A stretch of DNA of 64,000 bases from Candidatus Latescibacterota bacterium (GCA_965116875.1 OZ220733.1:1216001-1280000), one strand, 5' to 3'; shown: positions 1-64,000, counted from the stretch's first letter. A program made the numbers and translations. The notes: generated from the sequence alone by a model not told the origin.

Positions 1-1
1 A

Positions 2-1018
2 GCCCTGGTCAATACCGTGAATTGCGTAGGAGCCATGGGACGAGGTATCGCTCTTCAGTTCAAACGAGCCTTTCCTGAGAATTTCAAGGCGTACGCGGCC
101 AGATGTAAGCAGGAGAAAATGCAGCCTGGTAAGGTGTTTGTCTTCGAAACTGACGAGCTTTTCCATCCACGCTACATCTTCAATTTCCCCACCAAACGGC
201 ATTGGAAGGGTAAGAGCCGAATGGAGGATATTGAATCGGGTCTCGTGTCTCTCGTGAAGGAAATCAGGTCACACCAGATTCGCTCGATCGCCATTCCCCC
301 GCTTGGCAGTGGGCTGGGTGGGTTGGAGTGGCGGGAAGTACGCGAACGTCTGGAGGCAGTTCTGAACGAACTGGAAAATGTCAAAATCGTGATATTCGAA
401 CCGGGCGGCGGCCCTGCTGATACGCGCCCTAACCGCTCGCGTAATGTGCCCAGGATGACACCCGGACGGGCCGTGGTGGTTGAACTCATGGAACGCTACA
501 GATCGGGCCTTTTAGATCCGTTCGTATCGCTGCTTGAAGTTCATAAGCTGATGTACTTCATGCAGATCGCGGGCGAGCCATTGAGGCTGAAATATACCAA
601 AGGCCTTTATGGACCGTATGCAGAAAACCTTCGCCATGTGCTGAACGCCATTGAGGGGCATATGGTTAGTGGCTATAAAGATGGCGGCGATGCGCCCGAC
701 AAGCTGTTGGAGCTTGTTCCGGGAGCGCTAGAGGACGCACGAGCGTTTCTTGAGGACAAGGCCGATACGCGCGCTCGATTCAATAGGGTTTCGGACCTCG
801 TCGACGGGTTCGAGTCGTCGTTCGGTTTGGAGCTGCTCACAACGGTTCACTGGATCGTGAAAAGACAGAAAAGGCTCGAATTTAACAAGATCGTAAACGA
901 CTTTTACGCATGGCACAAGAGGAAACAGCAATTCACCAAGCGTCAGATCCGGATTGGCTGCCGGATTCTGCGTGAGAAAGGCTGGATTGATTATCTCGAC
1001 ATTCCGGAAACCGTATGA
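2..1018 (+). CDS. darG: DarG-type macrodomain antitoxin (DNA ADP-ribosyl glycohydrolase), 5'-truncated by window edge
   Basis: Frame open from nt 2 (ALVNTVNCVGAMGRGIALQFK); macrodomain motifs NFPTKRHW and SIAIPPLGSGLGGL; DarG-like C-terminus (EVHKLMYFMQ, YGPYA, GFESSFGLELLTTVHW); ATGA overlap with hsdR. Confidence 0.88.
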   Translation, partial: ALVNTVNCVGAMGRGIALQFKRAFPENFKAYAARCKQEKMQPGKVFVFETDELFHPRYIFNFPTKRHWKGKSRMEDIESGLVSLVKEIRSHQIRSIAIPPLGSGLGGLEWREVRERLEAVLNELENVKIVIFEPGGGPADTRPNRSRNVPRMTPGRAVVVELMERYRSGLLDPFVSLLEVHKLMYFMQIAGEPLRLKYTKGLYGPYAENLRHVLNAIEGHMVSGYKDGGDAPDKLLELVPGALEDARAFLEDKADTRARFNRVSDLVDGFESSFGLELLTTVHWIVKRQKRLEFNKIVNDFYAWHKRKQQFTKRQIRIGCRILREKGWIDYLDIPETV

Positions 1019-4014
1019 ACACAGACACCACTGAACGCGGTCTTGAAAGCCTCATCTGTGCGGCGTTGGCCGGCGACCCGGACGATAAGACGGAATCGGG
1101 GGACGCTGGTGACAGGCCGGCCACCTACAGTGCGGGCTGGCTTCACGGAAACTCGCATGACTACGACCGGGAATTCTGTGTGGACTTGAGTCACCTCTCT
1201 ACGTTCCTTAACCTGACACAGCCCGAAGTTGCCGAGTCTCTGGACCTTGCGCAGGAAAACCCCACGCGGCGGAAATTCCTGGCGCGCCTGCAGGGTGAGA
1301 TCGCCAAACGCGGCGCGATCGATGTCCTGCGCAGAGGAATCAAGCACGGACGCCACCAGATCGACCTCTTCTACGGCGCGCCGTCGCCGGGAAACGAGAA
1401 GGCCAAAGCTCGGTACGAACATAACCGTTTCAGCGTCACCCGGCAACTTCAATACAGCCAGGACAATACCCTGCTGGCACTTGATCTGTGTCTGTTCATC
1501 AACGGCCTGCCCGTAGCCACTTTCGAACTGAAGAACAGTCTGACCAAACAGACGGTCGACGACGCCGTTGAGCAGTACATACGTGACCGAAACCCTATCG
1601 AAAAGCTGTTCGAATTCGGTCGCTGTCTCGTCCACTTTGCCGTCGATGACCACGAAGTGCATTTCTGCACCCATCTCAGGGGCAGGGCGTCGTGGTTCCT
1701 GCCGTTCAACAAAGGTTGGGACGACGGCGCCGGTAATCCTCCTAATCCGAATGGATTGAAGACAGATTATCTGTGGAAAGAGGTGCTCACGCGTGAAGGG
1801 CTCACGGACATCATTGAGAACTACGCCCAGATCGTTGAGACCAGGGATGAGAAGACCGGGCGCGTTAAGCGGGAGCAGATCTGGCCGCGCTATCATCAAC
1901 TTGACGTCGTGCGAAAACTGCTGTCAGATATCCCGGAATCAAGGGTCGGCAGACGATATCTGATCCAGCACTCGGCCGGCAGCGGGAAGTCCAACTCTAT
2001 CGCGTGGCTGGCTCACCAGATGATCGCACTCAAAGATGGCGACCAGCCGCTGGTCGATTCGATCATCGTCGTTACCGATCGACGGGTACTGGATCGTCAG
2101 ATCAGGAATACCGTAAAGCAGTTCGCGCAGGTCGCCGCCATCGTCGGACACGCGGACAGATCCGCAGACCTCAGCGCTTTTCTGGGGTTGGGCAAAAAAC
2201 TCATCATCACGACGGTCCAGAAATTCCCCTTCGTGCTGGACAAGATCGGCGATGAACACCGCGGACGCCGGTTCGCCATCATCATCGACGAGGCCCATTC
2301 GAGCCAGGGCGGAAAGATGTCCGCCGCTGTCTCGATGGCGCTGGGTGAGAGTGGAGATGACGACGATGATGACACGACCGAGGACAAAATCAACCGGTTG
2401 ATGGAATCCAGACAGATGTTGTCGAATGCCAGTTACTTCGCGTTTACGGCAACGCCAAAGAACAAGACCCTTGAGATATTCGGCGATCCAGAAGACCGTG
2501 GGGCGAACGTCGGACACGTACCCTTCCATAGCTATACAATGAAACAGGCGATACAGGAGCGGTTCATCCTGGACGTGCTGGCTCACTACACGCCGGTGGC
2601 AAGTTACTACCGACTTATGAAGAAGATTCCTGACGATCCTGTCTTTGACACAAGGAAGGCGCAAAGAAAGCTTCGCCGATACGTCGAATCTCACGAACAC
2701 GCAGTACGCCAGAAGGCGGAGATCATGGTCGATCACTTTCACGACCAGGTTATCGCGCGACAGAGAATCGGCGGACAGGCCCGTGCGATGGTGGTTACCA
2801 GTGGAATTGAGCGCGCGATCCAGTACTTTCACGCCTTCCAGGACTATCTGGTGGAACGTAAGAGTCCGCATCGAGCAATCGTCGCATTCTCGGGAGAACA
2901 TGAGTACGGCGGCCGCAAAGTCACCGAAGCTTCGCTGAATGGCTTTCCGTCCGGTCAGATCGCCGACATGATTCAAAAGGACCCCTATCGGTTCCTGATC
3001 TGTGCCGACAAATTCCAGACCGGGTACGACGAGCCCCTCCTGCACACCATGTACGTGGACAAAGTCCTCGCCGGAATCAAGGCCGTGCAGACCCTTTCGC
3101 GCCTGAACCGGGCCCATCCCCTGAAGCACGACACGTTTGTGCTGGACTTCATGAACGAAGCGGACGAAATCAGGATGGCGTTCGAGGACTACTACCGAAC
3201 CACCATCCTGGCAGAAGAGACGGATCCTGACAAACTTCACGACCTGAAGGCGAGTCTGGACGGGTATCAGGTATACGGTTGGGACCAGGTGGAGGAACTG
3301 GTCTCATTATATCTGGATGGTGCGGAGAGGGACCGGTTGGATCCGATTCTGGATGCGTGCGTGGCGGTGTATCGGTCCGAACTCGACGAGGATGGACAGG
3401 TTGAATTCAAGGGCCACGCGAAGGCTTTTTCCCGCACTTACGCGTTCCTGGCGCCAATTCTGCCTTATTCCAATATGGAGTGGGAAAAGCTTTCAATATT
3501 CCTGAATTTTCTGATTCCAAAACTGCCGACCCCTGTCGAAGAAGACCTCTCGAAGGGCATTCTTGAGGCGATCGACATGGATAGCTACCGCGTCGAAGTC
3601 CAGGCGACGATGAAGATCGCGCTCGCAGACGAGAACGCGGAAATCGATCCCGTACCGGCCGCTGGCGGGACCGGAAAGCCCGAACCTGAAATTGACCACC
3701 TCAGCAACATCCTGAGGACGTTCAACGAACTGTTCGGGAACATCGAATGGAAGGATGGAGACAAGATCGGTAGGGTCATCACCGAAGAGTTACCGGCGAA
3801 GGTGGCCGCCGACACGGCCTATCGGAACGCTATGGAAAACTCGGACAGGCAGAACGCCCGGATCGAACACGACAAGGCGCTTGAGAGAGCCGTGACCGCA
3901 CTGCTATCCGATCACGCCGAGCTGTTCAAACAGTTCAGCGACAACGAATCATTCCGGAAATGGCTATCCGAGACCAACTTTCGTTCCACCTACCGCCAGC
4001 CAGCCAACGTCTGA
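1015..4014 (+). CDS. hsdR: Type I restriction-modification enzyme, R subunit
   Basis: 999 aa; nuclease motif DLCLFINGLPVATFELK; helicase motifs HSAGSGKS, DEAH, FTATP, KFQTGYD, QTLSRLNR. Confidence 0.95.
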   Translation: MNTDTTERGLESLICAALAGDPDDKTESGDAGDRPATYSAGWLHGNSHDYDREFCVDLSHLSTFLNLTQPEVAESLDLAQENPTRRKFLARLQGEIAKRGAIDVLRRGIKHGRHQIDLFYGAPSPGNEKAKARYEHNRFSVTRQLQYSQDNTLLALDLCLFINGLPVATFELKNSLTKQTVDDAVEQYIRDRNPIEKLFEFGRCLVHFAVDDHEVHFCTHLRGRASWFLPFNKGWDDGAGNPPNPNGLKTDYLWKEVLTREGLTDIIENYAQIVETRDEKTGRVKREQIWPRYHQLDVVRKLLSDIPESRVGRRYLIQHSAGSGKSNSIAWLAHQMIALKDGDQPLVDSIIVVTDRRVLDRQIRNTVKQFAQVAAIVGHADRSADLSAFLGLGKKLIITTVQKFPFVLDKIGDEHRGRRFAIIIDEAHSSQGGKMSAAVSMALGESGDDDDDDTTEDKINRLMESRQMLSNASYFAFTATPKNKTLEIFGDPEDRGANVGHVPFHSYTMKQAIQERFILDVLAHYTPVASYYRLMKKIPDDPVFDTRKAQRKLRRYVESHEHAVRQKAEIMVDHFHDQVIARQRIGGQARAMVVTSGIERAIQYFHAFQDYLVERKSPHRAIVAFSGEHEYGGRKVTEASLNGFPSGQIADMIQKDPYRFLICADKFQTGYDEPLLHTMYVDKVLAGIKAVQTLSRLNRAHPLKHDTFVLDFMNEADEIRMAFEDYYRTTILAEETDPDKLHDLKASLDGYQVYGWDQVEELVSLYLDGAERDRLDPILDACVAVYRSELDEDGQVEFKGHAKAFSRTYAFLAPILPYSNMEWEKLSIFLNFLIPKLPTPVEEDLSKGILEAIDMDSYRVEVQATMKIALADENAEIDPVPAAGGTGKPEPEIDHLSNILRTFNELFGNIEWKDGDKIGRVITEELPAKVAADTAYRNAMENSDRQNARIEHDKALERAVTALLSDHAELFKQFSDNESFRKWLSETNFRSTYRQPANV

Positions 4015-4077
4015 TACGAGTACTCCCTCTGATTCGCTTATTGTTGCGACGCCCCCCGCTCTGATCAAATACAACCC

Positions 4078-4106
4078 TTTACTTCACGTCGAATGTTTCC
4101 CATATT
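4078..4106 (+). promoter_or_regulatory. Putative sigma70 promoter for the GYD gene
   Basis: TTTACT-N17-CATATT, about 175 nt upstream of ATG 4281. Confidence 0.35.
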
Positions 4107-4280
4107 AGGCGAAGACCCATAGACGGTGATGGGCGTACGCGGCGACTGGTGTTCTATCGTCGCTATTGCAGATATGCCGTTGACGCAAACCTGCGAAATC
4201 TTCTTCGGTCCGTATCCGCACCTTTGGCCTGCGGCGCGGCGCCGGGGGAAACTCTACACCACCTGACAGGAGGGATAACC

Positions 4281-4601
4281 ATGGCCAATTACTTGTTCCG
4301 CACCAGGTACACGCGGTCCGGTCTTCAGGGCCTGCTCAAAGAGGGAGGCACCGGCCGGCGGGAGGCTTTGCGGCAGACCGTGGAAGGGATGGGCGGCAAG
4401 CTGGAGGGCTTCTACTATGCGATGGGCGATGACGACCTCATCCTGCTCGCCGAGATTCCCGATGAAACCACTGCTGCGGCCATCGCCCTCAACATTGCCG
4501 CGGCAGGCGCTCTGGAAGTCTCCACGACGGTCCTCGTTTCGCCGGAGACCATTGACGAAGCGGTGAACAAGAGCGTGCCGTACCGTCTGCCTGGCGAATA
4601 A
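4281..4601 (+). CDS. GYD domain protein
   Basis: SD AGGAGG before ATG 4281; YTRSGLQGLLKEGG...GGKLEGFYYAMGDDD pattern typical of the GYD family. Confidence 0.8.
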   Translation: MANYLFRTRYTRSGLQGLLKEGGTGRREALRQTVEGMGGKLEGFYYAMGDDDLILLAEIPDETTAAAIALNIAAAGALEVSTTVLVSPETIDEAVNKSVPYRLPGE

Positions 4602-4795
4602 ATCAAGCGAAGCCTCTTGGAATCAGGATAGCCGGAAGCCGGCACGGGAATCGCGGAGGCGTCGATGCGTGTCGAACGCCGTACCGACAGTGATCGGTCA
4701 ATTCACCGGATTGTCTTGCCTGTACGGGCCCCTTTTCGCATCTGGGAAGGGGCCAGTTTCGTGTTCAACCCGATGGGTTTCACGAGGTTTGACTA

Positions 4796-6994
4796 ATGAC
4801 AATTCATGTCGAAGGCCAGGTCCGCGACGCCTCTTCGCGTCGCGCAATTGAGAACGTCTCCGTTTCCAACGGGGAACACGTGGTGCGGACGGATGCGGAC
4901 GGACGTTACGCGCTGGAGGTCTCTCCGGGCGGGCACCGCTTCGTTTTTGTCTCGGTTCCGGATGGCTTCCGGTCCGGTGAGGGATTCTATCGTTCGACGA
5001 TTGGATGGACACGCGAACAGCACGATGTCGACTTCGAGCTGGCGAGGCTGCCGGATGCGGACCGGCGGACCTTTTCGATGGCGCATATCAGCGATACCCA
5101 CGTGGTGCTTGACGAAGGCCGGATCCAGGGCGAGGTATTGTCGCAGGATCTGCGGCAACTCGAACGGGACGCCCGTCCGGACCTGATTGTTGCGAGCGGC
5201 GACCTCACGGATTGGGGGACGCTGGAGGAACTCCAACAGCTTCGCGCCGCCATCGGCTGCGTTTCGACGCCCGTGTTGCCCATGTTCGGCGGACACGACG
5301 GAAATCACGAGCGTTTCGGCGATCTGACTGTCGAAGAGCTTGTCGCATTGAAACACAGGAGGGAATACGCGAAGATCGAGGAGATCCTGAAGCAACGCGA
5401 AGGGCAACCCTTCACGCGCCACTATGAACGGGTACTCGGCCCGCCGTATTACAGTTTCGATCGCGGGCGATGGCATTTCGTACTCTATCCGAACGAGGAT
5501 AATTTCTACCCGACGCGGGACCGGAAGCGGAAGGAAGACTGGTTGTGGGCCGACCTGTCACAACAGCCGTGCGATCGACAAATCGTCGTCTTCCTTCACA
5601 AGCCGCCGTCCATCCCTTTCCTGAATTCCTTACGCCGGCACCCGGTAAAGCTGGTCATGCATGGACATTGGCACTCCAGCAAGGTGTTCTCCCGGGACGG
5701 GATTGTCGTGGCGGCGGTACCCCCGCTGTGTTTCGGCGGCCTTGATACGCGACCGCGTGGGTATCGCATCGTAGAATTTCGAGAGGATGCCTTCGAGTTC
5801 AGGCTCAGGCCTCTCACACGCGCCGGGAGCCCGTCGCCGCGTGAGGCTGACGATCCGATCCCGCTCGAAAAGGAGGTTAAGGGCTTTCGGCTGCTCTGGA
5901 CGCATCGGCTTCCGGTGGGGTTGCACCGCGCGGCGCCGGTACATTCCGGCGACCGGATCCTCGTGAGCCTGGCGGACGAAGGATATCCGGCACAGAACGG
6001 CGTGGCGTGTCTCGACGCTCGAAGCGGCGCGCTTGCATGGCGCGTTTCTACAGACACAGCCGTCAAGAACAGCGTGGCGGTCACCCGCGCGTCAGGATCC
6101 GCAGATGATGCGACCGGTCTATGCGCCGCGGTGTCCGTTGCCGGACGATTGTATGCAATCGATACGGAATCCGGAAGCGTTCGCTGGAAGGCCGATCTTC
6201 CCGGTTTTCCGGAACGGTGGATCTATGCTTCTCCGGTCATCGCCGGCGAGACGGTGTACGCGGGCGGCAAGGCCGGCATGGGCGCCTACGACCTGAAAAC
6301 CGGCGAGGAACGCTGGTACACATCGATTGAAGGCGGCGACGGCTGGCCGTGCTACGCGAGCCCGCGGGTTTGCGGCGACCTGCTCATTCTACTCGTCCAG
6401 CGGCGGGGGTTGATGGCGCTGGACAGGAGCAATGGGACCGTGGTCTGGGAACGGGTTATGGGCGTCGAAAATCCCTACGCCCGGCCCGTGGTGAATGGCG
6501 GCCTGCTGGTCACCGGCAGCGGCGCCCCGGATCTTCACTGGTATGGTGGAAAACCGGCGCATCTGGCGGTCCTGAGCGTCAGAACGGGCGAGGTGGTGTG
6601 GAACCGGGCTGTGCTTCCGTCGAGGTATCCCACCGGACTCGCGGTACGGGAAGACCGGTTCTACGCAGCAACGCCGGACGGCGAGGTATTCTGTATCGAT
6701 CTCCAGTCGGGCGCGGTGATGTGGCGCTTCCGGACAGGCAATGACCTGATGGACATGGTCCCGGCCCGCCGCGACGTCGGGTCCATCCTTGCGGCGCCGG
6801 TCATTTATAAGGAATGCCTTCTCATTTGTGGCATGGACGGTTGCCTTTACGTCCTGAACGCGGGGACCGGCGCCTGCGTCAGCCGTACGGACCTGAGCGC
6901 CCCGATCGCAGCCGCGCCCTGCCTGACCGAAGACGGGTTCTGTGTGGGCACGTACGACGGGCACCTGTATTGTTTCGCTGAATGTGCGGGATAG
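4796..6994 (+). CDS. Calcineurin-like metallophosphoesterase fused to a PQQ/BamB-like beta-propeller
   Basis: N-terminal VSVSNG/TDADGRY domain; metal motifs ISDTH, GDL, GGHD/GNHE, HGHWH; repeated A/L-D-x-x-T/S-G-x-x-x-W propeller blades. Confidence 0.85.
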   Translation: MTIHVEGQVRDASSRRAIENVSVSNGEHVVRTDADGRYALEVSPGGHRFVFVSVPDGFRSGEGFYRSTIGWTREQHDVDFELARLPDADRRTFSMAHISDTHVVLDEGRIQGEVLSQDLRQLERDARPDLIVASGDLTDWGTLEELQQLRAAIGCVSTPVLPMFGGHDGNHERFGDLTVEELVALKHRREYAKIEEILKQREGQPFTRHYERVLGPPYYSFDRGRWHFVLYPNEDNFYPTRDRKRKEDWLWADLSQQPCDRQIVVFLHKPPSIPFLNSLRRHPVKLVMHGHWHSSKVFSRDGIVVAAVPPLCFGGLDTRPRGYRIVEFREDAFEFRLRPLTRAGSPSPREADDPIPLEKEVKGFRLLWTHRLPVGLHRAAPVHSGDRILVSLADEGYPAQNGVACLDARSGALAWRVSTDTAVKNSVAVTRASGSADDATGLCAAVSVAGRLYAIDTESGSVRWKADLPGFPERWIYASPVIAGETVYAGGKAGMGAYDLKTGEERWYTSIEGGDGWPCYASPRVCGDLLILLVQRRGLMALDRSNGTVVWERVMGVENPYARPVVNGGLLVTGSGAPDLHWYGGKPAHLAVLSVRTGEVVWNRAVLPSRYPTGLAVREDRFYAATPDGEVFCIDLQSGAVMWRFRTGNDLMDMVPARRDVGSILAAPVIYKECLLICGMDGCLYVLNAGTGACVSRTDLSAPIAAAPCLTEDGFCVGTYDGHLYCFAECAG

Positions 6995-7158
6995 ACCTGG
7001 CGGACCGGCACGATTCAACTTCAGTTTGTCTTTTGCCCCGGCGGCGGAATAACTCACCCGTTTGAGACAGTCCGTCTCCACGCTATCGCCACGCCCAACC
7101 TGCGTCTCTCCGTGCAATGTGTGACAGCTGCCCGCAAGGCAGGATCCCGTTGTCATAA

Positions 7159-7243
7159 TGGCGAGTAAGTGACAAATAATCACATACTATCTCGCCAACT
7201 CAACAAATTCTGTATTGACGTATGTGCCAATAAGCAGTAAATT
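7159..7243 (+). promoter_or_regulatory. abiE promoter with upstream inverted repeat (candidate AbiEi operator)
   Basis: TTGACG(7215)-N17-TAAATT(7238); inverted repeat TGGCGAG(7159)...CTCGCCA(7197) with inner GTGA/TCAC. Confidence 0.55.
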
Positions 7244-7253
7244 TATGGCGACT

Positions 7254-8090
7254 ATGTCCACTATACGTCAAAGGAGCGGTCCGGTAAGACTCAATGAGTT
7301 CCTGGCGCGGCACGCCGTGTTTACAGTCGACCAGTTGGATCGCTTCCTGTCCGATCGAGGTTCAGAGAATACCAGCACCCGCAAGTCGCTGTTGACCTAT
7401 CACCGCAAGCGAGGACGGGTCGTCCGCATCCGCCGCGGACTTTACGCGTCCGTACCCACGGGAACAGACCCGGCTTTCGTGTCGGTCGATCCGTATCTCG
7501 TAGCGGCCAGGATGACCGCGGATGCGGTGTTGGCTTACCACACGGCCCTGGAGTTCCACGGGAGGGCCTATTCGGTCCATTGGAGACTGGTCTATATCTC
7601 GGCGAGCAAGTCGCTTCCACTCACGTTCCAGTCCCACTCATTCCGTAGCGCCCCCGTGCCGCCTCCGCTCCGGGCCAAGGGTGAAGAGTTCTACGGGGTC
7701 ACACGCCAGGAGCGCTCCGGCGTAGAAATCCGGGTCACCAATCACGAAAGAACACTCGTCGACGTGCTGGACAGGCCGGATCTAACTGGAAGCTGGGAAG
7801 AGATATGGCGGTCGCTGGAGTCTGTGGAGTTCTTCGATCTGGATCAGGTCATTGAGTACACCCGACTGCTGGAAAACGCGACGACGGCCGCAAAGGTGGG
7901 GTTCTTTCTGGAACAAAACAGGGATTCCCTGATGGTCGAGGAAGCCCACCTCGAAACCCTGCGCAAGCTCCGTCCACGGCAACCCCACTACATTGAACGG
8001 AAGCGATCGAGGGGTTGTCGCCTCGCACGAGAATGGAACCTGATGATACCGGGCGAAATCCTGAATCGAACCTGGGAGGACGCGCTGTGA
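7254..8090 (+). CDS. Type IV TA antitoxin, AbiEi family (wHTH transcriptional regulator); start uncertain
   Basis: N-terminal wHTH ending RIRRGLY; AYHTALEFHG; VTNHERTLVDVLDRP; GTGA overlap with downstream toxin gene. Confidence 0.85.
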   Translation: MSTIRQRSGPVRLNEFLARHAVFTVDQLDRFLSDRGSENTSTRKSLLTYHRKRGRVVRIRRGLYASVPTGTDPAFVSVDPYLVAARMTADAVLAYHTALEFHGRAYSVHWRLVYISASKSLPLTFQSHSFRSAPVPPPLRAKGEEFYGVTRQERSGVEIRVTNHERTLVDVLDRPDLTGSWEEIWRSLESVEFFDLDQVIEYTRLLENATTAAKVGFFLEQNRDSLMVEEAHLETLRKLRPRQPHYIERKRSRGCRLAREWNLMIPGEILNRTWEDAL

Positions 8091-9082
8091 GATTCACCGC
8101 GTCTGAGATTCTCCCCGCGGCAAGAACCAATGGCTTCAACGAGGAAGTGGTCGAAAAGGTCCTCCATCTGGTGCATCTCCTGACAACGCTGAATGCTCAT
8201 CCGTCGCTTAATGGGAAGTGGGTTCTGAAGGGCGGCACGGCTTTGAATCTGTTTGTGTTCCGCCTTCCCAGGCTGTCGGTAGACATCGACATAAACTACA
8301 TCGGAGCGTTGGGTCGCGAGGAGATGATAGCTGAGCGGCCGGGAATCGAGCAGGCGGCACAGGCGGTCTTTTCCCGGGAGGGCTTCGCCGTCCGAAGGAT
8401 CCCGGACGAACATGCCGGTGGGAAGTGGCGATTGAACTACGCAAGCCATACCGGGCAATCCAGAAATCTTGAAGTGGACCTGAATTTCATGTACCGGCAG
8501 CCGCTTTGGGAGCCTGTGATTGCCGACTCCCATCCTCTGGGCAACGTCCGGGCCAGAGGTATCCCCGTACTCGATACGCACGAACTCGCAGCCGGTAAAC
8601 TCGCGGCGTTATTGTCCCGACGACAGGCGAGAGATCTGTTCGACTCTCATCGAGTTCTTCAGGCCGAAGGTCTCCAACACAATCGGCTCCGCGTCGCTTT
8701 CGTCGTCTATGGAGGTATGAATCGAAAGGACTGGAGGACTGTCTCGGCCGAAGATGTGACCTGCGACGGGGTGGAATTTGCAAGGCAACTCGCCCCCACC
8801 CTTCGCTCACCGCGGCAACGAGAGCAAGCGAGGCTGGAAGAGCTCGCATCGCAGCTTGTAGATGAATGCAAGACGGCTATGGGCGCAGTGCTGCCATTTA
8901 CCGATTCCGAACGCGCGTTTCTGGATCTGTTGCTTGATGAAGGGCAAGTCGACGCGACAATCCTGACCTCCGAAACTTCCCTGCAGGAACGGATTCAGGT
9001 TCAGCCGATGCTGGAGTGGAAAGCCTTCAACGTACGCCGTCACAAGAACAGCCAGCGGAACCCCGGTGCCATCGGCTCCTGA
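8087..9082 (+). CDS. Type IV TA toxin, AbiEii/AbiGii nucleotidyltransferase
   Basis: GTG start after GGAGG; LKGGTALN...RLSVDIDIN NTase motif; GKLAALLSRRQARDLFD. Confidence 0.9.
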   Translation: MRFTASEILPAARTNGFNEEVVEKVLHLVHLLTTLNAHPSLNGKWVLKGGTALNLFVFRLPRLSVDIDINYIGALGREEMIAERPGIEQAAQAVFSREGFAVRRIPDEHAGGKWRLNYASHTGQSRNLEVDLNFMYRQPLWEPVIADSHPLGNVRARGIPVLDTHELAAGKLAALLSRRQARDLFDSHRVLQAEGLQHNRLRVAFVVYGGMNRKDWRTVSAEDVTCDGVEFARQLAPTLRSPRQREQARLEELASQLVDECKTAMGAVLPFTDSERAFLDLLLDEGQVDATILTSETSLQERIQVQPMLEWKAFNVRRHKNSQRNPGAIGS

Positions 9083-9158
9083 AGCCAGGCAGTCAATGTC
9101 GACCATGCCGGTGACGGTGGCTACTTCGCAATTGAATTCGAGGATTCGGGGAGGTATC

Positions 9159-10160
9159 ATGGCATCGCCCATCCAATCACAACCATGGGAAAGACCCGAC
9201 ACGCCCATCTTCAGCAATTCGCCGCCGCCCCAGCCGTGGATGAAATGCAACATCTACTGCCCGCGTGTCATCTACGCCGAGGGCAAATATCGAATGTGGT
9301 TTTCCGGTTCGGCCGTGCGGCCCACGCTGTACAGAACGTGTATCGGATACGCCGAATCGGACGACGGCCTCGCCTGGACGCTCCACCCGGACAATCCGAT
9401 TCTGACGGCCGACGGACTTACGTGGGGTCAGAGCCTGAATACGCCCAGGGTTCTGTACGACGAGGACGAAGGGATTTACAGAATGTGGTTTCTAAGCACG
9501 ACCCACGTGGAATATCGGGACGACGGCATCCTCGCGAATGATATCGGGTCGGCCATGGGGTATGCCACAAGCCAGGACGGGATCCACTGGGATTTCTGGC
9601 CCGAACCCCTGATCCACGAATGCCGGGCGCCCTGTGTACACAGGGAAGACGGCCGCTATCGTATGTGGCTCAACGCCAGGCCCAACCCCGATGACTCGTG
9701 GGAAACGGCCTATGCGTACGTCTACGAATACGCGTCGGAGGATGGGATTGCATGGACGCGGCGTGAACACCCTGCGGTTCAGGCAACGGGCAACACGAAG
9801 TCGTGCGTCTATCCGGAAGTTCATAAGATCAATGGGACGTATTACATGTGGCATATCGGACATCTGAAGAAGAAGGACGGTCCGATGAATATGGTCTACC
9901 ACGAGATCTTCTGCGATACGTCGACAGATGGATTTAACTGGACGCTGAATCACGAGACCCCCGCGTTTGCCGCCTCCCGGGACCTGAACCGGTTCGACTG
10001 GAAGACGGTATCGACGCCGTGCGTGGTGGATATCGGCGACACGTTGCGGCTGTATTACGCGGGGTGCAATCTGAAGACGAACTTCAATCTGTTCGAGGGC
10101 GGCGACAACGGCGAGGGGATGCATATCGCCGTTGCGACGATGCCCAAAGACCGGCTGTAA
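9159..10160 (+). CDS. Five-bladed beta-propeller glycosidase-like protein (GH32/GH43/GH130-like)
   Basis: SD GGAGG; repeated blades P-x-V...YRMW...GYA-x-S-x-DG-x-x-W. Confidence 0.75.
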   Translation: MASPIQSQPWERPDTPIFSNSPPPQPWMKCNIYCPRVIYAEGKYRMWFSGSAVRPTLYRTCIGYAESDDGLAWTLHPDNPILTADGLTWGQSLNTPRVLYDEDEGIYRMWFLSTTHVEYRDDGILANDIGSAMGYATSQDGIHWDFWPEPLIHECRAPCVHREDGRYRMWLNARPNPDDSWETAYAYVYEYASEDGIAWTRREHPAVQATGNTKSCVYPEVHKINGTYYMWHIGHLKKKDGPMNMVYHEIFCDTSTDGFNWTLNHETPAFAASRDLNRFDWKTVSTPCVVDIGDTLRLYYAGCNLKTNFNLFEGGDNGEGMHIAVATMPKDRL

Positions 10161-10219
10161 TTCCAGCGTCTCTGGCATCCGCCCGGTTGAAAAATTGGGG
10201 TGGCGCAACAGGAGCCGGA

Positions 10220-11116
10220 ATGCAACGCGCGTACGATCTGACATTGGAAGTTCTGGATTCAGACGACATCTTTCACGTGCCCGACCGGAAAAGCCGGAAG
10301 AAGTGGGACGGCCCCTGGTGGCATATGGCCGCATTGTACGAGATGGGGGAATCCGGACGTATCCCGGAGTTGGCTGTCGCCAAGGCGCTGAAACTGCTCA
10401 GAGACGGCGCCTGGCCCAGGTTTGTTGTCGATCCGGCTGATGCACCGCAATCGGACTCCGATCGGGCGAAAATGGACTGCTGCCACTGTGAATTGGGCGT
10501 ATTTTACATGATACTTGCGTCGTGCGGCTGCGACGTGGATGCCGAACTGCCCTGGATTCGGGACTGGTTCACCGGACACCAGTTGCCCGACGGCGGCCTG
10601 AACTGCTCGCCGGCTGCCTATCGCGGGTCCGAAAAAAGCTCCATCGTATCCACGCTGCCTCCGCTGGAATCCGTTCTGTTCTTCACGAATCGAAAATACA
10701 CCGATGCCGAAAAGAGATTCCTGGACGAGGGCGCCCGCTATCTCATCGAACATCGACTGGTCTGCTCGAAGAAAGACGGCCGCGTTGTCAACCGCGAGTG
10801 GCTGAAGCCGCTGTTTCCCCGCTTTTTCGAATACGACATCCTGCGGGGGATGTACTTCCTGGCCGAATGGTCCCGAAGGACCGGGGGCGCACTTCCCGTA
10901 GACGTGATCGAAGATGGTCTTGACCGGCTCCGTTCCCACATCGGCCCGGACGGGGTTACGATCGGAAGACGGGTGAGCGATCGCAGCGGAGGGTGGCAAG
11001 GCGCAACGTTCCCGCTGATGGATTCGGTGGGAACCGTCGGTACGGTATCGCCGTACCTGACGCGTCAACTGAACGCCGTGCTCCGGGCCGTTCGCAAGAA
11101 GGGTATCCATAAGTAA
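10220..11116 (+). CDS. Prenyltransferase/squalene-cyclase repeat (alpha/alpha) hypothetical protein
   Basis: SD AGGAG; QW-like motif HQLPDGGLNC; KWDGPWW and FPRFFEYDILRG blocks. Confidence 0.6.
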   Translation: MQRAYDLTLEVLDSDDIFHVPDRKSRKKWDGPWWHMAALYEMGESGRIPELAVAKALKLLRDGAWPRFVVDPADAPQSDSDRAKMDCCHCELGVFYMILASCGCDVDAELPWIRDWFTGHQLPDGGLNCSPAAYRGSEKSSIVSTLPPLESVLFFTNRKYTDAEKRFLDEGARYLIEHRLVCSKKDGRVVNREWLKPLFPRFFEYDILRGMYFLAEWSRRTGGALPVDVIEDGLDRLRSHIGPDGVTIGRRVSDRSGGWQGATFPLMDSVGTVGTVSPYLTRQLNAVLRAVRKKGIHK

Positions 11117-11122
11117 TAATCC

Positions 11123-11223
11123 GGGCAACCACAAGGGTTGCCCCTACGAAAACATATTTGGCGCGCCTCACGGTGAGATATAACGGTTATTCGGTTGTTG
11201 TAGGGGCGACCGGCCGGTCGCCC
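11123..11223. repeat. Pair of GTAG-family REP palindromes in opposite orientation
   Basis: GGGCAACCACAAGGGTTGCCCCTAC (11123-11147) and GTAGGGGCGACCGGCCGGTCGCCC (11200-11223): GTAG foot plus GC hairpin. Confidence 0.7.
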
Positions 11224-11271
11224 GGACCACAGATCCCAAAAGCCGAAACTGAGACTGGAAAGGTGCATTCC

Positions 11272-11628
11272 ATGTTAGCAACGCGGTACATCTACTTCAC
11301 GGATAACGTCGAACGGATGGTTTCATTCTACCGCGACGTGATGCGAATGACCGTTCTGATGCCGCCCGATGCAAAGGATCACGATCCCGAAAGCTGGGTC
11401 AGGTTGTCCAGCGGTGGCGTGGAGGTAGCCATCCATCGTGCCGGAAAACCCGGTTGCGCAGGGCGGAATCGCAACAAGCTCGTCTTTATCGCAGGTGACG
11501 TCGGCGCGGCGCGCGAAGAACTCAGGAAAGCGGGAGTTCACATGGGAAAGCACCACTTCTACGCCAATTCCGAATGCTGTGACTTCAGCGATCCTGACGG
11601 AAATAAGCTGCAGATATCGAGTCGGTGA
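11272..11628 (+). CDS. VOC/glyoxalase family protein
   Basis: YFTDNVERMVSFYRDV N-terminus and FSDPDGNKLQI C-terminus. Confidence 0.8.
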   Translation: MLATRYIYFTDNVERMVSFYRDVMRMTVLMPPDAKDHDPESWVRLSSGGVEVAIHRAGKPGCAGRNRNKLVFIAGDVGAAREELRKAGVHMGKHHFYANSECCDFSDPDGNKLQISSR

Positions 11629-11665
11629 TACCAGTCATCCGGATTACATCGACAGGGAGAATCCC

Positions 11666-12082
11666 ATGGAAGTTCGTGAAGTCGTTCCGTTTTTCGCGGT
11701 GAAGGACATGCGGAAATCACTGGCGTTCTACGTCGACGGACTCGGTTTCAAAATGGAGGGAAAGTGGGTGGACGAAGGCGCGGTCAGATGGTGCATATTG
11801 CGCATCGGCAAGGCGGCGGTAATGCTCCAGGAATTCAGGACCGAGGGCCACGATTCGCGGCAGTTCAGCGAGAACAAAGGCGAAGGCGTGTCGCTTTTCT
11901 TTTTCTGCGATGATGCCGTCGGGTATTATAAGGAGATCAAGTCTCGCGGCGTGGACGCCTCTGAACCGCAGGTCGGCAACAGAATGTGGGTTACGTCCGT
12001 TTCAGACCCCGACGGGTACCACCTGTCCTTCGAAAGCGCCACGGACGTGCCCGAGGAGACGAAATTATCTGAGTTGGGATGA
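11666..12082 (+). CDS. VOC/bleomycin-resistance family protein
   Basis: SD GGGAG; PFFAVKDMRKSLAFYVDGLGF ... SDPDGYHLSF. Confidence 0.85.
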   Translation: MEVREVVPFFAVKDMRKSLAFYVDGLGFKMEGKWVDEGAVRWCILRIGKAAVMLQEFRTEGHDSRQFSENKGEGVSLFFFCDDAVGYYKEIKSRGVDASEPQVGNRMWVTSVSDPDGYHLSFESATDVPEETKLSELG

Positions 12083-12163
12083 CGGCGAGGGGCTTCCGAT
12101 GGAATACAGGATCCGAAGTCGTTGCGGATAGAAGGAGAACCGTATGAAAAGCGCGAGTGCCGG

Positions 12164-13402
12164 ATGACCGACGCGGAACTCGAAGCGAAGGCGAACCGGA
12201 TCCAGGACGTCGTGGAGGACCACCTGGTTCAGGACCACGGCATGCTGCCCATGCTGGTGCGCGCATGCGATTACCGGTTGCCGTCAGCCGACGACTACCG
12301 CGGGGCGTACCGCCACAGGCACCTTCAGGGAAAGACGGAGGCCGAGATCGGGATGCCGCCGATGCACGTCTGGCGGGCCTGGGAGAATACCCCCACGGAC
12401 ACGGCCTGGTATCTCGGCGCCATGAGTTACCGGTACCGGTGTGACGGCGACCCCGGGGTCCTGGCAATCTGCCGGAGGACGTTCGGGGCCCTCAGGTATA
12501 TCCATGGTCTCGGGGTGGAGAAGAGCGAGCGGGGATACATGTGCAAGCCCTATGGCGGCGTGTACAGCAACCAGTCGTCCGGCGACCAGGTACAGTGCGT
12601 CCTGGTCGGGCTGGCCGCGTACCGGCCGATTGCGCCGCCCGACGATCTCGCCGCCATCGACGAAATCCTCGTCGACATGGCCGAGTTCGACATCAAGTGG
12701 AATTATGTCTCGCCGCACGGATACTTTGGATACACGCATGAGTCGCTTGTGGAATCCATTCTGGGCGAGAACTGGATCAATGCCACGTGGTCCTATGCCA
12801 TCATCCACACGCCGCTGCTCTACCTGGCCTGGCGGGCCACCGGAGATCCGAAATATCTCGAAGAGATCAACAAATGGTACGATGCCTGTGACAGGAGCGT
12901 CCGGTTCGAGCGCCCCGCGGGAAGGCTGACCGGCGGAATCGGCTGGCGCGCGCTGTACCTGCCGGCACTGCTGATGGGGTTCGACCCGGGAAACCACGAA
13001 CTGTGGCGAAGCCTGATGCTGCAGAACTACGATATGGTTCGATCCGGCATATTGCCCAACGGGACGCAGGCTTACCGGTGGACCTACGACGTGGAAAGCG
13101 GCGAACGGGAAATCCTCCCGGCCGCATTGTGGGGAGCGGGCCCGGCCACAACCGGCAGGTCGGGCATCTTTGCCAGGGCCTGCGTTGCGGCGCAACCCTG
13201 GTTCCCGGATGAGGCGATGGCGTCCACCGCAAGGCATATTCTGGAAAACCTTGAGATGGTGACCTTTCGGTTTATCATGCCATTGGAAGATGGCCAGGCT
13301 GTACCGCCGGAGTGGGTGGTGGAGACCCGGCTGCTGGATATGGACAGCCTGACCGGATGGCTGTGGGGATACTGGGAGGGCCGGTGGCGCGGTTACTGGT
13401 AA
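12164..13402 (+). CDS. Hypothetical protein, possibly an alpha/alpha-toroid (glycosidase-like); start ambiguous
   Basis: Long co-oriented ORF rich in W/Y; WENTPTDTAWYLGAM and SSGDQ blocks; the best SD precedes ATG 12144, which is out of frame by 1 nt. Confidence 0.65.
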   Translation: MTDAELEAKANRIQDVVEDHLVQDHGMLPMLVRACDYRLPSADDYRGAYRHRHLQGKTEAEIGMPPMHVWRAWENTPTDTAWYLGAMSYRYRCDGDPGVLAICRRTFGALRYIHGLGVEKSERGYMCKPYGGVYSNQSSGDQVQCVLVGLAAYRPIAPPDDLAAIDEILVDMAEFDIKWNYVSPHGYFGYTHESLVESILGENWINATWSYAIIHTPLLYLAWRATGDPKYLEEINKWYDACDRSVRFERPAGRLTGGIGWRALYLPALLMGFDPGNHELWRSLMLQNYDMVRSGILPNGTQAYRWTYDVESGEREILPAALWGAGPATTGRSGIFARACVAAQPWFPDEAMASTARHILENLEMVTFRFIMPLEDGQAVPPEWVVETRLLDMDSLTGWLWGYWEGRWRGYW

Positions 13403-13520
13403 GCGAAATGGAGATCGGGCCATTTCGCCGTCTCGAACACGGCCAATCCGTAAAATGAGTTTGGTCACCGGACAGCCTGCAGGAGCAAGTTAGATACCGA
13501 TACCTAAACGGGAGGATCCA

Positions 13521-15623
13521 ATGAAAAAGCGGAAAATACAGCGGATCGCGTTCCTGCAGGACTATGCGAACCGGCCGGAGTCGCTTGTGGACGAGATTCC
13601 CGAGGTGGCCGGTCTGGGATACCACGAGGTTACCGTGTCGGCCGTTATCGGCCACGAAGCAGCCGTAGAGGAGGTGGCCGGGAAAGCGGCGGAATACGGC
13701 CTCGAGGTCTCCACGTTTACCGGATTCATGAAATACGCTTACCAGCACCTGGCCGAGCACCCTGAACAAAAGGCCGTGTTCAGCAAGGATGCGGACCACG
13801 AGGAACTGGGCAACCTGCCGGCTGTCTGGGGCTGTCCGTATAACAGGGTGTTTCAGAAAAGGTACATGGATTTTCTGGAAAGGCTGGGCGGGATTCCGAA
13901 CCTCACGGAAGTCTGGGTGAACGACGAAGCGTATTTCGGACGGGACATGGATCTGCTGGCCTGTTACTGCCGGACCTGCCAGGCAGACTGGGACGCGGAA
14001 TTCGGCGGAGGGATTCCCATGCCGCCGTTCACGGACCTGGACGAAAAAACGCGCCTGGTCACCTGGCGTTTCAGGCGTTGGAATGACGTGCACGGAAAAA
14101 TGAAGACAGTCCTGAACCGGCATCACCGGGTCCGCGCGGTGTTTCAGAGCGGCCCGCATCCCTTCTGGGACATCAATCCCTGGGTATGCGGTATGGACAT
14201 CGACGGCATGGTCGAAGCCATTGACGGCCTCGCCGTGGATGCTTACTACACCTGCGTGTTGCCGGCCGTGGGCAGCGGGCTGTTTACGCCTCCCGAGATC
14301 TTCCTGAGCGAGTGCTGCCGTTTCCTTCAGGGCTTTACGCTGGGTGAAGAAAAGGTGAGCGTGATGCTGGGGCAGGGCATGTCGCACCCGGAATTCCACC
14401 GGCCGCTGGACGAACGGGACGGATGGTGGCAGGCCGTGGTCCCGCCGGCCCTCGGCGTGGATCGCGTAACGGCCTACACGTACCGGCTCCAGCGGGTGTC
14501 GCCGATGCACCGGACCTTCCAGGAGGCGTTTCGTCTGGACCCGTATTACGAACGCACCGAGCCCGTGGTGTCCGTAGCCGTGGTGGACAGCCTGGAAACG
14601 CAGTGCTGCGACGAGTCGCTGCCCGCGCGGGGCCGTGAGAACTGGCGCATGAATCGAATGTTCTCCGTGGGACAGATGGCCGCGCACAACGGTCTTTCCC
14701 ACGGATATCTGCCTTCGTCGAAGCTGGTTCCCGAGTACCTCGGTCGATATCCGGTTGTGGTGCTGCCCAATGCCTCTTGCCTTTCCTCCCGCCAGAGAGA
14801 TGAACTCCTGACATACGTACACTGCGGCGGCACCCTGGTGGCGATGGGAGAGACGGCTACGAGAGACGAAGCGGGACGCCCGTCAGACGGATTGTTTCTC
14901 AGCGAGGCATTCGGGATTTCGTCGTGTACGCCCGAAGGGGGTTCCCGCATCTTCCAACCTGCCAGCGACCACGACGCGTTCGAGGGGCTCCCGTGGCCGG
15001 ATGAAAGAACCGCGTGGGACCCCTGGAAGGGCAGGAACCGCCCGGTTCTCGGTCTGGATCTCGCGGTAGAGGTGGAAACGGAGGGCGACGCGGACGTGCT
15101 GGCGGTGTTCGAGGAAGAGGGATCCGCGACGTCTCACCCGGCTTTGACGTTGAAACGCGTGGGCAAGGGCAATGGCGTCTTCGTGGCGGGCATTCCGTCC
15201 CGGTGGATGGATCTCAGGCCAACGGGCACCACTGTCCTCAGCTTTTCCCGCCAGGTGGTGGCGCAGTTGATCCTGTCGCTCGTGGGAGACCGGCTGCCTG
15301 TGGTCGTAAAGGGCTTCCCGCCGAGGGTGCCGCTGCAGGAAGTCAGACCGCTGGACATCCGCTGGAAGCCGACCATGGAGATCATGCCCTCCGTGGGCGA
15401 GGACCTGATCCTGGTGACGGTGCCGTCGTACTTCAGGGAACCCGGCGCATTCCGGATCGAAGCCAGGCTGCCCGAGGGCAGGCGTTGCGCCGGGGTTCGC
15501 GAACTGGTGTCGGATCAGCCGCTGGTAGACGTCAGACAGGACGGACGGGCGGTGGAAATCGACGTCAAGCTGACCACCGAGGACTTCCTGAAGGTGTACG
15601 CCTTCTCCCTCGCGCCGGTGTGA
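13521..15623 (+). CDS. GH42-like TIM-barrel + trimerisation (GATase-like) domain protein
   Basis: SD GGGAGG; NDEA...CYCRTC metal cluster; WRFRRW helix; YPVVVLPNASCLS...YVHCGGTLVA trimerisation motif; paralog of 21824-23845. Confidence 0.75.
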   Translation: MKKRKIQRIAFLQDYANRPESLVDEIPEVAGLGYHEVTVSAVIGHEAAVEEVAGKAAEYGLEVSTFTGFMKYAYQHLAEHPEQKAVFSKDADHEELGNLPAVWGCPYNRVFQKRYMDFLERLGGIPNLTEVWVNDEAYFGRDMDLLACYCRTCQADWDAEFGGGIPMPPFTDLDEKTRLVTWRFRRWNDVHGKMKTVLNRHHRVRAVFQSGPHPFWDINPWVCGMDIDGMVEAIDGLAVDAYYTCVLPAVGSGLFTPPEIFLSECCRFLQGFTLGEEKVSVMLGQGMSHPEFHRPLDERDGWWQAVVPPALGVDRVTAYTYRLQRVSPMHRTFQEAFRLDPYYERTEPVVSVAVVDSLETQCCDESLPARGRENWRMNRMFSVGQMAAHNGLSHGYLPSSKLVPEYLGRYPVVVLPNASCLSSRQRDELLTYVHCGGTLVAMGETATRDEAGRPSDGLFLSEAFGISSCTPEGGSRIFQPASDHDAFEGLPWPDERTAWDPWKGRNRPVLGLDLAVEVETEGDADVLAVFEEEGSATSHPALTLKRVGKGNGVFVAGIPSRWMDLRPTGTTVLSFSRQVVAQLILSLVGDRLPVVVKGFPPRVPLQEVRPLDIRWKPTMEIMPSVGEDLILVTVPSYFREPGAFRIEARLPEGRRCAGVRELVSDQPLVDVRQDGRAVEIDVKLTTEDFLKVYAFSLAPV

Positions 15624-15674
15624 TCGGAAGACCGCGGCGTCGGTTATGGCCTGTGCGGGGGTTCCAGACGGAAA

Positions 15675-16109
15675 TCAGGCACGATTGATCCGCGACCTGA
15701 TACAGGCATCCACACCGTACTTTCCCGAACCCACCAGCAGGAACATCACCGAGATGGACAGGTAAAGCAGCGCCATCTCCTTTACGCCGAACGGATCGGC
15801 CGCGTGAACGCCGAACGCGGCCACCAGCATCGTGAAACCCATCAAAGCCGTGCCGGGCCGCGTCAACAGTCCCAGCGCCAGCATCAACCCGCCCCCGAAC
15901 TCCCCGAACGCGGCCGCCCAGGCGAAAAACTCGGGCAGGGGAAATCCAAGCTTGGCCGTGCCGGCCACCAATCCGCTGGACGGCGGGATCTTCCCGATGC
16001 CGTGTCCGAATGCCATGCTCAACCCGGCAATCACCCGCAGAATCGCCAATCCCAGATTTGCCTTGTCGGAATCGATCTCCGCACCACCGAACAGAAGTTC
16101 CCTGTACAT
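15675..16109 (-). CDS. DoxX family membrane protein
   Basis: LRVIAGLSMAFGHGIGKI, EFGGGLMLALGLLTR, GSGKYGVD; SD GGAG before ATG 16109. Confidence 0.9.
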   Translation of the reverse strand: MYRELLFGGAEIDSDKANLGLAILRVIAGLSMAFGHGIGKIPPSSGLVAGTAKLGFPLPEFFAWAAAFGEFGGGLMLALGLLTRPGTALMGFTMLVAAFGVHAADPFGVKEMALLYLSISVMFLLVGSGKYGVDACIRSRINRA

Positions 16110-16237
16110 GCGTAGTCTCCCAGTTGTCGAATGGATCAATGCGTGAGCTTGCTAATTCCTTACGTTGATCTGAAGATCCGGGCCACAGCGACAATTACAT
16201 CTCAAATGCCGGGCCCTACGGATTTCAAAGTCACTAC

Positions 16238-16984
16238 CTACTCGACGAGTGGGTCGAAATCTTCGCCCGTCATGGGTTCGTGCTTATTCCAACGTCCACT
16301 CATCTCGACCAGAACCCGCTGCTTCGACGGCGCAGGAAGCGGATTCACGCGAACCACCTTTGCGCAATAATTCCCCGGCGACTCTGCCATCGCCTTAACC
16401 AGATCCTCCACGAGATAACGAGGGGCCCACCCGATCATGTGGTAATCCTCAGTCTGGATCTGGACTGCGAAACCGGTTTCCGGATTCGTCAACTCAAGCG
16501 TAATGTAAAGCTGGTCGCCGTCTTCAAGGCGCTCGATCCGTTTCCGTGCGGCTTCATTGACATGCCGCCAGCCGTGCAGAAAGAACCTGCAGACAAAACT
16601 CCCGTCTTCGTCCTTTTCGAGTTTAGGAAAGACTTCGTAGGCATCTGTCACGCGGGAGCCACCGCTTGCCGACAGAATCTCAATAGGATCGGCACCCTCA
16701 CCCAGGTCGAGATAACTGAGATAATCGGCCAGATCCGGTCGCGCGCGGTTAATAACCCGATTTTGAAAGAGTGGAAAGAGTCGCGGCGAATCGTACCTTT
16801 GGTCCAGGTTTGGAAACTCGAGTAGCTCCGGAAACCCTGCCTCTGCCTGTGCCCGTTTCGCCCCTCTGATGTAACGGAAACGATACAACGGCCGATTGAC
16901 GTCAGCATCCAGTCGGCCCACCGGGAACCACTGTCCGCTCCTTCCTTTGTCGCGCCACGCCAGGTATAAAGTTCTACTGTCCAT
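16238..16984 (-). CDS. HIRAN-domain protein of the type usually paired with a HipA-like kinase
   Basis: LYLAW...WFPVGRL...YRFRY, LFPLFQNRV...RPD, TDAYEVFP, FFLHGWRH, ELTNP, IGWAPRYL. Confidence 0.75.
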   Translation of the reverse strand: MDSRTLYLAWRDKGRSGQWFPVGRLDADVNRPLYRFRYIRGAKRAQAEAGFPELLEFPNLDQRYDSPRLFPLFQNRVINRARPDLADYLSYLDLGEGADPIEILSASGGSRVTDAYEVFPKLEKDEDGSFVCRFFLHGWRHVNEAARKRIERLEDGDQLYITLELTNPETGFAVQIQTEDYHMIGWAPRYLVEDLVKAMAESPGNYCAKVVRVNPLPAPSKQRVLVEMSGRWNKHEPMTGEDFDPLVE

Positions 16985-17330
16985 CGTCTTAATACTGACC
17001 TGAAAGAGACGCAATGTTGTTCGGCATCAGCGAATCGTCGAATTCTGTGGCTGGATGTAACAATCAATCCTCGGAAATCAGGCCATTGGTCAGGTGTATG
17101 TCTCATGTGTTCAAGTGCGCAGGTGCAGAATCTGTACTCCGCCTCGTTGTCAATCGTGTTGCCCTTTGGTCGCTATAAGGTTACCTTACGCATACTAAAA
17201 TCCCACAGACGCAACCCGGTACCAACGGGTTCAATGACGCCCTGGCCCCTACTCCCTCCCGCAATAGCAGAACCCTCGACCGCGAACGATTCGCCGCACT
17301 GCCAGGCAACCCGTGGAGATTCCGCTCCAC

Positions 17331-17358
17331 TTTACGTCACCGTCGTTCCAAGTATAGT
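17331..17358 (+). promoter_or_regulatory. Putative promoter of the dehydratase/PhyH/DUF6785 locus
   Basis: TTTACG-N16-TATAGT, about 100 nt upstream of ATG 17459. Confidence 0.35.
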
Positions 17359-17458
17359 ACAATTCGGTCCGAAATGCAAGATCGGCCAAATCCCTTGGGT
17401 TTGCAGGCCGCCTTCAGCATCTAACAAGCTATCGTCGGCATCTTGAGGAGATGAACAT

Positions 17459-18619
17459 ATGAAGATAACCGATGTGAAAGTCCTGCCGATCGACCGGTAT
17501 CTCTTTGTGGAGGTCCATACGGACGAGGGGATTGTGGGGCTGGGCGAATCGGGCGCATGGGGATACCTGGAGGCCTCCGGCGAGGTGGTGAAGAGCTTCC
17601 GGGAATATCTGATCGGGAAGGACCCCCTGCGCATCGAACACCACTGGCAGGTCCTGTACCGGTGTACACACTTTCGCGGCGCTGCGATCATGGGCGCCCT
17701 GAGCGCTGTGGACATCGCCCTCTGGGATATCGCGGGCAAGTTCTTCGGGGTGCCGGTCTACCAGCTTCTGGGCGGCAAGTGCCGGGACAAGGCCCGGGTT
17801 TACGGCCACGTGATCGGGAGAACCAAGGAGGAGCTTCTGAAGGGCTGCGTGCAGGCAAGGGCGGAGGGATTTACCGCCGTGGGGCACCTGACACCCTTTC
17901 TGGACGAATCCCGAAACGTACCCTACTACAAGACACACACGGACAAGATCCAGGATGCGGTTCAGACCGTGGCGGCGTACCGTGAGGCGGTTGGCGACGA
18001 CGTGGACCTGTGCATTGAGATCCACCGGCGGCTGGACCCGGCCGAGGCGATCGTGCTGGGACGGGCGATCGAACCCTATCGCCCGTTCTTCTACGAGGAC
18101 CCGATCCGCCCGGACAACCTGGACGCCATGGCCGAAGTCGCGCGGAAGATCGCGATCCCCATCGCCACGGGGGAACGAATCCACACCATCTACGAGTTCG
18201 AAATGCTCCTGACGCGCAACGCGGTCCAGTATGTAAGGCCGGACGTCTGCATGGCCGGCGGCATCACCCATTGCAAGAAGATCGCGGCCCTCGCCGAAGC
18301 GCATTACGTGGACGTGGTCCCGCACAACCCGCTCAGTCCGGTGAGCACGGCCGCGTGCGTTCAGCTTGCCGCCTGCATTCCCAATTTCGCGTTGCAGGAG
18401 TACCCGAGGGGCGAAGGCGAACCGCCGAAGAGCGAGATTGTGTCCGGCGTTCTCACGCTGGAGGATGGATTCCTGATCATTCCGGATACCCCCGGTATCG
18501 GCGTGGAGCTCGCGGAAGGCGTCTCGGAGAAATACCCGTTTCTTTCACACCGGCCGTTGCTGGACGAGGGCATGATGGTCACCAGATTGCACGTCGACGG
18601 GTCGGTCGTCGACCAGTAG
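17459..18619 (+). CDS. Mandelate racemase/enolase-superfamily acid-sugar dehydratase (galactonate dehydratase DgoD-like)
   Basis: VHTDEGIVGLGE, AVDIALWDIAGK, EIHRR, FYEDP, IATGER, PHNPLSP; SD GAGGAG. Confidence 0.88.
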   Translation: MKITDVKVLPIDRYLFVEVHTDEGIVGLGESGAWGYLEASGEVVKSFREYLIGKDPLRIEHHWQVLYRCTHFRGAAIMGALSAVDIALWDIAGKFFGVPVYQLLGGKCRDKARVYGHVIGRTKEELLKGCVQARAEGFTAVGHLTPFLDESRNVPYYKTHTDKIQDAVQTVAAYREAVGDDVDLCIEIHRRLDPAEAIVLGRAIEPYRPFFYEDPIRPDNLDAMAEVARKIAIPIATGERIHTIYEFEMLLTRNAVQYVRPDVCMAGGITHCKKIAALAEAHYVDVVPHNPLSPVSTAACVQLAACIPNFALQEYPRGEGEPPKSEIVSGVLTLEDGFLIIPDTPGIGVELAEGVSEKYPFLSHRPLLDEGMMVTRLHVDGSVVDQ

Positions 18620-18700
18620 GGAAACACCCAAACGAGCGATCGCAGAACCGGTAACATCCCATCCCCACCGCCTGATACCCGAATCAGAGGAGGACTCGCC

Positions 18701-19495
18701 ATGCTTATGGGGATCACTGACGAACAGTGGGCCCGGTTCGAAGACGAAGGGTTTCTTCGGCTTGGAAAGGTGATGAACGACGACGAACTGGCGGGCCTTC
18801 AGCAGCGCATCGACGACATCATGCTGGGCAGGGTGAAGGTCCACGATCAAATGTTCATGCAACTGGACAGCGAGTCCGGGGACTACGCGGAGAAGCGGAT
18901 CACCACGAGAGGTCACCGGATTTCGTCGTTGAACTATCGAAAGATCCAGGACCTGGAGTTCGACCCGCTGTTCCTTTCCTACGTGCAGAAACCCGTCTTC
19001 CGCGAGATCTGCGCGAGAGCGTACGGTCCGGACACCCCGATATCCTGCTATCGTGCCATGTTTATGAACAAGCCGGCCGGGAAGGGTACGAATCTTCCCT
19101 GGCATCAGGACCGGTTCAGCATCCTCGATAAGGATCCAATCGTGACCGTTTGGACGGCGCTCGACCGGGTGACGGTCGAGAACGGCTGCGTGGGAATTGT
19201 GCCGCGATCGCATCGTGCGACGTTTGATCAGGATGCGTCGGCCAGCTTCGCTTTCCTGACCGACGACCAGGCCGCCGTCGTTCTGGCACGGGAGAAGCAC
19301 GAATACCTGGAGATGGAGGCGGGGGAAGCGGCCATGCTGCACAACTGGCTGCTCCACGGCTCCGGCGTGAATCAGACCGACGCTTCCCGGCGCGGATTCA
19401 GCGTCTGCTACATGGACGCCGCCACCCAATCCGAGACGGGAGCGAACTTCCAGGTCATTTTCGGTGAGGGGGCCCTGACTCCCGGGGCGCTGTAA
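18701..19495 (+). CDS. Phytanoyl-CoA dioxygenase (PhyH) family Fe(II)/2OG dioxygenase
   Basis: FEDEGFL, WHQD, ENGC...PRSH, LHGSGVN..RR. Confidence 0.9.
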   Translation: MLMGITDEQWARFEDEGFLRLGKVMNDDELAGLQQRIDDIMLGRVKVHDQMFMQLDSESGDYAEKRITTRGHRISSLNYRKIQDLEFDPLFLSYVQKPVFREICARAYGPDTPISCYRAMFMNKPAGKGTNLPWHQDRFSILDKDPIVTVWTALDRVTVENGCVGIVPRSHRATFDQDASASFAFLTDDQAAVVLAREKHEYLEMEAGEAAMLHNWLLHGSGVNQTDASRRGFSVCYMDAATQSETGANFQVIFGEGALTPGAL

Positions 19496-19531
19496 ACGAC
19501 AACGCCGATTCTTCCATACAGGGATTCACCC

Positions 19532-21547
19532 TTGGAAACCGTAGTCGCGAGAGCCCCGAACCCCCCCGATCCAGCGCCTGGCAATGAGACTGACGCGCGC
19601 GACGGCCTCACCCCGCGCGCGTTCGTTATCGGCCTCGTCCTGTGCGTCCTCATGTGCGTGGGCCTCACCTACAACCGCATGATCACCCAGGGCTCCTTCA
19701 TTGGCGGCGGGTACTACATGGACCGGGGCGCGCTCATTGTCCTGTTCCTCCTTGTCGTGGCCGTCAATCCGCTGCTGGGGGTGATCAGGAGCTGTTTCGC
19801 CCTGACGCGCGGCGAATTGCTCGCCATCTACACCATGTTTCTCATCCTCCTGCCCGCGTGGGTGATGACCAAGCCGGTGATCCTCTACACAACCGGCGTT
19901 ACGTACCACGCGACGCCGGAGTTGCGCCACATCGAGGTTGTTCCGCCCCACATGCTGCCATGGCTGGTTCCTCAGGGGGAAGGAGTCGTCAGGGACCTCT
20001 ACGAAGGCCTGCCGAAAGGGGGTTCGATCCCGTGGCTTGGATGGGTCCTGCCGCTGTGGAGTTGGGGGTCGTTCCTCATCGTACTCTTCATTGTACTCAT
20101 TTGCCTGGGCGTGCTGATGCGCAGGCAATGGGAGGAACACGAGCGGTTCGCGTTCCCCCTCATGCAGGTGCCGCTCGCGATGCTGGAGCCCGGAAAGGGC
20201 CGGATCGCGCCCGTGTTCCGCAGCCGTCTGCTGGGGGCGGGGTTCGCGGTCCCGTCTCTGGTCGGCACCCTCAGGGGGCTCCGGTACTACTTTCCGTACA
20301 TTCCCGTTATCAACCTGGGGACACACGTTCGCATCTTCCGCCGGACGATGGTGCTGCCTTTCAAGGTCCATTTCCTTGTACTCGCATATTCCTATTTCAT
20401 CAATCTGGACGTGAGTCTCAGCCTGTGGGTCATCAACCTGGTTACAAAGGTGATTCGCGGCGCGCTGGCGATGGTTGGCGCGGGCCAGACCTGGGGGGTG
20501 TCCGGGGTCGTGGGACGTTACAGTTCCCAGGGATCCGAGTTTCTGGCATTGATGGGGATGGGGTATATCCTCGCGCTGGCCGCGTACAGCCTCTACGTTG
20601 CCAGGGGTCACCTCCGGCAGGTATGGGAACAGGTCCGCGGCCGTGCGTCGCACCTGCGGGACTCGGACGAAATCGTGTCCTACCGGTCGGCCATGCTGGG
20701 CATTGTGCTGGGCCTGAGTTACCTTGGTCTGTGGCTCTACCAGGCCGGAATCTCGCCGCCGCTGGTTCTGTTTCTTCTTGTTTCCAGTCTCATTGTCTTC
20801 TTTGTGATGGCGCGGATTGTGAGTGAAACGGGATTTGTCGCGACCTATTCCCCTCTCAATCCGTCCGAATTCGTGGTGTGCGCGGTGGGCTCCCCGGCGT
20901 TCGGTCCGGCGGGTCTCGCCACGCTGGGAATGAGCTACGTGTGGACGATGACGCGGAGGAATACGCTGATGCCGCACGCCATGGGGGCGCTTCGGCTGGC
21001 GCGCGAAATCGGAAGGAAGCGCGGCCTGGTCTGGGCAATGGTCGCGGCGTTGACCCTTGGCCTGGTCGCGACGGGCTACACGACGTTGAATCTGGGGTAT
21101 ACGCACGGCGGCGTGAACATCGACTATCCCTGGTTCAGCAACGTGAACGACGCGGCCTCTCCATTTGACGAATTCATCGGACGCCGGCTGCTGGAGCCCA
21201 GCCCGGTCTTCACGATGGGTTTCCTTTATACGGCCATGGGCACAGCGACTGCCGCTTTGCTGATCCTGCTCAGGATGCGTCTGCCGTGGTGGCCGTTTCA
21301 TCCCGCCGCGCTCCCGCTCAGTACGGTGTGGTACATGGACTGGTTCGGATTCAGCGTGTTCCTGGCATGGGGGATCAAGGCGATCATCCTGAGGGTGGGC
21401 GGGGCGGACCTCTACAGGAAGGCGCGTCCGTTCTTCATCGGAATGATCCTGGGCGAGGTCATGTGCTCGGGAGGCTGGTCGGTGGTAAGCGCCTTTACGG
21501 GACGGCTGAAAACCTGGCCGTTCATGGGCTATTGGAGTTCATCGTGA
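19532..21547 (+). CDS. Polytopic membrane protein, DUF6785/DUF6784-like putative transporter, copy 1
   Basis: Many hydrophobic helices; QWEEHERFAFP, NLDVSLSLW, ARIVSETG, WWPFHP, LYRKARPFFIGMILGE; start codon approximate. Confidence 0.8.
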   Translation: METVVARAPNPPDPAPGNETDARDGLTPRAFVIGLVLCVLMCVGLTYNRMITQGSFIGGGYYMDRGALIVLFLLVVAVNPLLGVIRSCFALTRGELLAIYTMFLILLPAWVMTKPVILYTTGVTYHATPELRHIEVVPPHMLPWLVPQGEGVVRDLYEGLPKGGSIPWLGWVLPLWSWGSFLIVLFIVLICLGVLMRRQWEEHERFAFPLMQVPLAMLEPGKGRIAPVFRSRLLGAGFAVPSLVGTLRGLRYYFPYIPVINLGTHVRIFRRTMVLPFKVHFLVLAYSYFINLDVSLSLWVINLVTKVIRGALAMVGAGQTWGVSGVVGRYSSQGSEFLALMGMGYILALAAYSLYVARGHLRQVWEQVRGRASHLRDSDEIVSYRSAMLGIVLGLSYLGLWLYQAGISPPLVLFLLVSSLIVFFVMARIVSETGFVATYSPLNPSEFVVCAVGSPAFGPAGLATLGMSYVWTMTRRNTLMPHAMGALRLAREIGRKRGLVWAMVAALTLGLVATGYTTLNLGYTHGGVNIDYPWFSNVNDAASPFDEFIGRRLLEPSPVFTMGFLYTAMGTATAALLILLRMRLPWWPFHPAALPLSTVWYMDWFGFSVFLAWGIKAIILRVGGADLYRKARPFFIGMILGEVMCSGGWSVVSAFTGRLKTWPFMGYWSSS

Positions 21548-21608
21548 ATCGCGCATCCGGCGTGCGCAAGCAAGCCGGCGCCGCGGATTGCCGAATCTTC
21601 GCCATGAA

Positions 21609-21807
21609 TTAACCTCAATTCCGTAAAAGCCGCAACGCAGCCCCGCGACGAAACCCTTCAAAACGGACCGAAATGGTCGTCATGAAGGACATTTTTTCCG
21701 TTCACGTACAGTGTCCTGGTGTATCCTGTTAATCAGCAGTTGAATCGCCTTTATTAACTCGCACATATTCGAATTAACCTCACCGAAAAATGACGAATCA
21801 AGGTTAA
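21609..21807. mobile_element. 199-bp MITE-like element, copy A
   Basis: Ends TTAACCTCAATTC / GAATCAAGGTTAA (11/13 inverted match); colinear similarity to 30568-30766. Confidence 0.7.
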
Positions 21808-21823
21808 ACAGAGGGAGAACCCG

Positions 21824-23845
21824 ATGTCGAAACCGGACCGGAAACTTCGCCGCGCGGCGCTGTTGCTTTTTCCTGACGTCGTACTGAACGAGGCGACACT
21901 CGACCGGATTGTCCGGGAAGGCTTCTCCGACGTGGGCGCGGGCGTCGTCGTAACGCCGGCGATCAAACTCCAGGGCTTCTCGCTGGAACAGTCCGAGAAA
22001 CTTGCAGGGATGTGCGAGGATCGGGGCCTGGGATTCATCGCCTTCACCGGGTATATAAAGTATCAGGAACATCTGGTGGAGGCAGAACCCCACCGGCTGA
22101 TGCGCATGGCCGGCGATGGCGGCGTGCTGGATCTCGACGGACTCCCGGTACGGTGGTTGTGTCCTTTTCGCCCCGAAAACAAAGCCCACTACCTGTCCCT
22201 TCTGATGGAAATATGCCAGTGGGGGGCCACACGTGAAATCCACCTGAATGACGAGGCGTGTCTCGGGTTCGGAGACGGAACAATTGGCTGTTACTGCGGT
22301 TTCTGCGAGGCTGAATTCCGAAAACGGACCGGCGTCAAGCCGCCCCGGCTTGCGGATTGGGATGACCCTTTGTGGTATACATGGCTGGAAAGCCGCTTCG
22401 AAAACTGGGAGGCGGTGCACTCGGAATTTCGAAGCGCCATCAAAGACGTCCGCCCGGACGTGGCTGTGGGCATCCAGCACAGTCCCGCCATCCCCGAGCG
22501 GAACTACAATTCCTGGCAGACCGCCATCCGCCTTGCCCGCGACGCGCGTTCACAGGACGTTATCGCCACCGACCCGTATCATTTCAATCACGACGATCTC
22601 ATCCTGCACCGTCCCCACCGCAGGATCCTTTCGGAGACGACCAGAAGCCTGATGGGCGCGTGTATGGACCGGCAGGTGGATATCTATCCGCAGGGCTTCA
22701 TGCCGCCGGAGCAGGCCGTTCCGATGGGCCGGCAGGACGGCCTGCTGGCCGGCGTGGTGCCGTTTGCGCTCGGCGCGGACCTGGTGATGCCATTCACGTA
22801 CGAGCAGATGAAGATCATCCCCGGATATTTCGAGGCCTTCGACGAGAGCCGGCGACTCCTGCCGGTGTTCGCGACGCACCGACCCTACAGCTTCGCCACG
22901 ATGATCATGCCCCAGCAATCCGAGATTACCGGCCATTACGAGTCCAACTGGGGACATGGCGGGTTGATCCGGATGGTCGATATGGTCTACCGTACCGGCC
23001 TGCCATGGCGCTGGTTCTGGGACGAGCGTCTGGACGACGCCAGCGATCAGCTCAACGGCCCGGTCATCCTCCCCGAGGTGCATTGCCTTACGCAGTCCCA
23101 GCTCGATTGCGTCAACGCGGTTGCGGAACGCGGAGAGGGGCTCCTGTGGATCGGCAACCGGCCGGCGGTTCCCTGGGCAGGGAAAGGCGCTTGCAAGCTG
23201 CCGTGGGAGATTGAGTCGGGCGCCTATGAAGTCGACTTCTTGCACAACCATCCGCTCACAGAGGGCCTGGAACATCCCGTAATCCTTTCGACGCGGGTGC
23301 AAGGCGGGTATCCGGACGGGCAGGTGCTGGGGACCGTGGATGGCCGTCCGGCCCTGGTCCTGGTTGAGGAGGGATCCCGGCGGGAGGCCTGGCTGGCGGG
23401 CATGCCTGCCGTGAAATATACCGGCAATGTTCCCGGAATGTCCTTTCTGGAGGAGACGTCCAACGTGGTGTTGCTGAGGCGACTGATCCACTGGGCAGCC
23501 GGCCGGAAACCCCTGGCGCGTTTGACACCCTTTCCGCCCGTTGACGATTACAGGACGTTGCGGCCGACCGACCGGAGGGCCGTGCCCACCATCGAGTTGC
23601 TCCCGATGGTCAAAGACGGCGACTCACTGCTGGCCATCGTGTTTCCATACACGCCGGTAAGGAGCCGGACAACGCTGGAGATCGTCCTTCCCCAGGGAAA
23701 AAGCGCGCAAGACATTGTCGAGATCTGGTCCGGTGAGAACTGGAATGACCGCGTGAAATCGACGAGCGACGGAACCATGCGAATACCGCTCGACATTCCG
23801 GGCGACTGCGACTTCCTGGCGATTCACGTACGGTTCGAACGTTGA
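21824..23845 (+). CDS. GH42-like TIM-barrel + trimerisation domain protein, paralog 2
   Basis: WLCPF, NDEA...CYCGFC, TDPY, VILPEVHCLT; C-terminal FPP...RPTDRRAVPTIELLPMV aligns by eye with FPP...RPLDIRWKPTMEIMPSV of 13521-15623. Confidence 0.75.
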   Translation: MSKPDRKLRRAALLLFPDVVLNEATLDRIVREGFSDVGAGVVVTPAIKLQGFSLEQSEKLAGMCEDRGLGFIAFTGYIKYQEHLVEAEPHRLMRMAGDGGVLDLDGLPVRWLCPFRPENKAHYLSLLMEICQWGATREIHLNDEACLGFGDGTIGCYCGFCEAEFRKRTGVKPPRLADWDDPLWYTWLESRFENWEAVHSEFRSAIKDVRPDVAVGIQHSPAIPERNYNSWQTAIRLARDARSQDVIATDPYHFNHDDLILHRPHRRILSETTRSLMGACMDRQVDIYPQGFMPPEQAVPMGRQDGLLAGVVPFALGADLVMPFTYEQMKIIPGYFEAFDESRRLLPVFATHRPYSFATMIMPQQSEITGHYESNWGHGGLIRMVDMVYRTGLPWRWFWDERLDDASDQLNGPVILPEVHCLTQSQLDCVNAVAERGEGLLWIGNRPAVPWAGKGACKLPWEIESGAYEVDFLHNHPLTEGLEHPVILSTRVQGGYPDGQVLGTVDGRPALVLVEEGSRREAWLAGMPAVKYTGNVPGMSFLEETSNVVLLRRLIHWAAGRKPLARLTPFPPVDDYRTLRPTDRRAVPTIELLPMVKDGDSLLAIVFPYTPVRSRTTLEIVLPQGKSAQDIVEIWSGENWNDRVKSTSDGTMRIPLDIPGDCDFLAIHVRFER

Positions 23846-25860
23846 ACGCTTCCACTCTACCATCGGGAGATGCGAAACGAATGACACGGCCGGCCGGAAC
23901 CGTCATTTTGGAAAGCCGGAAACCGGATGTGAAGTCCGGAGACGGTCTCTCGCTCAGGGCGTTCCTGATCGGCCTCGGACTGTGCGCGCTTCTTGGTGTC
24001 TGGCTGACGTACAACAGAATGGTGGTCCAGGGCCCCTTTATGGGCTGGTACTTTCTGGACCGGGGCGTGCTGTTCGTCTTTTTCTGTCTGGCCGTACTGC
24101 TCAACCCGCTGCTCGGCCTGCTGAAACGCCGCTATGCCCTGGGCCGCGGCGAGCTGCTGGCCATCTATGCGATGCTGCTGCTCCTGATGCCGGCGTGGGC
24201 GATGACCAGGGCATTGCTCGGGTTCATGACCGGCGTAACCTACTACGCGTCTCCGGAGATGCGGCACCTGGAGGCCGTCCTTCCCTATTCGCTGCCGTGG
24301 CTTGCGGTTCTGGACGTCGAGCCGGTCAGGTGGCTGTATGAAGGCTTGCCGAAGGGAGGCTCCGTCCCCTGGTGGGCCTGGGTGGTTCCCCTGTGGAGCT
24401 GGGGGTCGTTCCTGGTCGCGCTGTTTTTGGTTCTGGGCTGCCTGTCGGTGGTCCTCAGAAAACAATGGGAAGAACACGAGCGTTTCGCCTTCCCCATCAT
24501 GCAGGTTCCCCTCGCGATGGGCGAACGCGGCGACGGTTGGATCGGACCGCTGTTCCGAGGCCGGATGATGTGGTCGGGGTTTGCGATTCCGTTCGCCATC
24601 GGCTCGATGAACGCGCTGAACAGCTATTTCCACAACCTCCCCCGGGTGAGCCTGCGCACGGTGATCTGGATCTTCCGGCGCGCGATCCCAATGTCAATCA
24701 GGCTCAACTTCGCCCTGCTGGGCTATGCCTATTTCGTGAACCTGGACGTGAGCCTCAGCATCTGGCTCCTGAACGTAATCGCCAAGTGCATAAACGGCGT
24801 GTTTGCAATGCTGGGCGCGGAGCGATACGGGGTATCCGGGATGGTGGGACGGCACAGCTCCCAGGGGTCGGAATTCCTGGCGTTCATGGGCATGGGGTAT
24901 ATGCTGGCGCTGGCCGGGTACAGCCTCTGGATTGCCCGGAGCCATTTGAAAGCCGTCTGGGCGAAGGCGCTGGGGCGGCCGTCACGTCTGGTCGATTCGG
25001 AGGAAGTGCTTCCCTATCGGACGGCGGTGGCATGCATCTTGTTGGGCACGCTGTATCTGGGATGCTGGCTTTACCAGGCTGGACTGCCGCCGCATGTCAT
25101 CGCACTCCTGTTTATCGCATGCTTTGTCGTCTTTCTCGTCCTGGCCAGAATCGTCAGCGAAACCGGATATGCCGCAACCTACTCGCCATTGAACCCGTCG
25201 GAGTTCGTCGTATGCGCGGTCGGCTCTTCCGCGTTCGGTCCCACGGGCCTGGTAACCGCGGGCGCAGGTTACGTTTGGTCGATGACGCGGCTGAACACGC
25301 TGATGCCCCGCGCTTCGGCGGCGCTCAGGCTGGCGCGGGAAATGGGACGGACGCGGGGACTGATCTGGGCGATGGGCGCCGCCCTGGCCGTGGGGCTGGT
25401 TGTCGCCAGCCATACGACGCTGGATCTCGGCTACACGCATGGGGGCCGGAACCTCGACTACTGGTTTCGAGACGTGAATGACGCCGCGTTGCCGTTCGAC
25501 GAATACGTGGGCCGCAGGCTGCTGGATCCCAGCCCTGTCTTCTACACGGGATTCCTGTATACCGGACTGGGACTGGCTCTTGCCGCGCTGTTCATGGTTC
25601 TGCGAACCCGCCTGTCATGGTGGCCCATTCACCCGATCGCCCTGCCCGTAAGTACGATATGGATGACAGAACACTATTATTTCAGTATCTTTCTGGCGTG
25701 GGGGATCAAGGCGCTGGTGATGAAGTTCGGCGGGGCGACCCTCTATCGCAAGACCAGGCCGTTCTTTGTCGGTATCATCCTGGGGGAGGCGGTCTGCCTG
25801 GGCGCGTGGAGCCTCATCGACTTTGCCACCGGAAAGGTCGGCAATATGTCCCTGCTCTAA
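23842..25860 (+). CDS. DUF6785/DUF6784-like membrane protein, copy 2
   Basis: Same motifs as copy 1; start either TTG 23842 (overlapping the upstream stop) or ATG 23881. Confidence 0.8.
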   Translation: MNASTLPSGDAKRMTRPAGTVILESRKPDVKSGDGLSLRAFLIGLGLCALLGVWLTYNRMVVQGPFMGWYFLDRGVLFVFFCLAVLLNPLLGLLKRRYALGRGELLAIYAMLLLLMPAWAMTRALLGFMTGVTYYASPEMRHLEAVLPYSLPWLAVLDVEPVRWLYEGLPKGGSVPWWAWVVPLWSWGSFLVALFLVLGCLSVVLRKQWEEHERFAFPIMQVPLAMGERGDGWIGPLFRGRMMWSGFAIPFAIGSMNALNSYFHNLPRVSLRTVIWIFRRAIPMSIRLNFALLGYAYFVNLDVSLSIWLLNVIAKCINGVFAMLGAERYGVSGMVGRHSSQGSEFLAFMGMGYMLALAGYSLWIARSHLKAVWAKALGRPSRLVDSEEVLPYRTAVACILLGTLYLGCWLYQAGLPPHVIALLFIACFVVFLVLARIVSETGYAATYSPLNPSEFVVCAVGSSAFGPTGLVTAGAGYVWSMTRLNTLMPRASAALRLAREMGRTRGLIWAMGAALAVGLVVASHTTLDLGYTHGGRNLDYWFRDVNDAALPFDEYVGRRLLDPSPVFYTGFLYTGLGLALAALFMVLRTRLSWWPIHPIALPVSTIWMTEHYYFSIFLAWGIKALVMKFGGATLYRKTRPFFVGIILGEAVCLGAWSLIDFATGKVGNMSLL

Positions 25861-25933
25861 CGGCCCGTTGAAAAAGCCCGTCCGGGCTACGGCCGGCCCT
25901 TGCCTGCAGAGCGACTTTACCAACGGACTGCTA
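25858..25933. repeat. Short inverted-repeat element (mini-MITE or IS-end remnant)
   Basis: TAACGGCCCGTTGAAAAAG vs reverse complement of the right end TAGCAGTCCGTTGGTAAAG (14/19). Confidence 0.5.
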
Positions 25934-25991
25934 ACGATTCGAATATCCAACGACGATCCGTTGACCACTTCTTTTACAAGGAGTCATTGGC

Positions 25992-26894
25992 ATGCTTACC
26001 CGGGGGCAGATTGAATTCTATCATACCAACGGCTATCTGGGTGTGGAGGACGTTCTCTCCCGCGAGGAAGTCGCGGAACTTCGCCGGGTCACCGATGCGT
26101 TCGTCGAAGCGTCGAGACAGGTCACCAGCACCGACACGGTATTCGACCTGGAACCGGGCCATACGCCGGAAAACCCGCAACTGCGTCGTCTCATAAGCCC
26201 GTCCAGCAGCCACGACGCGTACGCCCGCGGCCTGCGCCACGAAAAGATCCTGGACATCACCTCGCAGCTCATCGGTCCCGGTATACGGACGAACGGGGAC
26301 AAGCTCAACATGAAATCCGCGGAGGTGGGCAGCCCGGTGGAATGGCACCAGGACTGGGCGTTCTACCCCCATACCAACGACGACCTCCTCGCCGTTGGCG
26401 TCGCCATTGACGATATGACCGTGGAGAACGGCTGCCTGCTCGTGGTTCCGGGGTCTCACAAGGGGCGCATCCACGACCACCACCTCAACGGCCGATTCGC
26501 CGGCGCCGTTACCGAACCGGATTTTACCGGCGAGGGCGCCGTGCCGATCGAAATCCAGGCCGGCGGTATCTCCATCCACCACGTCCGGACGCTGCACGCA
26601 TCCGCCCCGAATACCTCCGGGAAACCCAGGCGCCTCCTGCTCTACATGTATTGCGCGGTAGATGCCTTTCCGCTGGTTCAACCCATCAATACCTGGGAAG
26701 AATTCAACGGAAAGATCCTCCGTGGGGAACCCACCCGCGAACCGCGCATGGTCGACGCACCGGTCCGGCTCCCGCTTCCCCCGGCGGAGCGCAGTGGATC
26801 CATATATGAAATCCAGACCATTCTCGAAGAGAGCAAGGTAACTCCCGATGACGTGGATGCCCGGAGTAAAACCGCCGCTGTACCTTCGAGATAA
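25992..26894 (+). CDS. PhyH family Fe(II)/2OG dioxygenase
   Basis: SD AAGGAG; FYHTNGYL, KLNMK, EWHQDWAFYPH, ENGCL...PGSH, LHASAPN...RR. Confidence 0.92.
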   Translation: MLTRGQIEFYHTNGYLGVEDVLSREEVAELRRVTDAFVEASRQVTSTDTVFDLEPGHTPENPQLRRLISPSSSHDAYARGLRHEKILDITSQLIGPGIRTNGDKLNMKSAEVGSPVEWHQDWAFYPHTNDDLLAVGVAIDDMTVENGCLLVVPGSHKGRIHDHHLNGRFAGAVTEPDFTGEGAVPIEIQAGGISIHHVRTLHASAPNTSGKPRRLLLYMYCAVDAFPLVQPINTWEEFNGKILRGEPTREPRMVDAPVRLPLPPAERSGSIYEIQTILEESKVTPDDVDARSKTAAVPSR

Positions 26895-26972
26895 GACAAG
26901 AAAACAGGAACGGTACGATCCTGCGTCGATGGTCGAATTCCAGGATGTGCGGCACAAAGGAGGACGTGACGG

Positions 26973-28952
26973 ATGGCCGACGTCCCGGCGGAAAGCCATC
27001 GAGATCGGACACCTGGCGAACGCAGCGGGGTGTGTGAGGAGGTACGGGACGGACTGACGGGCAGGGCCTTCCTGATCGGGCTCGCCCTGTGCCTCTTTCT
27101 GGCAGTTGTCATCCCCTATAACCGGATGGTGATCCAGGGCACCTCTCTCCACTACTATTTTGTGGACCGGGGTATCCTGTTCGTTTTTCTCCTGCTGATT
27201 CTTATTTGTAACGTCGCCCTGAAACCGGCGCACCGCCTGAAACGTGGAGAGCTTCTTTGCATCTTTTCAATGCTTCTGGTGTCGATGCCGGCACTGTGGA
27301 TGGTCAAGTGGCTGATCGCCTTCCTCACCGGCGCAACGTACTACGCTTCTCCGGAGCGCCCTGATCTCGAGGCGGTGCTGCCGCATATTCTGCCGTGGAC
27401 GGCCCCCCGGAACGCCGAGGCGGTTCGGGGGTTCTACGAGGGGCTTCCGCAGAGCGCCCCCCTGCCCTGGCTGGCCTGGCTGGCACCCCTGGCGAGTTGG
27501 GGGTCGTTTTTTTTGGTGCTGTTCGGCGTGTTGTTGTGCATCGCCGTGATATTCCGCAGGCAGTGGTCTGAGCACGAGCGGTTCGCGTTTCCAATTCTCC
27601 AGGTGCCGCTGGAAATGACGGAAACGGACGGCAGGCGCCTGGGCCCTCTGTTCAGGAGCCGGCTGATGTGGGCCGGATTTGCGGTTCCGCTTCTGATCGG
27701 TACGATCAATGGCCTGAATCACTACTTCCACACACTGCCCCGGGTCCAGATGGGAACAATGCTCTGGGTATTTCAGGGCACGACTCCATTGCCCCTGAGG
27801 ATGCACTTTGCTATTCTCGGGTATTCCTATTTTGTGAACCTGGACGTGAGCTTGAGCATCTGGGTGTTCAACGTCGTCTCCAAGGTCATCCGGGGCACGC
27901 TGGCGGTCTTCGGCGCGGAGTATACGGATGTCTCGGGGATGGTGGGCCGGTTCAGTTCAAGGGGATCGTCGTTCCTCGCGCTGACCGGAATGGGATATAT
28001 GCTGGTTCTGGCCGCCTATAGCGCATGGACCGCTCGCGGCCACCTGCGCGGGGTCTTCGCCAGGGCGTTCGGGACGTCGTCGGCCGCCGATGATTCCGGT
28101 GAAGTCATGTCCTACCGTGCGGCGGTCTTCGGAACCTTCGGGGGCATGGTATACCTCGGCTGCTGGCTGCATCAGGCGGGCATGTCTTTTGCTCTGATCC
28201 TGTTTCTGTTCTTCTCATCCATCGTGGTGTTTTTTGTTCTGGCCCGGATCGTGAGCGAGACGGGGTTCGTGGCAACGTATTCGCCCATCAACCCCGCTGA
28301 GTTCGTGGTCTGCGCGACGGGTTCGTCGGCCTTCGGCCCAACCGCGCTGGTGACGCTGGGCTTCGGCTACGCCTGGACAATGACCCGTGTCAGCAACGTC
28401 ATGCCCCGCGCGTTGGGGGCCCTATGGCTGTCGAGAGGCATGAGGCGTAAGCGCGGCCTGATCTGGGCGATGGGCGTTGCGATGGCGGTGGGGCTGGTAA
28501 CCGCAAGTGCGATGACGCTGGACCTGGGCTATTCGCGCGGGGGGCTGAACCTGGACCGGCACTTCCGCGATTATTCGCGCATCCCGTTCGATGCCTTCGT
28601 GGGGACCCGCATGCTGGAGCCGAGCCCCGTTTTCACCAGGGGTATGTTTTATACAGGACTCGGGATGGGTATTGCAGGTCTGTTGACCCTGCTGAGGATG
28701 CGTTTCAGATGGTGGCCTCTGCACCCGGTAGCTCTTCCGTTGAGTACGATCTGGTACACCGATACCTATTTTTTCAGTGTATTCCTGGCCTGGGGGATGA
28801 AAGCGACCGTGTTGAGATTCGGAGGAGCGAGGCTGTACCGGAGGACCCGGCCGTTCTTCATGGGGATGATACTGGGAGAGGCCACGGGCGCCGGCGTGTG
28901 GTGCATCGTGGACTACTTTACGGGAACGATCGGTAACAGAATCCTCTTATAA
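26973..28952 (+). CDS. DUF6785/DUF6784-like membrane protein, copy 3
   Basis: SD AGGAGG; same motifs (QWSEHERFAFP, ARIVSETG, WWPLHP, RPFFMGMILGE). Confidence 0.8.
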   Translation: MADVPAESHRDRTPGERSGVCEEVRDGLTGRAFLIGLALCLFLAVVIPYNRMVIQGTSLHYYFVDRGILFVFLLLILICNVALKPAHRLKRGELLCIFSMLLVSMPALWMVKWLIAFLTGATYYASPERPDLEAVLPHILPWTAPRNAEAVRGFYEGLPQSAPLPWLAWLAPLASWGSFFLVLFGVLLCIAVIFRRQWSEHERFAFPILQVPLEMTETDGRRLGPLFRSRLMWAGFAVPLLIGTINGLNHYFHTLPRVQMGTMLWVFQGTTPLPLRMHFAILGYSYFVNLDVSLSIWVFNVVSKVIRGTLAVFGAEYTDVSGMVGRFSSRGSSFLALTGMGYMLVLAAYSAWTARGHLRGVFARAFGTSSAADDSGEVMSYRAAVFGTFGGMVYLGCWLHQAGMSFALILFLFFSSIVVFFVLARIVSETGFVATYSPINPAEFVVCATGSSAFGPTALVTLGFGYAWTMTRVSNVMPRALGALWLSRGMRRKRGLIWAMGVAMAVGLVTASAMTLDLGYSRGGLNLDRHFRDYSRIPFDAFVGTRMLEPSPVFTRGMFYTGLGMGIAGLLTLLRMRFRWWPLHPVALPLSTIWYTDTYFFSVFLAWGMKATVLRFGGARLYRRTRPFFMGMILGEATGAGVWCIVDYFTGTIGNRILL

Positions 28953-29008
28953 GAAGAGGAATTTTCGGGACAGGACACTAAGCGCCAATCGACGAAATGG
29001 GGGACGGG

Positions 29009-30556
29009 ATGGAAGTTTTCGACATGAACTGCATGCTTGGGCCCACGCGCACAGACCGCGAGCCGTGCTTTCGGACACCCGAAGCGCTGCTTGCCGAGAT
29101 GGATCGACTGGGCATCTCCGAAGGCCTGGTCCACGCGAGCCACGCCGCCATGGGACACCCGGCGGATGGGAACGCCTGGGTGGTTGAGGCCACGCGTTTC
29201 CATCCTCGCCTCCATCCATGCTGGGCGGTTCTGCCCCCGGGTACGGGAGAACTGCCCGAGCCGGATGAACTCGTGACGCAGATGCGCGCCCAGGGCGTGC
29301 GCGCGGCCAGGATTTTTCCGGGCGTGCACGGTTTTCCGTTGCTGGAACGGATTCTTCGGCCGCTGCTGCAATCGCTTGCCGAATCGGGAATCCCGCTGAT
29401 CCTGGACCAGGGCCGCACGAGTTGGAGCCAGCTCACGGACTGGCGCGCGGTCTTCGAGATCGCGGAAGCGCACCCCGCGCTGCCGCTTGTGCTGATTCGC
29501 GAAGGCGGCACGACGGCGCGGGCGCTATACGGGGTCTGGGACGCGTTTCCAAACCTCCATATCGAGGCGTCCTACATCCAGGAATCGCGGATCGTGGAGG
29601 AGATCTCAGGGCGATTCGGGCACCGGCGCCTGTTGTTTGGGACGGGGATGCCCGCCTGGGACCCGGGAGGTCCGATGGGCCTTCTGGCTGGCGCGCGAAT
29701 TCCGCAGCATCAGCGGGCCGACATCGCGGGGAACACCCTGCGGCGATTGCTGGGACTTCCGGAACGGGACCCCGGACGGGCGCCGGAGTGGCCATGCGGC
29801 GCGCACGGTTTCCGTGTGTTTGACGTGCACGGCCACCTGGGCCGATTTCAATCGAAGTACCACCGTGACTGGTCGGCCGAACAGATGGTGTCGCGCATGG
29901 ACGAAGTGGGGGTGGAGCGGTTTGCCGTCAGCCACTTTCTGGCCATCGGGGCCGACTACCACGAAGGAAACACCCGGATCGGGTCGGGCGTGGCGGATTT
30001 TCCGGACCGGCTCGTGGGTTACGTGGTCTACAATCCGAACTACGAACCGGAGATGGCCGACGAGATGGCGCGCGGGTTCGACGAACTCGGTTGCCGTGGC
30101 ATCAAAATCCATTGCGCGCTTCACGACACGTCAACCGAGGACCCTCGCTACCGTCTCGCGTTTCAGACGGCGCATGAGCGGAACTGCCCCATGCTCTGCC
30201 ATGTCCACCGCGGGCCGTCTCCCGCGTTCCTGATGGATACGCTCGCCGCGTTCCCCAACGCGAAGTTCATCTATGCCCACCTGGGCGGAGGCAGCCGCGA
30301 GGGTCTGGAGCCCTTTCTCGACGTCGCCCACGCACGCCCGAATCTGTTTTTCGACCTGGGATATTCGAAAATGGCGCGCGGCACCCTCCCCTGGCTTGTC
30401 GAACATGCGCCGCCCGCGCAGATCCTGTACGGATCGGACCATCCCGTAAACGGATTTCCCTATCAACTCGGACGGGTACTCTACGCCGACATTCCCGATG
30501 GGTTGAAGCGCATGATATTATGGGACAACGCGGCAAGGATATTCGGCGTGCAATAA
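29009..30556 (+). CDS. Tandem amidohydrolase (Amidohydro_2) domain protein
   Basis: Two TIM-barrel halves: FDMNCMLG...LLFGTGMP (degenerate) and FDVHGHLG...GIKIH, LCH, YAHLGG, ILYGSDHP (intact). Confidence 0.85.
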   Translation: MEVFDMNCMLGPTRTDREPCFRTPEALLAEMDRLGISEGLVHASHAAMGHPADGNAWVVEATRFHPRLHPCWAVLPPGTGELPEPDELVTQMRAQGVRAARIFPGVHGFPLLERILRPLLQSLAESGIPLILDQGRTSWSQLTDWRAVFEIAEAHPALPLVLIREGGTTARALYGVWDAFPNLHIEASYIQESRIVEEISGRFGHRRLLFGTGMPAWDPGGPMGLLAGARIPQHQRADIAGNTLRRLLGLPERDPGRAPEWPCGAHGFRVFDVHGHLGRFQSKYHRDWSAEQMVSRMDEVGVERFAVSHFLAIGADYHEGNTRIGSGVADFPDRLVGYVVYNPNYEPEMADEMARGFDELGCRGIKIHCALHDTSTEDPRYRLAFQTAHERNCPMLCHVHRGPSPAFLMDTLAAFPNAKFIYAHLGGGSREGLEPFLDVAHARPNLFFDLGYSKMARGTLPWLVEHAPPAQILYGSDHPVNGFPYQLGRVLYADIPDGLKRMILWDNAARIFGVQ

Positions 30557-30567
30557 CGGACTCCGAA

Positions 30568-30766
30568 TGAACCCCAATTCGAATAAAACAGCAACGCGGC
30601 GACGCGATAAAAGCTCCCCAAACCGGGCGGTAACGTCGTATGGAAGGACATTTTTTTAGTTGACGTCCAGCAACCTGGTGTATCCTGGTCATCCGCCGTT
30701 TAATCGCCTTTATCAACATGCACATGTACGAATTAACGTTCCCAAAAAACGACGAATCCTGGTTAA
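30568..30766. mobile_element. 199-bp MITE-like element, copy B
   Basis: Ends TGAACCCCAATTCG / CGAATCCTGGTTAA; shares GAAGGACATTTTTT, CCTGGTGTATCCTG, AATCGCCTTTAT, CGAATTAAC and GACGAATC with copy A. Confidence 0.7.
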
Positions 30767-30784
30767 ATGTGGAGGTCATCATCC

Positions 30785-32497
30785 ATGAAAATCGGCATTC
30801 TGACCCATCCGCCCGGTCTATCGGACTACGTCGCCGAGATCTTCACGACCTGGGGGCTTCCCGCTTACGATCGGATCGGCCAGGAACAGATTGAGTCTCT
30901 GGATCCCGCGTCGACTCCCGTACTGGTCTGCCCGGCGGCCGAACGAGATGCGCAGGCGCAGGAACTCCTGATCGGATTTGCGCGGCGGGGCGGCACCGTC
31001 GTGACGTTCCTTCCCGGAGACATCCTGGCCCGCGCCGCGGGGCTGGTCTACCAGGGCGCCAGGGCCGCGCCGCTGCGTCTGCGTCCGGTACGCTATCCGG
31101 CGGCAGGGGTTTCAGGAGAGGACTTTCCGGTGGTCGGGGCGGCGGGTCATTATCTCGAAGGGCCTGAGGCGGGAGTTGGTATTGCCTATCTCTACCAACC
31201 GGACGCATTCGAGGGAGAGTCTGTCGGGATTATCGAATCGCCAAACGGAAAGGGACGGATCCTGGCATTCGCCTTCGATCTCCCCGCGTGCGTATACACC
31301 CTCCGCCAGGGGGATCCGCGCCAGGTCGAGCGTGCCGTGGGCGGCAACGTCCGCGCCGATTCCATCGGAATCGATCTCGGGCCGGCGGACAGCGGGCTGG
31401 TTCCATTTGCCGATATGCTGGCGCGGTGGCTGGTGGAACTGGTCTGCCGGTTTGTTCCGGCGCCGGTCCCGCTACTCTGGCACCTGCCGGGCGAGGCAAC
31501 CGCGATGGTACTCTATTCGGGCGACGAGGACGGAGCGGAGATTTCCGCTACGGAGCAGGAATTCAGGGAGGTAGCGGAAACAGGCGCCCGCATGAATCTA
31601 TACATCATTCCCATCGGGACGGACTCGACGGCGGCGGACGTGCAGCGGTACAGGAAAACCCACGACGTCGGGCCGCACCCGAACCTCCGGGCCCTGGACG
31701 GACGCCCGATAGCGGAGCGCGTGGCCGAATTCGAGCGGCAGATTCTGCTGTTCGAGGAGATGTACGGGTTCAAGCCCACGAGCGTACGCAATCACTGCCT
31801 CGCCTGGGCGGGCTACATGGAACTGGTAGACGTACAGGCGCGCCTGGGCATCCGGATGGATGCCAACTACCTGTGTTCAGCCTATATGCGGGACCGTTGC
31901 AGCAGTCCGTACCACCTGAGAGGGGCGGCCATGCCGATGCGGTTCTGTCATCCTGACGGGCGCCTGATTGACGTACTCCAGCAGCACACCCACCTGTCCG
32001 ACGACGTCTGGTTCCAGGAAAACGCGCCAAAGTCCTTCCACTATTCGCCGGAGATGTACGGCGCGCTGGTGGACCGCATCCTCGATGACAGCGCCGCACG
32101 GTTCCACGTGCCCTACGGCGTGATCCTTCACCCCGGCAATTGGGTGAGATATTCGAGGGCGCACGGGCTTGTTCTGCTTGAAAAGGCCGCGGAACGGAAT
32201 GTACCTGTCTGGTCCTACGATCAGTGGTGCGATTTCTGGCTCCTGCGGGACCGGTGGCGCGTGAAGCACCTGTCCTGGAAGGACCATACGCTCCAATTCA
32301 CGGCTGCGGGCGCGCCTGATGACGGAAACCTGCGCTGGTTGATTCCGGCGGAATACGGCGGACGGACGCTGAAGGAAGTTCGGGTGGACGGGCGACCGGC
32401 GACGATCGGGACTGTGACCCGATACCGCCGGGACTTCGCCAAGGTGGCATTGGGCGCCGGAATCGACAGTTGCGATATATCGGCCGTCTACAGCTGA
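30785..32497 (+). CDS. Hypothetical protein: GATase-like N-terminus + polysaccharide-deacetylase-like barrel
   Basis: SD GGAGG; FARRGGTVV, GKGRILAFAFDL; SGDED, VGPHP, RNHC, ILHP motifs. Confidence 0.6.
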   Translation: MKIGILTHPPGLSDYVAEIFTTWGLPAYDRIGQEQIESLDPASTPVLVCPAAERDAQAQELLIGFARRGGTVVTFLPGDILARAAGLVYQGARAAPLRLRPVRYPAAGVSGEDFPVVGAAGHYLEGPEAGVGIAYLYQPDAFEGESVGIIESPNGKGRILAFAFDLPACVYTLRQGDPRQVERAVGGNVRADSIGIDLGPADSGLVPFADMLARWLVELVCRFVPAPVPLLWHLPGEATAMVLYSGDEDGAEISATEQEFREVAETGARMNLYIIPIGTDSTAADVQRYRKTHDVGPHPNLRALDGRPIAERVAEFERQILLFEEMYGFKPTSVRNHCLAWAGYMELVDVQARLGIRMDANYLCSAYMRDRCSSPYHLRGAAMPMRFCHPDGRLIDVLQQHTHLSDDVWFQENAPKSFHYSPEMYGALVDRILDDSAARFHVPYGVILHPGNWVRYSRAHGLVLLEKAAERNVPVWSYDQWCDFWLLRDRWRVKHLSWKDHTLQFTAAGAPDDGNLRWLIPAEYGGRTLKEVRVDGRPATIGTVTRYRRDFAKVALGAGIDSCDISAVYS

Positions 32498-32581
32498 AGG
32501 AAGCCGTGCCGCCGGGTCAGGTCCGCCAGGGAACGGGTTTCGGACGAAAAACCGCCGGACAGAACACGAGGAGGTCGCGCA

Positions 32582-33223
32582 ATGCAAAAGCTCGTCTTTC
32601 TGGGCATTGGATCCAATAACTCCGACATTCTGGACGCCGTGCGGGAAATCAATGCCCGGAAGCCGACCTATGAGGTGCTGGGATACGTGACGCGCAACGG
32701 CAAACCCGTCAACAAGGGCGGCCTCAAACACCTGGGGGACTTCGACGCCGTTCGCGCCTTGCCGGACGACGTTCAGTTCACCGGATTTACTTTCGGTCCG
32801 GGGAGTTATCAGACCTGGCCTGGAACGGTGGCCGGTCTGGGCCTGCCACGGGAACGATTCGCCACAATTGTCCATCCCCACGCGTTCGTTTCCCCGCATA
32901 GCGCGGTGGGACGGGGATCGGTTGTTCTCGCGGGAACCACGGTGGGCGCATTCGTAACCATCGGCGACCACGTGATCATCCTCCAGAACGTGGGACTGTC
33001 CCACGACGACGTGATCGAGGATTACTCCTGCCTGGCGGTTGGGGTGAGCTTTTCGGGAAGCGTACGGGTGGAACGAAACTGTTTCCTGGGAACGAACTCG
33101 ACGATTATCGGGGCGACAATCGGCGAGGGAAGCATGGTGGGCGCGGGGACCCTTATCCGGCACGACGTGCCCGCGGGGGAGGTCTGGGTGGGCAATCCCG
33201 GCAGGTATCTCAGGAAGGTCTGA
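32582..33223 (+). CDS. NeuD/PglD-like sugar acetyltransferase (hexapeptide repeat)
   Basis: SD GAGGAGG; TIVHPHAFVS, LSHDDVIED, hexapeptide repeats, WVGNPGRYLR. Confidence 0.9.
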   Translation: MQKLVFLGIGSNNSDILDAVREINARKPTYEVLGYVTRNGKPVNKGGLKHLGDFDAVRALPDDVQFTGFTFGPGSYQTWPGTVAGLGLPRERFATIVHPHAFVSPHSAVGRGSVVLAGTTVGAFVTIGDHVIILQNVGLSHDDVIEDYSCLAVGVSFSGSVRVERNCFLGTNSTIIGATIGEGSMVGAGTLIRHDVPAGEVWVGNPGRYLRKV

Positions 33224-33265
33224 ACTGCGCGAACGCAACCGGAGACCGGACCCCGCGTTGAACCC

Positions 33266-33949
33266 TTACCATATCCAGCCGCGGCGTCCCCCCTCAGGGT
33301 CTTCCGGCGTTTTGCCGACGACGATATCAAAATTCGCCGTTAATTCACCAATTTTCGATCCGGGCAGCGGCTTGAACGGCACTGCCAACAGATCCCGCGA
33401 TGCGCGTCCGGGCCTCCGGAATATGGAGTCCCGCTCGTTGTCCGGATTGCCCTTGACGTACATCTGGGTGGTCAGGGCCCGGCGTCCGTTCCTGTCGATC
33501 GCAAAGTGAATATGTGCCGCGCGGGCGCCGGAATATCTCACGGGCTTGATCGTACGGAAACGGTATTCCCCCGTGGAACCGGTTTCGAATCGTCCGAATC
33601 CCTGAAAGTTCCGGTCCCGCCGGTCTTTCCGCGGGGCATCGGTATGGATGTAGACGCCGTTGCTGTCGACCTGCCAGATCTCCACAACGGCATTTTTCAC
33701 GGGTTGGCCGTTCGCATCGGTGACGCGCCCGGTCAGATGCGTGATTTCTCCCACCGCCGGCGTGATCGCGTCGTTGATGATCAGGAGGTCGTTATCGACG
33801 TCCAGCGGCATCCTGTCCGGATAAAAGGGACCTTCCGTCTGCCAGGGCGTTCGAATCAGTTCCTCGGCAAATACCCCCGGCGTCACAAACGCCGCGGCGC
33901 CCAGAGTCCCTGCATGACAAAGAAAACGCCGTCGATCGATGGACATCAT
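33266..33949 (-). CDS. Tat-exported intradiol ring-cleavage dioxygenase-like protein
   Basis: RRRFL twin-arginine signal; TEGPFYP, VEIWQVDSNGVY, FRTIKP..Y..RAAHIHF. Confidence 0.88.
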   Translation of the reverse strand: MMSIDRRRFLCHAGTLGAAAFVTPGVFAEELIRTPWQTEGPFYPDRMPLDVDNDLLIINDAITPAVGEITHLTGRVTDANGQPVKNAVVEIWQVDSNGVYIHTDAPRKDRRDRNFQGFGRFETGSTGEYRFRTIKPVRYSGARAAHIHFAIDRNGRRALTTQMYVKGNPDNERDSIFRRPGRASRDLLAVPFKPLPGSKIGELTANFDIVVGKTPEDPEGGRRGWIW

Positions 33950-34062
33950 GGCCTCCCCGGAAGATAAACGATCAGTTGAACGCCGTCATTTAGACCGCTC
34001 TCCAGTCGGGATAGTTCCAATGCGGGGGTTTAATGTGAGTCCTGTTACCGGTCCTACACCGG

Positions 34063-35316
34063 CTAATGGTTATAAGTCAGGTGCAATTCGAGGAAACTGT
34101 CTCTACGGCTGGCGTAGGACAGGTCGCCGGCGTCGACGTCGAGAAGGGCAATCGCCTCCAGATGCAGGGAGAACCTGCCGGAGATTCGCCGGTTCAATTC
34201 GAACGTCAGCACACGTGTGGTCGTGTCGAAATCGTTCATCATGCTGCCGAGTATTTCGGTACTCCGGATGTCATTGAACGCGAGTCGAGCCGCCAGGAAG
34301 AGGTCGTTCTGAAAGATATTCGTGGCGTTCCGGCCGCGGCCGTCGTAGTTCCATTCCCCGATCAGGCTCAGATCGGCTGCGGAGCCGATCACGGAAAAAA
34401 CCGTATACTCGCCGCCCAGTGTGGCGGCAACGTAGTCTTCCTCCACACCGCGTCGGTCCCGCGCGCCGGCCCTTCCGAGCCCTTCGAGCTTGAACAGCCA
34501 CGGTCCGGCCGTCAACTGAGCGTCCAGCCCGAACTGCCGGATCCGTTCATAGCCGGGTACCAGTACCGGACGGCCGTTTGGGTCGATGCCTGGTGACAGC
34601 AGGGGTTCTCTGCTATTGCCGTCGAATACGCTGACGCCAACGTCCATCTCGCCGGAACTTCTGCTGTATCGGGCGGCGAACTCCGGGCGCCACCGTCCGG
34701 CGCCACTCTCATACGAAACCCGCTCATTGTCTACAACAAGCGGGAATCGCAGGCGGCCGGACATTCCCGGAAAGGTGCGGACGCGGTGTCCGGTCATTCC
34801 GAATACTTCCACCGCGCCCCAGTCTCCGGACATTGTGAGATGGGCCATCGCCTGGCCCATTGAAGGCTCCCTGTACGGGTGTTCAACCAGGTCGACCTGA
34901 TTGACGATATTCACCAGGCGGCGGGATTCGGTCACACCCCAGAAAACCCTGTCGACGCCCAGACGCACTTCCCATTCCTGATTGCGGAACTCGCCGAAGG
35001 CAAGAAAATAGGCTTCCCGCAGATCGACGTGGGTGCGCCGTTCGTCCCCGGCGTCGAAGCGCAGGAACGGAGCCAGGGTGAAGCTTCTGCCCCGCGCATC
35101 CTCGACGTAGAGCCTGGGCTCGGCGACAATGCCGCTGCCGTGGGAGCGCTGGCCGGGATAGGCGCCGGTCCGGGGAAACCAGCGGCTCTCCACACTCAGG
35201 CGTCCGGACAATTCCCGCGTTTCGATCCGGGCAACTGCATCGCCGGAAAATACGGTCACAAGCATACAGATTGCGACGAGCAGAACGATCTGTTTGACTA
35301 CACGATTCGGCATCAA
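34063..35316 (-). CDS. Outer-membrane beta-barrel protein
   Basis: Signal peptide; DLREAY, VFWGVTES, amphipathic beta-strands; translationally coupled to the LolA-like gene. Confidence 0.7.
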   Translation of the reverse strand: MMPNRVVKQIVLLVAICMLVTVFSGDAVARIETRELSGRLSVESRWFPRTGAYPGQRSHGSGIVAEPRLYVEDARGRSFTLAPFLRFDAGDERRTHVDLREAYFLAFGEFRNQEWEVRLGVDRVFWGVTESRRLVNIVNQVDLVEHPYREPSMGQAMAHLTMSGDWGAVEVFGMTGHRVRTFPGMSGRLRFPLVVDNERVSYESGAGRWRPEFAARYSRSSGEMDVGVSVFDGNSREPLLSPGIDPNGRPVLVPGYERIRQFGLDAQLTAGPWLFKLEGLGRAGARDRRGVEEDYVAATLGGEYTVFSVIGSAADLSLIGEWNYDGRGRNATNIFQNDLFLAARLAFNDIRSTEILGSMMNDFDTTTRVLTFELNRRISGRFSLHLEAIALLDVDAGDLSYASRRDSFLELHLTYNH

Positions 35317-36128
35317 CGCGTCCGTTTCAGTCCGGTGCGTGAAAAGTCCCGGTCGCCGAGATCAGTCCCGAACTTGTAGTCCGTCCAGGACAGCACCGTA
35401 CTTTTTCCGGTGAGGTGATTGACCATGGTCATCACCCCCGCGCGCCAGTAACGACCCGCGTAAAGTGCGTAATTATCCAGCGTGAGCGTCTTCAGATGCG
35501 CGTCCTTGCGGTCGTAGTACTGCACTTTCCGGACGCGAAGCTCGCCCCTGTCGCGCCACACCACCTGGCGGCTGTAGCCAGATTTCTTGTCCGTGGGGAA
35601 GCGTTCCGTTACCGTACACGTCAAATCGCCGCAGGGCTCGTCACGCAGATAGCGGTAAGTGAATTTTTCCACGGCCTGGGCGGTCATGTCTTCATAGGCG
35701 AACTCACTGCCCATGAAAGAACCGGACCGGTTCGACGAACTGATCCGTTTGACGCGTTTCAATGCGGGCAGATAAAGCCATTGATCGTCCGCCCGGTCAC
35801 GGTGCGCGTGGACGAGAAGCGCCGTTCCCTTGACGTCGCGAGGCTCGTCGAATACAAACAGGCTCTTGTCGCCGGCGCCAGGTACTTCCAGTACCTTTAC
35901 GCGGAGCTGGCGCTGGCTTTCCTGCCCGTGCTTGTTGCGAAGCACCATGACCTGCTGCGCCGTGAAGTTGCCGAAGCCTTCCTCACGCGCACGGGATTCC
36001 CGGGCGATGCTCAGCCCTGTCGCATCGGACACGGTGTTCTGCGAGTGAACGGATGCCGGCGCGCCGACGCCCGCCGCGACAATCAGCCATGGCGTCGAAA
36101 ACGCGAGCAGTCTTCGTGAATAACTCAT
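35313..36128 (-). CDS. Outer-membrane lipoprotein-sorting (LolA-like) protein
   Basis: Start MSYSRR at ATG 36128; FDEPRDVKGTALL, DDQWLYLPALKRVKRI, SFMGSEFAYED. Confidence 0.88.
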   Translation of the reverse strand: MSYSRRLLAFSTPWLIVAAGVGAPASVHSQNTVSDATGLSIARESRAREEGFGNFTAQQVMVLRNKHGQESQRQLRVKVLEVPGAGDKSLFVFDEPRDVKGTALLVHAHRDRADDQWLYLPALKRVKRISSSNRSGSFMGSEFAYEDMTAQAVEKFTYRYLRDEPCGDLTCTVTERFPTDKKSGYSRQVVWRDRGELRVRKVQYYDRKDAHLKTLTLDNYALYAGRYWRAGVMTMVNHLTGKSTVLSWTDYKFGTDLGDRDFSRTGLKRTR

Positions 36129-38416
36129 AATTTCCTCCGGTCGATGGTCATCAGCAGCGTGGGCAGGAGCAGGAAGTCGGCGAGCAGCGCGAAGATGATC
36201 GTGATCGTGACCAGAAGGCCGAGCGCCCAACTCACCTGGAACCCCGACGTTGCGAATACCAGAAAGCCTGCCGACAGAACCGTAGTGGTTGTCCACAAAG
36301 CATGCCCCACCGTGCGGAAGGCATAGCGCACCGCCTCCGGTGCGGCGAGGTCCTCGCGCCTGGCCTTGAGATACTTGCTTAGAAAGTGAATCGTATCGTC
36401 CACGACAATCCCGAAGACCACGGCGATGACGACCGATGACGCGATGCCCACGTTGCCCACGAGGTAGCCCCACAGCCCGAAGCTCATGATCGCCGGGATG
36501 AAATTCGGCAGAAGACTGAGGAGCCCGATCCGTACGCTCTTGAAGATCCATATCAGAATAAACGAAATGAGCGCCATGGCCAGGATCGTCCCCCGCAGCA
36601 TGCTCTTGATGTTCCGCAGCGACAGGTGTGCGAAGACAATGCTCAGTCCGGATGCCTCCTGCGCGAAATCGGGCGCGTTTGCGCGAAGCCAGACCTGTGC
36701 GCGTGCATCGAGTTCGCGCAGATCGCGAGACCACGCGTTTCTGGTGGTGACGACCATGCGAGTCGCGGATTTGGCGACATCTATGCGATCGTTGAGATCG
36801 CTTCCAAAGGGCAGCGACAATTCGTAGAGCAGCAGGTACTGCGCGGCGAGCTCCGGGTCATCGGGCAGACGATGTAACGCCGGATCATCCCCGTGCATGT
36901 TTCTGTTCAGCCGTTTCATGATGTCCGAAAACACCTGGACGTGAGTCACCTCGGGCTGCTGCCGGTACCACCCGGCGAAAGCATCGATCCGGCGCAGATA
37001 TTCCGGGTCGGTGATGCCGCCGTCGCGTCCCGAGTTCAATGAATACTCCAGCTTGTCCAGCCCGGTCAGATTCTCGATGATAAAGTCGGTATCGCGACGG
37101 AACTCGTAACGGTCGTCGAAATACTGAGCCATGTTGTCGCTCAGTTCAATGCGGGAAACCCCCAGGACCAGCCCGGCGACCACAAGTACCATTGCGACCA
37201 GCAGGAATCTGCTCCGTGCGATGACGAAGTCGGCGAAACGGTCGAGGAAATGGGTATCTCGAGGACCTCGGGCGGCCACACGCAGCGGCAGGATGGATAA
37301 CAGGGCGGGCAGGAGCGTGACTGAAAACACGAAAGCACACAGGACGCCGAATGCAACGCAGTTGCCCAATGTATGAAAGGGCGGTGAATCCGAGGCATTC
37401 AGGCTGAGGAACCCGACCGCGGTCGTGACGGAGGTAATGAATACCGGATTGACATTGATCCGGAACGACTCGACGATTGCCTCGTTCTTTTCCAGGCCCC
37501 GTCTCATGCCAAGCAGGACACTCGTCACGATATGTATGGCGTCGGCCATGGCGATCACCATGACGATTATCGGCACCCCGGCGTTCGTGGGGCTGAACAC
37601 AACGCGGCTCCAGCCAGCAAACCCGACGGTCGTATTGACAACGAACACGATCACGGCAACGATGGCCAACGTGCCTGAAACCGATCGCAGAAGCAGGATC
37701 GTGGCGCCGATGATGATGACGAACACGATCGGCGTCAGCGTCTGGAGGTCGTCCTGGGTGGCATCGGAAAACGTGCGGTTCATCACAACGTCGCCTGTAA
37801 GATGGTAGGCGATGTCCGGATGCCTTGCGCGGGCGTCGCTCAGGATCGAACGGAGATAGTCGGTGATTTCAACGACGGCCAGGTCCGGGTTCTCCGGCAG
37901 GACGAAGTTGACAGCCACACCGGCCGTGCGTCCATCGTGGGAAACCAGGCGTCCGGCGATTTCGGCGGCCTCCAGCGCGATCCCTTCAACGCGGGCCGCC
38001 CCGGCGTCGCTCAGCGCCTGCGCGTCATCCACGAGCGGCGCGACAATCAGCTCATCCCCCGACGCCTCGCTGTGCGTATAGTTGGTGAGGGAGTTGACGC
38101 GGCTGGAGTAGGGCGCACGCCACGCGGCACCGGTCATTTCTTCAACCGCGACCAGCGCTTCGCGGGTGAACACGGAGCCCTGCCCGGGCGTAATGGCGAT
38201 CAATGCCGCGTTGGACGTGGCGTAGGTGTTCTCGAGCGCGTCGAATGCGAGAAGCTGAGGGTTGTCTTCACTGAACAGAACGCGGTAGTCGTTCGTTACC
38301 GTGATCAACCGGACTCCGCCCGTCATGGCCGCCATCAGCAGCGTCGCCGCCGCGACGACAATCCACCGATATCGCAGAATGGCGTCTATATATCGATCCT
38401 GGAGCATAAGCGTCAT
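36125..38416 (-). CDS. MMPL/RND family transporter
   Basis: Two repeats with IAMADAIH and GIVVDDTIHF; TSVTTAVGFLSL; long periplasmic loops. Confidence 0.92.
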   Translation of the reverse strand: MTLMLQDRYIDAILRYRWIVVAAATLLMAAMTGGVRLITVTNDYRVLFSEDNPQLLAFDALENTYATSNAALIAITPGQGSVFTREALVAVEEMTGAAWRAPYSSRVNSLTNYTHSEASGDELIVAPLVDDAQALSDAGAARVEGIALEAAEIAGRLVSHDGRTAGVAVNFVLPENPDLAVVEITDYLRSILSDARARHPDIAYHLTGDVVMNRTFSDATQDDLQTLTPIVFVIIIGATILLLRSVSGTLAIVAVIVFVVNTTVGFAGWSRVVFSPTNAGVPIIVMVIAMADAIHIVTSVLLGMRRGLEKNEAIVESFRINVNPVFITSVTTAVGFLSLNASDSPPFHTLGNCVAFGVLCAFVFSVTLLPALLSILPLRVAARGPRDTHFLDRFADFVIARSRFLLVAMVLVVAGLVLGVSRIELSDNMAQYFDDRYEFRRDTDFIIENLTGLDKLEYSLNSGRDGGITDPEYLRRIDAFAGWYRQQPEVTHVQVFSDIMKRLNRNMHGDDPALHRLPDDPELAAQYLLLYELSLPFGSDLNDRIDVAKSATRMVVTTRNAWSRDLRELDARAQVWLRANAPDFAQEASGLSIVFAHLSLRNIKSMLRGTILAMALISFILIWIFKSVRIGLLSLLPNFIPAIMSFGLWGYLVGNVGIASSVVIAVVFGIVVDDTIHFLSKYLKARREDLAAPEAVRYAFRTVGHALWTTTTVLSAGFLVFATSGFQVSWALGLLVTITIIFALLADFLLLPTLLMTIDRRKL

Positions 38417-38570
38417 CGCCGCTCCCGTCCATGGCCGGGAGCGGCGACGATCTCACCCTGGTTGACGGTCGACAGTGTCAACACCGGTACCCTCAGAGGA
38501 ATTCGTCCCATCAAGTCTATGAGTCTCCTGTTTTCCATCTGACGGGGGAGGTCGTTTCCGCGCACATCGA

Positions 38571-39743
38571 TCAGTAAGGGTTCGACTTTGAGGATTGTAC
38601 GTGATCCGGCATTCTGTAGCTCATTCCGCCAAGTCCCACCTCGTCGTACACCGAGATCTCCAGCATCTGGGTGAAGTTTTCCGACCGGATCGACTGTTTG
38701 CTCTTCAGCAGGTGCTGCAAGCGTTGCTTCAGCCGATACAACAGAAGTACCCCGAATGTGTTGGTTTTGGGAAATCGCAGCTTGTCCGCCAGACTGTTTC
38801 CGATCAGGGATCTTGAAAGGCGGTAGGCCAGCGCTTTCACGTCCCGCTGTTCATCGGGATCCTCGATACCCGCCGTCAGCGGGATGGCCTCGACCAGCGC
38901 GTTGGCCATCGTGGCTGAGTCGTGGTCCGGCTCCGGCTCGCACATCAGGGCGATCTTGAAAATCTCACGGGCGTGCGCTTCATCTGTGAACAGAATGGAC
39001 TCGGGCACACCCATCACGTGACCCGCGTACCGCCAGATCCGGATGATGCTGTCTCTTTCTTCCTGATTGAGCGTGGCCCCCACGGCGATCGAGTGCTGCA
39101 TCAGCCGCATGGAGAAGACGGTGATGGCGAATCCCAGATGCGCCGCGCTCAACGGGATGCCCCAGGCTTCGGTATTCCACTCGTTGGAATTCGCCAGCAG
39201 GTGCCTGACTTTTGCGTGGACGAAACGAAGGCGCATGGACAGTTTCCATCCGTCGCCGTCTCTCCGCAAACCTCCCGGAAAGAACAACTCCAGGAGATGC
39301 CGGTTATTCTGCATGAGGCGCCTTCTTGCCGTCGACCGGTTCAACACGCGTCCGGTGGTGGCGAATGACTTGGCGATCATGGTCGCGAACCCCTCGATCA
39401 GCACGCCCGTAACGAATGCGACCAGGATGTTCGTCGTGTTCATATGAAAGGCGCGCATGCCGGCCCTGAAGGATTCGTACTCGAACCAGGGCGGATCTTC
39501 AAGATTGTCGAAAAAATCGCGCAGCGCCGAGGGAGCGCTGCGCATGACGTCTTCCTCCTCGTCGATGCCGGCCTTGATGAACCGATGCAGGTCCTGGGGT
39601 GGAAGGCCGGCTAATTCCTCCATGACCGGATCGAGAGAGGGGTCGCCGACCGTCGTGTGTCTGATATAGTTGTCGGCGAGCTCACGGTTGTAACGCCGTC
39701 CCACCGGATAGCCGTCGATATATGCGGAAGGTACCGTTATGAT
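38571..39743 (-). CDS. MpaB/Lcp (rubber oxygenase-like) heme oxygenase family protein; probable non-canonical start
   Basis: RRRLMQN, RLRFVHAKVR (heme His), WGIPLSAAH, IWRYAGHVMGVP; frame open up to ATC 39743, 8 nt after SD GAGGAG. Confidence 0.82.
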   Translation of the reverse strand: MITVPSAYIDGYPVGRRYNRELADNYIRHTTVGDPSLDPVMEELAGLPPQDLHRFIKAGIDEEEDVMRSAPSALRDFFDNLEDPPWFEYESFRAGMRAFHMNTTNILVAFVTGVLIEGFATMIAKSFATTGRVLNRSTARRRLMQNNRHLLELFFPGGLRRDGDGWKLSMRLRFVHAKVRHLLANSNEWNTEAWGIPLSAAHLGFAITVFSMRLMQHSIAVGATLNQEERDSIIRIWRYAGHVMGVPESILFTDEAHAREIFKIALMCEPEPDHDSATMANALVEAIPLTAGIEDPDEQRDVKALAYRLSRSLIGNSLADKLRFPKTNTFGVLLLYRLKQRLQHLLKSKQSIRSENFTQMLEISVYDEVGLGGMSYRMPDHVQSSKSNPY

Positions 39744-39897
39744 GCCGCTGTCTCCTCAGGTGCTGCCTTCGAACCCCGGCGGTCTGCGCATAACTCCGAC
39801 AGTAGCAGTCCGCGCGGGTGGAATCTCCGTCCGCTGGCTCACGTCGCAGGCGCGATTTTCCGTGATTCAATCACTTAATCTAATACTTTTGCACGAA

Positions 39898-39926
39898 AAT
39901 ATAGCGGCCATTCTCGCGAAAGTCAA
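39898..39926 (-). promoter_or_regulatory. sigma70 promoter of the oxygenase-MMPL operon
   Basis: Minus strand TTGACT-N17-TATATT. Confidence 0.65.
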
Positions 39927-40177
39927 TAGTCTTCACGCGATAACTTCACGCCGTCCGGACCACGCATCGATCGCTCTTCCCGTAGCGCCAAACGCGGCAG
40001 CCCTCAAGATTCTGCTTTGCCATGGTGGAGAAAATGCACATATCATACGACTGTCTGATGCCGGAGATGAAAACCATTCCCGCACACGGACAGCTTGGCG
40101 GACTTTCACCGCGCGGTCCGATCCCTGCCGTATATGTCCCGGCCATCGCGAACTACCCGATCACATTGGCTCGCAAT

Positions 40178-41281
40178 ATGACACGCGCCAGTTCCCCATC
40201 AGCCGTCATCCGGCGAACGCGCTATATCGTTGAGGTGATTTCCCGACGCTTCGACCTCGGTACCTGGCGCCGGACGTCCCGCCTCACGGGCGGCGTGCTC
40301 AATGAAGTGTATCTGGCCGAAACGTCGCGAGGCGGATTTCTCATTCGCGTGAATCGCGTCCGAAGGTCGATGGCCGAGATTGAACGCCTGTCGACATTCC
40401 TGTCGCACCTGCGCTGTCGCGGTTTACCGGTGGACGAGTTGATTCGGTCGACCGACGGAGGGGTTGCCGCAAAGATCGACGGCGAACTGTTTTCAGTACA
40501 CCGATATATCCCGGGGACGGTATACCCCTCTGCGGCAGAGCTGAACGGATCTCAGACCGAGAATATGATGACGTTTCTGGCGCAATACCATTCCGCGTCT
40601 GGGGCTTATCGCGACGACGGGACACTTACTGTCCGGGATGATACGATGCCGGTCATGTACACCGACGATCCGGGCCGCCTCCGGGAGCGGCTGAAGGACC
40701 TCACGAAAACTGACCGGGACGTAGAGTCCACCGTAGACCGTGCGATCGACCGGGTGGCCTCGTTCTTTTCCTCAGTTGCATTCCGGGATCTCAAACGGAC
40801 GTGGATCCACGGCGACTTCAGGTCGTGCAACCTGGCGTTCGATGCAGACAGAGTGAGCGGGCTCTTCGACTGGGACCTGCTTTGCAGCGGACCGCGGCTG
40901 TTCGACGTTGTGGTTGCGTCCAGCGACCTGGCCAGGACGTTCATCGGCCCCCTGTCCAGCAATTCCGCGGCGTGGCTGGGTGAATTCGTGCGTCATCCTG
41001 GCGCCTACCGGAAGGAAGCGCGACGACTCGGGGCGGATTTGAACGAGTCCGAGGTCGCGTCCATCCCGTACCTGCTGCTGGCCGACACCATTCTCAGCGG
41101 TGTACTCTTCGCGTTGCACCTGAGACGACTGCCGCTGAAGCCGGGTGAATCGGCGAACCAACGCTGTCAACGGTCCGACAGGCTCCTCTCGGAGTCCGTT
41201 GACGACCTCGTTGCGATCGACAGCCTGATCGGCAGCGGGGATACGAGCAACTCCCTGACGCGGGAAATTGCCGACCTTTGA
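40178..41281 (+). CDS. APH/homoserine kinase type II-like phosphotransferase; start uncertain
   Basis: GGVLNEVY, Brenner motif WIHGDFRSCN, LFDWD. Confidence 0.82.
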   Translation: MTRASSPSAVIRRTRYIVEVISRRFDLGTWRRTSRLTGGVLNEVYLAETSRGGFLIRVNRVRRSMAEIERLSTFLSHLRCRGLPVDELIRSTDGGVAAKIDGELFSVHRYIPGTVYPSAAELNGSQTENMMTFLAQYHSASGAYRDDGTLTVRDDTMPVMYTDDPGRLRERLKDLTKTDRDVESTVDRAIDRVASFFSSVAFRDLKRTWIHGDFRSCNLAFDADRVSGLFDWDLLCSGPRLFDVVVASSDLARTFIGPLSSNSAAWLGEFVRHPGAYRKEARRLGADLNESEVASIPYLLLADTILSGVLFALHLRRLPLKPGESANQRCQRSDRLLSESVDDLVAIDSLIGSGDTSNSLTREIADL

Positions 41282-41343
41282 GGGGCGTCATGGCACGAAC
41301 GGGCCCCGCCACGTTCTTCTGTTCTCAATCTATGGTCTTGGAT

Positions 41344-41401
41344 TTAGGCTATTTCAAAGTTAAAGATTGACATAGCATATAAATTTCGTTACTTTCCCCG
41401 T
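41344..41401 (+). promoter_or_regulatory. Leaderless-type promoter with overlapping dyad
   Basis: TTGACA(41367)-N17-TACTTT(41390)-6 nt-ATG(41402), no SD; dyad GCTATTTCAA-N9-TTGACATAGC covers the -35 box. Confidence 0.7.
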
Positions 41402-42616
41402 ATGATCCCACGTGACCTGGCCCCCAGACTCAAAAAGGCCGCGGGAGCTTTTCCTGCCATTACGCTTACCGGTCCCCGGCAAAGCGGCAAGACGACGCTT
41501 TGCCGGACGATATTTCCCGAGCACAGGTATACAACACTCGAGTCTCCGGACGTTCGCGCCTTTGCGGTAGAAGATCCACGAGGCTTTCTGGCTCAATTTC
41601 CGTCTGGCGTCATCATCGACGAGGTACAGCGGGCCCCGGACCTGCTTTCCTACCTGCAGGGCATTATCGACGATGACCCGGCGCCCGGACGCTGGATCCT
41701 GACCGGCTCGCAGAACCTCGCACTGCTCGATTCGGTAAGCCAGTCGCTGGCAGGAAGGACCGCGGTATACTACCTGTTGACGCTTACCCGCGGGGAAGTC
41801 CAACGGTTCCCCCGGTTCCCCGACGGTCTGGAAGAATCCCTCTTTGCGGGATCATATCCCCGAATATTCAACGATGGTCTGGATCCGTCCGACTGGATCC
41901 GTTCCTATGTCGCCACCTATATCGAACGCGACGTACGGACGATCAGAAACGTGGGCGATCTTGGAACATTCCAGCGATTCGTGGAACTGTGCGCCGGCCG
42001 CACGGCTCAGTTACTCAATCTCTCCTCCCTGGCCGACGACTGCGGAATTTCCCAGCCAGGTGCAAGAGCCTGGCTCAGCATCCTGGAGACCAGCTTTATC
42101 ACCTTCAGACTACCGGCATTTCATGCCAACCTTCGCAAACGTCTCGTAAAAATGCCCAAGCTTCATTTTTTCGACACCGGGCTCGTCTGCTGGCTGCTCG
42201 GTATCCGCGACCCTGACCAGTTACGCAATCACCCGCTTCGCGGACCGATTTTCGAGACCTGGGTTGTATCGGAGATCGCAAAAAGCAGAACCAACCAGGG
42301 CGAAGTGGGCGGTATGTCGTTTTACCGGGACCGAAACGGCGCCGAGGCGGACCTCATCATCGAGTACCCGCGCAACATCGCGCTTGTCGAGGCCAAGTCG
42401 GCCACCACGGCGTCGTCCAGCCTGTTTGACAGCATCGGTCGTGTACAGAAACACCTCACCCGTTTACCCTTGCCAGGCTCCGTCTTCGTTGCATACGGCG
42501 GTCACGAACACCAGCGCCGGGCGCGGGGCAGCCTGATTCCGTGGCGGGACCTCCACGAAACGGCGTTTCAGATGAACCGATCAGAAGACGAGCCTGCGAA
42601 GACACGGATATATTAG
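41402..42616 (+). CDS. AAA_14 ATPase with DUF4143 domain
   Basis: GPRQSGKTT, IIDEVQ, ILTGS, YIERDV, PKLHFFDTG, FETWV, YRDRNGAEADLI...VEAK. Confidence 0.93.
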   Translation: MIPRDLAPRLKKAAGAFPAITLTGPRQSGKTTLCRTIFPEHRYTTLESPDVRAFAVEDPRGFLAQFPSGVIIDEVQRAPDLLSYLQGIIDDDPAPGRWILTGSQNLALLDSVSQSLAGRTAVYYLLTLTRGEVQRFPRFPDGLEESLFAGSYPRIFNDGLDPSDWIRSYVATYIERDVRTIRNVGDLGTFQRFVELCAGRTAQLLNLSSLADDCGISQPGARAWLSILETSFITFRLPAFHANLRKRLVKMPKLHFFDTGLVCWLLGIRDPDQLRNHPLRGPIFETWVVSEIAKSRTNQGEVGGMSFYRDRNGAEADLIIEYPRNIALVEAKSATTASSSLFDSIGRVQKHLTRLPLPGSVFVAYGGHEHQRRARGSLIPWRDLHETAFQMNRSEDEPAKTRIY

Positions 42617-42657
42617 GCTATTTCAATATGCAAATTTGAATTAGCCTAATATATCCG
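42605..42657. repeat. 16-bp perfect inverted repeat spanning the DUF4143 stop codon
   Basis: CGGATATATTAGGCTA(42605-42620)...TAGCCTAATATATCCG(42642-42657); contains TTAGGCTATTTCAA, also found at 41344. Confidence 0.8.
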
Positions 42658-42736
42658 GTTTGCAGCGCCTCAGAGCAGAGAATTTCAGATTCCGTCGCAG
42701 ACGCCCCTTGATTGGATTGAGAACAGGAAAGGCGCT

Positions 42737-44005
42737 ATGGATCTGAACCGGGTGGTATCGGATCTGGAGATCGAAGAAAGCCGCAAGATCCTCGAGCCTT
42801 CGTGGGAGATCTCCCGGCGCGCCGTGCCGGACGGGGAGGTCCCCTTTCTGTCACCGGACTTCGTGAGAGAGGCCTGCCGGGGGATTTACCTCCCGGAAGA
42901 CATCGTGCAGGCCTCGGTTGTGGCGGCAGACCTGGTGGCGAAGAACTGCGCACTGCGGGCTCTGGCGTGGCACTGCCACTGGTGTCTTTACGGCGTGGAA
43001 GGATATCCGAGCCGCCTGGCGGACGACTGGCCCTGCATGAAGGTCCCGATGGGAGAACTGGCCGGACTCTTCTACCTGCTGGTACTCCTGTCGCGGTTTC
43101 CTGAAATGCGATCGGTACACCGGGCGCACGGGATTCCCGAACGGGTCGTACGGGACAGCATGGAACAGATTTACCTCAGAGGCGAAACCTGCAGCGAAAT
43201 CTACGGCAGGTGGGGCCTGGACGGACACGCGGCCCGTTGGCTGGCCAACTTCCTCCGCGGCGAGATCTACGCCCTGGGCCGCCTTGAACACCAGTTCAAT
43301 GTGATGAACGACCCGTTTCGCGTCTATCGTCACAGGGAGTCGTCCATGGTCGTCGCTCTGAGCGAAGCCGGCGTTACCTATCGCCCTGACGGCCAGCGGC
43401 ACAGAGGCGGAGATGCGCTGCCGGTCTGGACCTCCCGGCTCCTGGTGACAGGGGAAAGGATTGCCGGGCATCCCATCCTTCCCACGGGCCGGGCCTGCGA
43501 AGAAATGGTGACGCTTGCCGCGGCCGATTGGGTTTGTGTGCTGGGACCGGGAGATCCTGTTCTGTATTTTCATATTCCCGGCGGCATACCGCTTGATCAC
43601 GCCGCTTGCGGGGACTCCTTCCGCGCCGCGATGGAATTTTTCCCCCGCCATTTTCCCGAACGTCCGTACCGCGCGTTCTTCTGCGGTTCCTGGCTGCTGG
43701 ATACGCAACTGGAAGACTGGCTTCCGTCCGGATCGAATCTGGTTCGTTTCCTGCGGGAGTTCTACATGGTTCCCGGCGGCATCTCGGCACGGTCGATCCT
43801 GCAGACGGTGTTCGGGAACGCGGCGGATGACCTGAGCAAGGCCCCCGGCGACACGTCGCTCCAGCGCGCAATTCTGGAACATGCGTCCGCGGGCAGGCCG
43901 ATCGATCCCCGCGCGGGCAAATGCTTTCTGTTCCCCGAAGACCTGGATTGGGGACGACAGGTCTACCGGACGTCGAAGTTTCCATGGTATCTGGTCGGTT
44001 GTTGA
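42737..44005 (+). CDS. N-acyltransferase (DUF5596/GNAT_C-like)
   Basis: HRAHGIPE, YALGRLEHQ, FHIPGG, FFCGSWLLD, SNLVRF, TSLQRAI. Confidence 0.75.
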   Translation: MDLNRVVSDLEIEESRKILEPSWEISRRAVPDGEVPFLSPDFVREACRGIYLPEDIVQASVVAADLVAKNCALRALAWHCHWCLYGVEGYPSRLADDWPCMKVPMGELAGLFYLLVLLSRFPEMRSVHRAHGIPERVVRDSMEQIYLRGETCSEIYGRWGLDGHAARWLANFLRGEIYALGRLEHQFNVMNDPFRVYRHRESSMVVALSEAGVTYRPDGQRHRGGDALPVWTSRLLVTGERIAGHPILPTGRACEEMVTLAAADWVCVLGPGDPVLYFHIPGGIPLDHAACGDSFRAAMEFFPRHFPERPYRAFFCGSWLLDTQLEDWLPSGSNLVRFLREFYMVPGGISARSILQTVFGNAADDLSKAPGDTSLQRAILEHASAGRPIDPRAGKCFLFPEDLDWGRQVYRTSKFPWYLVGC

Positions 44006-44027
44006 TTGGAAACACAAGGAGGTCGAC

Positions 44028-45158
44028 ATGGAGCGGTTCGGAAAGCTGGAGCTGGACTACCTGGCGGAAGTGATCGCCAGCGGGTCGCTGAACAGCAAGA
44101 CCGGGAAATTCACGACCCGGCTGGAGGAGCGATTCGCTGCGTGGGTGGGGGCGGAATACGCTTTGGCAATGAACAGTGCGATGAGTGTGCTGCACACGGC
44201 CGTGGCCGCGGCCGGCGTTGGACCGGGCGTGGAAGTCGTCTGCGATCCCGTGGTCCACTTCGGCGGCGCAGCGGTGATGTATCACAACGGGGTGCCTGTA
44301 TTCTGCGACATCGATGAGGACAGCTGGAATATGGATCCCGATTCGCTCGAGGCGTGCATCACGGAACACACGGGCGCCGTCATCTGCACGCCGATGTGGG
44401 GAAACCCGCCGGATTACGAGGGGATTCTCCGGGTGGCGAACAGATATGGACTCCCTGTGATCGAAGACGTGGCGCACGGCGTCGGGGGTTCGTACAGAGG
44501 CAGGCCCCTGGGAACGCTGGGGTCGATCGGTTCATTCAGTTTTCAGGAGGCCAAGCACCTCACCAGCGGAGACGGCGGCATGGCGGTAACCGACCGGGCC
44601 GACCTGGTCGAAAAAATGTTGGAAATGAGGATCATCAAAACGACCCTGGGTTGGAATTACCGAATGACGGAACTGCAGGCCGGGGTGATGCTGGCGCAGA
44701 TGGACAGGGCCGACGGGATCATTTCGGCGCACCACAAGGCGGGGGCGCTCTACTGCGAAGCCGCAAGGGAGGCGCCATGGCTGGTGCCGCAGCGTGTGCC
44801 GGACGGGTGCGTCAACGCCTGCCACGCGGTCGCGTTCCGGTTCGAAGGCGACCGCGAGGGGATATCGGTGGAGCGTTTTCAAAAGACCATGGTCGAACAC
44901 GGATGTCCGGTCTCGATCGGATACAAGAGACGCTCCGCCGCCGAAGATCCGATCTTCACGGAGGTCCTGGCGTACGGCAAAGGGTGCCCCATCCGTTGCC
45001 CCCATTACGCGGGCAGCGCACGCTACGGAAAGGGAGTGACCCCGGTGGCCGATCGCGCGGTGCCCCGCATGGTCGTGATGCCAATGGACGTGTATACACC
45101 CGGAAAGACCGAGGAGTACGCGGAACGGATCCAGGCGGGGTTGCGCGCACTTGCGTGA
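44028..45158 (+). CDS. DegT/DnrJ/EryC1/StrS PLP-dependent aminotransferase
   Basis: SD AAGGAGG; IEDVAH, SFSFQEAKHLTSGDGG (PLP Lys), NYRMTELQA. Confidence 0.93.
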   Translation: MERFGKLELDYLAEVIASGSLNSKTGKFTTRLEERFAAWVGAEYALAMNSAMSVLHTAVAAAGVGPGVEVVCDPVVHFGGAAVMYHNGVPVFCDIDEDSWNMDPDSLEACITEHTGAVICTPMWGNPPDYEGILRVANRYGLPVIEDVAHGVGGSYRGRPLGTLGSIGSFSFQEAKHLTSGDGGMAVTDRADLVEKMLEMRIIKTTLGWNYRMTELQAGVMLAQMDRADGIISAHHKAGALYCEAAREAPWLVPQRVPDGCVNACHAVAFRFEGDREGISVERFQKTMVEHGCPVSIGYKRRSAAEDPIFTEVLAYGKGCPIRCPHYAGSARYGKGVTPVADRAVPRMVVMPMDVYTPGKTEEYAERIQAGLRALA

Positions 45159-45190
45159 TCGATGGGCGAGGAGGGATAGAACGGCGGGGT

Positions 45191-46051
45191 TCAGTGCCCG
45201 TGCTGCGCTTCCGTACCATGAACGGCGCTGGATTCAACGAAGTAAAGGGCGTAGGCGAGACCGATTCCCACGAGAAGGGATGCGATGAGTTTGCCGCGAT
45301 CATGGCTGTGGAAGTGGATCTCGGGAAGCAGATCGCTCAGCGCGATGCACAGAAACGCGCCCGCGGCAAACGCAAGCACGTAGCCGATAACCGAGCCGTC
45401 GTCCAGGCCGAGCAGCCCCAGGCCCCAGAAACTGGCGAGAGCCACCAGCGGGCACAGCATGGCGAACGCGAAATTGGCCGCCGCACGCGCGCGCGCGCTG
45501 AATCCCCCGAACTTCATCATGCCGATGATGGAGTACGCATCGAGCGGCTTGTGAAGGAGGATTGCGAGGAAGACGCCGAGGGCGGGCAGCGCGCCACCGT
45601 CTTCATGCGGCGAACTGATCCGCATGCTGGTGCCCAGTGCGACGCCTTCGGTGATGGTATGCACGCCCAGGCCCATGGCAACCCCTACCAGGCTGCCCGA
45701 ATGTCCGATGGAGCCACCGTGGTCGTGATGTTCGTGCAGTTCGCCGGCTTCATCGCTGAAGTCGTGCTGATGGAAGTGGAACACGCGTAGCAGGAAGATC
45801 ATCAGGACCATGCCGAAAACCACCCACGCGACGGCTTTCTCCACGTTTCCCGGTCCGGTAATCCGTTCGAGACTGTGCGGCAAGAGGTGGTACATGGCGA
45901 TGCCGAGGATAAAACCCGCCACGAGGCTCATCAGTATCTGGATTTTCGTGTGGGTCATGGATCCCAGGACGGCCAGTTTCCCGCCGGCAAAGGAAACGGC
46001 AAAGATTCCCAGTGAATATCCCGATATGATGAGCAAACTGTCTGAATCCAC
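45191..46051 (-). CDS. ZIP family divalent metal transporter
   Basis: His-rich loop HFHQH...HEHHDH; GVHTITEGVALG, LLHKPLD, LSDLLPE; GTG start at 46051 inferred. Confidence 0.88.
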   Translation of the reverse strand: MDSDSLLIISGYSLGIFAVSFAGGKLAVLGSMTHTKIQILMSLVAGFILGIAMYHLLPHSLERITGPGNVEKAVAWVVFGMVLMIFLLRVFHFHQHDFSDEAGELHEHHDHGGSIGHSGSLVGVAMGLGVHTITEGVALGTSMRISSPHEDGGALPALGVFLAILLHKPLDAYSIIGMMKFGGFSARARAAANFAFAMLCPLVALASFWGLGLLGLDDGSVIGYVLAFAAGAFLCIALSDLLPEIHFHSHDRGKLIASLLVGIGLAYALYFVESSAVHGTEAQHGH

Positions 46052-46082
46052 GATGACCTGACCTTGCGTTGACTTCGATTGA

Positions 46083-46215
46083 TTTCCAGTTCGGCGCCCG
46101 CGGACGAAGGTACCCAACGGGTCCGCCGGTCGTGACGATTTCCATGCGAGACACAGCTTCCGAAGCGTCCGTGTGAATCCTCGCAGTGGTCGACCAAGGC
46201 GCCGAATCACCGGAA
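46083..46215 (-). ncRNA. Candidate structured cis-regulatory RNA upstream of the ZIP gene
   Basis: Nested stems TTCGGCGCC/GGCGCCGAA, GGTCG/CGACC, TGCGAG/CTCGCA, GCTTC/GAAGC, GCGGAC/GTCCGC; no known riboswitch consensus recognised. Confidence 0.3.
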
Positions 46216-46290
46216 TTTTTCAGGGGCAACCCTCACTTCCGGCGCCGGGTTGCCCCCTTTTGTCATTTGCCCGTATCGAACCGTTGCGAC

Positions 46291-46779
46291 TCAGAAGAAC
46301 AGCATCAGGAGCAGGATACTGCTCATCCCGCCCAGCATAAACCCGCCTATGCTGACCGCGCCGGAAACCAATGAATAGTCGGCGATACGAAACGTCTGTT
46401 CGCCCAACGTAAAGAGCACCTGGGTCCGATTGATTTCCCTATCCGCGAAATGTTTCAATGCCTCTTCGGCGCTGTGCGCCTCCTTGACAGAGACCATCGC
46501 GACAAGAATCATCGTGATCGCGGACGCCAGGGTCCCGGTTGCAAATACGAGCAACGTCGCCAGCGCAAGCCAGTGATAGGCCGCGTCTTCGACTCCGGAG
46601 GGCGAACTCATGAATCCGATGATCAATGCCGCGCCGCCCGCATTGCCCAAAAGCAGCAGGCGGGCAGACTCCGTAATCAGCCTGAACATCGTGCCGCGCC
46701 GCATATGGACGACCTTGTAGAGTTCCCGCAGCCACTCTTCGCCGATTTCTTCGGCCGAAAATTCATCCACCTTTTTCAA
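46291..46779 (-). CDS. Small hypothetical membrane protein (about 3 TM helices)
   Basis: Hydrophobic stretches, LLLLGNAGGAALI; tightly packed in the operon. Confidence 0.7.
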   Translation of the reverse strand: MKKVDEFSAEEIGEEWLRELYKVVHMRRGTMFRLITESARLLLLGNAGGAALIIGFMSSPSGVEDAAYHWLALATLLVFATGTLASAITMILVAMVSVKEAHSAEEALKHFADREINRTQVLFTLGEQTFRIADYSLVSGAVSIGGFMLGGMSSILLLMLFF

Positions 46780-46782
46780 CGG

Positions 46783-47937
46783 TCATTCTCCTCCGAGATC
46801 GATCAATCTGACGTATCGGGAACCGGTGTTGGTTCCAGGTCCGAAGGCGAGGGTCCAATCGTCAATCGCTATCGGTCCGGACGTCAATGCCTGTTGCAGG
46901 AAATGCTCCCGCGTCAACGTCTCGCCCATGCGGTTCAGCACCTCGATGACGAAACGGCCCAGAATGTATCCCTCGAGGGACACCTCGTTGACGCCATACT
47001 CCCCGTCGTCCGCGCGGCTTGCAGAGTCCGTGGCCGCCATGGCCCGGTGAAAGCTCCTGACCACCCGCATGCCAGTGTCGTCCGCATCCGGCATCACCTC
47101 GGAAACCAGAATTCTGTTGCTCGGCGCTTCGATCCTCTTCTTCAACTCGTAGGACAGAACGAACGACAGATTGGCCATAATGTATCTGTGGCCGAGAGAG
47201 TGCGCCAGGTTGATTATTTCAGAATTGGACGCATACGCGCCGACGATCATGATGGCCTCAAGGTCGGCCTTGGCCAGGCCGAACAGGCTGGCCTGGACGG
47301 CGTGTGTGTTTCGAGAGAATGCGGTCTTCGCCAGAATGGGGATTCCTTTTCCGTCGAGAACCGACTTGTAGTTCTTCAGGACGGAACGACCGAACGCGTC
47401 GTCCTGATAGATGATGCCGAACCGCTTCTTGCCGCGCTTCCTCAGAATGTGATTTACCAGTACGCGGGTCTCGTCCAGATAGCCCGCTCTGAGGTTGATG
47501 ACGTTTGGAAACCGTCTGGCATTGCGCAGGAAGGCGGCGCCGGTAAAGGGGCCCACGAAGGGTATTTTTGCAGATTTCAATACCGGCGCGATGCGTTTCG
47601 CCGTGGGCGTACCCACGCCGCCGATAACGGCAAAAACGTCGTCCCCGGAAGCGAATCGCTCCGCGTTGGCGGCCGCCAGTTCAGGCTCGTAGGCATCGTC
47701 CAGAGAAATAAGCCTGAGCGCCCTGCCGTTGACGCCGCCCCCGCGGTTCACTTCGAAAAAGGCCGCACGAATACCGGCCCGGTAGTTGAATCCCAACTGT
47801 CTGTTCGGCCCGGAGAAACACGCGCTCTGGCCGAAGACAATCGTCGTATCGATGACACCTTGCGCCGCCTGGGACGTCGCGACCGGCAGCAGGGCGAGCC
47901 AGAATACCCATAGCCCACTGACGATGTGTGCCGCCAT
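46783..47937 (-). CDS. Periplasmic binding protein, LivJ/Peripla_BP_6-like
   Basis: Signal peptide; IVFGQSACFSGP, VNRGGGVNGR, LDDAYEP, GVGTPT, NLRAGY. Confidence 0.88.
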   Translation of the reverse strand: MAAHIVSGLWVFWLALLPVATSQAAQGVIDTTIVFGQSACFSGPNRQLGFNYRAGIRAAFFEVNRGGGVNGRALRLISLDDAYEPELAAANAERFASGDDVFAVIGGVGTPTAKRIAPVLKSAKIPFVGPFTGAAFLRNARRFPNVINLRAGYLDETRVLVNHILRKRGKKRFGIIYQDDAFGRSVLKNYKSVLDGKGIPILAKTAFSRNTHAVQASLFGLAKADLEAIMIVGAYASNSEIINLAHSLGHRYIMANLSFVLSYELKKRIEAPSNRILVSEVMPDADDTGMRVVRSFHRAMAATDSASRADDGEYGVNEVSLEGYILGRFVIEVLNRMGETLTREHFLQQALTSGPIAIDDWTLAFGPGTNTGSRYVRLIDLGGE

Positions 47938-47967
47938 TCGCTACCCTCTTCCCGAGGCGTGCCACAT

Positions 47968-49398
47968 TTACTTCGACGTGGCGCCACCCTCCCCCTTCTT
48001 TGCCGGCTTGCCGGCAGCTACGTCCTGCTTCTCCTGATTGGCGGCGGCCGTCGCTTTCTTGCCCTTCCTGGGGCCGACCTTCGTTTTCTTCACGGATTTG
48101 ACGCCGGGCGTTGCCTGCGTCGTCGACCTGGCATCCTCCTCTGGGAGTACCTCCACCATCGGCTTTTCCTGCTCCTGCCGGCTGAACCGTTTGCCGCGCA
48201 CAACGTGGCTGTGGGAGAATATCGAAGGTGTGTCGAAGATGAGCGACCGGGGGTTGGCCACGTCCAGGTGATCGCGTTCCGCGCGCACTCTGTGGAATTG
48301 GCCGTCGAACGTGAGTCTGTCCTCATCGACGTTTTCAATCCTATGTATATCGGGCATTTGCGTTGAAGATAACGCCATCCTGCCGTCCGCACGGCCGGTC
48401 CCGGAAGGTTGCTTCCCCAGGGCCAGATCGGCCGGCGTGAAACCCTCGCCCGCGCCGTCAATCATGTTAATGTCGATGGACGACTGATTGGCCGGGTTGA
48501 CCGCCGCCAGGCTCGCCTCGGAGAAGATCTTCCGCATTCGGTCCCAATAGCGCGTGATACGTACGTGCGAAGGCATTTTCCTGTATTCGCCCAGCAGTGC
48601 GGTGAACGCCCCCGCGCTGCTCTTCGCCTGCACGACCCGTTCAGACGCCCTGGCCTTTGCTTCCAATACCAGCGCCTCCGCCTGTCCACGGCTGCGCGCG
48701 ATCAGCTGCTCCTTCTGTCGATTTGCGTCGCTTACCGCCTTCGCGCGCTCCGCGAACGCATCGCTGACGTCCCGGAACGCGGCGATGGTTTCTTCGATGG
48801 GTCGCACGTCGACGATGTCGAGCGATATGAGCTCTATCCCGATGTCGCGGTTCTCAAGCCATGCGGTAATCCTGTCGAACAGCCTGCTCTGGATTATGTT
48901 TCGATTGGAGGTGAGAATCAGATCGATGAAGTTCTCACCCAGGACGTCGATAAGCTCTTCCCTGGTGTAAACGGTCAGCATCGCGATGGGATCGCTGGAG
49001 ACAAACAGGAAATTTCCGAGATTATCGATCCGGTACTGAAGCGCGACGTCCACCTCAAGCAGATTCACGTCCCCGGACAATAGGGTAAAATTAACTTTGC
49101 TGCCTTCCCTGCTGGATACCTGGTATCGAATAACCCGCTTGACCTTGCGGATGTGTACCTTGTCGATGATCGGAATGCAATAGCGAATTCCCGGGCGGAC
49201 GTTGGCTTTCACGACTCTGCCGAACCGCAGGACGACGCCGAGTTCTTCCTTCTTCACAATGTACAGTCCGCTGGCCAGAATGCAGACGACAACCGCGGCA
49301 GCGGTCCAGACGATGATTCGCCGCCGGTGTTTCGAGCAATAATCGAATATGGTGTAGATGATCCGCGTACTCCGCGGCAATGACGACTGTTCGCTCAT
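47968..49398 (-). CDS. SPFH protein, HflK-like, with long charged C-terminal tail
   Basis: TM helix then GVVLRFGR...PG, LLSGDVNLLEVDVALQYRI, AFRDVSDA, ARSRGQA. Confidence 0.85.
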   Translation of the reverse strand: MSEQSSLPRSTRIIYTIFDYCSKHRRRIIVWTAAAVVVCILASGLYIVKKEELGVVLRFGRVVKANVRPGIRYCIPIIDKVHIRKVKRVIRYQVSSREGSKVNFTLLSGDVNLLEVDVALQYRIDNLGNFLFVSSDPIAMLTVYTREELIDVLGENFIDLILTSNRNIIQSRLFDRITAWLENRDIGIELISLDIVDVRPIEETIAAFRDVSDAFAERAKAVSDANRQKEQLIARSRGQAEALVLEAKARASERVVQAKSSAGAFTALLGEYRKMPSHVRITRYWDRMRKIFSEASLAAVNPANQSSIDINMIDGAGEGFTPADLALGKQPSGTGRADGRMALSSTQMPDIHRIENVDEDRLTFDGQFHRVRAERDHLDVANPRSLIFDTPSIFSHSHVVRGKRFSRQEQEKPMVEVLPEEDARSTTQATPGVKSVKKTKVGPRKGKKATAAANQEKQDVAAGKPAKKGEGGATSK

Positions 49399-49416
49399 TT
49401 CGACCGGTCTCTGGAT

Positions 49417-50307
49417 TTATCGTGGAGTGGTTCTGCTGTTGAGGTACTTGAACAACTCATTGTCGGCCGGCAGCATCAACGTGGTGTTCCGGTCGATAAT
49501 CAGGTCATAGCTGTCCAGGGCGCGGATGAAGCTGTAGAATCCCGGGTCCTGCCGGTATGCCTTGCCCAGCACCGCCATCGCCTCCGCCTCGGCCTTGCCG
49601 AGGATGGCGGTGGCCTCCGCATGCGCGTCGGCCAGCAGCTTTTCGTGTTCGTTAATGGCCAGGGCCTCGATTCGAAGGGCCATTTCCTCTCCCTCGCTGC
49701 GGTATCGGGCGGCAATGCGGGCGCGTTCCGCGATCATGCGCTGAATGACGCTGGGACGGTTCTCACTCGGCAGGGTGTATTCGACGATTCCCGCCTCGAT
49801 GACCTCGATGCCGTAGCTTTCTCTGGCAATTGGCGCGATTCTGGCGTGTATTTCACGCGAAGCCTCGTTCAGGTCTTCGTGTTCCAGGCCCAGCCCGATA
49901 AAGGCGTCCAGGGCCTTGTTGCTGATGATGATCCCGCTGCTGGACAGATAGAGGTCCTGCAAGCGCTCAACGGCGTTCTTCCCGGTGCGTATCGCCTCGA
50001 CGAACAGAATGGGGTCCACCGTCCGCCACAGCAGGTACCCGTCGACGCGCACGCTTTTCTGATCGTCGGTAATCAACTCGTGAGGCATGTCGGTCAGCGT
50101 ATGAATACGCCGGTCCACCTTGTAAATCCTGGAGATGGGACGGGGCCACTTCAGATGCAATCCCGGTTGTCTGACCGGCGGCGAAATCCTGCCGAAGTGC
50201 GTCAGTACGCCCTGCTGGGTCTCGTGGATAATGTAGATGCTGTCGTAGACGATTGCGCCGGCAAGCACGGCGATGGCCGCCGTAATCGTGGCTTTCTTGA
50301 GCGTCAT
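49417..50307 (-). CDS. SPFH protein, HflC-like
   Basis: PGLHLKWP, LITDDQK, WRTVDP, RMIAERARIAARYRSEGEE, AYRQDPGFYSFIRALDSY. Confidence 0.9.
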   Translation of the reverse strand: MTLKKATITAAIAVLAGAIVYDSIYIIHETQQGVLTHFGRISPPVRQPGLHLKWPRPISRIYKVDRRIHTLTDMPHELITDDQKSVRVDGYLLWRTVDPILFVEAIRTGKNAVERLQDLYLSSSGIIISNKALDAFIGLGLEHEDLNEASREIHARIAPIARESYGIEVIEAGIVEYTLPSENRPSVIQRMIAERARIAARYRSEGEEMALRIEALAINEHEKLLADAHAEATAILGKAEAEAMAVLGKAYRQDPGFYSFIRALDSYDLIIDRNTTLMLPADNELFKYLNSRTTPR

Positions 50308-50448
50308 TGCCTTTCCCCGTAAGTGAGGGCGTGCAGGTTGCGCGTGTGAGATCGACCCGCCGACCCGGTGCGGTTCTGGTTTACCGGTCGCCAACCGAAT
50401 GGCGTGGAATCCGGGGCTCCATCCCGTAGTTGGATTGCATACATGAAA

Positions 50449-52770
50449 TTACCGCGTTCGCTTTTTGGCGGCCTTTTTTCCGTGGCCGGACGGCGGGCCG
50501 TGGTTGGCTCCGGAGGTCTTCTTCTTCCACAGGGCGACCTTTTCGAGGCTCTTCTTGTTGGGAACGATGATCTTGGGGTTTCCGGCCAACGCCGTTTCCA
50601 GCTTCTCCCGCCAGAGCATGTTCCGCAGGACGCCCGGCGCGGTTCTGACGGCCCTGGAGACCGTGGATATGGCATCCGCCTCAGCGGCAGCTGTCTTGAC
50701 TTTCCGATAGGCTTCGCCGTCGGCCTGCTGTACCTCCCACGCCGCGTTTCCATGCGCCTGGGGCACCAGCGATACAAGGAAGCGCTGCGCATTGACAATA
50801 ATCCGCTCCCGGTCTTCCTGAGCGCTGGAAACGTCCCTGAAAGCGCTCATGGTCTCCGCCACCGGACTCACGTCCAGCAGATTGACCTTGACGATTTCAA
50901 CGGTTTTCAGTACCGAATTCGCAAAGTGCACGTCCACGTCGAAGGAACGGGTGAGATGATCTTCGAGCGTTGCGCGGTGCACGTTCAGCATTCTTTCGAG
51001 GTCCCGGGCGGAGATAAACGAACGCACGTGGGCTTTGACGACGTCGGCGATGACTTTCTGCGGGTCTTCCGTCCGATAATGATAGACGTAGGGATCCTTG
51101 ACCCTGTATTGCACGTTGACGGTAAGAGAGATCAGGTTGAGGTCGCCGGACACGTATTCTTCAGGCGTCTCACAAAGGATGGACTTCACTTCCCGCACAG
51201 GCCATTTGTCGACTTTGACGAACGGCCATGGGGCGAGATAGCTCAGCCCCGGCTGGACGTCGCGCCAGTAGACCTCGCCGAGAAGCCGGCCGTAACCCAC
51301 AGAATTGGGAGGTATGATTGTGAATCCGCTGGCCAGGAACAGGACGAGAAGGAATCCCCAGATCAACTTGCCCAACGGCGTGGCGGGAGAGATGATTCCC
51401 CTGAAGCTTCGCCTGCGGGTGAGGCGCTCCCAGGCCTGACCCCACGATTTCGCCAGAGGCCGTACGTTGAGCAGCAGGTCCTCCCAGCCGCTGCGGAGCG
51501 CGCCGGCCCGAAAACGCCAGACGATGAGAGCGACGAGAACCAGCGCCGAGCCCCACTGCAAAAATTGTATCGTCGGCGATTCGGAGGGGCCGAGGTATAG
51601 CGGGATCGTCAGGCCGGTGGCCAGAAGCAGCGCGTCGATCACGATACCGAGTGCAACTGTGACCGCGATCACCGCCGCTACGTATATGGTAGCGAAACGT
51701 GCCCCGAACTGGCTGACGATAATCGCGATCGTACCGGTATTGGTGGCGGGCCCGGTCATCAGAAAGATCAGCGCCGCACCGGGGCTGAATCCCTTTGCGA
51801 CGAGGGCCGCGGCGATCGGCGTGCTTGCCGATGCGCAGATATAGAGAGGAACGCCGACCAGCACCATGACGGGATAGGAGACCCAGCGCGCATACTCGTT
51901 TGTCATCAGGTCGCCCGGTATGACCAGAAAGAGCACTCCGCCCAGGGCCACGCCAACCAGCAGCGCAAAGAGGATGTCGTCCGCAATCTCCACGAAACCG
52001 TAGTGGAAGACGTGCTTCACCAGCTTCTTGAAGTCGAGTGCGTGATCCTCCGTGGACGTGTCTCCCGTGGAAGCCTTTCCGGCCTCCTCAGCCTCCAGCG
52101 CGTCACGGTAGAAGGTCGGTTTCACCCAGGAAAGGGACTTCCAGCGGCCGGCCACCGTGACGACGCCCTTCAGCCACTGTACGAAAAGGCCCTTCAATCT
52201 AGAAAAGCTTACGTAGCAGTCGTCGGTCTCGGGAATGAGGGGCTCGTGCGAACCGTGATCGTGGTCATGATCGTGCCCGTGGTCATGGTCATGATCGTGA
52301 TCATGGTCGTGTTCTTCGTGGCTATGGTCCGATCCGGCTACGCCATGGTCGTTACGTATAAGGCCGATGCAAAAGATGCCGGCGACGACGGCCGTGATGA
52401 AGCTGATCACCGGACGCACGACCGCGGCGACAAATCCGAAGAAGGCGTTCGTGACAAGAATCGAGTCCGCCCCCGTCTCCGGCGCGGTTATCAGGAACGA
52501 CATGCAGGACGAACGGGATGCGCCTTTCCTGCGCATCTCGGCAACCACGGGTACAACGGAACAACTGCACAACGGCACGGGGACGCCCACGGCCGAACTC
52601 ACGGCAACGGATTTCAGGCTGTCGTCCTTGAGCCACCTGAGGATGGCCTCACGGGAGATAAACACATGGATCAGGCCCGAGAGGAACAACCCCAGCAACA
52701 GCATGGGCGCCAGGAGCAAACCGGACATCCAGAGAAAGTCGAAGAAACTGACCAGCGTCTGCTGTACCAC
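50449..52770 (-). CDS. DUF318/SO_0444-type metal permease with His-rich loop fused to a C-terminal HflK-like SPFH domain
   Basis: SD GGAGG + GTG; GVPVPLCSCSVVP and GVPLYICASASTP; (HD)n loop; then SGDLNLISLTVNVQYRVKDP, AFRDVSSAQEDRER, PQAHGNA in one unbroken frame. Confidence 0.88.
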   Translation of the reverse strand: MVQQTLVSFFDFLWMSGLLLAPMLLLGLFLSGLIHVFISREAILRWLKDDSLKSVAVSSAVGVPVPLCSCSVVPVVAEMRRKGASRSSCMSFLITAPETGADSILVTNAFFGFVAAVVRPVISFITAVVAGIFCIGLIRNDHGVAGSDHSHEEHDHDHDHDHDHGHDHDHDHGSHEPLIPETDDCYVSFSRLKGLFVQWLKGVVTVAGRWKSLSWVKPTFYRDALEAEEAGKASTGDTSTEDHALDFKKLVKHVFHYGFVEIADDILFALLVGVALGGVLFLVIPGDLMTNEYARWVSYPVMVLVGVPLYICASASTPIAAALVAKGFSPGAALIFLMTGPATNTGTIAIIVSQFGARFATIYVAAVIAVTVALGIVIDALLLATGLTIPLYLGPSESPTIQFLQWGSALVLVALIVWRFRAGALRSGWEDLLLNVRPLAKSWGQAWERLTRRRSFRGIISPATPLGKLIWGFLLVLFLASGFTIIPPNSVGYGRLLGEVYWRDVQPGLSYLAPWPFVKVDKWPVREVKSILCETPEEYVSGDLNLISLTVNVQYRVKDPYVYHYRTEDPQKVIADVVKAHVRSFISARDLERMLNVHRATLEDHLTRSFDVDVHFANSVLKTVEIVKVNLLDVSPVAETMSAFRDVSSAQEDRERIIVNAQRFLVSLVPQAHGNAAWEVQQADGEAYRKVKTAAAEADAISTVSRAVRTAPGVLRNMLWREKLETALAGNPKIIVPNKKSLEKVALWKKKTSGANHGPPSGHGKKAAKKRTR
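52255..52326 (-). repeat. His-Asp tandem coding repeat in the permease
   Basis: Encodes HSHEEHDHDHDHDHDHGHDHDHDH using mixed CAC/CAT and GAC/GAT codons. Confidence 0.85.
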
Positions 52771-52913
52771 GCAATTGCCTCCAGTGCATTGACTGATGCA
52801 AAGGGCAGTCTGGTAGGCGATTCAGAAACCGGGAACGAACGGCGTCGCACACAGTGTTGTATCGACCGTCATGCTTGCCGACAGAAACGGACGCACCGAT
52901 TTCCGGAGCGGCA

Positions 52914-52964
52914 ATAATAACGGTACGTATATTTCAAGTCAAGGACTTTATATTAAATAATATA
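52914..52964 (-). promoter_or_regulatory. sigma70 promoter of the permease-SPFH operon with an upstream AT-rich dyad
   Basis: Minus strand TTGACT(52942)-N17-TATTAT(52919); dyad TATATTA-AA-TAATATA at 52949-52964. Confidence 0.65.
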
Positions 52965-53139
52965 GTGGATTCTATGTCCGCTGCAAGAGGACGAATTCAA
53001 ACTGGAAGTGTTTTCTTTCGGCCGTTCCGACAGGACAGCGGCGGCAGGCCGATTTCGGATTCGAAACACGTCCCGGGCGGGCGGTCGCGGCGTTGCAGGG
53101 CGCAGAGGCCCGACGTCGGCTCGGCATTCGTCTCCGGGC

Positions 53140-53922
53140 TCAGGAAGGCCCGCGGTCGCGATCGGTACGGCCGGTACTTATGACATAACGCGGGCGGTTG
53201 TGTACGGGACGAAACCCGATTCTCCTGTAGACCCGTTCGGCGGCGCTGCCGGCCGCCACTTCAAGCCCGGTCCATCGATTGCCCATCGAATGTGAGTCCA
53301 CGACCGCACGGGAGGTCACCGCCGACGCCACGCCCCTGCGGCGGTATTGAGGCAGCGTGCCGATGAAGTCGACACAACCCAGACCGTATCTGGAATAAAT
53401 CAACGCGGTTCCCGCGGGCTCGCCATCCACGGTTGCGAGGTAGAGCCGTATTTCGGGAATGCTCAGAACCTCCTTGCCGAGGGCGCCCACGCTGTCCGGA
53501 AAACCGAAGCTGCGACACATGGTGGTCGCCCAGACTCCGTACCGGCCCGGATCGAGTTCTTCGACCTCGATGGATTCGGAGACAAAGGGCCGGACGTACC
53601 CGTCGCAACGCATCGCCACGGCCTGCAGCTCAAACGTGAATCCCCTGCTTTTCAGCCGTTCAGCCAGATCGGCGGGGCGGTCCAGCGGCGACAGGGTAAA
53701 CGCACAGTCGAAGTCCCGATCCCGGAAGTGGGCGAGGGCGCTGTCGATCAAGGTGTCCACCATCGTGTCGGGCACGTCGATCTGTACGACACGGTGCAGC
53801 ATGGGTACTTTAACGTCCTCGCGGCTGAACGCCGTGGCCCCGCCCAGATCGTGACTGTCGCACCAGCGTGCCCTGAAGCCGATCCAGAGTTTTTCGAAAG
53901 TTGTCGTGAATGAGTCGGACAT
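53140..53922 (-). CDS. GNAT family N-acetyltransferase
   Basis: YLATVDGEPAG, IGTLPQYRRRGVA (acetyl-CoA motif A), VYRRIGF. Confidence 0.88.
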   Translation of the reverse strand: MSDSFTTTFEKLWIGFRARWCDSHDLGGATAFSREDVKVPMLHRVVQIDVPDTMVDTLIDSALAHFRDRDFDCAFTLSPLDRPADLAERLKSRGFTFELQAVAMRCDGYVRPFVSESIEVEELDPGRYGVWATTMCRSFGFPDSVGALGKEVLSIPEIRLYLATVDGEPAGTALIYSRYGLGCVDFIGTLPQYRRRGVASAVTSRAVVDSHSMGNRWTGLEVAAGSAAERVYRRIGFRPVHNRPRYVISTGRTDRDRGPS

Positions 53923-54139
53923 GGAACTGGAAGTCCTCCGGGATTCTGTTGCGACTGTTGCATCCGTTGCGAAAATCCACCGGATTCGTATATTGTTTCG
54001 CCTCAGAAAACAGGTCTATCGTCGGGGAATTGCAACTTATCCCCCTGTGTTCCGTATAATGATCGTATCTGACGACCGCCCCACCGCGCGGACTGTTTCA
54101 CCAGAGCCTTTTTCAGGTGCGGAATTCGAGGTTTGCACA

Positions 54140-55108
54140 ATGAGGTTTATCGTTACCGGCAGCAACGGCTTTATCGGCCAGAGTACATGCCGTCGTCTCA
54201 CGGAACTCGGACATGACGTTATCGGTGTTGACGATCTGTCTTCCGGAAGCCCTCCCAACGGGGTGCACGGCGTTCAATATCACGTCCACAGCGTCGTGGA
54301 CGCGGACTGGTTCGCGCGACTCCTCAAGAACACGATTCCGGATGCGGTCCTTCATCTGGCGGCAAAGCCGCGGGTTCCGTATTCGGTGCAGAATCCATTT
54401 CGCAGCGCGGAAGCGAATGTAATGGGAACAATGTCCGTGCTCAACGCGATTCTCAAGTCCGGGTTTGTGGAGAGAACGCGCATGGTCTTCGCCAGCAGCA
54501 GCGCGGTATGCGGCGAGGCTTCGGTCCTTCCCACACCGGAAGCCTGCCCCTCGAACCCGCAATCGCCCTACGCGTTGGCGAAGCTGCACGGCGAACATTG
54601 GTGCGGTATGTTTCATCGACTCTACGGGCTGGATGCGGTAAGCCTTCGATATTTCAACGTGTTCGGACCCGGCGCGCTTTTTGGCGGTGCGTATTCCACT
54701 GTATTGTCGGCCTGGCCCTATGCTCTGTACGTGGATCCTTCGTACCAGCCGTTCCTGGAGGGCGACGGCACGCAGACTCGGGATTTCTGCTATATAGATA
54801 ACGTTGTCAACGCGAATATCGCTGCTGCGACTCGCGGGCGCGGGTTTAAAGCGGATGTGCTCAACGTGGGCCAGGGTGAAGCCCACTCCATGCTTGAGGT
54901 TAAAGGCGTCCTCGAACAGGTTGCGGGCAGAGAACTCCGGCTCGAACGCCGGCCGCCACGCGTGGGCGACGTCGCACATACCCTGGCCGACATCTCCCGG
55001 GCCCGGGAGGAACTCGGGTTCGTGCCGTCGACCGACTTCCATGCGCAGGTCGAACGAACGGCGTTATGGCACCGCGACTGTTATCCGAAACTGACGTCTG
55101 AGCGCTGA
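54140..55108 (+). CDS. NAD-dependent epimerase/dehydratase (extended SDR)
   Basis: VTGSNGFIG, HLAA, ASSSA, YALAK, LRYFNVFGP, GDGTQTRDF. Confidence 0.92.
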   Translation: MRFIVTGSNGFIGQSTCRRLTELGHDVIGVDDLSSGSPPNGVHGVQYHVHSVVDADWFARLLKNTIPDAVLHLAAKPRVPYSVQNPFRSAEANVMGTMSVLNAILKSGFVERTRMVFASSSAVCGEASVLPTPEACPSNPQSPYALAKLHGEHWCGMFHRLYGLDAVSLRYFNVFGPGALFGGAYSTVLSAWPYALYVDPSYQPFLEGDGTQTRDFCYIDNVVNANIAAATRGRGFKADVLNVGQGEAHSMLEVKGVLEQVAGRELRLERRPPRVGDVAHTLADISRAREELGFVPSTDFHAQVERTALWHRDCYPKLTSER

Positions 55109-55372
55109 CGTGCGAAAATGCGAAACTGAGAGGACCACAAGGAGCGCATCCGTCTGTTGTGCTCCTTCGCCCTCTCCATTATTCGCGAATTCTCAAATGG
55201 TAATTGTCCCGTTAATCTCGGCACAGAGGGTGTTGTTGCGCAAATGGTTTTGTGCGTCCAATAAAGTCCTCATTTTTCGCAGCTCCGAGTTCACCGCGAG
55301 GATTTCACGGGTTGCAGGTAGACGGTTCTTTCGCCCGGGAAGCGAAACCGCAAAGCAAGGAGGAGGTTCAAC

Positions 55373-56743
55373 TTGAAGCTGTGGATGGATGTCATGCGCG
55401 ATCTGGAAAGCGTGATGAATGATCACGAGCGCATACTCGACGCCTGGGCTGAGGGCGGCGTGGACGGCGTCGTGTTCGGTCCGCTCGTTTTCGGCACGGC
55501 AAGGCTCTCGAAACACGCTTTGCCGGCTCCCACTGGCGACATTGTGGCGGAGGCCTACGATCCGAATCCGGCTGTGTACGCGCGACTCGGGGTCGAACCG
55601 CCGTCGCCGCCGGAACAGAAGCTGCCCGAGAAAAGGGCCCTGCTGGAGAGGACGATGAACGCCGCCAGGGACCGCGGCATGCAGGTGTATTGCATGTATG
55701 CCGATGGTGGCGCGGGTCCAGGGGGAAAGGGCCACCAGCTGCACGACGACAGGACGCTGGCATCCCGGGTGGCGCGCATGGTCGATACGCTCGAACACTT
55801 TCCGATGGCGGACGGCGCCGTGATGGACGGGCCGGAGTGGGGGTACGAAATCGCGCCCCATCACATGGCCCACCGCTCCTGCTTCTTTCGCGACCTGCCG
55901 GAATCTGTGGCACCGATGGCCGCGGATCTGGGGTACGACTACGAGGCCATGGTGGCCGCGAAAGACAGGCTGTTGGACCTGTTTCACAATCTCGACCCGA
56001 TGCGCATCCGCGGACACGCCCGGGGCGGACTGGTCGGCGCCCACCGCATGCTGGGTGCCGATTCCGACCTGATGGCCTGGCTGTCGTTCCGCACAGACTC
56101 GTTGACGCGCTATTTTCGCCGCATCCGGGAAGGCGTCGCCGCCGAGCTGGAGCGCCCGGTGCGCCTGGGATGCGGCCCGCGCTCGGCGGCCTTCGCGCCC
56201 TTGTGCGGATACGACTTCGTCGATCTGGCCCGGTTCATGGATTTCCTGCTGCCAAAGCATTACTTCTTTCACCGCGGCTTCGACGGCTTCATCGGCACGG
56301 TCTATCGCTACTCACAGACGCTTTTGGAGTGGAATACGGGGATCAGCGTAGCCGACACCCTCGATGTCGTGCAGGCCCTCTTCGGGATTGTCCTTCCGGG
56401 TGTCGGCGACGATCTACTCGATTTTGAGAGCGCCCTCAATCCGGAGTTTTTCGAGCAGGTGGTCACGCAGGAGACCCGAAGGGCGCTGGCCTCGGTGGAC
56501 GACCCGGAGCGCATCGTGCCCTGGCTTGACACCGGCCGCTTGCCCCACGATGGCGACCCAATGTCGGCGCGCGACCTCAAGATGTTGCTGGACGCCGCGG
56601 AAGCTGCAGGGCTCAGGCGCTTCAACTACCACCACCAGGGCAACCTCAGTGCGGGTGAATGGGTGGTCATCAGCGACAAATGCGGAACCCGCTGGGACCC
56701 GCGCAAAAGCGACTACCAGCCGCCCGACGAGCTGGTGCTGTAG
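55373..56743 (+). CDS. Conserved hypothetical protein, probable TIM-barrel fold
   Basis: Strong SD AAGGAGGAGG + TTG; 456-aa ORF with alternating alpha/beta pattern; DGPEWGYE. Confidence 0.7.
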   Translation: MKLWMDVMRDLESVMNDHERILDAWAEGGVDGVVFGPLVFGTARLSKHALPAPTGDIVAEAYDPNPAVYARLGVEPPSPPEQKLPEKRALLERTMNAARDRGMQVYCMYADGGAGPGGKGHQLHDDRTLASRVARMVDTLEHFPMADGAVMDGPEWGYEIAPHHMAHRSCFFRDLPESVAPMAADLGYDYEAMVAAKDRLLDLFHNLDPMRIRGHARGGLVGAHRMLGADSDLMAWLSFRTDSLTRYFRRIREGVAAELERPVRLGCGPRSAAFAPLCGYDFVDLARFMDFLLPKHYFFHRGFDGFIGTVYRYSQTLLEWNTGISVADTLDVVQALFGIVLPGVGDDLLDFESALNPEFFEQVVTQETRRALASVDDPERIVPWLDTGRLPHDGDPMSARDLKMLLDAAEAAGLRRFNYHHQGNLSAGEWVVISDKCGTRWDPRKSDYQPPDELVL

Positions 56744-56999
56744 GACGGCACTACGCTTTTCCTGTACCGGTGGCGCGTTGGGGGCATTTCAGTTCGCCGA
56801 CGAGGCCTGCTTCGATCCCGCCGACGTCGCGCATGCGGGGCCCGGAGCGAGGGTCTCGTCCCCTGGATATCTGCTTGAATCAATGGCCTCTGGAGTGACT
56901 CACACCCTCCCAGTCACTTCCCGGCTCAGTTTCCCATGCCGGTTCCAGGCGCCGACTCCTTCTCCCGGTGATTCGCGCCATACCTGGCGCACAACAAGA

Positions 57000-57031
57000 A
57001 AAGGGATTATGTCAAAACGACATAAACCCTT
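57000..57031 (-). terminator. Rho-independent terminator after tRNA-Val
   Basis: Minus strand AAGGGTTTATGTC-GTTTT-GACATAATCCCTT followed by TTCTTGTT. Confidence 0.7.
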
Positions 57032-57040
57032 GTTTTTAAA

Positions 57041-57117
57041 TGGTGGGCGATACTGGATTCGAACCAGTGACCTCCTGCTTGTAAGGCAGGCGCTCTAACC
57101 AGCTGAGCTAACCGCCC
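57041..57117 (-). tRNA. tRNA-Val (TAC)
   Basis: GGGCGGTTAGCTCAGCTGGTTAGAGC...CTGCC-TTACAA-GCAG...GGTTCGAATCC...ATCGCCC-A-CCA; 77-nt cloverleaf with encoded CCA. Confidence 0.97.
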
Positions 57118-57419
57118 ACGGACTTGCTGGATGCGTCGTCGGTCGGTTTTTTCGATTCGCCCAGCAGCAGGCCGATGGGTATCAGCACGCAGTACCCGAT
57201 TACCAGCAGAACAGGCGCCAGCGTAAGCGACATGAAACCGTCGACCGGCGGTTGGGACAGGCACAGGTAACCGATCAGGATTGTGCCGAGGCCAGCGCCA
57301 AGGAAAGTCCAGTTCCTGCGGGAATAAGGCAGTGGACTGCGGGCCGGTTTCCTCCGTTGTGCCTGACTCCTGCGCCCCGCGCGGCCTCGGGGGCGTCTTC
57401 CTGCATTGCGTGTTGCCAT
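57108..57419 (-). CDS. DUF3098-like small two-TM membrane protein
   Basis: NWTFLGAGLGTILIGYLCL...SLTLAPVLLVIGYCVLIPIGLL; stop codon lies inside the tRNA gene. Confidence 0.78.
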   Translation of the reverse strand: MATRNAGRRPRGRAGRRSQAQRRKPARSPLPYSRRNWTFLGAGLGTILIGYLCLSQPPVDGFMSLTLAPVLLVIGYCVLIPIGLLLGESKKPTDDASSKSVGG

Positions 57420-57440
57420 TGTGTATACCCGTTTCCTCGA

Positions 57441-57794
57441 TTACGCGTCCCTTTTTTCCGCAATCCTCGCGGCTCTGCCCTGCAGCGTGCGCAGATAGGT
57501 AATGCGCGTCCTTCGAACCTTGCCGCTGCGAATCAGTTCGACCTTCGCCACCCGCGGTGAGTGGATCGGAAAAATCCGCTCGACACCCACGCCGCCCACA
57601 ACCATCTTCCGTACCGTGAAGGTCTCGTGGATCCCGTGGCCCCTGCGCTGGATGACCACGCCCTCAAACATCTGCGTTCGCACCTTCTCGCCTTCGACCA
57701 CACGTACGTGCACCCGCACCGTGGCTCCGGCGCCAAATGCCGGCAGGTCGGGTTTGATCTGTTCGTCCGTCAAAGACTTCAACAATGCATCCAT
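57441..57794 (-). CDS. rplS: 50S ribosomal protein L19
   Basis: [43 protein letters not shown]; SD AGGAG. Confidence 0.96.
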
Positions 57795-57890
57795 GGTAAC
57801 ACTCCTGAAACGATGAAAGTTCACCAGGGCACAAACCGTCGCCCTGATTCATCATCAATGCACGGAAAAATACCCTTCGACCGGTGGCCG

Positions 57891-58646
57891 CTATTTTCCG
57901 TGCCCCTCAACATCCTCGTTTTCGGAGCCGGCCGTGTTACCGGCTTCGATTCTTTCGTAGAGATCCGGACGCCGTTTCCGGGTTCGCTGCACGGCCGCGT
58001 CGCGTCGCCAACGTGCGATCCGCTGATGGTCTCCGCTCAACAGAACGTCGGGTACCCGCAACCCCTCGAACTCTCGGGGCCTTGTATACCACGGACAATC
58101 CAGAAGCCCGTTCTGGAACGAATCCTCCAGGGCGGATTCCGCGTCTCCCACCGCCCCGGGAATCAATCGCACGATGGCATCCATCAACACCAGCGCGGGC
58201 AATTCGCCGCCGCTCAAAACGTAATCGCCAACAGAAATCTCTTCGGTAACGTATAACTCGCGAATGCGTTCGTCGATTCCGCGGTACCGTCCGCACAAAA
58301 ACACGAGACCAGGCGCAACAGAAAGCCGGTTCACCGTCGGCTGATCCAGCCGCTTTCCGTCAGGCGTCAGGAAAATCACGTGCTCCGGCGACCGTCCGGC
58401 GTCCTGAATGGCGGCAAGTACGCGGGCGACCGGTTCCGGTTTAAATACCATCCCCGCTCCGCCGCCGAAAGGTGCATCGTCCACCGTACGGTGAACGTCA
58501 TCCGTAAAATCCCGCAAATCGTGCGCGACGACGTCTACCAGGCCGGCACGGATCGCACGCCCTGAAATGCCGTATGCAACCGCTTCCCGGATCAGATCGG
58601 GGAATATGGTGAGAAAGTCGATATGCACAGCAGCCCGCCGAATCAT
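57891..58646 (-). CDS. trmD: tRNA (guanine-N1)-methyltransferase; start may be GTG 58628
   Basis: LTIFP, VDDAPFGGGAGMV, CGRYRGIDER, SVGDYVLSGGE, YTRP, VPDVLLSGDH. Confidence 0.96.
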   Translation of the reverse strand: MIRRAAVHIDFLTIFPDLIREAVAYGISGRAIRAGLVDVVAHDLRDFTDDVHRTVDDAPFGGGAGMVFKPEPVARVLAAIQDAGRSPEHVIFLTPDGKRLDQPTVNRLSVAPGLVFLCGRYRGIDERIRELYVTEEISVGDYVLSGGELPALVLMDAIVRLIPGAVGDAESALEDSFQNGLLDCPWYTRPREFEGLRVPDVLLSGDHQRIARWRRDAAVQRTRKRRPDLYERIEAGNTAGSENEDVEGHGK

Positions 58647-58651
58647 TCCGT

Positions 58652-59185
58652 CTACTGATCGAGAAGTCCCTCCACGTTCTTCACAACCAGACGCCCGCCC
58701 GACAGGTCAATCCGTACCAGATCCTTCGCAGCGGGAATCAGCGCCTCGCCGCCATCTTCCCTCTTGACAACGTATAGATCATTTCCGGGATGGGACAACA
58801 CATCGACCACGCGTCCGACTTCCAGGCCTTCTTCGGTCTCGACCTTCAACCCCGCGATCTGGAACACATAGTACGTATCTTCAGGAAGCGGATACACCTC
58901 GTGGGCCGGAACCAGCAACTCGCTCCCGCGAAACGGCGCAACCGCTTCAGGCGTATCGATATCGTGAAATTTAACGGCCATCCGCCGTCCGCAGTTCCGA
59001 ATCCGCTCGATCCCGAGTGTCGTCCGATTCCCGTCGGGCCTTTCCACCAGCACGCTCTTGAGAACCTGAAACCGTTCAGGATAATCCGTAAGCGGATGCA
59101 GAAAAGCCTCGCCACCGAGGCCCCTGGGCTTCAGAACCCTGCCGATAGCGACGTTTTGTTTCCGTTGTACCGGATCCTGGGGCAA
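58652..59185 (-). CDS. rimM: 16S rRNA processing protein RimM
   Basis: IGRVLKPRGLGGE, LPEDTYY, GNDLYVV, LIPA; conserved gene order. Confidence 0.93.
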   Translation of the reverse strand: MPQDPVQRKQNVAIGRVLKPRGLGGEAFLHPLTDYPERFQVLKSVLVERPDGNRTTLGIERIRNCGRRMAVKFHDIDTPEAVAPFRGSELLVPAHEVYPLPEDTYYVFQIAGLKVETEEGLEVGRVVDVLSHPGNDLYVVKREDGGEALIPAAKDLVRIDLSGGRLVVKNVEGLLDQ

Positions 59186-59188
59186 GGA

Positions 59189-59494
59189 CTATTCCCCGGC
59201 TTCAGCGTCGGTTTCGTCCGTTTCGCCCGTATCGGCGCCGGGCGCAATGTCCTGGCTCAGAATACCCTGTTGCCGAAGCAGACTCTTCACAGTTCCCGAC
59301 GGCTCCGCGCCCTGATCCAGCCAGTGGCGCGCCCGCTCCTCGTTCAGCCGCACCAGCTGCGGATTCATCGTGGGATCGTAATAACCGAGGCTCTCAATGA
59401 ACCGACCGTCCCGAGGGAACCGGCCATCGGCGACCACAACCCGGTAGAACGGCGCATTCCTGGCGCCCTTTCGGGTCAATCGAATCTTTACCAA
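59189..59494 (-). CDS. rpsP: 30S ribosomal protein S16
   Basis: SD GGGAGG + TTG; VKIRLTRKG, PFYRVVVAD, RDGRFIESLGYYDP, GAEPS. Confidence 0.96.
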   Translation of the reverse strand: MVKIRLTRKGARNAPFYRVVVADGRFPRDGRFIESLGYYDPTMNPQLVRLNEERARHWLDQGAEPSGTVKSLLRQQGILSQDIAPGADTGETDETDAEAGE

Positions 59495-59601
59495 AGTAAA
59501 TCCTCCCATTAGGAAACCACTACACCCAGTTTTTTTTCAACGTCGTGAAAGTCAACCCCGGTTCCCGCATGCCGCCGATGCCAACCTGGAAAGGCGCCTC
59601 C

Positions 59602-60930
59602 TCAACCCGGGAACGGTACAGGCGCGCCGCGGCCCTGCTTCTCCATTCTCGACATCCGTCTCATCATCTTTCGCATCATTCCGAACTGTTTGATCAGCCT
59701 GTTGACTTCCTGGATACTGCGTCCGCTGCCAACCGCGATTCGCCGGCGCCTGCTGCCATTCAGGATCTGCGGATTGACGCGTTCCTGCCGCGTCATTGAC
59801 AGGATGATCGCTTCGGTATGCACGAACGCATCGTCATCCACGTCCAGTCCCTTCATTGCCTTTCCGGCCCCGGGAATCATGTCCATCAGCTGGCTCAATG
59901 GTCCCATCCTGCGTACCTGGTCCAATTGCTGCAGAAAATCATCGAACGTAAACGCTTCGCTTCGCAGCTTCTTCTCCAGCTTCTTCGCCTGTCTGACGTC
60001 CACCGCATCCTGCGCCCGCTCCACCAGCGTCACCACGTCGCCCATACCCAGAATCCGGGAGGCCATCCGGTCCGGATGAAACGGTTCTATACCGTCCACC
60101 TTCTCGCTGACGCCCGCGTATTTGATGGGCACACCCGTGACGTCGCGGATGGACAGCGCCGCGCCGCCGCGCGTATCGCTATCGAGGCGAGTCAGGACGA
60201 TTCCCGTAAAGTCGAGCTGTTCGTAGAACGCCGTAGCCGCCGAGACCGCATCCTGGCCCGTCATCCCGTCCGCGACGAACAGAATCTCTCCCGGCGAAAC
60301 CGCTTCGCGTATCTTCCTCAGCTCCTCCATCCGCGCATCATCGACGTGCAGCCGGCCGGCCGTATCCAGAATAACGGGGTCCATCCCGTCCGCCCGCGCC
60401 AGATCCACCGCCCCGGCGCAAATCAACGCCGGATCGGTCCCCTCCGCGGCCCGGTGGACCGGGACGTCGATTGACGCGCCAAGAACGCAAAGCTGATCGA
60501 TGGCGGCAGGACGGTAGATATCCGCCGCCACAAGGAGCGGCCTGCGGCCCTTCGCCTTCAGGAGGCGCGCAAGCTTGGCGCAAAGCGTTGTCTTGCCCGA
60601 CCCCTGCAGACCGACTACCATAACGACATTGGGCGCCGGTCCGGTCAGATTCAACTCCTGGTGCTCGTCTCCAAGGAGGTGAATCAATTCGTCGTGCACG
60701 ACCTTGACGACCTGCTGCCCGGGGGTAATGCTCCGCAACACCTCCTGTCCGATCGCCCGCTCCCTGACACGGGCAACGAACGTCCTCGCCACTTTATAGT
60801 TGACATCCGCCTCAAGAAGCGCGCGACGCACGTCTCTGAGCGCTTCATCGATATTGACTTCGGCCAACCTGCCGCGGCCTCGGAGTTTTTTGAAAACCCC
60901 TTCCAGCTTTTCCGTGAGATGATCGAACAT
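59602..60930 (-). CDS. ffh: Signal recognition particle protein Ffh
   Basis: ALLEADV, GLQGSGKTT, DTAGR, RILGMGD, Met-rich M domain with SRRRRIA.GSG. Confidence 0.97.
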   Translation of the reverse strand: MFDHLTEKLEGVFKKLRGRGRLAEVNIDEALRDVRRALLEADVNYKVARTFVARVRERAIGQEVLRSITPGQQVVKVVHDELIHLLGDEHQELNLTGPAPNVVMVVGLQGSGKTTLCAKLARLLKAKGRRPLLVAADIYRPAAIDQLCVLGASIDVPVHRAAEGTDPALICAGAVDLARADGMDPVILDTAGRLHVDDARMEELRKIREAVSPGEILFVADGMTGQDAVSAATAFYEQLDFTGIVLTRLDSDTRGGAALSIRDVTGVPIKYAGVSEKVDGIEPFHPDRMASRILGMGDVVTLVERAQDAVDVRQAKKLEKKLRSEAFTFDDFLQQLDQVRRMGPLSQLMDMIPGAGKAMKGLDVDDDAFVHTEAIILSMTRQERVNPQILNGSRRRRIAVGSGRSIQEVNRLIKQFGMMRKMMRRMSRMEKQGRGAPVPFPG

Positions 60931-60975
60931 GGGGCGGGCCCGGGGGTTTATCCTAAAATGAGAAACAGACCTGTA

Positions 60976-61004
60976 AAAATACGGGACGACAGGAATTTAC
61001 GCAA
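60976..61004 (-). promoter_or_regulatory. sigma70 promoter of ffh
   Basis: Minus strand TTGCGT-N17-TATTTT. Confidence 0.55.
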
Positions 61005-61032
61005 CAAAAAAAGCTCCAGAACAAGGGCCTCG

Positions 61033-61698
61033 CTACGCCAGACCCGCCATTCCCGCGCGCCGCAACGCAGCCACGTTTTCACCCACCTTGCCGTCGCGAA
61101 ACGCGGACGATCCGGCCACCAGCACTTCCGCTCCCGCCGCGACCGCCAGCCCCGCGTTTTCCAACCCGATACCCCCGTCGATTTCTATTTCGGCATTCAC
61201 ACCCTGACGCACGACCTCCGCACGCAATCTCCGCACCTTTTCCAGTGACTCCGGCATAAACGCCTGGCCGCCGAATCCAGGCTCCACCGACATCACAAGC
61301 GCAAGATCCAGAGACGGCAATAGAGGATACAACGCCTCCACCGGTGTTGCGGGCTTTACCGTGGCGCCTGCCCGCATTCCCCTCCTATGGATTTCACCCA
61401 GCAGTGCGGGCACATCCGCGCCGGCCTCCACGTGGACAGTGCAGATGTCGGTCCCGCTGTCCGCGAACGCCCTCAGGTATCTGCCCGGATCCGAAATCAT
61501 AAGGTGCACGTCCAGGGTCAGCGCCGTCGTTTTCCGTATGGCTTCCACAACCATGGGACCAAAGGTGATATTGGGTACGAAATGCCCGTCCATCACATCC
61601 AGGTGAATATAGTCCGCGCCGGCCGCTTCCACCGCCCGAATCTCGCGTTCGAGCGCGATAAAATCCGCTGCCAGGAAGGACGGGGCGATTTTGACCAT
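61033..61698 (-). CDS. rpe: Ribulose-phosphate 3-epimerase
   Basis: IAPSFLAADF, IHLDVMDGHFVPNITFG, DVHLMI, MSVEPGFGGQ, EIDGGI. Confidence 0.97.
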   Translation of the reverse strand: MVKIAPSFLAADFIALEREIRAVEAAGADYIHLDVMDGHFVPNITFGPMVVEAIRKTTALTLDVHLMISDPGRYLRAFADSGTDICTVHVEAGADVPALLGEIHRRGMRAGATVKPATPVEALYPLLPSLDLALVMSVEPGFGGQAFMPESLEKVRRLRAEVVRQGVNAEIEIDGGIGLENAGLAVAAGAEVLVAGSSAFRDGKVGENVAALRRAGMAGLA

Positions 61699-61782
61699 AA
61701 GAAGAACCTCCAATTTTCCGGCAGGGAAGTATGGAAGTGCGGCGGCTTGAATGGATCACCGGTGCGCGGCGGCAGCCAACGG

Positions 61783-62517
61783 CTACAATGTACTCACCAC
61801 CAGCCGCACCCGAGTGCCCTGCTTTACTTCTTCCCCTGACCCGGGCACGTGCCGGATCACCACGTTCAACAGATGCTGGGTGCTGAACTCATATCGGATG
61901 TCCCGTACCTGCAGTCCGGCTTCCGCCAATTCGGCGCGGGCGGTTTCAAGCGGTTTCCCAACCAGATCCGGCATTGGGACCATCTCTCCGGGAGGGCCGT
62001 TGCTGATCGTAACCGAGATTGGTGTTCCGCTCTGTACCTGTTGTCCGGGTGGCGGGTCCTGGCTGATGATCAATCCCTCCCTGACGATTTCAGACGCATC
62101 TTCAAGCGTGTCTCCCATGGCCAGGCCCGCCTGTGCGATCCACAACTGGGCCTGGCGCAGGGATTTCTCGCTGAGATCGGGCACTTCGTAGAGCCTGACC
62201 CCGCGACTCGGCACCGCATAGACCGTCCGGTTCATCTTCACGTGCGAATTCGCAAGCGGATTCTGTTGTACCAGCCTGCCCTCGGCAATGGAGGTGTCCC
62301 ATCGCGAAGGCTGCAGCTTCAACCTCAGCCCCCGTTGGGACAACGCACGGTCGGCGTCTTCGGGTGTCAGATTGACGATATCGGGGACCTCAACACGCTG
62401 GCCGGCCCGGACCAACCACGGCATGAAGAATCGATCGAGCAGGATCAGCCCCACGATTCCGGTGAAAACCGCGCAGCCCGCGAACAACGCCGCCTCACGG
62501 AGGAGCTTCTTGAACAT
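61783..62517 (-). CDS. Membrane-anchored triple-PASTA domain protein
   Basis: TM helix then three VPD/MPD...A...L...GL...Q.P repeats; no kinase domain. Confidence 0.88.
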   Translation of the reverse strand: MFKKLLREAALFAGCAVFTGIVGLILLDRFFMPWLVRAGQRVEVPDIVNLTPEDADRALSQRGLRLKLQPSRWDTSIAEGRLVQQNPLANSHVKMNRTVYAVPSRGVRLYEVPDLSEKSLRQAQLWIAQAGLAMGDTLEDASEIVREGLIISQDPPPGQQVQSGTPISVTISNGPPGEMVPMPDLVGKPLETARAELAEAGLQVRDIRYEFSTQHLLNVVIRHVPGSGEEVKQGTRVRLVVSTL

Positions 62518-62641
62518 CCGTCTTGTTTCCCGCCTGATAAAGTAACGAAATAACGCACCCTGTGCGGAGGAATGAGACCTCCGGGCAGTGCCAGATCCAA
62601 AAATAGGACATCGTCCTTCCGGTGTCAAGATCGTGCACCCT

Positions 62642-63574
62642 TCAACGTCCAAACGTCACGGAGACCCGGTGCGTGAGCCCCAACACTGTATGGTGCAGCG
62701 TCGCGTAATCGATCCGCAGGCCCCGATGAAGCACACCCGCCCCCACAGACAAACGCTCGGCCCTGCCCCCGGCGCCCATACGAAGCATAACCCGGCGGGC
62801 GGGTCTGTATTCCACGCCCGCACTCACCCCCGTGGGCCGGCCGGCCTCCTTGCGAACGTCCACGAGCAGCGACACGTTGCGTGCCGCCTCGAACCCCACG
62901 CCTGCCATTCCACCCTGACCCAATACGTCCACCGACTGCCCGCCTGCATTCCACGCCGCGAGTCCGAGTGTGATTCTCGGGCCGAGTATGATCCTGGCGC
63001 CCGGATCGAACGCGGTCCACGCGCGGCCCTCGGCGCCGGCAACGGACAGTTGCATGCGCCGGATCCTGACCCCGAGACCCAGCCGGGACACCACCCGCAT
63101 GCCGAATGTCATCCCGGCTGTCCTTTCCCGATACAGGCTGAATCCGTACTCCAGATAACCCAGGCCCACGGCCATGCGGCCGGTAGACGCGACTGCCCCG
63201 ATCGCGTGGGCATCCAGCACCGCCATGCCAAACGGCCGCTCGTACCCACCCGTGATACAGACGCCCTTCCCCCAGGCTACCGCGCCCGCATTCCAGAAGA
63301 CACCGTCGACGCCTTCCGCAAAACCAGCGAACGTGTCTCCCATCCCTCCGGACCGGGCGCCCACCGCCCGAAACTCGAATGCGGCGTCAGCCTGAAACGC
63401 GATCGTGAAAACACACAGGAGCCCGCGGCAAGCCGCGAGCCCGATCCGTAGTTTGAGTACACTGCACCTCGCCGCGCGGCCGGCCCATCCGCCCTGGCCT
63501 GCCGCAATGCGCGGCCTTCGCTCCTCGCGGGCATTGCCGGTCCGGCGCGCCGCGTTTTCCGGATAAGATCCCAT
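62642..63574 (-). CDS. PorV/PorQ-like outer-membrane beta-barrel (T9SS-associated family); start uncertain
   Basis: Signal-like segment then VGARSGGMG...GVFWNAGA, GVEY...LRMG, IDYA...LGLTHRVSVTF C-terminus. Confidence 0.65.
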   Translation of the reverse strand: MGSYPENAARRTGNAREERRPRIAAGQGGWAGRAARCSVLKLRIGLAACRGLLCVFTIAFQADAAFEFRAVGARSGGMGDTFAGFAEGVDGVFWNAGAVAWGKGVCITGGYERPFGMAVLDAHAIGAVASTGRMAVGLGYLEYGFSLYRERTAGMTFGMRVVSRLGLGVRIRRMQLSVAGAEGRAWTAFDPGARIILGPRITLGLAAWNAGGQSVDVLGQGGMAGVGFEAARNVSLLVDVRKEAGRPTGVSAGVEYRPARRVMLRMGAGGRAERLSVGAGVLHRGLRIDYATLHHTVLGLTHRVSVTFGR

Positions 63575-63755
63575 TCCATGGAGAACTGTTCCGCAATTTC
63601 CGTGCCTTTCTTCGTCTGCGTACGGTGACAATCGACTATCTATTTAAGTACCATAAACTTGAGGCGAATGTGTCGAGATTTCACCCGGTCCGTGGACCCG
63701 CCGTCGCCGTGTTGTATGCTACAGTACGCCATGGAGCTGTCGTCCGGAGGAGGAC

Positions 63756-63787
63756 AGAAAGAGCCCGCGGGTTAACACCCGCGGGCC
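63756..63787 (-). terminator. Rho-independent terminator-like hairpin
   Basis: Minus strand GGCCCGCGGG-TGTTAA-CCCGCGGGCTC followed by TTTCTGT. Confidence 0.6.
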
Positions 63788-63823
63788 GAAATGAAATGGC
63801 CCGGACTCTTCATGGGCGTTATA

Positions 63824-63843
63824 TTTCGCACATATGTGCGAAA
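63824..63843. promoter_or_regulatory. 20-bp perfect palindrome, candidate transcription-factor operator
   Basis: TTTCGCACAT|ATGTGCGAAA. Confidence 0.55.
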
Positions 63844-64000
63844 ACACACCGACAAACCAGGGTTGGACCTACAGGAACCGCATCGGGAAGGACGCAGCGG
63901 GGGAAACCGTTCTTCTGTTCTATTTCCGGCGCTATCCGCACTCTTCCCGGGAAGCGTGGCGCAAACGTATCGTGTCCGGTGACGTACGGCTGGATGACAG

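Follow-up and report, generated by a model that had tools for sequence, protein, structure and literature searches.

The six-gene cassette and its promoter

The window, the whole stretch of 64,000 nucleotides of Candidatus Latescibacterota DNA that was analysed, carries six ORFs between positions 52770 and 45191, all on the minus strand, as given in the initial annotation. They encode a permease-SPFH fusion, an HflC-like protein (gene 2), an HflK-like protein (gene 3), a periplasmic binding protein, a small membrane protein, and a ZIP transporter, and the gaps between them are 54, 18, 30, 3, and at least 80 nt. All features discussed below lie on the same strand. Genes for FtsH, HflX, or an ABC permease/ATPase are missing from the operon, again as first described; ftsH is found at G000:C1:4.147 Mb.

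A single promoter had been proposed to precede the operon, and a sigma-70-like sequence, TTGACT-17-TATTAT, is indeed found at 52914-52942 (10/12 matches). The scan of the region returned five such sites against 3.2 expected, and both hexamers of this one are conserved in an alignment of 14 upstream regions; the site is conserved in 13 related upstream regions. Directly upstream of the -35 box lies a candidate operator (52949-52964), the AT-rich inverted repeat TATATTA-TT-TAATATA, which in the genome scan is a perfect 7-2-7 palindrome (G000 position 1268949) and has related AT-rich palindromes at the same place in relatives. The 5′ leader (52771-52913) contains a hairpin-like block and a GGAGG ribosome site, recognised as conserved alignment columns. 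No Rfam family matches the leader with a meaningful score, the sole match being mir-598 (27.9 bits; gathering threshold 69).

Gene 2 (49417-50394; 325 aa) scores 154.6 bits against TIGR01932 (HflC), above the cut-off of 134.4. In the SPFH tree it belongs to the C-type half, in a clade distinct from that of housekeeping HflC. Gene 3 (47968-49398; 476 aa) falls in the K-type half and reaches 152.4 bits against TIGR01933 (HflK), under the cut-off of 159.4. Its C-terminal extension holds a conserved motif at aa ~351-400, as seen in a profile of 22 sequences.

The periplasmic binding protein (46783-47937; 384 aa, with a signal peptide) is of the type I Peripla_BP_6 family (153.4 bits vs 31.7) and matches PDB 4kv7 with E 9.5e-43. 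Its AF2 model (pLDDT 89.9) has the two-lobe fold, with a Foldseek TM score of 0.82-0.85 to 4kv7, and its sequence shows 49% mean column identity over 43 sequences. The protein lies far under the branched-chain amino-acid equivalog cut-off (45.6 vs 477), and no ABC partner is encoded in the operon, making it an orphan. Its family binds small organic ligands and not bare metal ions, which corrects the first reading. The small membrane protein (46291-46779; 162 aa, about three helices) has no Pfam match and only a weak NCBIfam match, and its Atlas neighbours are all annotated as "hypothetical protein". It is nevertheless the most conserved gene of the cassette (71% mean column identity, 39 sequences). 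The last ORF (45191-46210; 339 aa from a putative start) exceeds the threshold for Pfam PF02535 (67.8 bits, above 35.1) and stays under that for ZupT NF003243 (24.4 bits, under 252); hence, it is a member of the ZIP family but not a ZupT equivalog. Where this ORF starts is uncertain, since the alignments with homologues begin only at about residue 39-54.

A permease that continues into an HflK-like subunit

The first gene (50449-52770) is one ORF of 773 aa in which, as anticipated, a permease runs in frame into an HflK-like SPFH and coiled-coil region: Pfam places ArsP_1 at residues 17-379 (155.1 bits vs 32.3) and Band_7 at 505-661 (47 bits). The permease domain (aa 1-421; 51508-52770) passes NF033936, the SO_0444 Cu/Zn efflux family, with 321.4 bits against a cut-off of 300, and model positions 8-349 of 351 align with fusion residues 20-418. 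The match to the efflux transporter SaoE is weaker (112 bits). Both cysteine motifs, PLCSC (aa 66-70; 52561-52575) and YICAS (aa 310-314; 51829-51843), and the His/Asp-rich loop (aa 139-176; 52243-52356) are present as originally described, and C68, C70, and C312 are invariant across 83 sequences. In the AF2 model (pLDDT 84) the domain consists of two repeats in inverted orientation, and each repeat has a re-entrant hairpin with a Cys motif at its tip. The model resembles elevator-type carriers (Pho90, Z 12.7; ArsB, Z 11.5; INDY and TRAP-QM, Z ~10), with Z-scores in the range of 10-12.7 in which helical bundles can match by arrangement alone. The loop is predicted to be disordered (pLDDT <50 for aa 144-171) and, by the positive-inside rule, to be cytoplasmic.

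The family membership bears on the substrate. The ArsP_1 domain, the SaoE match, and the ArsB-like fold would agree with a thiol-reactive metalloid or sulfur compound (e.g., an organoarsenical), in which case the SPFH part would serve for oligomerisation or stability only and would not form a closed cage. The motif P-(L/F)-CSCS is one that we take to be common to this permease and ArsP. We consider this explanation highly improbable: the permease scores best, and above the cut-off, against the SO_0444 Cu/Zn efflux family; it has a His/Asp-rich loop; the neighbouring genes are of Zn/Cd/Cu type, with no ars genes recurring among them; and the fusion retains the complete HflK coiled coil with its C-terminal strands.

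The junction (51325-51507) comprises a linker helix (aa 424-451) and an HflK-type anchor helix (aa 465-480), delineated from the model and from the conserved motifs WRFRAGA...G..D..N and GF..VPPG. The HflK-like half that follows (aa 483-773; 50449-51324) scores 138.9 bits against TIGR01933, under the equivalog cut-off of 159.4, and matches PDB HflK 7vhp with E 4e-16. In the model this C-terminal part of the fusion has the full HflK architecture, with anchor helix, SPFH domain, long coiled coil, and C-terminal strands. Foldseek matches it to 9cz2/7vhq with E about 1e-12 (HflK, E 7e-13), and the structure comparison gives VIA a Z of 15.9 over 267 residues. A periplasmic location is predicted for the SPFH part.

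The fusion is not an assembly artefact but genuine, old, and widespread. Contigs of runs X1 and X2, one of which is possibly the window's own source, span the junction with no differences, and a 582-nt contig of run X3 (50981-51562) also bridges it, with 17 differences. When reads were placed on the window, the coding repeat at 52251-52317 in the His/Asp loop was left out as a repeat. Moreover, both Pfam domains are found together in 116 of the best 120 homologues listed. Of the 150 best cluster representatives (clusters at 50% identity), 106 are 650-941 aa long, and 56 of these were aligned at full length. The concern that the arrangement might be unique to this contig is dispelled by the related loci described below. 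The initial annotation knew of no characterisation of this fused permease-HflK arrangement, and our literature search likewise found no publication that characterises it.

Conservation, gene trees, and loss of the SPFH part

Irrespective of the distance to the window, the fusion is accompanied by one HflC-type paralogue and one free paralogue of HflK type. This trio is kept in all 18 distant loci, at 27-33% identity, and in 63 of the 76 close loci with room to judge; the 63 comprise the 60 five-gene-core loci, L051 (where hflC went undetected), L073, and L074. Gene 2 comes after the fusion in the 18 distant and the 60 five-gene loci. The five-gene core itself is kept in 60/83 close loci, under eight phylum labels.

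In the SPFH tree (98 rows), the split between K- and C-type proteins has a support of 100, and the fused SPFH domains form one clade (28/28, support 98). Housekeeping HflK and HflC form clades of their own, and the same sub-clades recur in the trees of all three cassette SPFH genes. To judge from these trees, the three cassette genes have co-evolved as one unit, separately from the housekeeping hflKC. Such a separate pair is present in this genome, as the initial annotation asked to be checked, at 5.098 Mb (HflK, 270.6 bits; HflC, 222.9 bits). Among relatives, housekeeping hflK is found in 20/21 and the cassette in 11/21.

These data raise the question of FtsH. HflK/C is known to hold this protease (PDB 7wi3, 9cz2), and the genome encodes one FtsH (830 bits), 2.9 Mb from the cassette. 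In the tree, housekeeping HflK from this lineage is the sister group of the fused SPFH clade (support 94), and binding of FtsH by the fused domain may for that reason be retained. In addition, the fused domain and gene 3 fall just under the HflK cut-off, and gene 2 lies above that for HflC. The cassette cage could thus still hold FtsH as its true client, with the permease as a substrate or regulated cargo, tethered for quality control and set in level by regulated proteolysis. However, no ftsH was found in or near the cassettes examined and none recurred when the flanks of 84 loci were clustered, an intact housekeeping hflKC is retained in addition to the cassette, and the cassette SPFH genes are co-evolving clades of their own. 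We therefore regard such a tether as unlikely.

The SPFH part can also be lost. In 13/83 close loci (truncated loci) it is deleted together with HflC, HflK, and the binding protein, and starred branches of the permease tree indicate at least seven separate changes each for the truncated and the unfused forms. Hence, the SPFH part was lost at least seven times while the permease, and usually ZIP, stayed, which argues that the permease does not need the cage.

Metal neighbourhood and the proposed cage

With neighbour clusters named from one to three representatives each, the 84 loci have among their neighbours CusA/CzcA-type RND pumps (37 loci), adaptors (36), and outer-membrane factors (28), as well as ZnuA (17), ZnuB (15), and ZnuC (22). 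The genes znuA-znuC-znuB lie directly downstream on the same strand in 5/18 distant loci, ZnuA is encoded directly upstream on the same strand in eight loci, and in L057 the cassette is flanked by znuA on one side and znuCB on the other, with all of these genes in the same direction. TonB-dependent receptors account for 8/109 upstream ORFs, and the one tested has ZnuD as its best match (344 bits, under the cut-off of 950). Uptake genes are thus as tightly linked to the cassette as efflux genes. Zur-box-like palindromes, defined by a proteobacterial-type consensus, occur within 310 bp upstream of the fusion in 4/80 loci (expected, 0.003 per locus). In this genome, the only clear box of Zur-like type (726598) precedes another operon, near the only Fur-family gene, and the promoter of the cassette has no box of this type.

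According to PMC3219624, Shewanella oneidensis requires SO_0444 to grow when stressed with ZnSO4 or CuCl2, as confirmed by complementation, and SO_0444 is an unfused protein regulated together with a ZntR-like gene; PMC10092412 describes induction of a family member by Cd and Cu. Fitness and complementation data exist for the S. oneidensis protein only. The present permease resembles SO_0444 in that its N-terminal 420 aa pass NF033936, with an ArsP_1 domain and conserved Cys motifs. It differs in running on into an HflK-like half, amid both uptake and efflux genes, and no MerR-type neighbour lies by this fusion. Collectively, these data suggest that the module handles thiophilic metals, most likely zinc, with copper or cadmium possible. 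Homology makes transport out of the cytoplasm somewhat more probable than import.

A metal or metallophore importer akin to the TRAP and TTT systems has to be weighed in this context. It would combine the binding protein, the small subunit, and the elevator permease, receive its substrate from a ZnuD-like outer-membrane receptor, be expressed when zinc is limiting, and use the SPFH dome as a periplasmic chamber around it. The modelled permease fold resembles that of TRAP QM subunits (SiaQM, IseQM; Z ~10) and other elevator carriers. The binding protein and the small membrane protein always lie side by side (60 loci), recalling the binding protein, small membrane protein, and large elevator-type permease of TRAP/TTT. 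Moreover, ZnuA, ZnuD-like receptors, and ZIP adjoin the cassette, and Zur-box-like sites are present. On the other hand, the characterised members among the permease-family matches (SO_0444, SaoE) are exporters, and CzcCBA-type efflux pumps are the commonest neighbours. ArsP is reportedly an exporter too. The LivJ/AmiC-type binding protein comes from a family that binds organic ligands, and Pfam and NCBIfam give no match of the binding protein, small protein, or permease to the DctP/Q/M or TctA/B/C families. Finally, none of the 18 distant loci carries the binding protein or the small membrane protein, and in 12/13 truncated loci both go with the cage while the permease stays. By this distribution, the two extra genes belong only to one recently spread clade, and the binding protein loses the place as a fixed part of the system that it had been given. 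The importer is accordingly quite unlikely. The ZIP transporter, also counted as part of the system, is present in this operon but optional elsewhere, being adjacent in 35/60 five-gene and 11/13 truncated loci.

The initial interpretation is borne out in part. We consider a dedicated cage around a tethered permease to be the best reading and hold it with moderate confidence; the assembly, the topology, the metal, the direction, and the role of the cage are what we infer. The fused subunit K′, the free K, and C would build one HflK/C-like ring with a periplasmic dome, in which C alternates with K or K′ and the tethered permeases are held in the membrane patch of the ring; cages of the HflK/C type are 24-mer domes of alternating K and C subunits. 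Free K would lower the number of tethered permeases by dilution. Each permease is joined to K′ through the linker helix, predicted to be cytoplasmic, and the HflK-type anchor helix, and would work as an elevator-type carrier whose metal site is formed by the Cys-tipped hairpins entering the membrane from opposite sides, with the cytoplasmic His/Asp loop feeding metal to it. The cage would be an accessory that modulates or organises a permease able to work without it. In the clade of the window, the module has gained the orphan binding protein and the small membrane protein, and a ZIP gene is usually found next to it.

Parts of this model have parallels in known SPFH systems. As in E. coli HflK/HflC-FtsH (7vhp, 7wi3, 9cz2), K- and C-type paralogues are encoded side by side, the modelled subunit architecture is the same, and the predicted location of the SPFH part is the periplasm. 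In contrast to E. coli, there are three paralogues rather than two, one K-type protein bears an N-terminal permease of ~420 aa, both K-type proteins score under the HflK equivalog cut-off, and no ftsH or hflX is nearby in a genome with a separate canonical hflKC. In the stomatin-aquaporin 1 structure (PDB 9zd2), an SPFH ring, for which ours is a putative counterpart, has a transport protein in its membrane patch, and stomatin also associates with solute carriers according to PMC13724742. These assemblies are, by analogy, a precedent for SPFH rings that hold carriers. They are homo-oligomers on the cytosolic side that associate non-covalently with their partners, whereas the client here is fused at the gene level and the proposed ring would be hetero-oligomeric and periplasmic. 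QmcA-YbbJ (SPFH-NfeD; PDB 8z5g matched) likewise pairs an SPFH protein with a dedicated, co-encoded membrane partner; in the present cassette Pfam finds no NfeD-type gene, and the partner is a fused transporter.

A bolder version makes the three-subunit dome a closed periplasmic metal chamber that encloses its own transporters. The tethered permeases would move zinc between cytoplasm and lumen, the binding protein would act inside, perhaps docked to the conserved tail motif of the free HflK-type subunit, and ZIP would return metal to the cytoplasm, giving a protein-walled periplasmic sub-compartment for metal buffering or storage. We find this version very doubtful; if true, the clade of the window would represent a third, unrecognised kind of binding-protein-dependent secondary transporter. 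Under the preferred reading of a dedicated cage around a tethered permease, the gene itself would determine which client the cage has, a natural and so far uncharacterised case found across many bacterial phyla.

The permease-SPFH fusion and its cassette

Six close-packed ORFs lie on the minus strand between 52770 and 45191, and their order is the one given in the initial annotation. They encode a permease-SPFH fusion of 773 residues (50449-52770; ORF call with Pfam and NCBIfam), an HflC-like protein (gene 2; 49417-50394) and an HflK-like protein (gene 3; 47968-49398; ORF call and NCBIfam for both), a periplasmic binding protein (46783-47937; Peripla_BP_6 in Pfam), a small membrane protein of 162 residues (46291-46779; ORF call) and a ZIP transporter (45191-46210; Pfam and NCBIfam). 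The intergenic gaps along the cassette are 54, 18, 30, 3 and at least 80 nt; the start of the ZIP ORF is uncertain because homologues align only from residue ~39-54. The promoter that had been proposed ahead of the fusion corresponds to a sigma-70-like site (TTGACT-17-TATTAT; 52942-52914, minus strand), both hexamers of which are conserved across 13 related upstream regions aligned to that of the window. A perfect AT-rich inverted repeat (52949-52964, minus strand) adjoins the -35 box, and no meaningful Rfam match was found within 44000-55000.

The fusion carries both expected Pfam domains, ArsP_1 (residues 17-379) and Band_7 (residues 505-661). It scores 321.4 bits against the SO_0444 Cu/Zn efflux family (NCBIfam cut-off 300) and 138.9 bits against the HflK model, under the cut-off of 159.4. 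Gene 2 is above the HflC cut-off (154.6 vs 134.4), and gene 3 is slightly under that for HflK (152.4 vs 159.4). The PLCSC and YICAS motifs and the His/Asp loop ascribed to the permease are present in the sequence; residues C68, C70 and C312 are invariant across 83 sequences.

Modelled with AF2 from an 83-row alignment (mean pLDDT 84, pTM 0.61), the fusion shows its permease as two inverted repeats, each with a helical hairpin that has a Cys motif at its tip, while the His/Asp loop (residues 144-171) is disordered. A final membrane helix (residues 399-421), a linker helix (424-451) and an anchor helix (465-480) lead into the SPFH domain, which is followed by a ~90-residue coiled coil and by C-terminal strands. 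This C-terminal half matches HflK (Foldseek E 7e-13; VIA Z 15.9 over 267 residues), in agreement with the full HflK-like region that had been described after the permease. For the permease half, Foldseek against the PDB gave no match; the VIA wide search alone returned any, namely elevator-type carriers (Pho90, Z 12.7; ArsB, Z 11.5; INDY and TRAP QM, ~10), with Z values in a range where helical proteins may match from arrangement alone. On the positive-inside rule and by analogy with HflK, we infer an outside N-terminus, a PLCSC hairpin inserted from the cytoplasmic face and a YICAS hairpin inserted from the periplasmic face, with the His/Asp loop and linker in the cytoplasm and the SPFH part in the periplasm.

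A misassembly or frame error as the source of the fusion is ruled out by two-domain homologues, full-length relatives, conserved loci and junction-bridging contigs. When 1.84 billion cluster representatives were scanned in full, 8733 matched at E up to 0.001. Both Pfam domains are found in 116 of the 120 best homologues listed; among the best 150 of the 8733 matches, 106 are 650-941 residues long, and 56 of these 106 align over the full length at 26-46% identity. The junction, for which read support had been called for, is bridged by contigs from three sequencing runs. Those of X1 and X2, one of which is possibly the window's own source, cover 50400-52250 and 52318-52900 with zero differences, and a 582-nt contig of X3 (labelled sponge metagenome) spans the junction with 17 differences. 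At 52332-52583, which encodes the most conserved permease segment, the summed contig depth rises from ~8 to 226-699 (X1) and 12-30 (X2, X3); the rise comes from numerous contigs of 37-64 nt that have 1-6 differences. The segment seems to be shared by many organisms living together in those samples, which would fit a cross-phylum spread.

Conservation, spread and repeated loss

Related loci, in which ORFs were called mechanically and taxon labels are those of the source records, were divided into a close and a distant set. The close set comprises 83 loci from genome collections (57-93% identity); in 60 of them, the fusion is followed in turn by the genes for the HflC-like protein, the HflK-like protein, the binding protein and the small membrane protein. 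The others have a truncated fusion (13), end at a contig edge (7) or are irregular (L051, L073 and L074). In L051, no HflC-like gene was detected between the fusion and the HflK-like gene, and in L074 (13747-17582) the binding-protein gene is split, insertion-like, with residues 20-156 and 155-381 ~2.7 kb apart. The distant set (18 loci at 27-33% identity) came from a second scan using distant members, and stems from Planctomycetota, Myxococcota, Acidobacteriota, Burkholderiales, Binatia, Tectimicrobiota and the cultured Bradyrhizobium erythrophlei GAS478 (L128). All 18 keep the fusion, HflC-like and HflK-like genes in this order, whereas none has the binding protein or the small membrane protein. 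The fusion is therefore not limited to this contig, and the invariant unit is the SPFH trio with its fused permease. The proposed six-gene unit holds for the trio; it does not hold for the binding and small proteins, nor for the ZIP gene, which adjoins 35 of the 60 five-gene loci (on the opposite strand in 6).

Eight phylum labels are found among the 60 complete loci: Latescibacterota, Gemmatimonadota, Thermodesulfobacteriota/Dadabacteria, Acidobacteriota, Verrucomicrobiota, Pseudomonadota, Spirochaetota and Binatota. Since several lie on contigs of 1.6-7.2 Mb, mis-binning does not explain this spread. Fusion proteins are 55-71% identical across phylum labels, and up to 82% between Dadabacteria and Spirochaetia. 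The binding protein and small membrane protein mark one clade recently spread between phyla. The plasmid collection yielded no vector for this spread: none of 60 matching records covers at least 80% of the fusion, the matches being plain hflK or SO_0444 genes only.

An SPFH tree (98 sequences, quick search, SH-aLRT support only) parts C-type from K-type sequences (support 100). The 28 fused domains all group together in a single clade (98), whose sister (94) is housekeeping HflK from the window's lineage; gene 2 groups with housekeeping HflC yet stands apart from the HflC rows. The three SPFH gene trees share sub-clades, among them a close clade of 13 rows (support 100 in every tree), a group of four Acidobacteriota/Myxococcota rows, the pairing of Burkholderiales with Bradyrhizobium and that of Dadabacteria with Spirochaetia. 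This recurrence indicates that the trio was inherited and transferred together. L128 and a Burkholderiales MAG locus (L113) have a fourth SPFH gene, of HflC type, upstream of the fusion and in a clade of its own (100); in L128, this gene is separated from the fusion by a formamidase-family gene, and there is a DDE transposase downstream.

In a permease tree (60 rows, quick search), the close clade (support 100) contains 15 fused, 12 truncated and 13 unfused forms, intermixed, and its starred branches require at least seven changes for truncated and at least seven for unfused forms. Deletion scars are visible as fragments of the binding protein (L020), the small protein (L085, L094) and HflK (L119). 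The shortened permeases keep the conserved linker helix at their end, beyond the SO_0444 model, and in 11 of 13 truncated loci ZIP still adjoins the permease. Within the window's genus and order, housekeeping hflK is present in 20 of 21 genomes and the cassette in only 11. Repeated SPFH loss with permease and ZIP retained argues that the cage is accessory and often discarded. In the deletion variant at L119 (7950-10877), the permease runs to residue 419 and is accompanied by two HflK-like fragments, ZIP and a small membrane protein that is intact; in no other case seen does the small protein outlast cage loss. In a Latescibacterota genome (L134), two unfused close-clade permeases lie within 6 kb (3-3316 and 7917-9092), one of them adjoining ZIP.

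Metal genes, regulation and accessory proteins

The flanks of 84 loci were clustered, and each neighbour cluster was named from one to three representatives. CusA/CzcA-type RND pumps flank 37 loci (representative 1072 bits vs 701), RND adaptors 36 and outer-membrane factors 28; ZnuA is found in 17, an ABC-3 permease in 15 and an ABC-3 ATPase in 22. On the same strand, an RND pump ends at most ~250 nt upstream in 9 loci and ZnuA likewise in 8, and in L057 the cassette sits between znuA and znuCB, all co-directional. Five of the 18 distant loci have znuA-znuC-znuB after the trio, in the same orientation, and three have ZIP ahead of it. A scan of 109 upstream ORFs gave eight TonB-dependent receptors and three CDF exporters; the sole receptor tested scored best as ZnuD (344 bits, under the cut-off of 950). 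Four of 80 loci have a Zur box of the proteobacterial type no more than 310 bp ahead of the fusion, where 0.003 would be expected per locus. From these neighbourhoods, the setting of the cassette is zinc and heavy-metal homeostasis. Passages of PMC3219624 report that SO_0444 is required under zinc or copper stress, with complementation, and passages of PMC10092412 report induction of a family member by cadmium and copper. That the permease instead carries a metalloid or a sulfur compound, with SPFH as a mere oligomerization domain, is very improbable in our estimate. Uptake and efflux genes are mixed among the neighbours, so the setting does not fix the direction of transport; by homology, export is somewhat more likely than import.

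The window's genome is one contig of 5.45 Mb. The separate housekeeping pair that had been asked about is present at 5.098 Mb (canonical HflK, 270.6 bits; HflC, 222.9 bits), a flotillin-like gene lies at 0.643 Mb, and the fusion is the sole ArsP_1 gene. There is one FtsH, at 4.147 Mb, and the cassette might still work with it, the module controlling turnover of the permease; we regard this as unlikely. The single Fur-family gene is at 730773. About 4 kb upstream of it lies TTATGTTATAACATAA, the sole perfect Zur-like palindrome in the genome (within 726598-731126 of the genome contig, outside the window). The palindrome overlaps a promoter-like site ahead of a NicO-family gene and an ABC ATPase, and this stretch is probably the organism's Zur operon. 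This one clear Zur-like box is missing from the window, cassette promoter included. A genome-wide scan for perfect AT-rich palindromes gave 134 matches, and the nine sites inspected revealed no regulon with the operator-like repeat of the cassette. A perfect 20-bp palindrome, ATATACTATATATAGTATAT (1041734-1041753 of the genome contig, outside the window), resembles half-sites upstream of relatives' cassette promoters and precedes by ~190 bp a gene encoding cNMP-binding, Peptidase_C39 and ABC-exporter domains. The idea that COG0701/UPF0718 permeases belong to Zur regulons was dropped, these terms being absent from the available part of the COG0523 paper (PMC2770081) and a literature search having given nothing in its favor.

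The binding protein carries a signal peptide; modelled confidently with a two-lobe fold (pLDDT 89.9), it is nearest to 4kv7 (30% identity, TM 0.82-0.85). Ligands in its family, which includes the sensor AmiC, are amino acids, aromatic acids, amides or urea. By this analogy, a bare metal ion is an unlikely ligand, and a small organic molecule or a metal chelate is possible. An importer dependent on the binding protein, TRAP/TTT-like, has been weighed beside the TRAP match of the permease and the lack of the binding protein from the distant loci, and we hold it to be decidedly unlikely. The small membrane protein is the most conserved cassette gene (71% mean column identity, 39 sequences), mainly in predicted cytoplasmic parts; it has no family in Pfam/NCBIfam, and its ESM Atlas clusters are all "hypothetical protein". 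A complex prediction with permease residues 1-485 (score 0.01, mark 0.32) speaks neither way. Past the canonical HflK end, the tail of gene 3 (47968-48350) has a conserved motif at residues ~351-400, the ANPRSLIFDTPSIFSHSHVV region (column conservation 0.7-0.83, 22 sequences), between charged, poorly conserved flanks. This motif is a candidate docking peptide, placed at what would be the apex of the dome.

A proposed cage with a tethered client

On balance, we slightly favor a model in which the fused HflK-type subunit (K'), the free HflK-type subunit of gene 3 (K) and the HflC-type subunit of gene 2 (C) form a single HflK/C-like ring and dome that confines and modulates the permease. In this ring, C would alternate with K-type subunits, free K would dilute the tethered permeases, and the ring would keep the permease in a membrane patch and modulate it. 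Known SPFH assemblies have FtsH (HflK/C), YbbJ (QmcA), aquaporin 1 (stomatin) or solute carriers (stomatin; PMC13724742) as clients. The cassette differs from these known cages in having a client fused to a subunit, together with two private partner subunits. The literature searched held no account of such an arrangement, in keeping with the initial annotation, which knew of no characterization, and the available portions of PMC2636767 and PMC13086221 make no mention of it. NCBI names the fusions just "SO_0444 family Cu/Zn efflux transporter", and one JGI name gives both halves; hundreds of proteins bearing only the former name have an unannotated cage half.

How a cage affects the proteins that it encloses, and how clients are chosen, are open questions for HflK/C, prohibitins, stomatin and flotillins. 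In this cassette, the client has been fixed in evolution through fusion to a cage subunit, and two private partners have been added. One version of the cassette has reached at least eight phylum labels, with proteins that are 55-82% identical, and one member of the family is in a cultured strain that is non-pathogenic, B. erythrophlei GAS478. Repeated deletion of the cage with the transporter kept provides natural with-cage/without-cage pairs with a defined client, and metal sensitivity, uptake and content offer a simple read-out.
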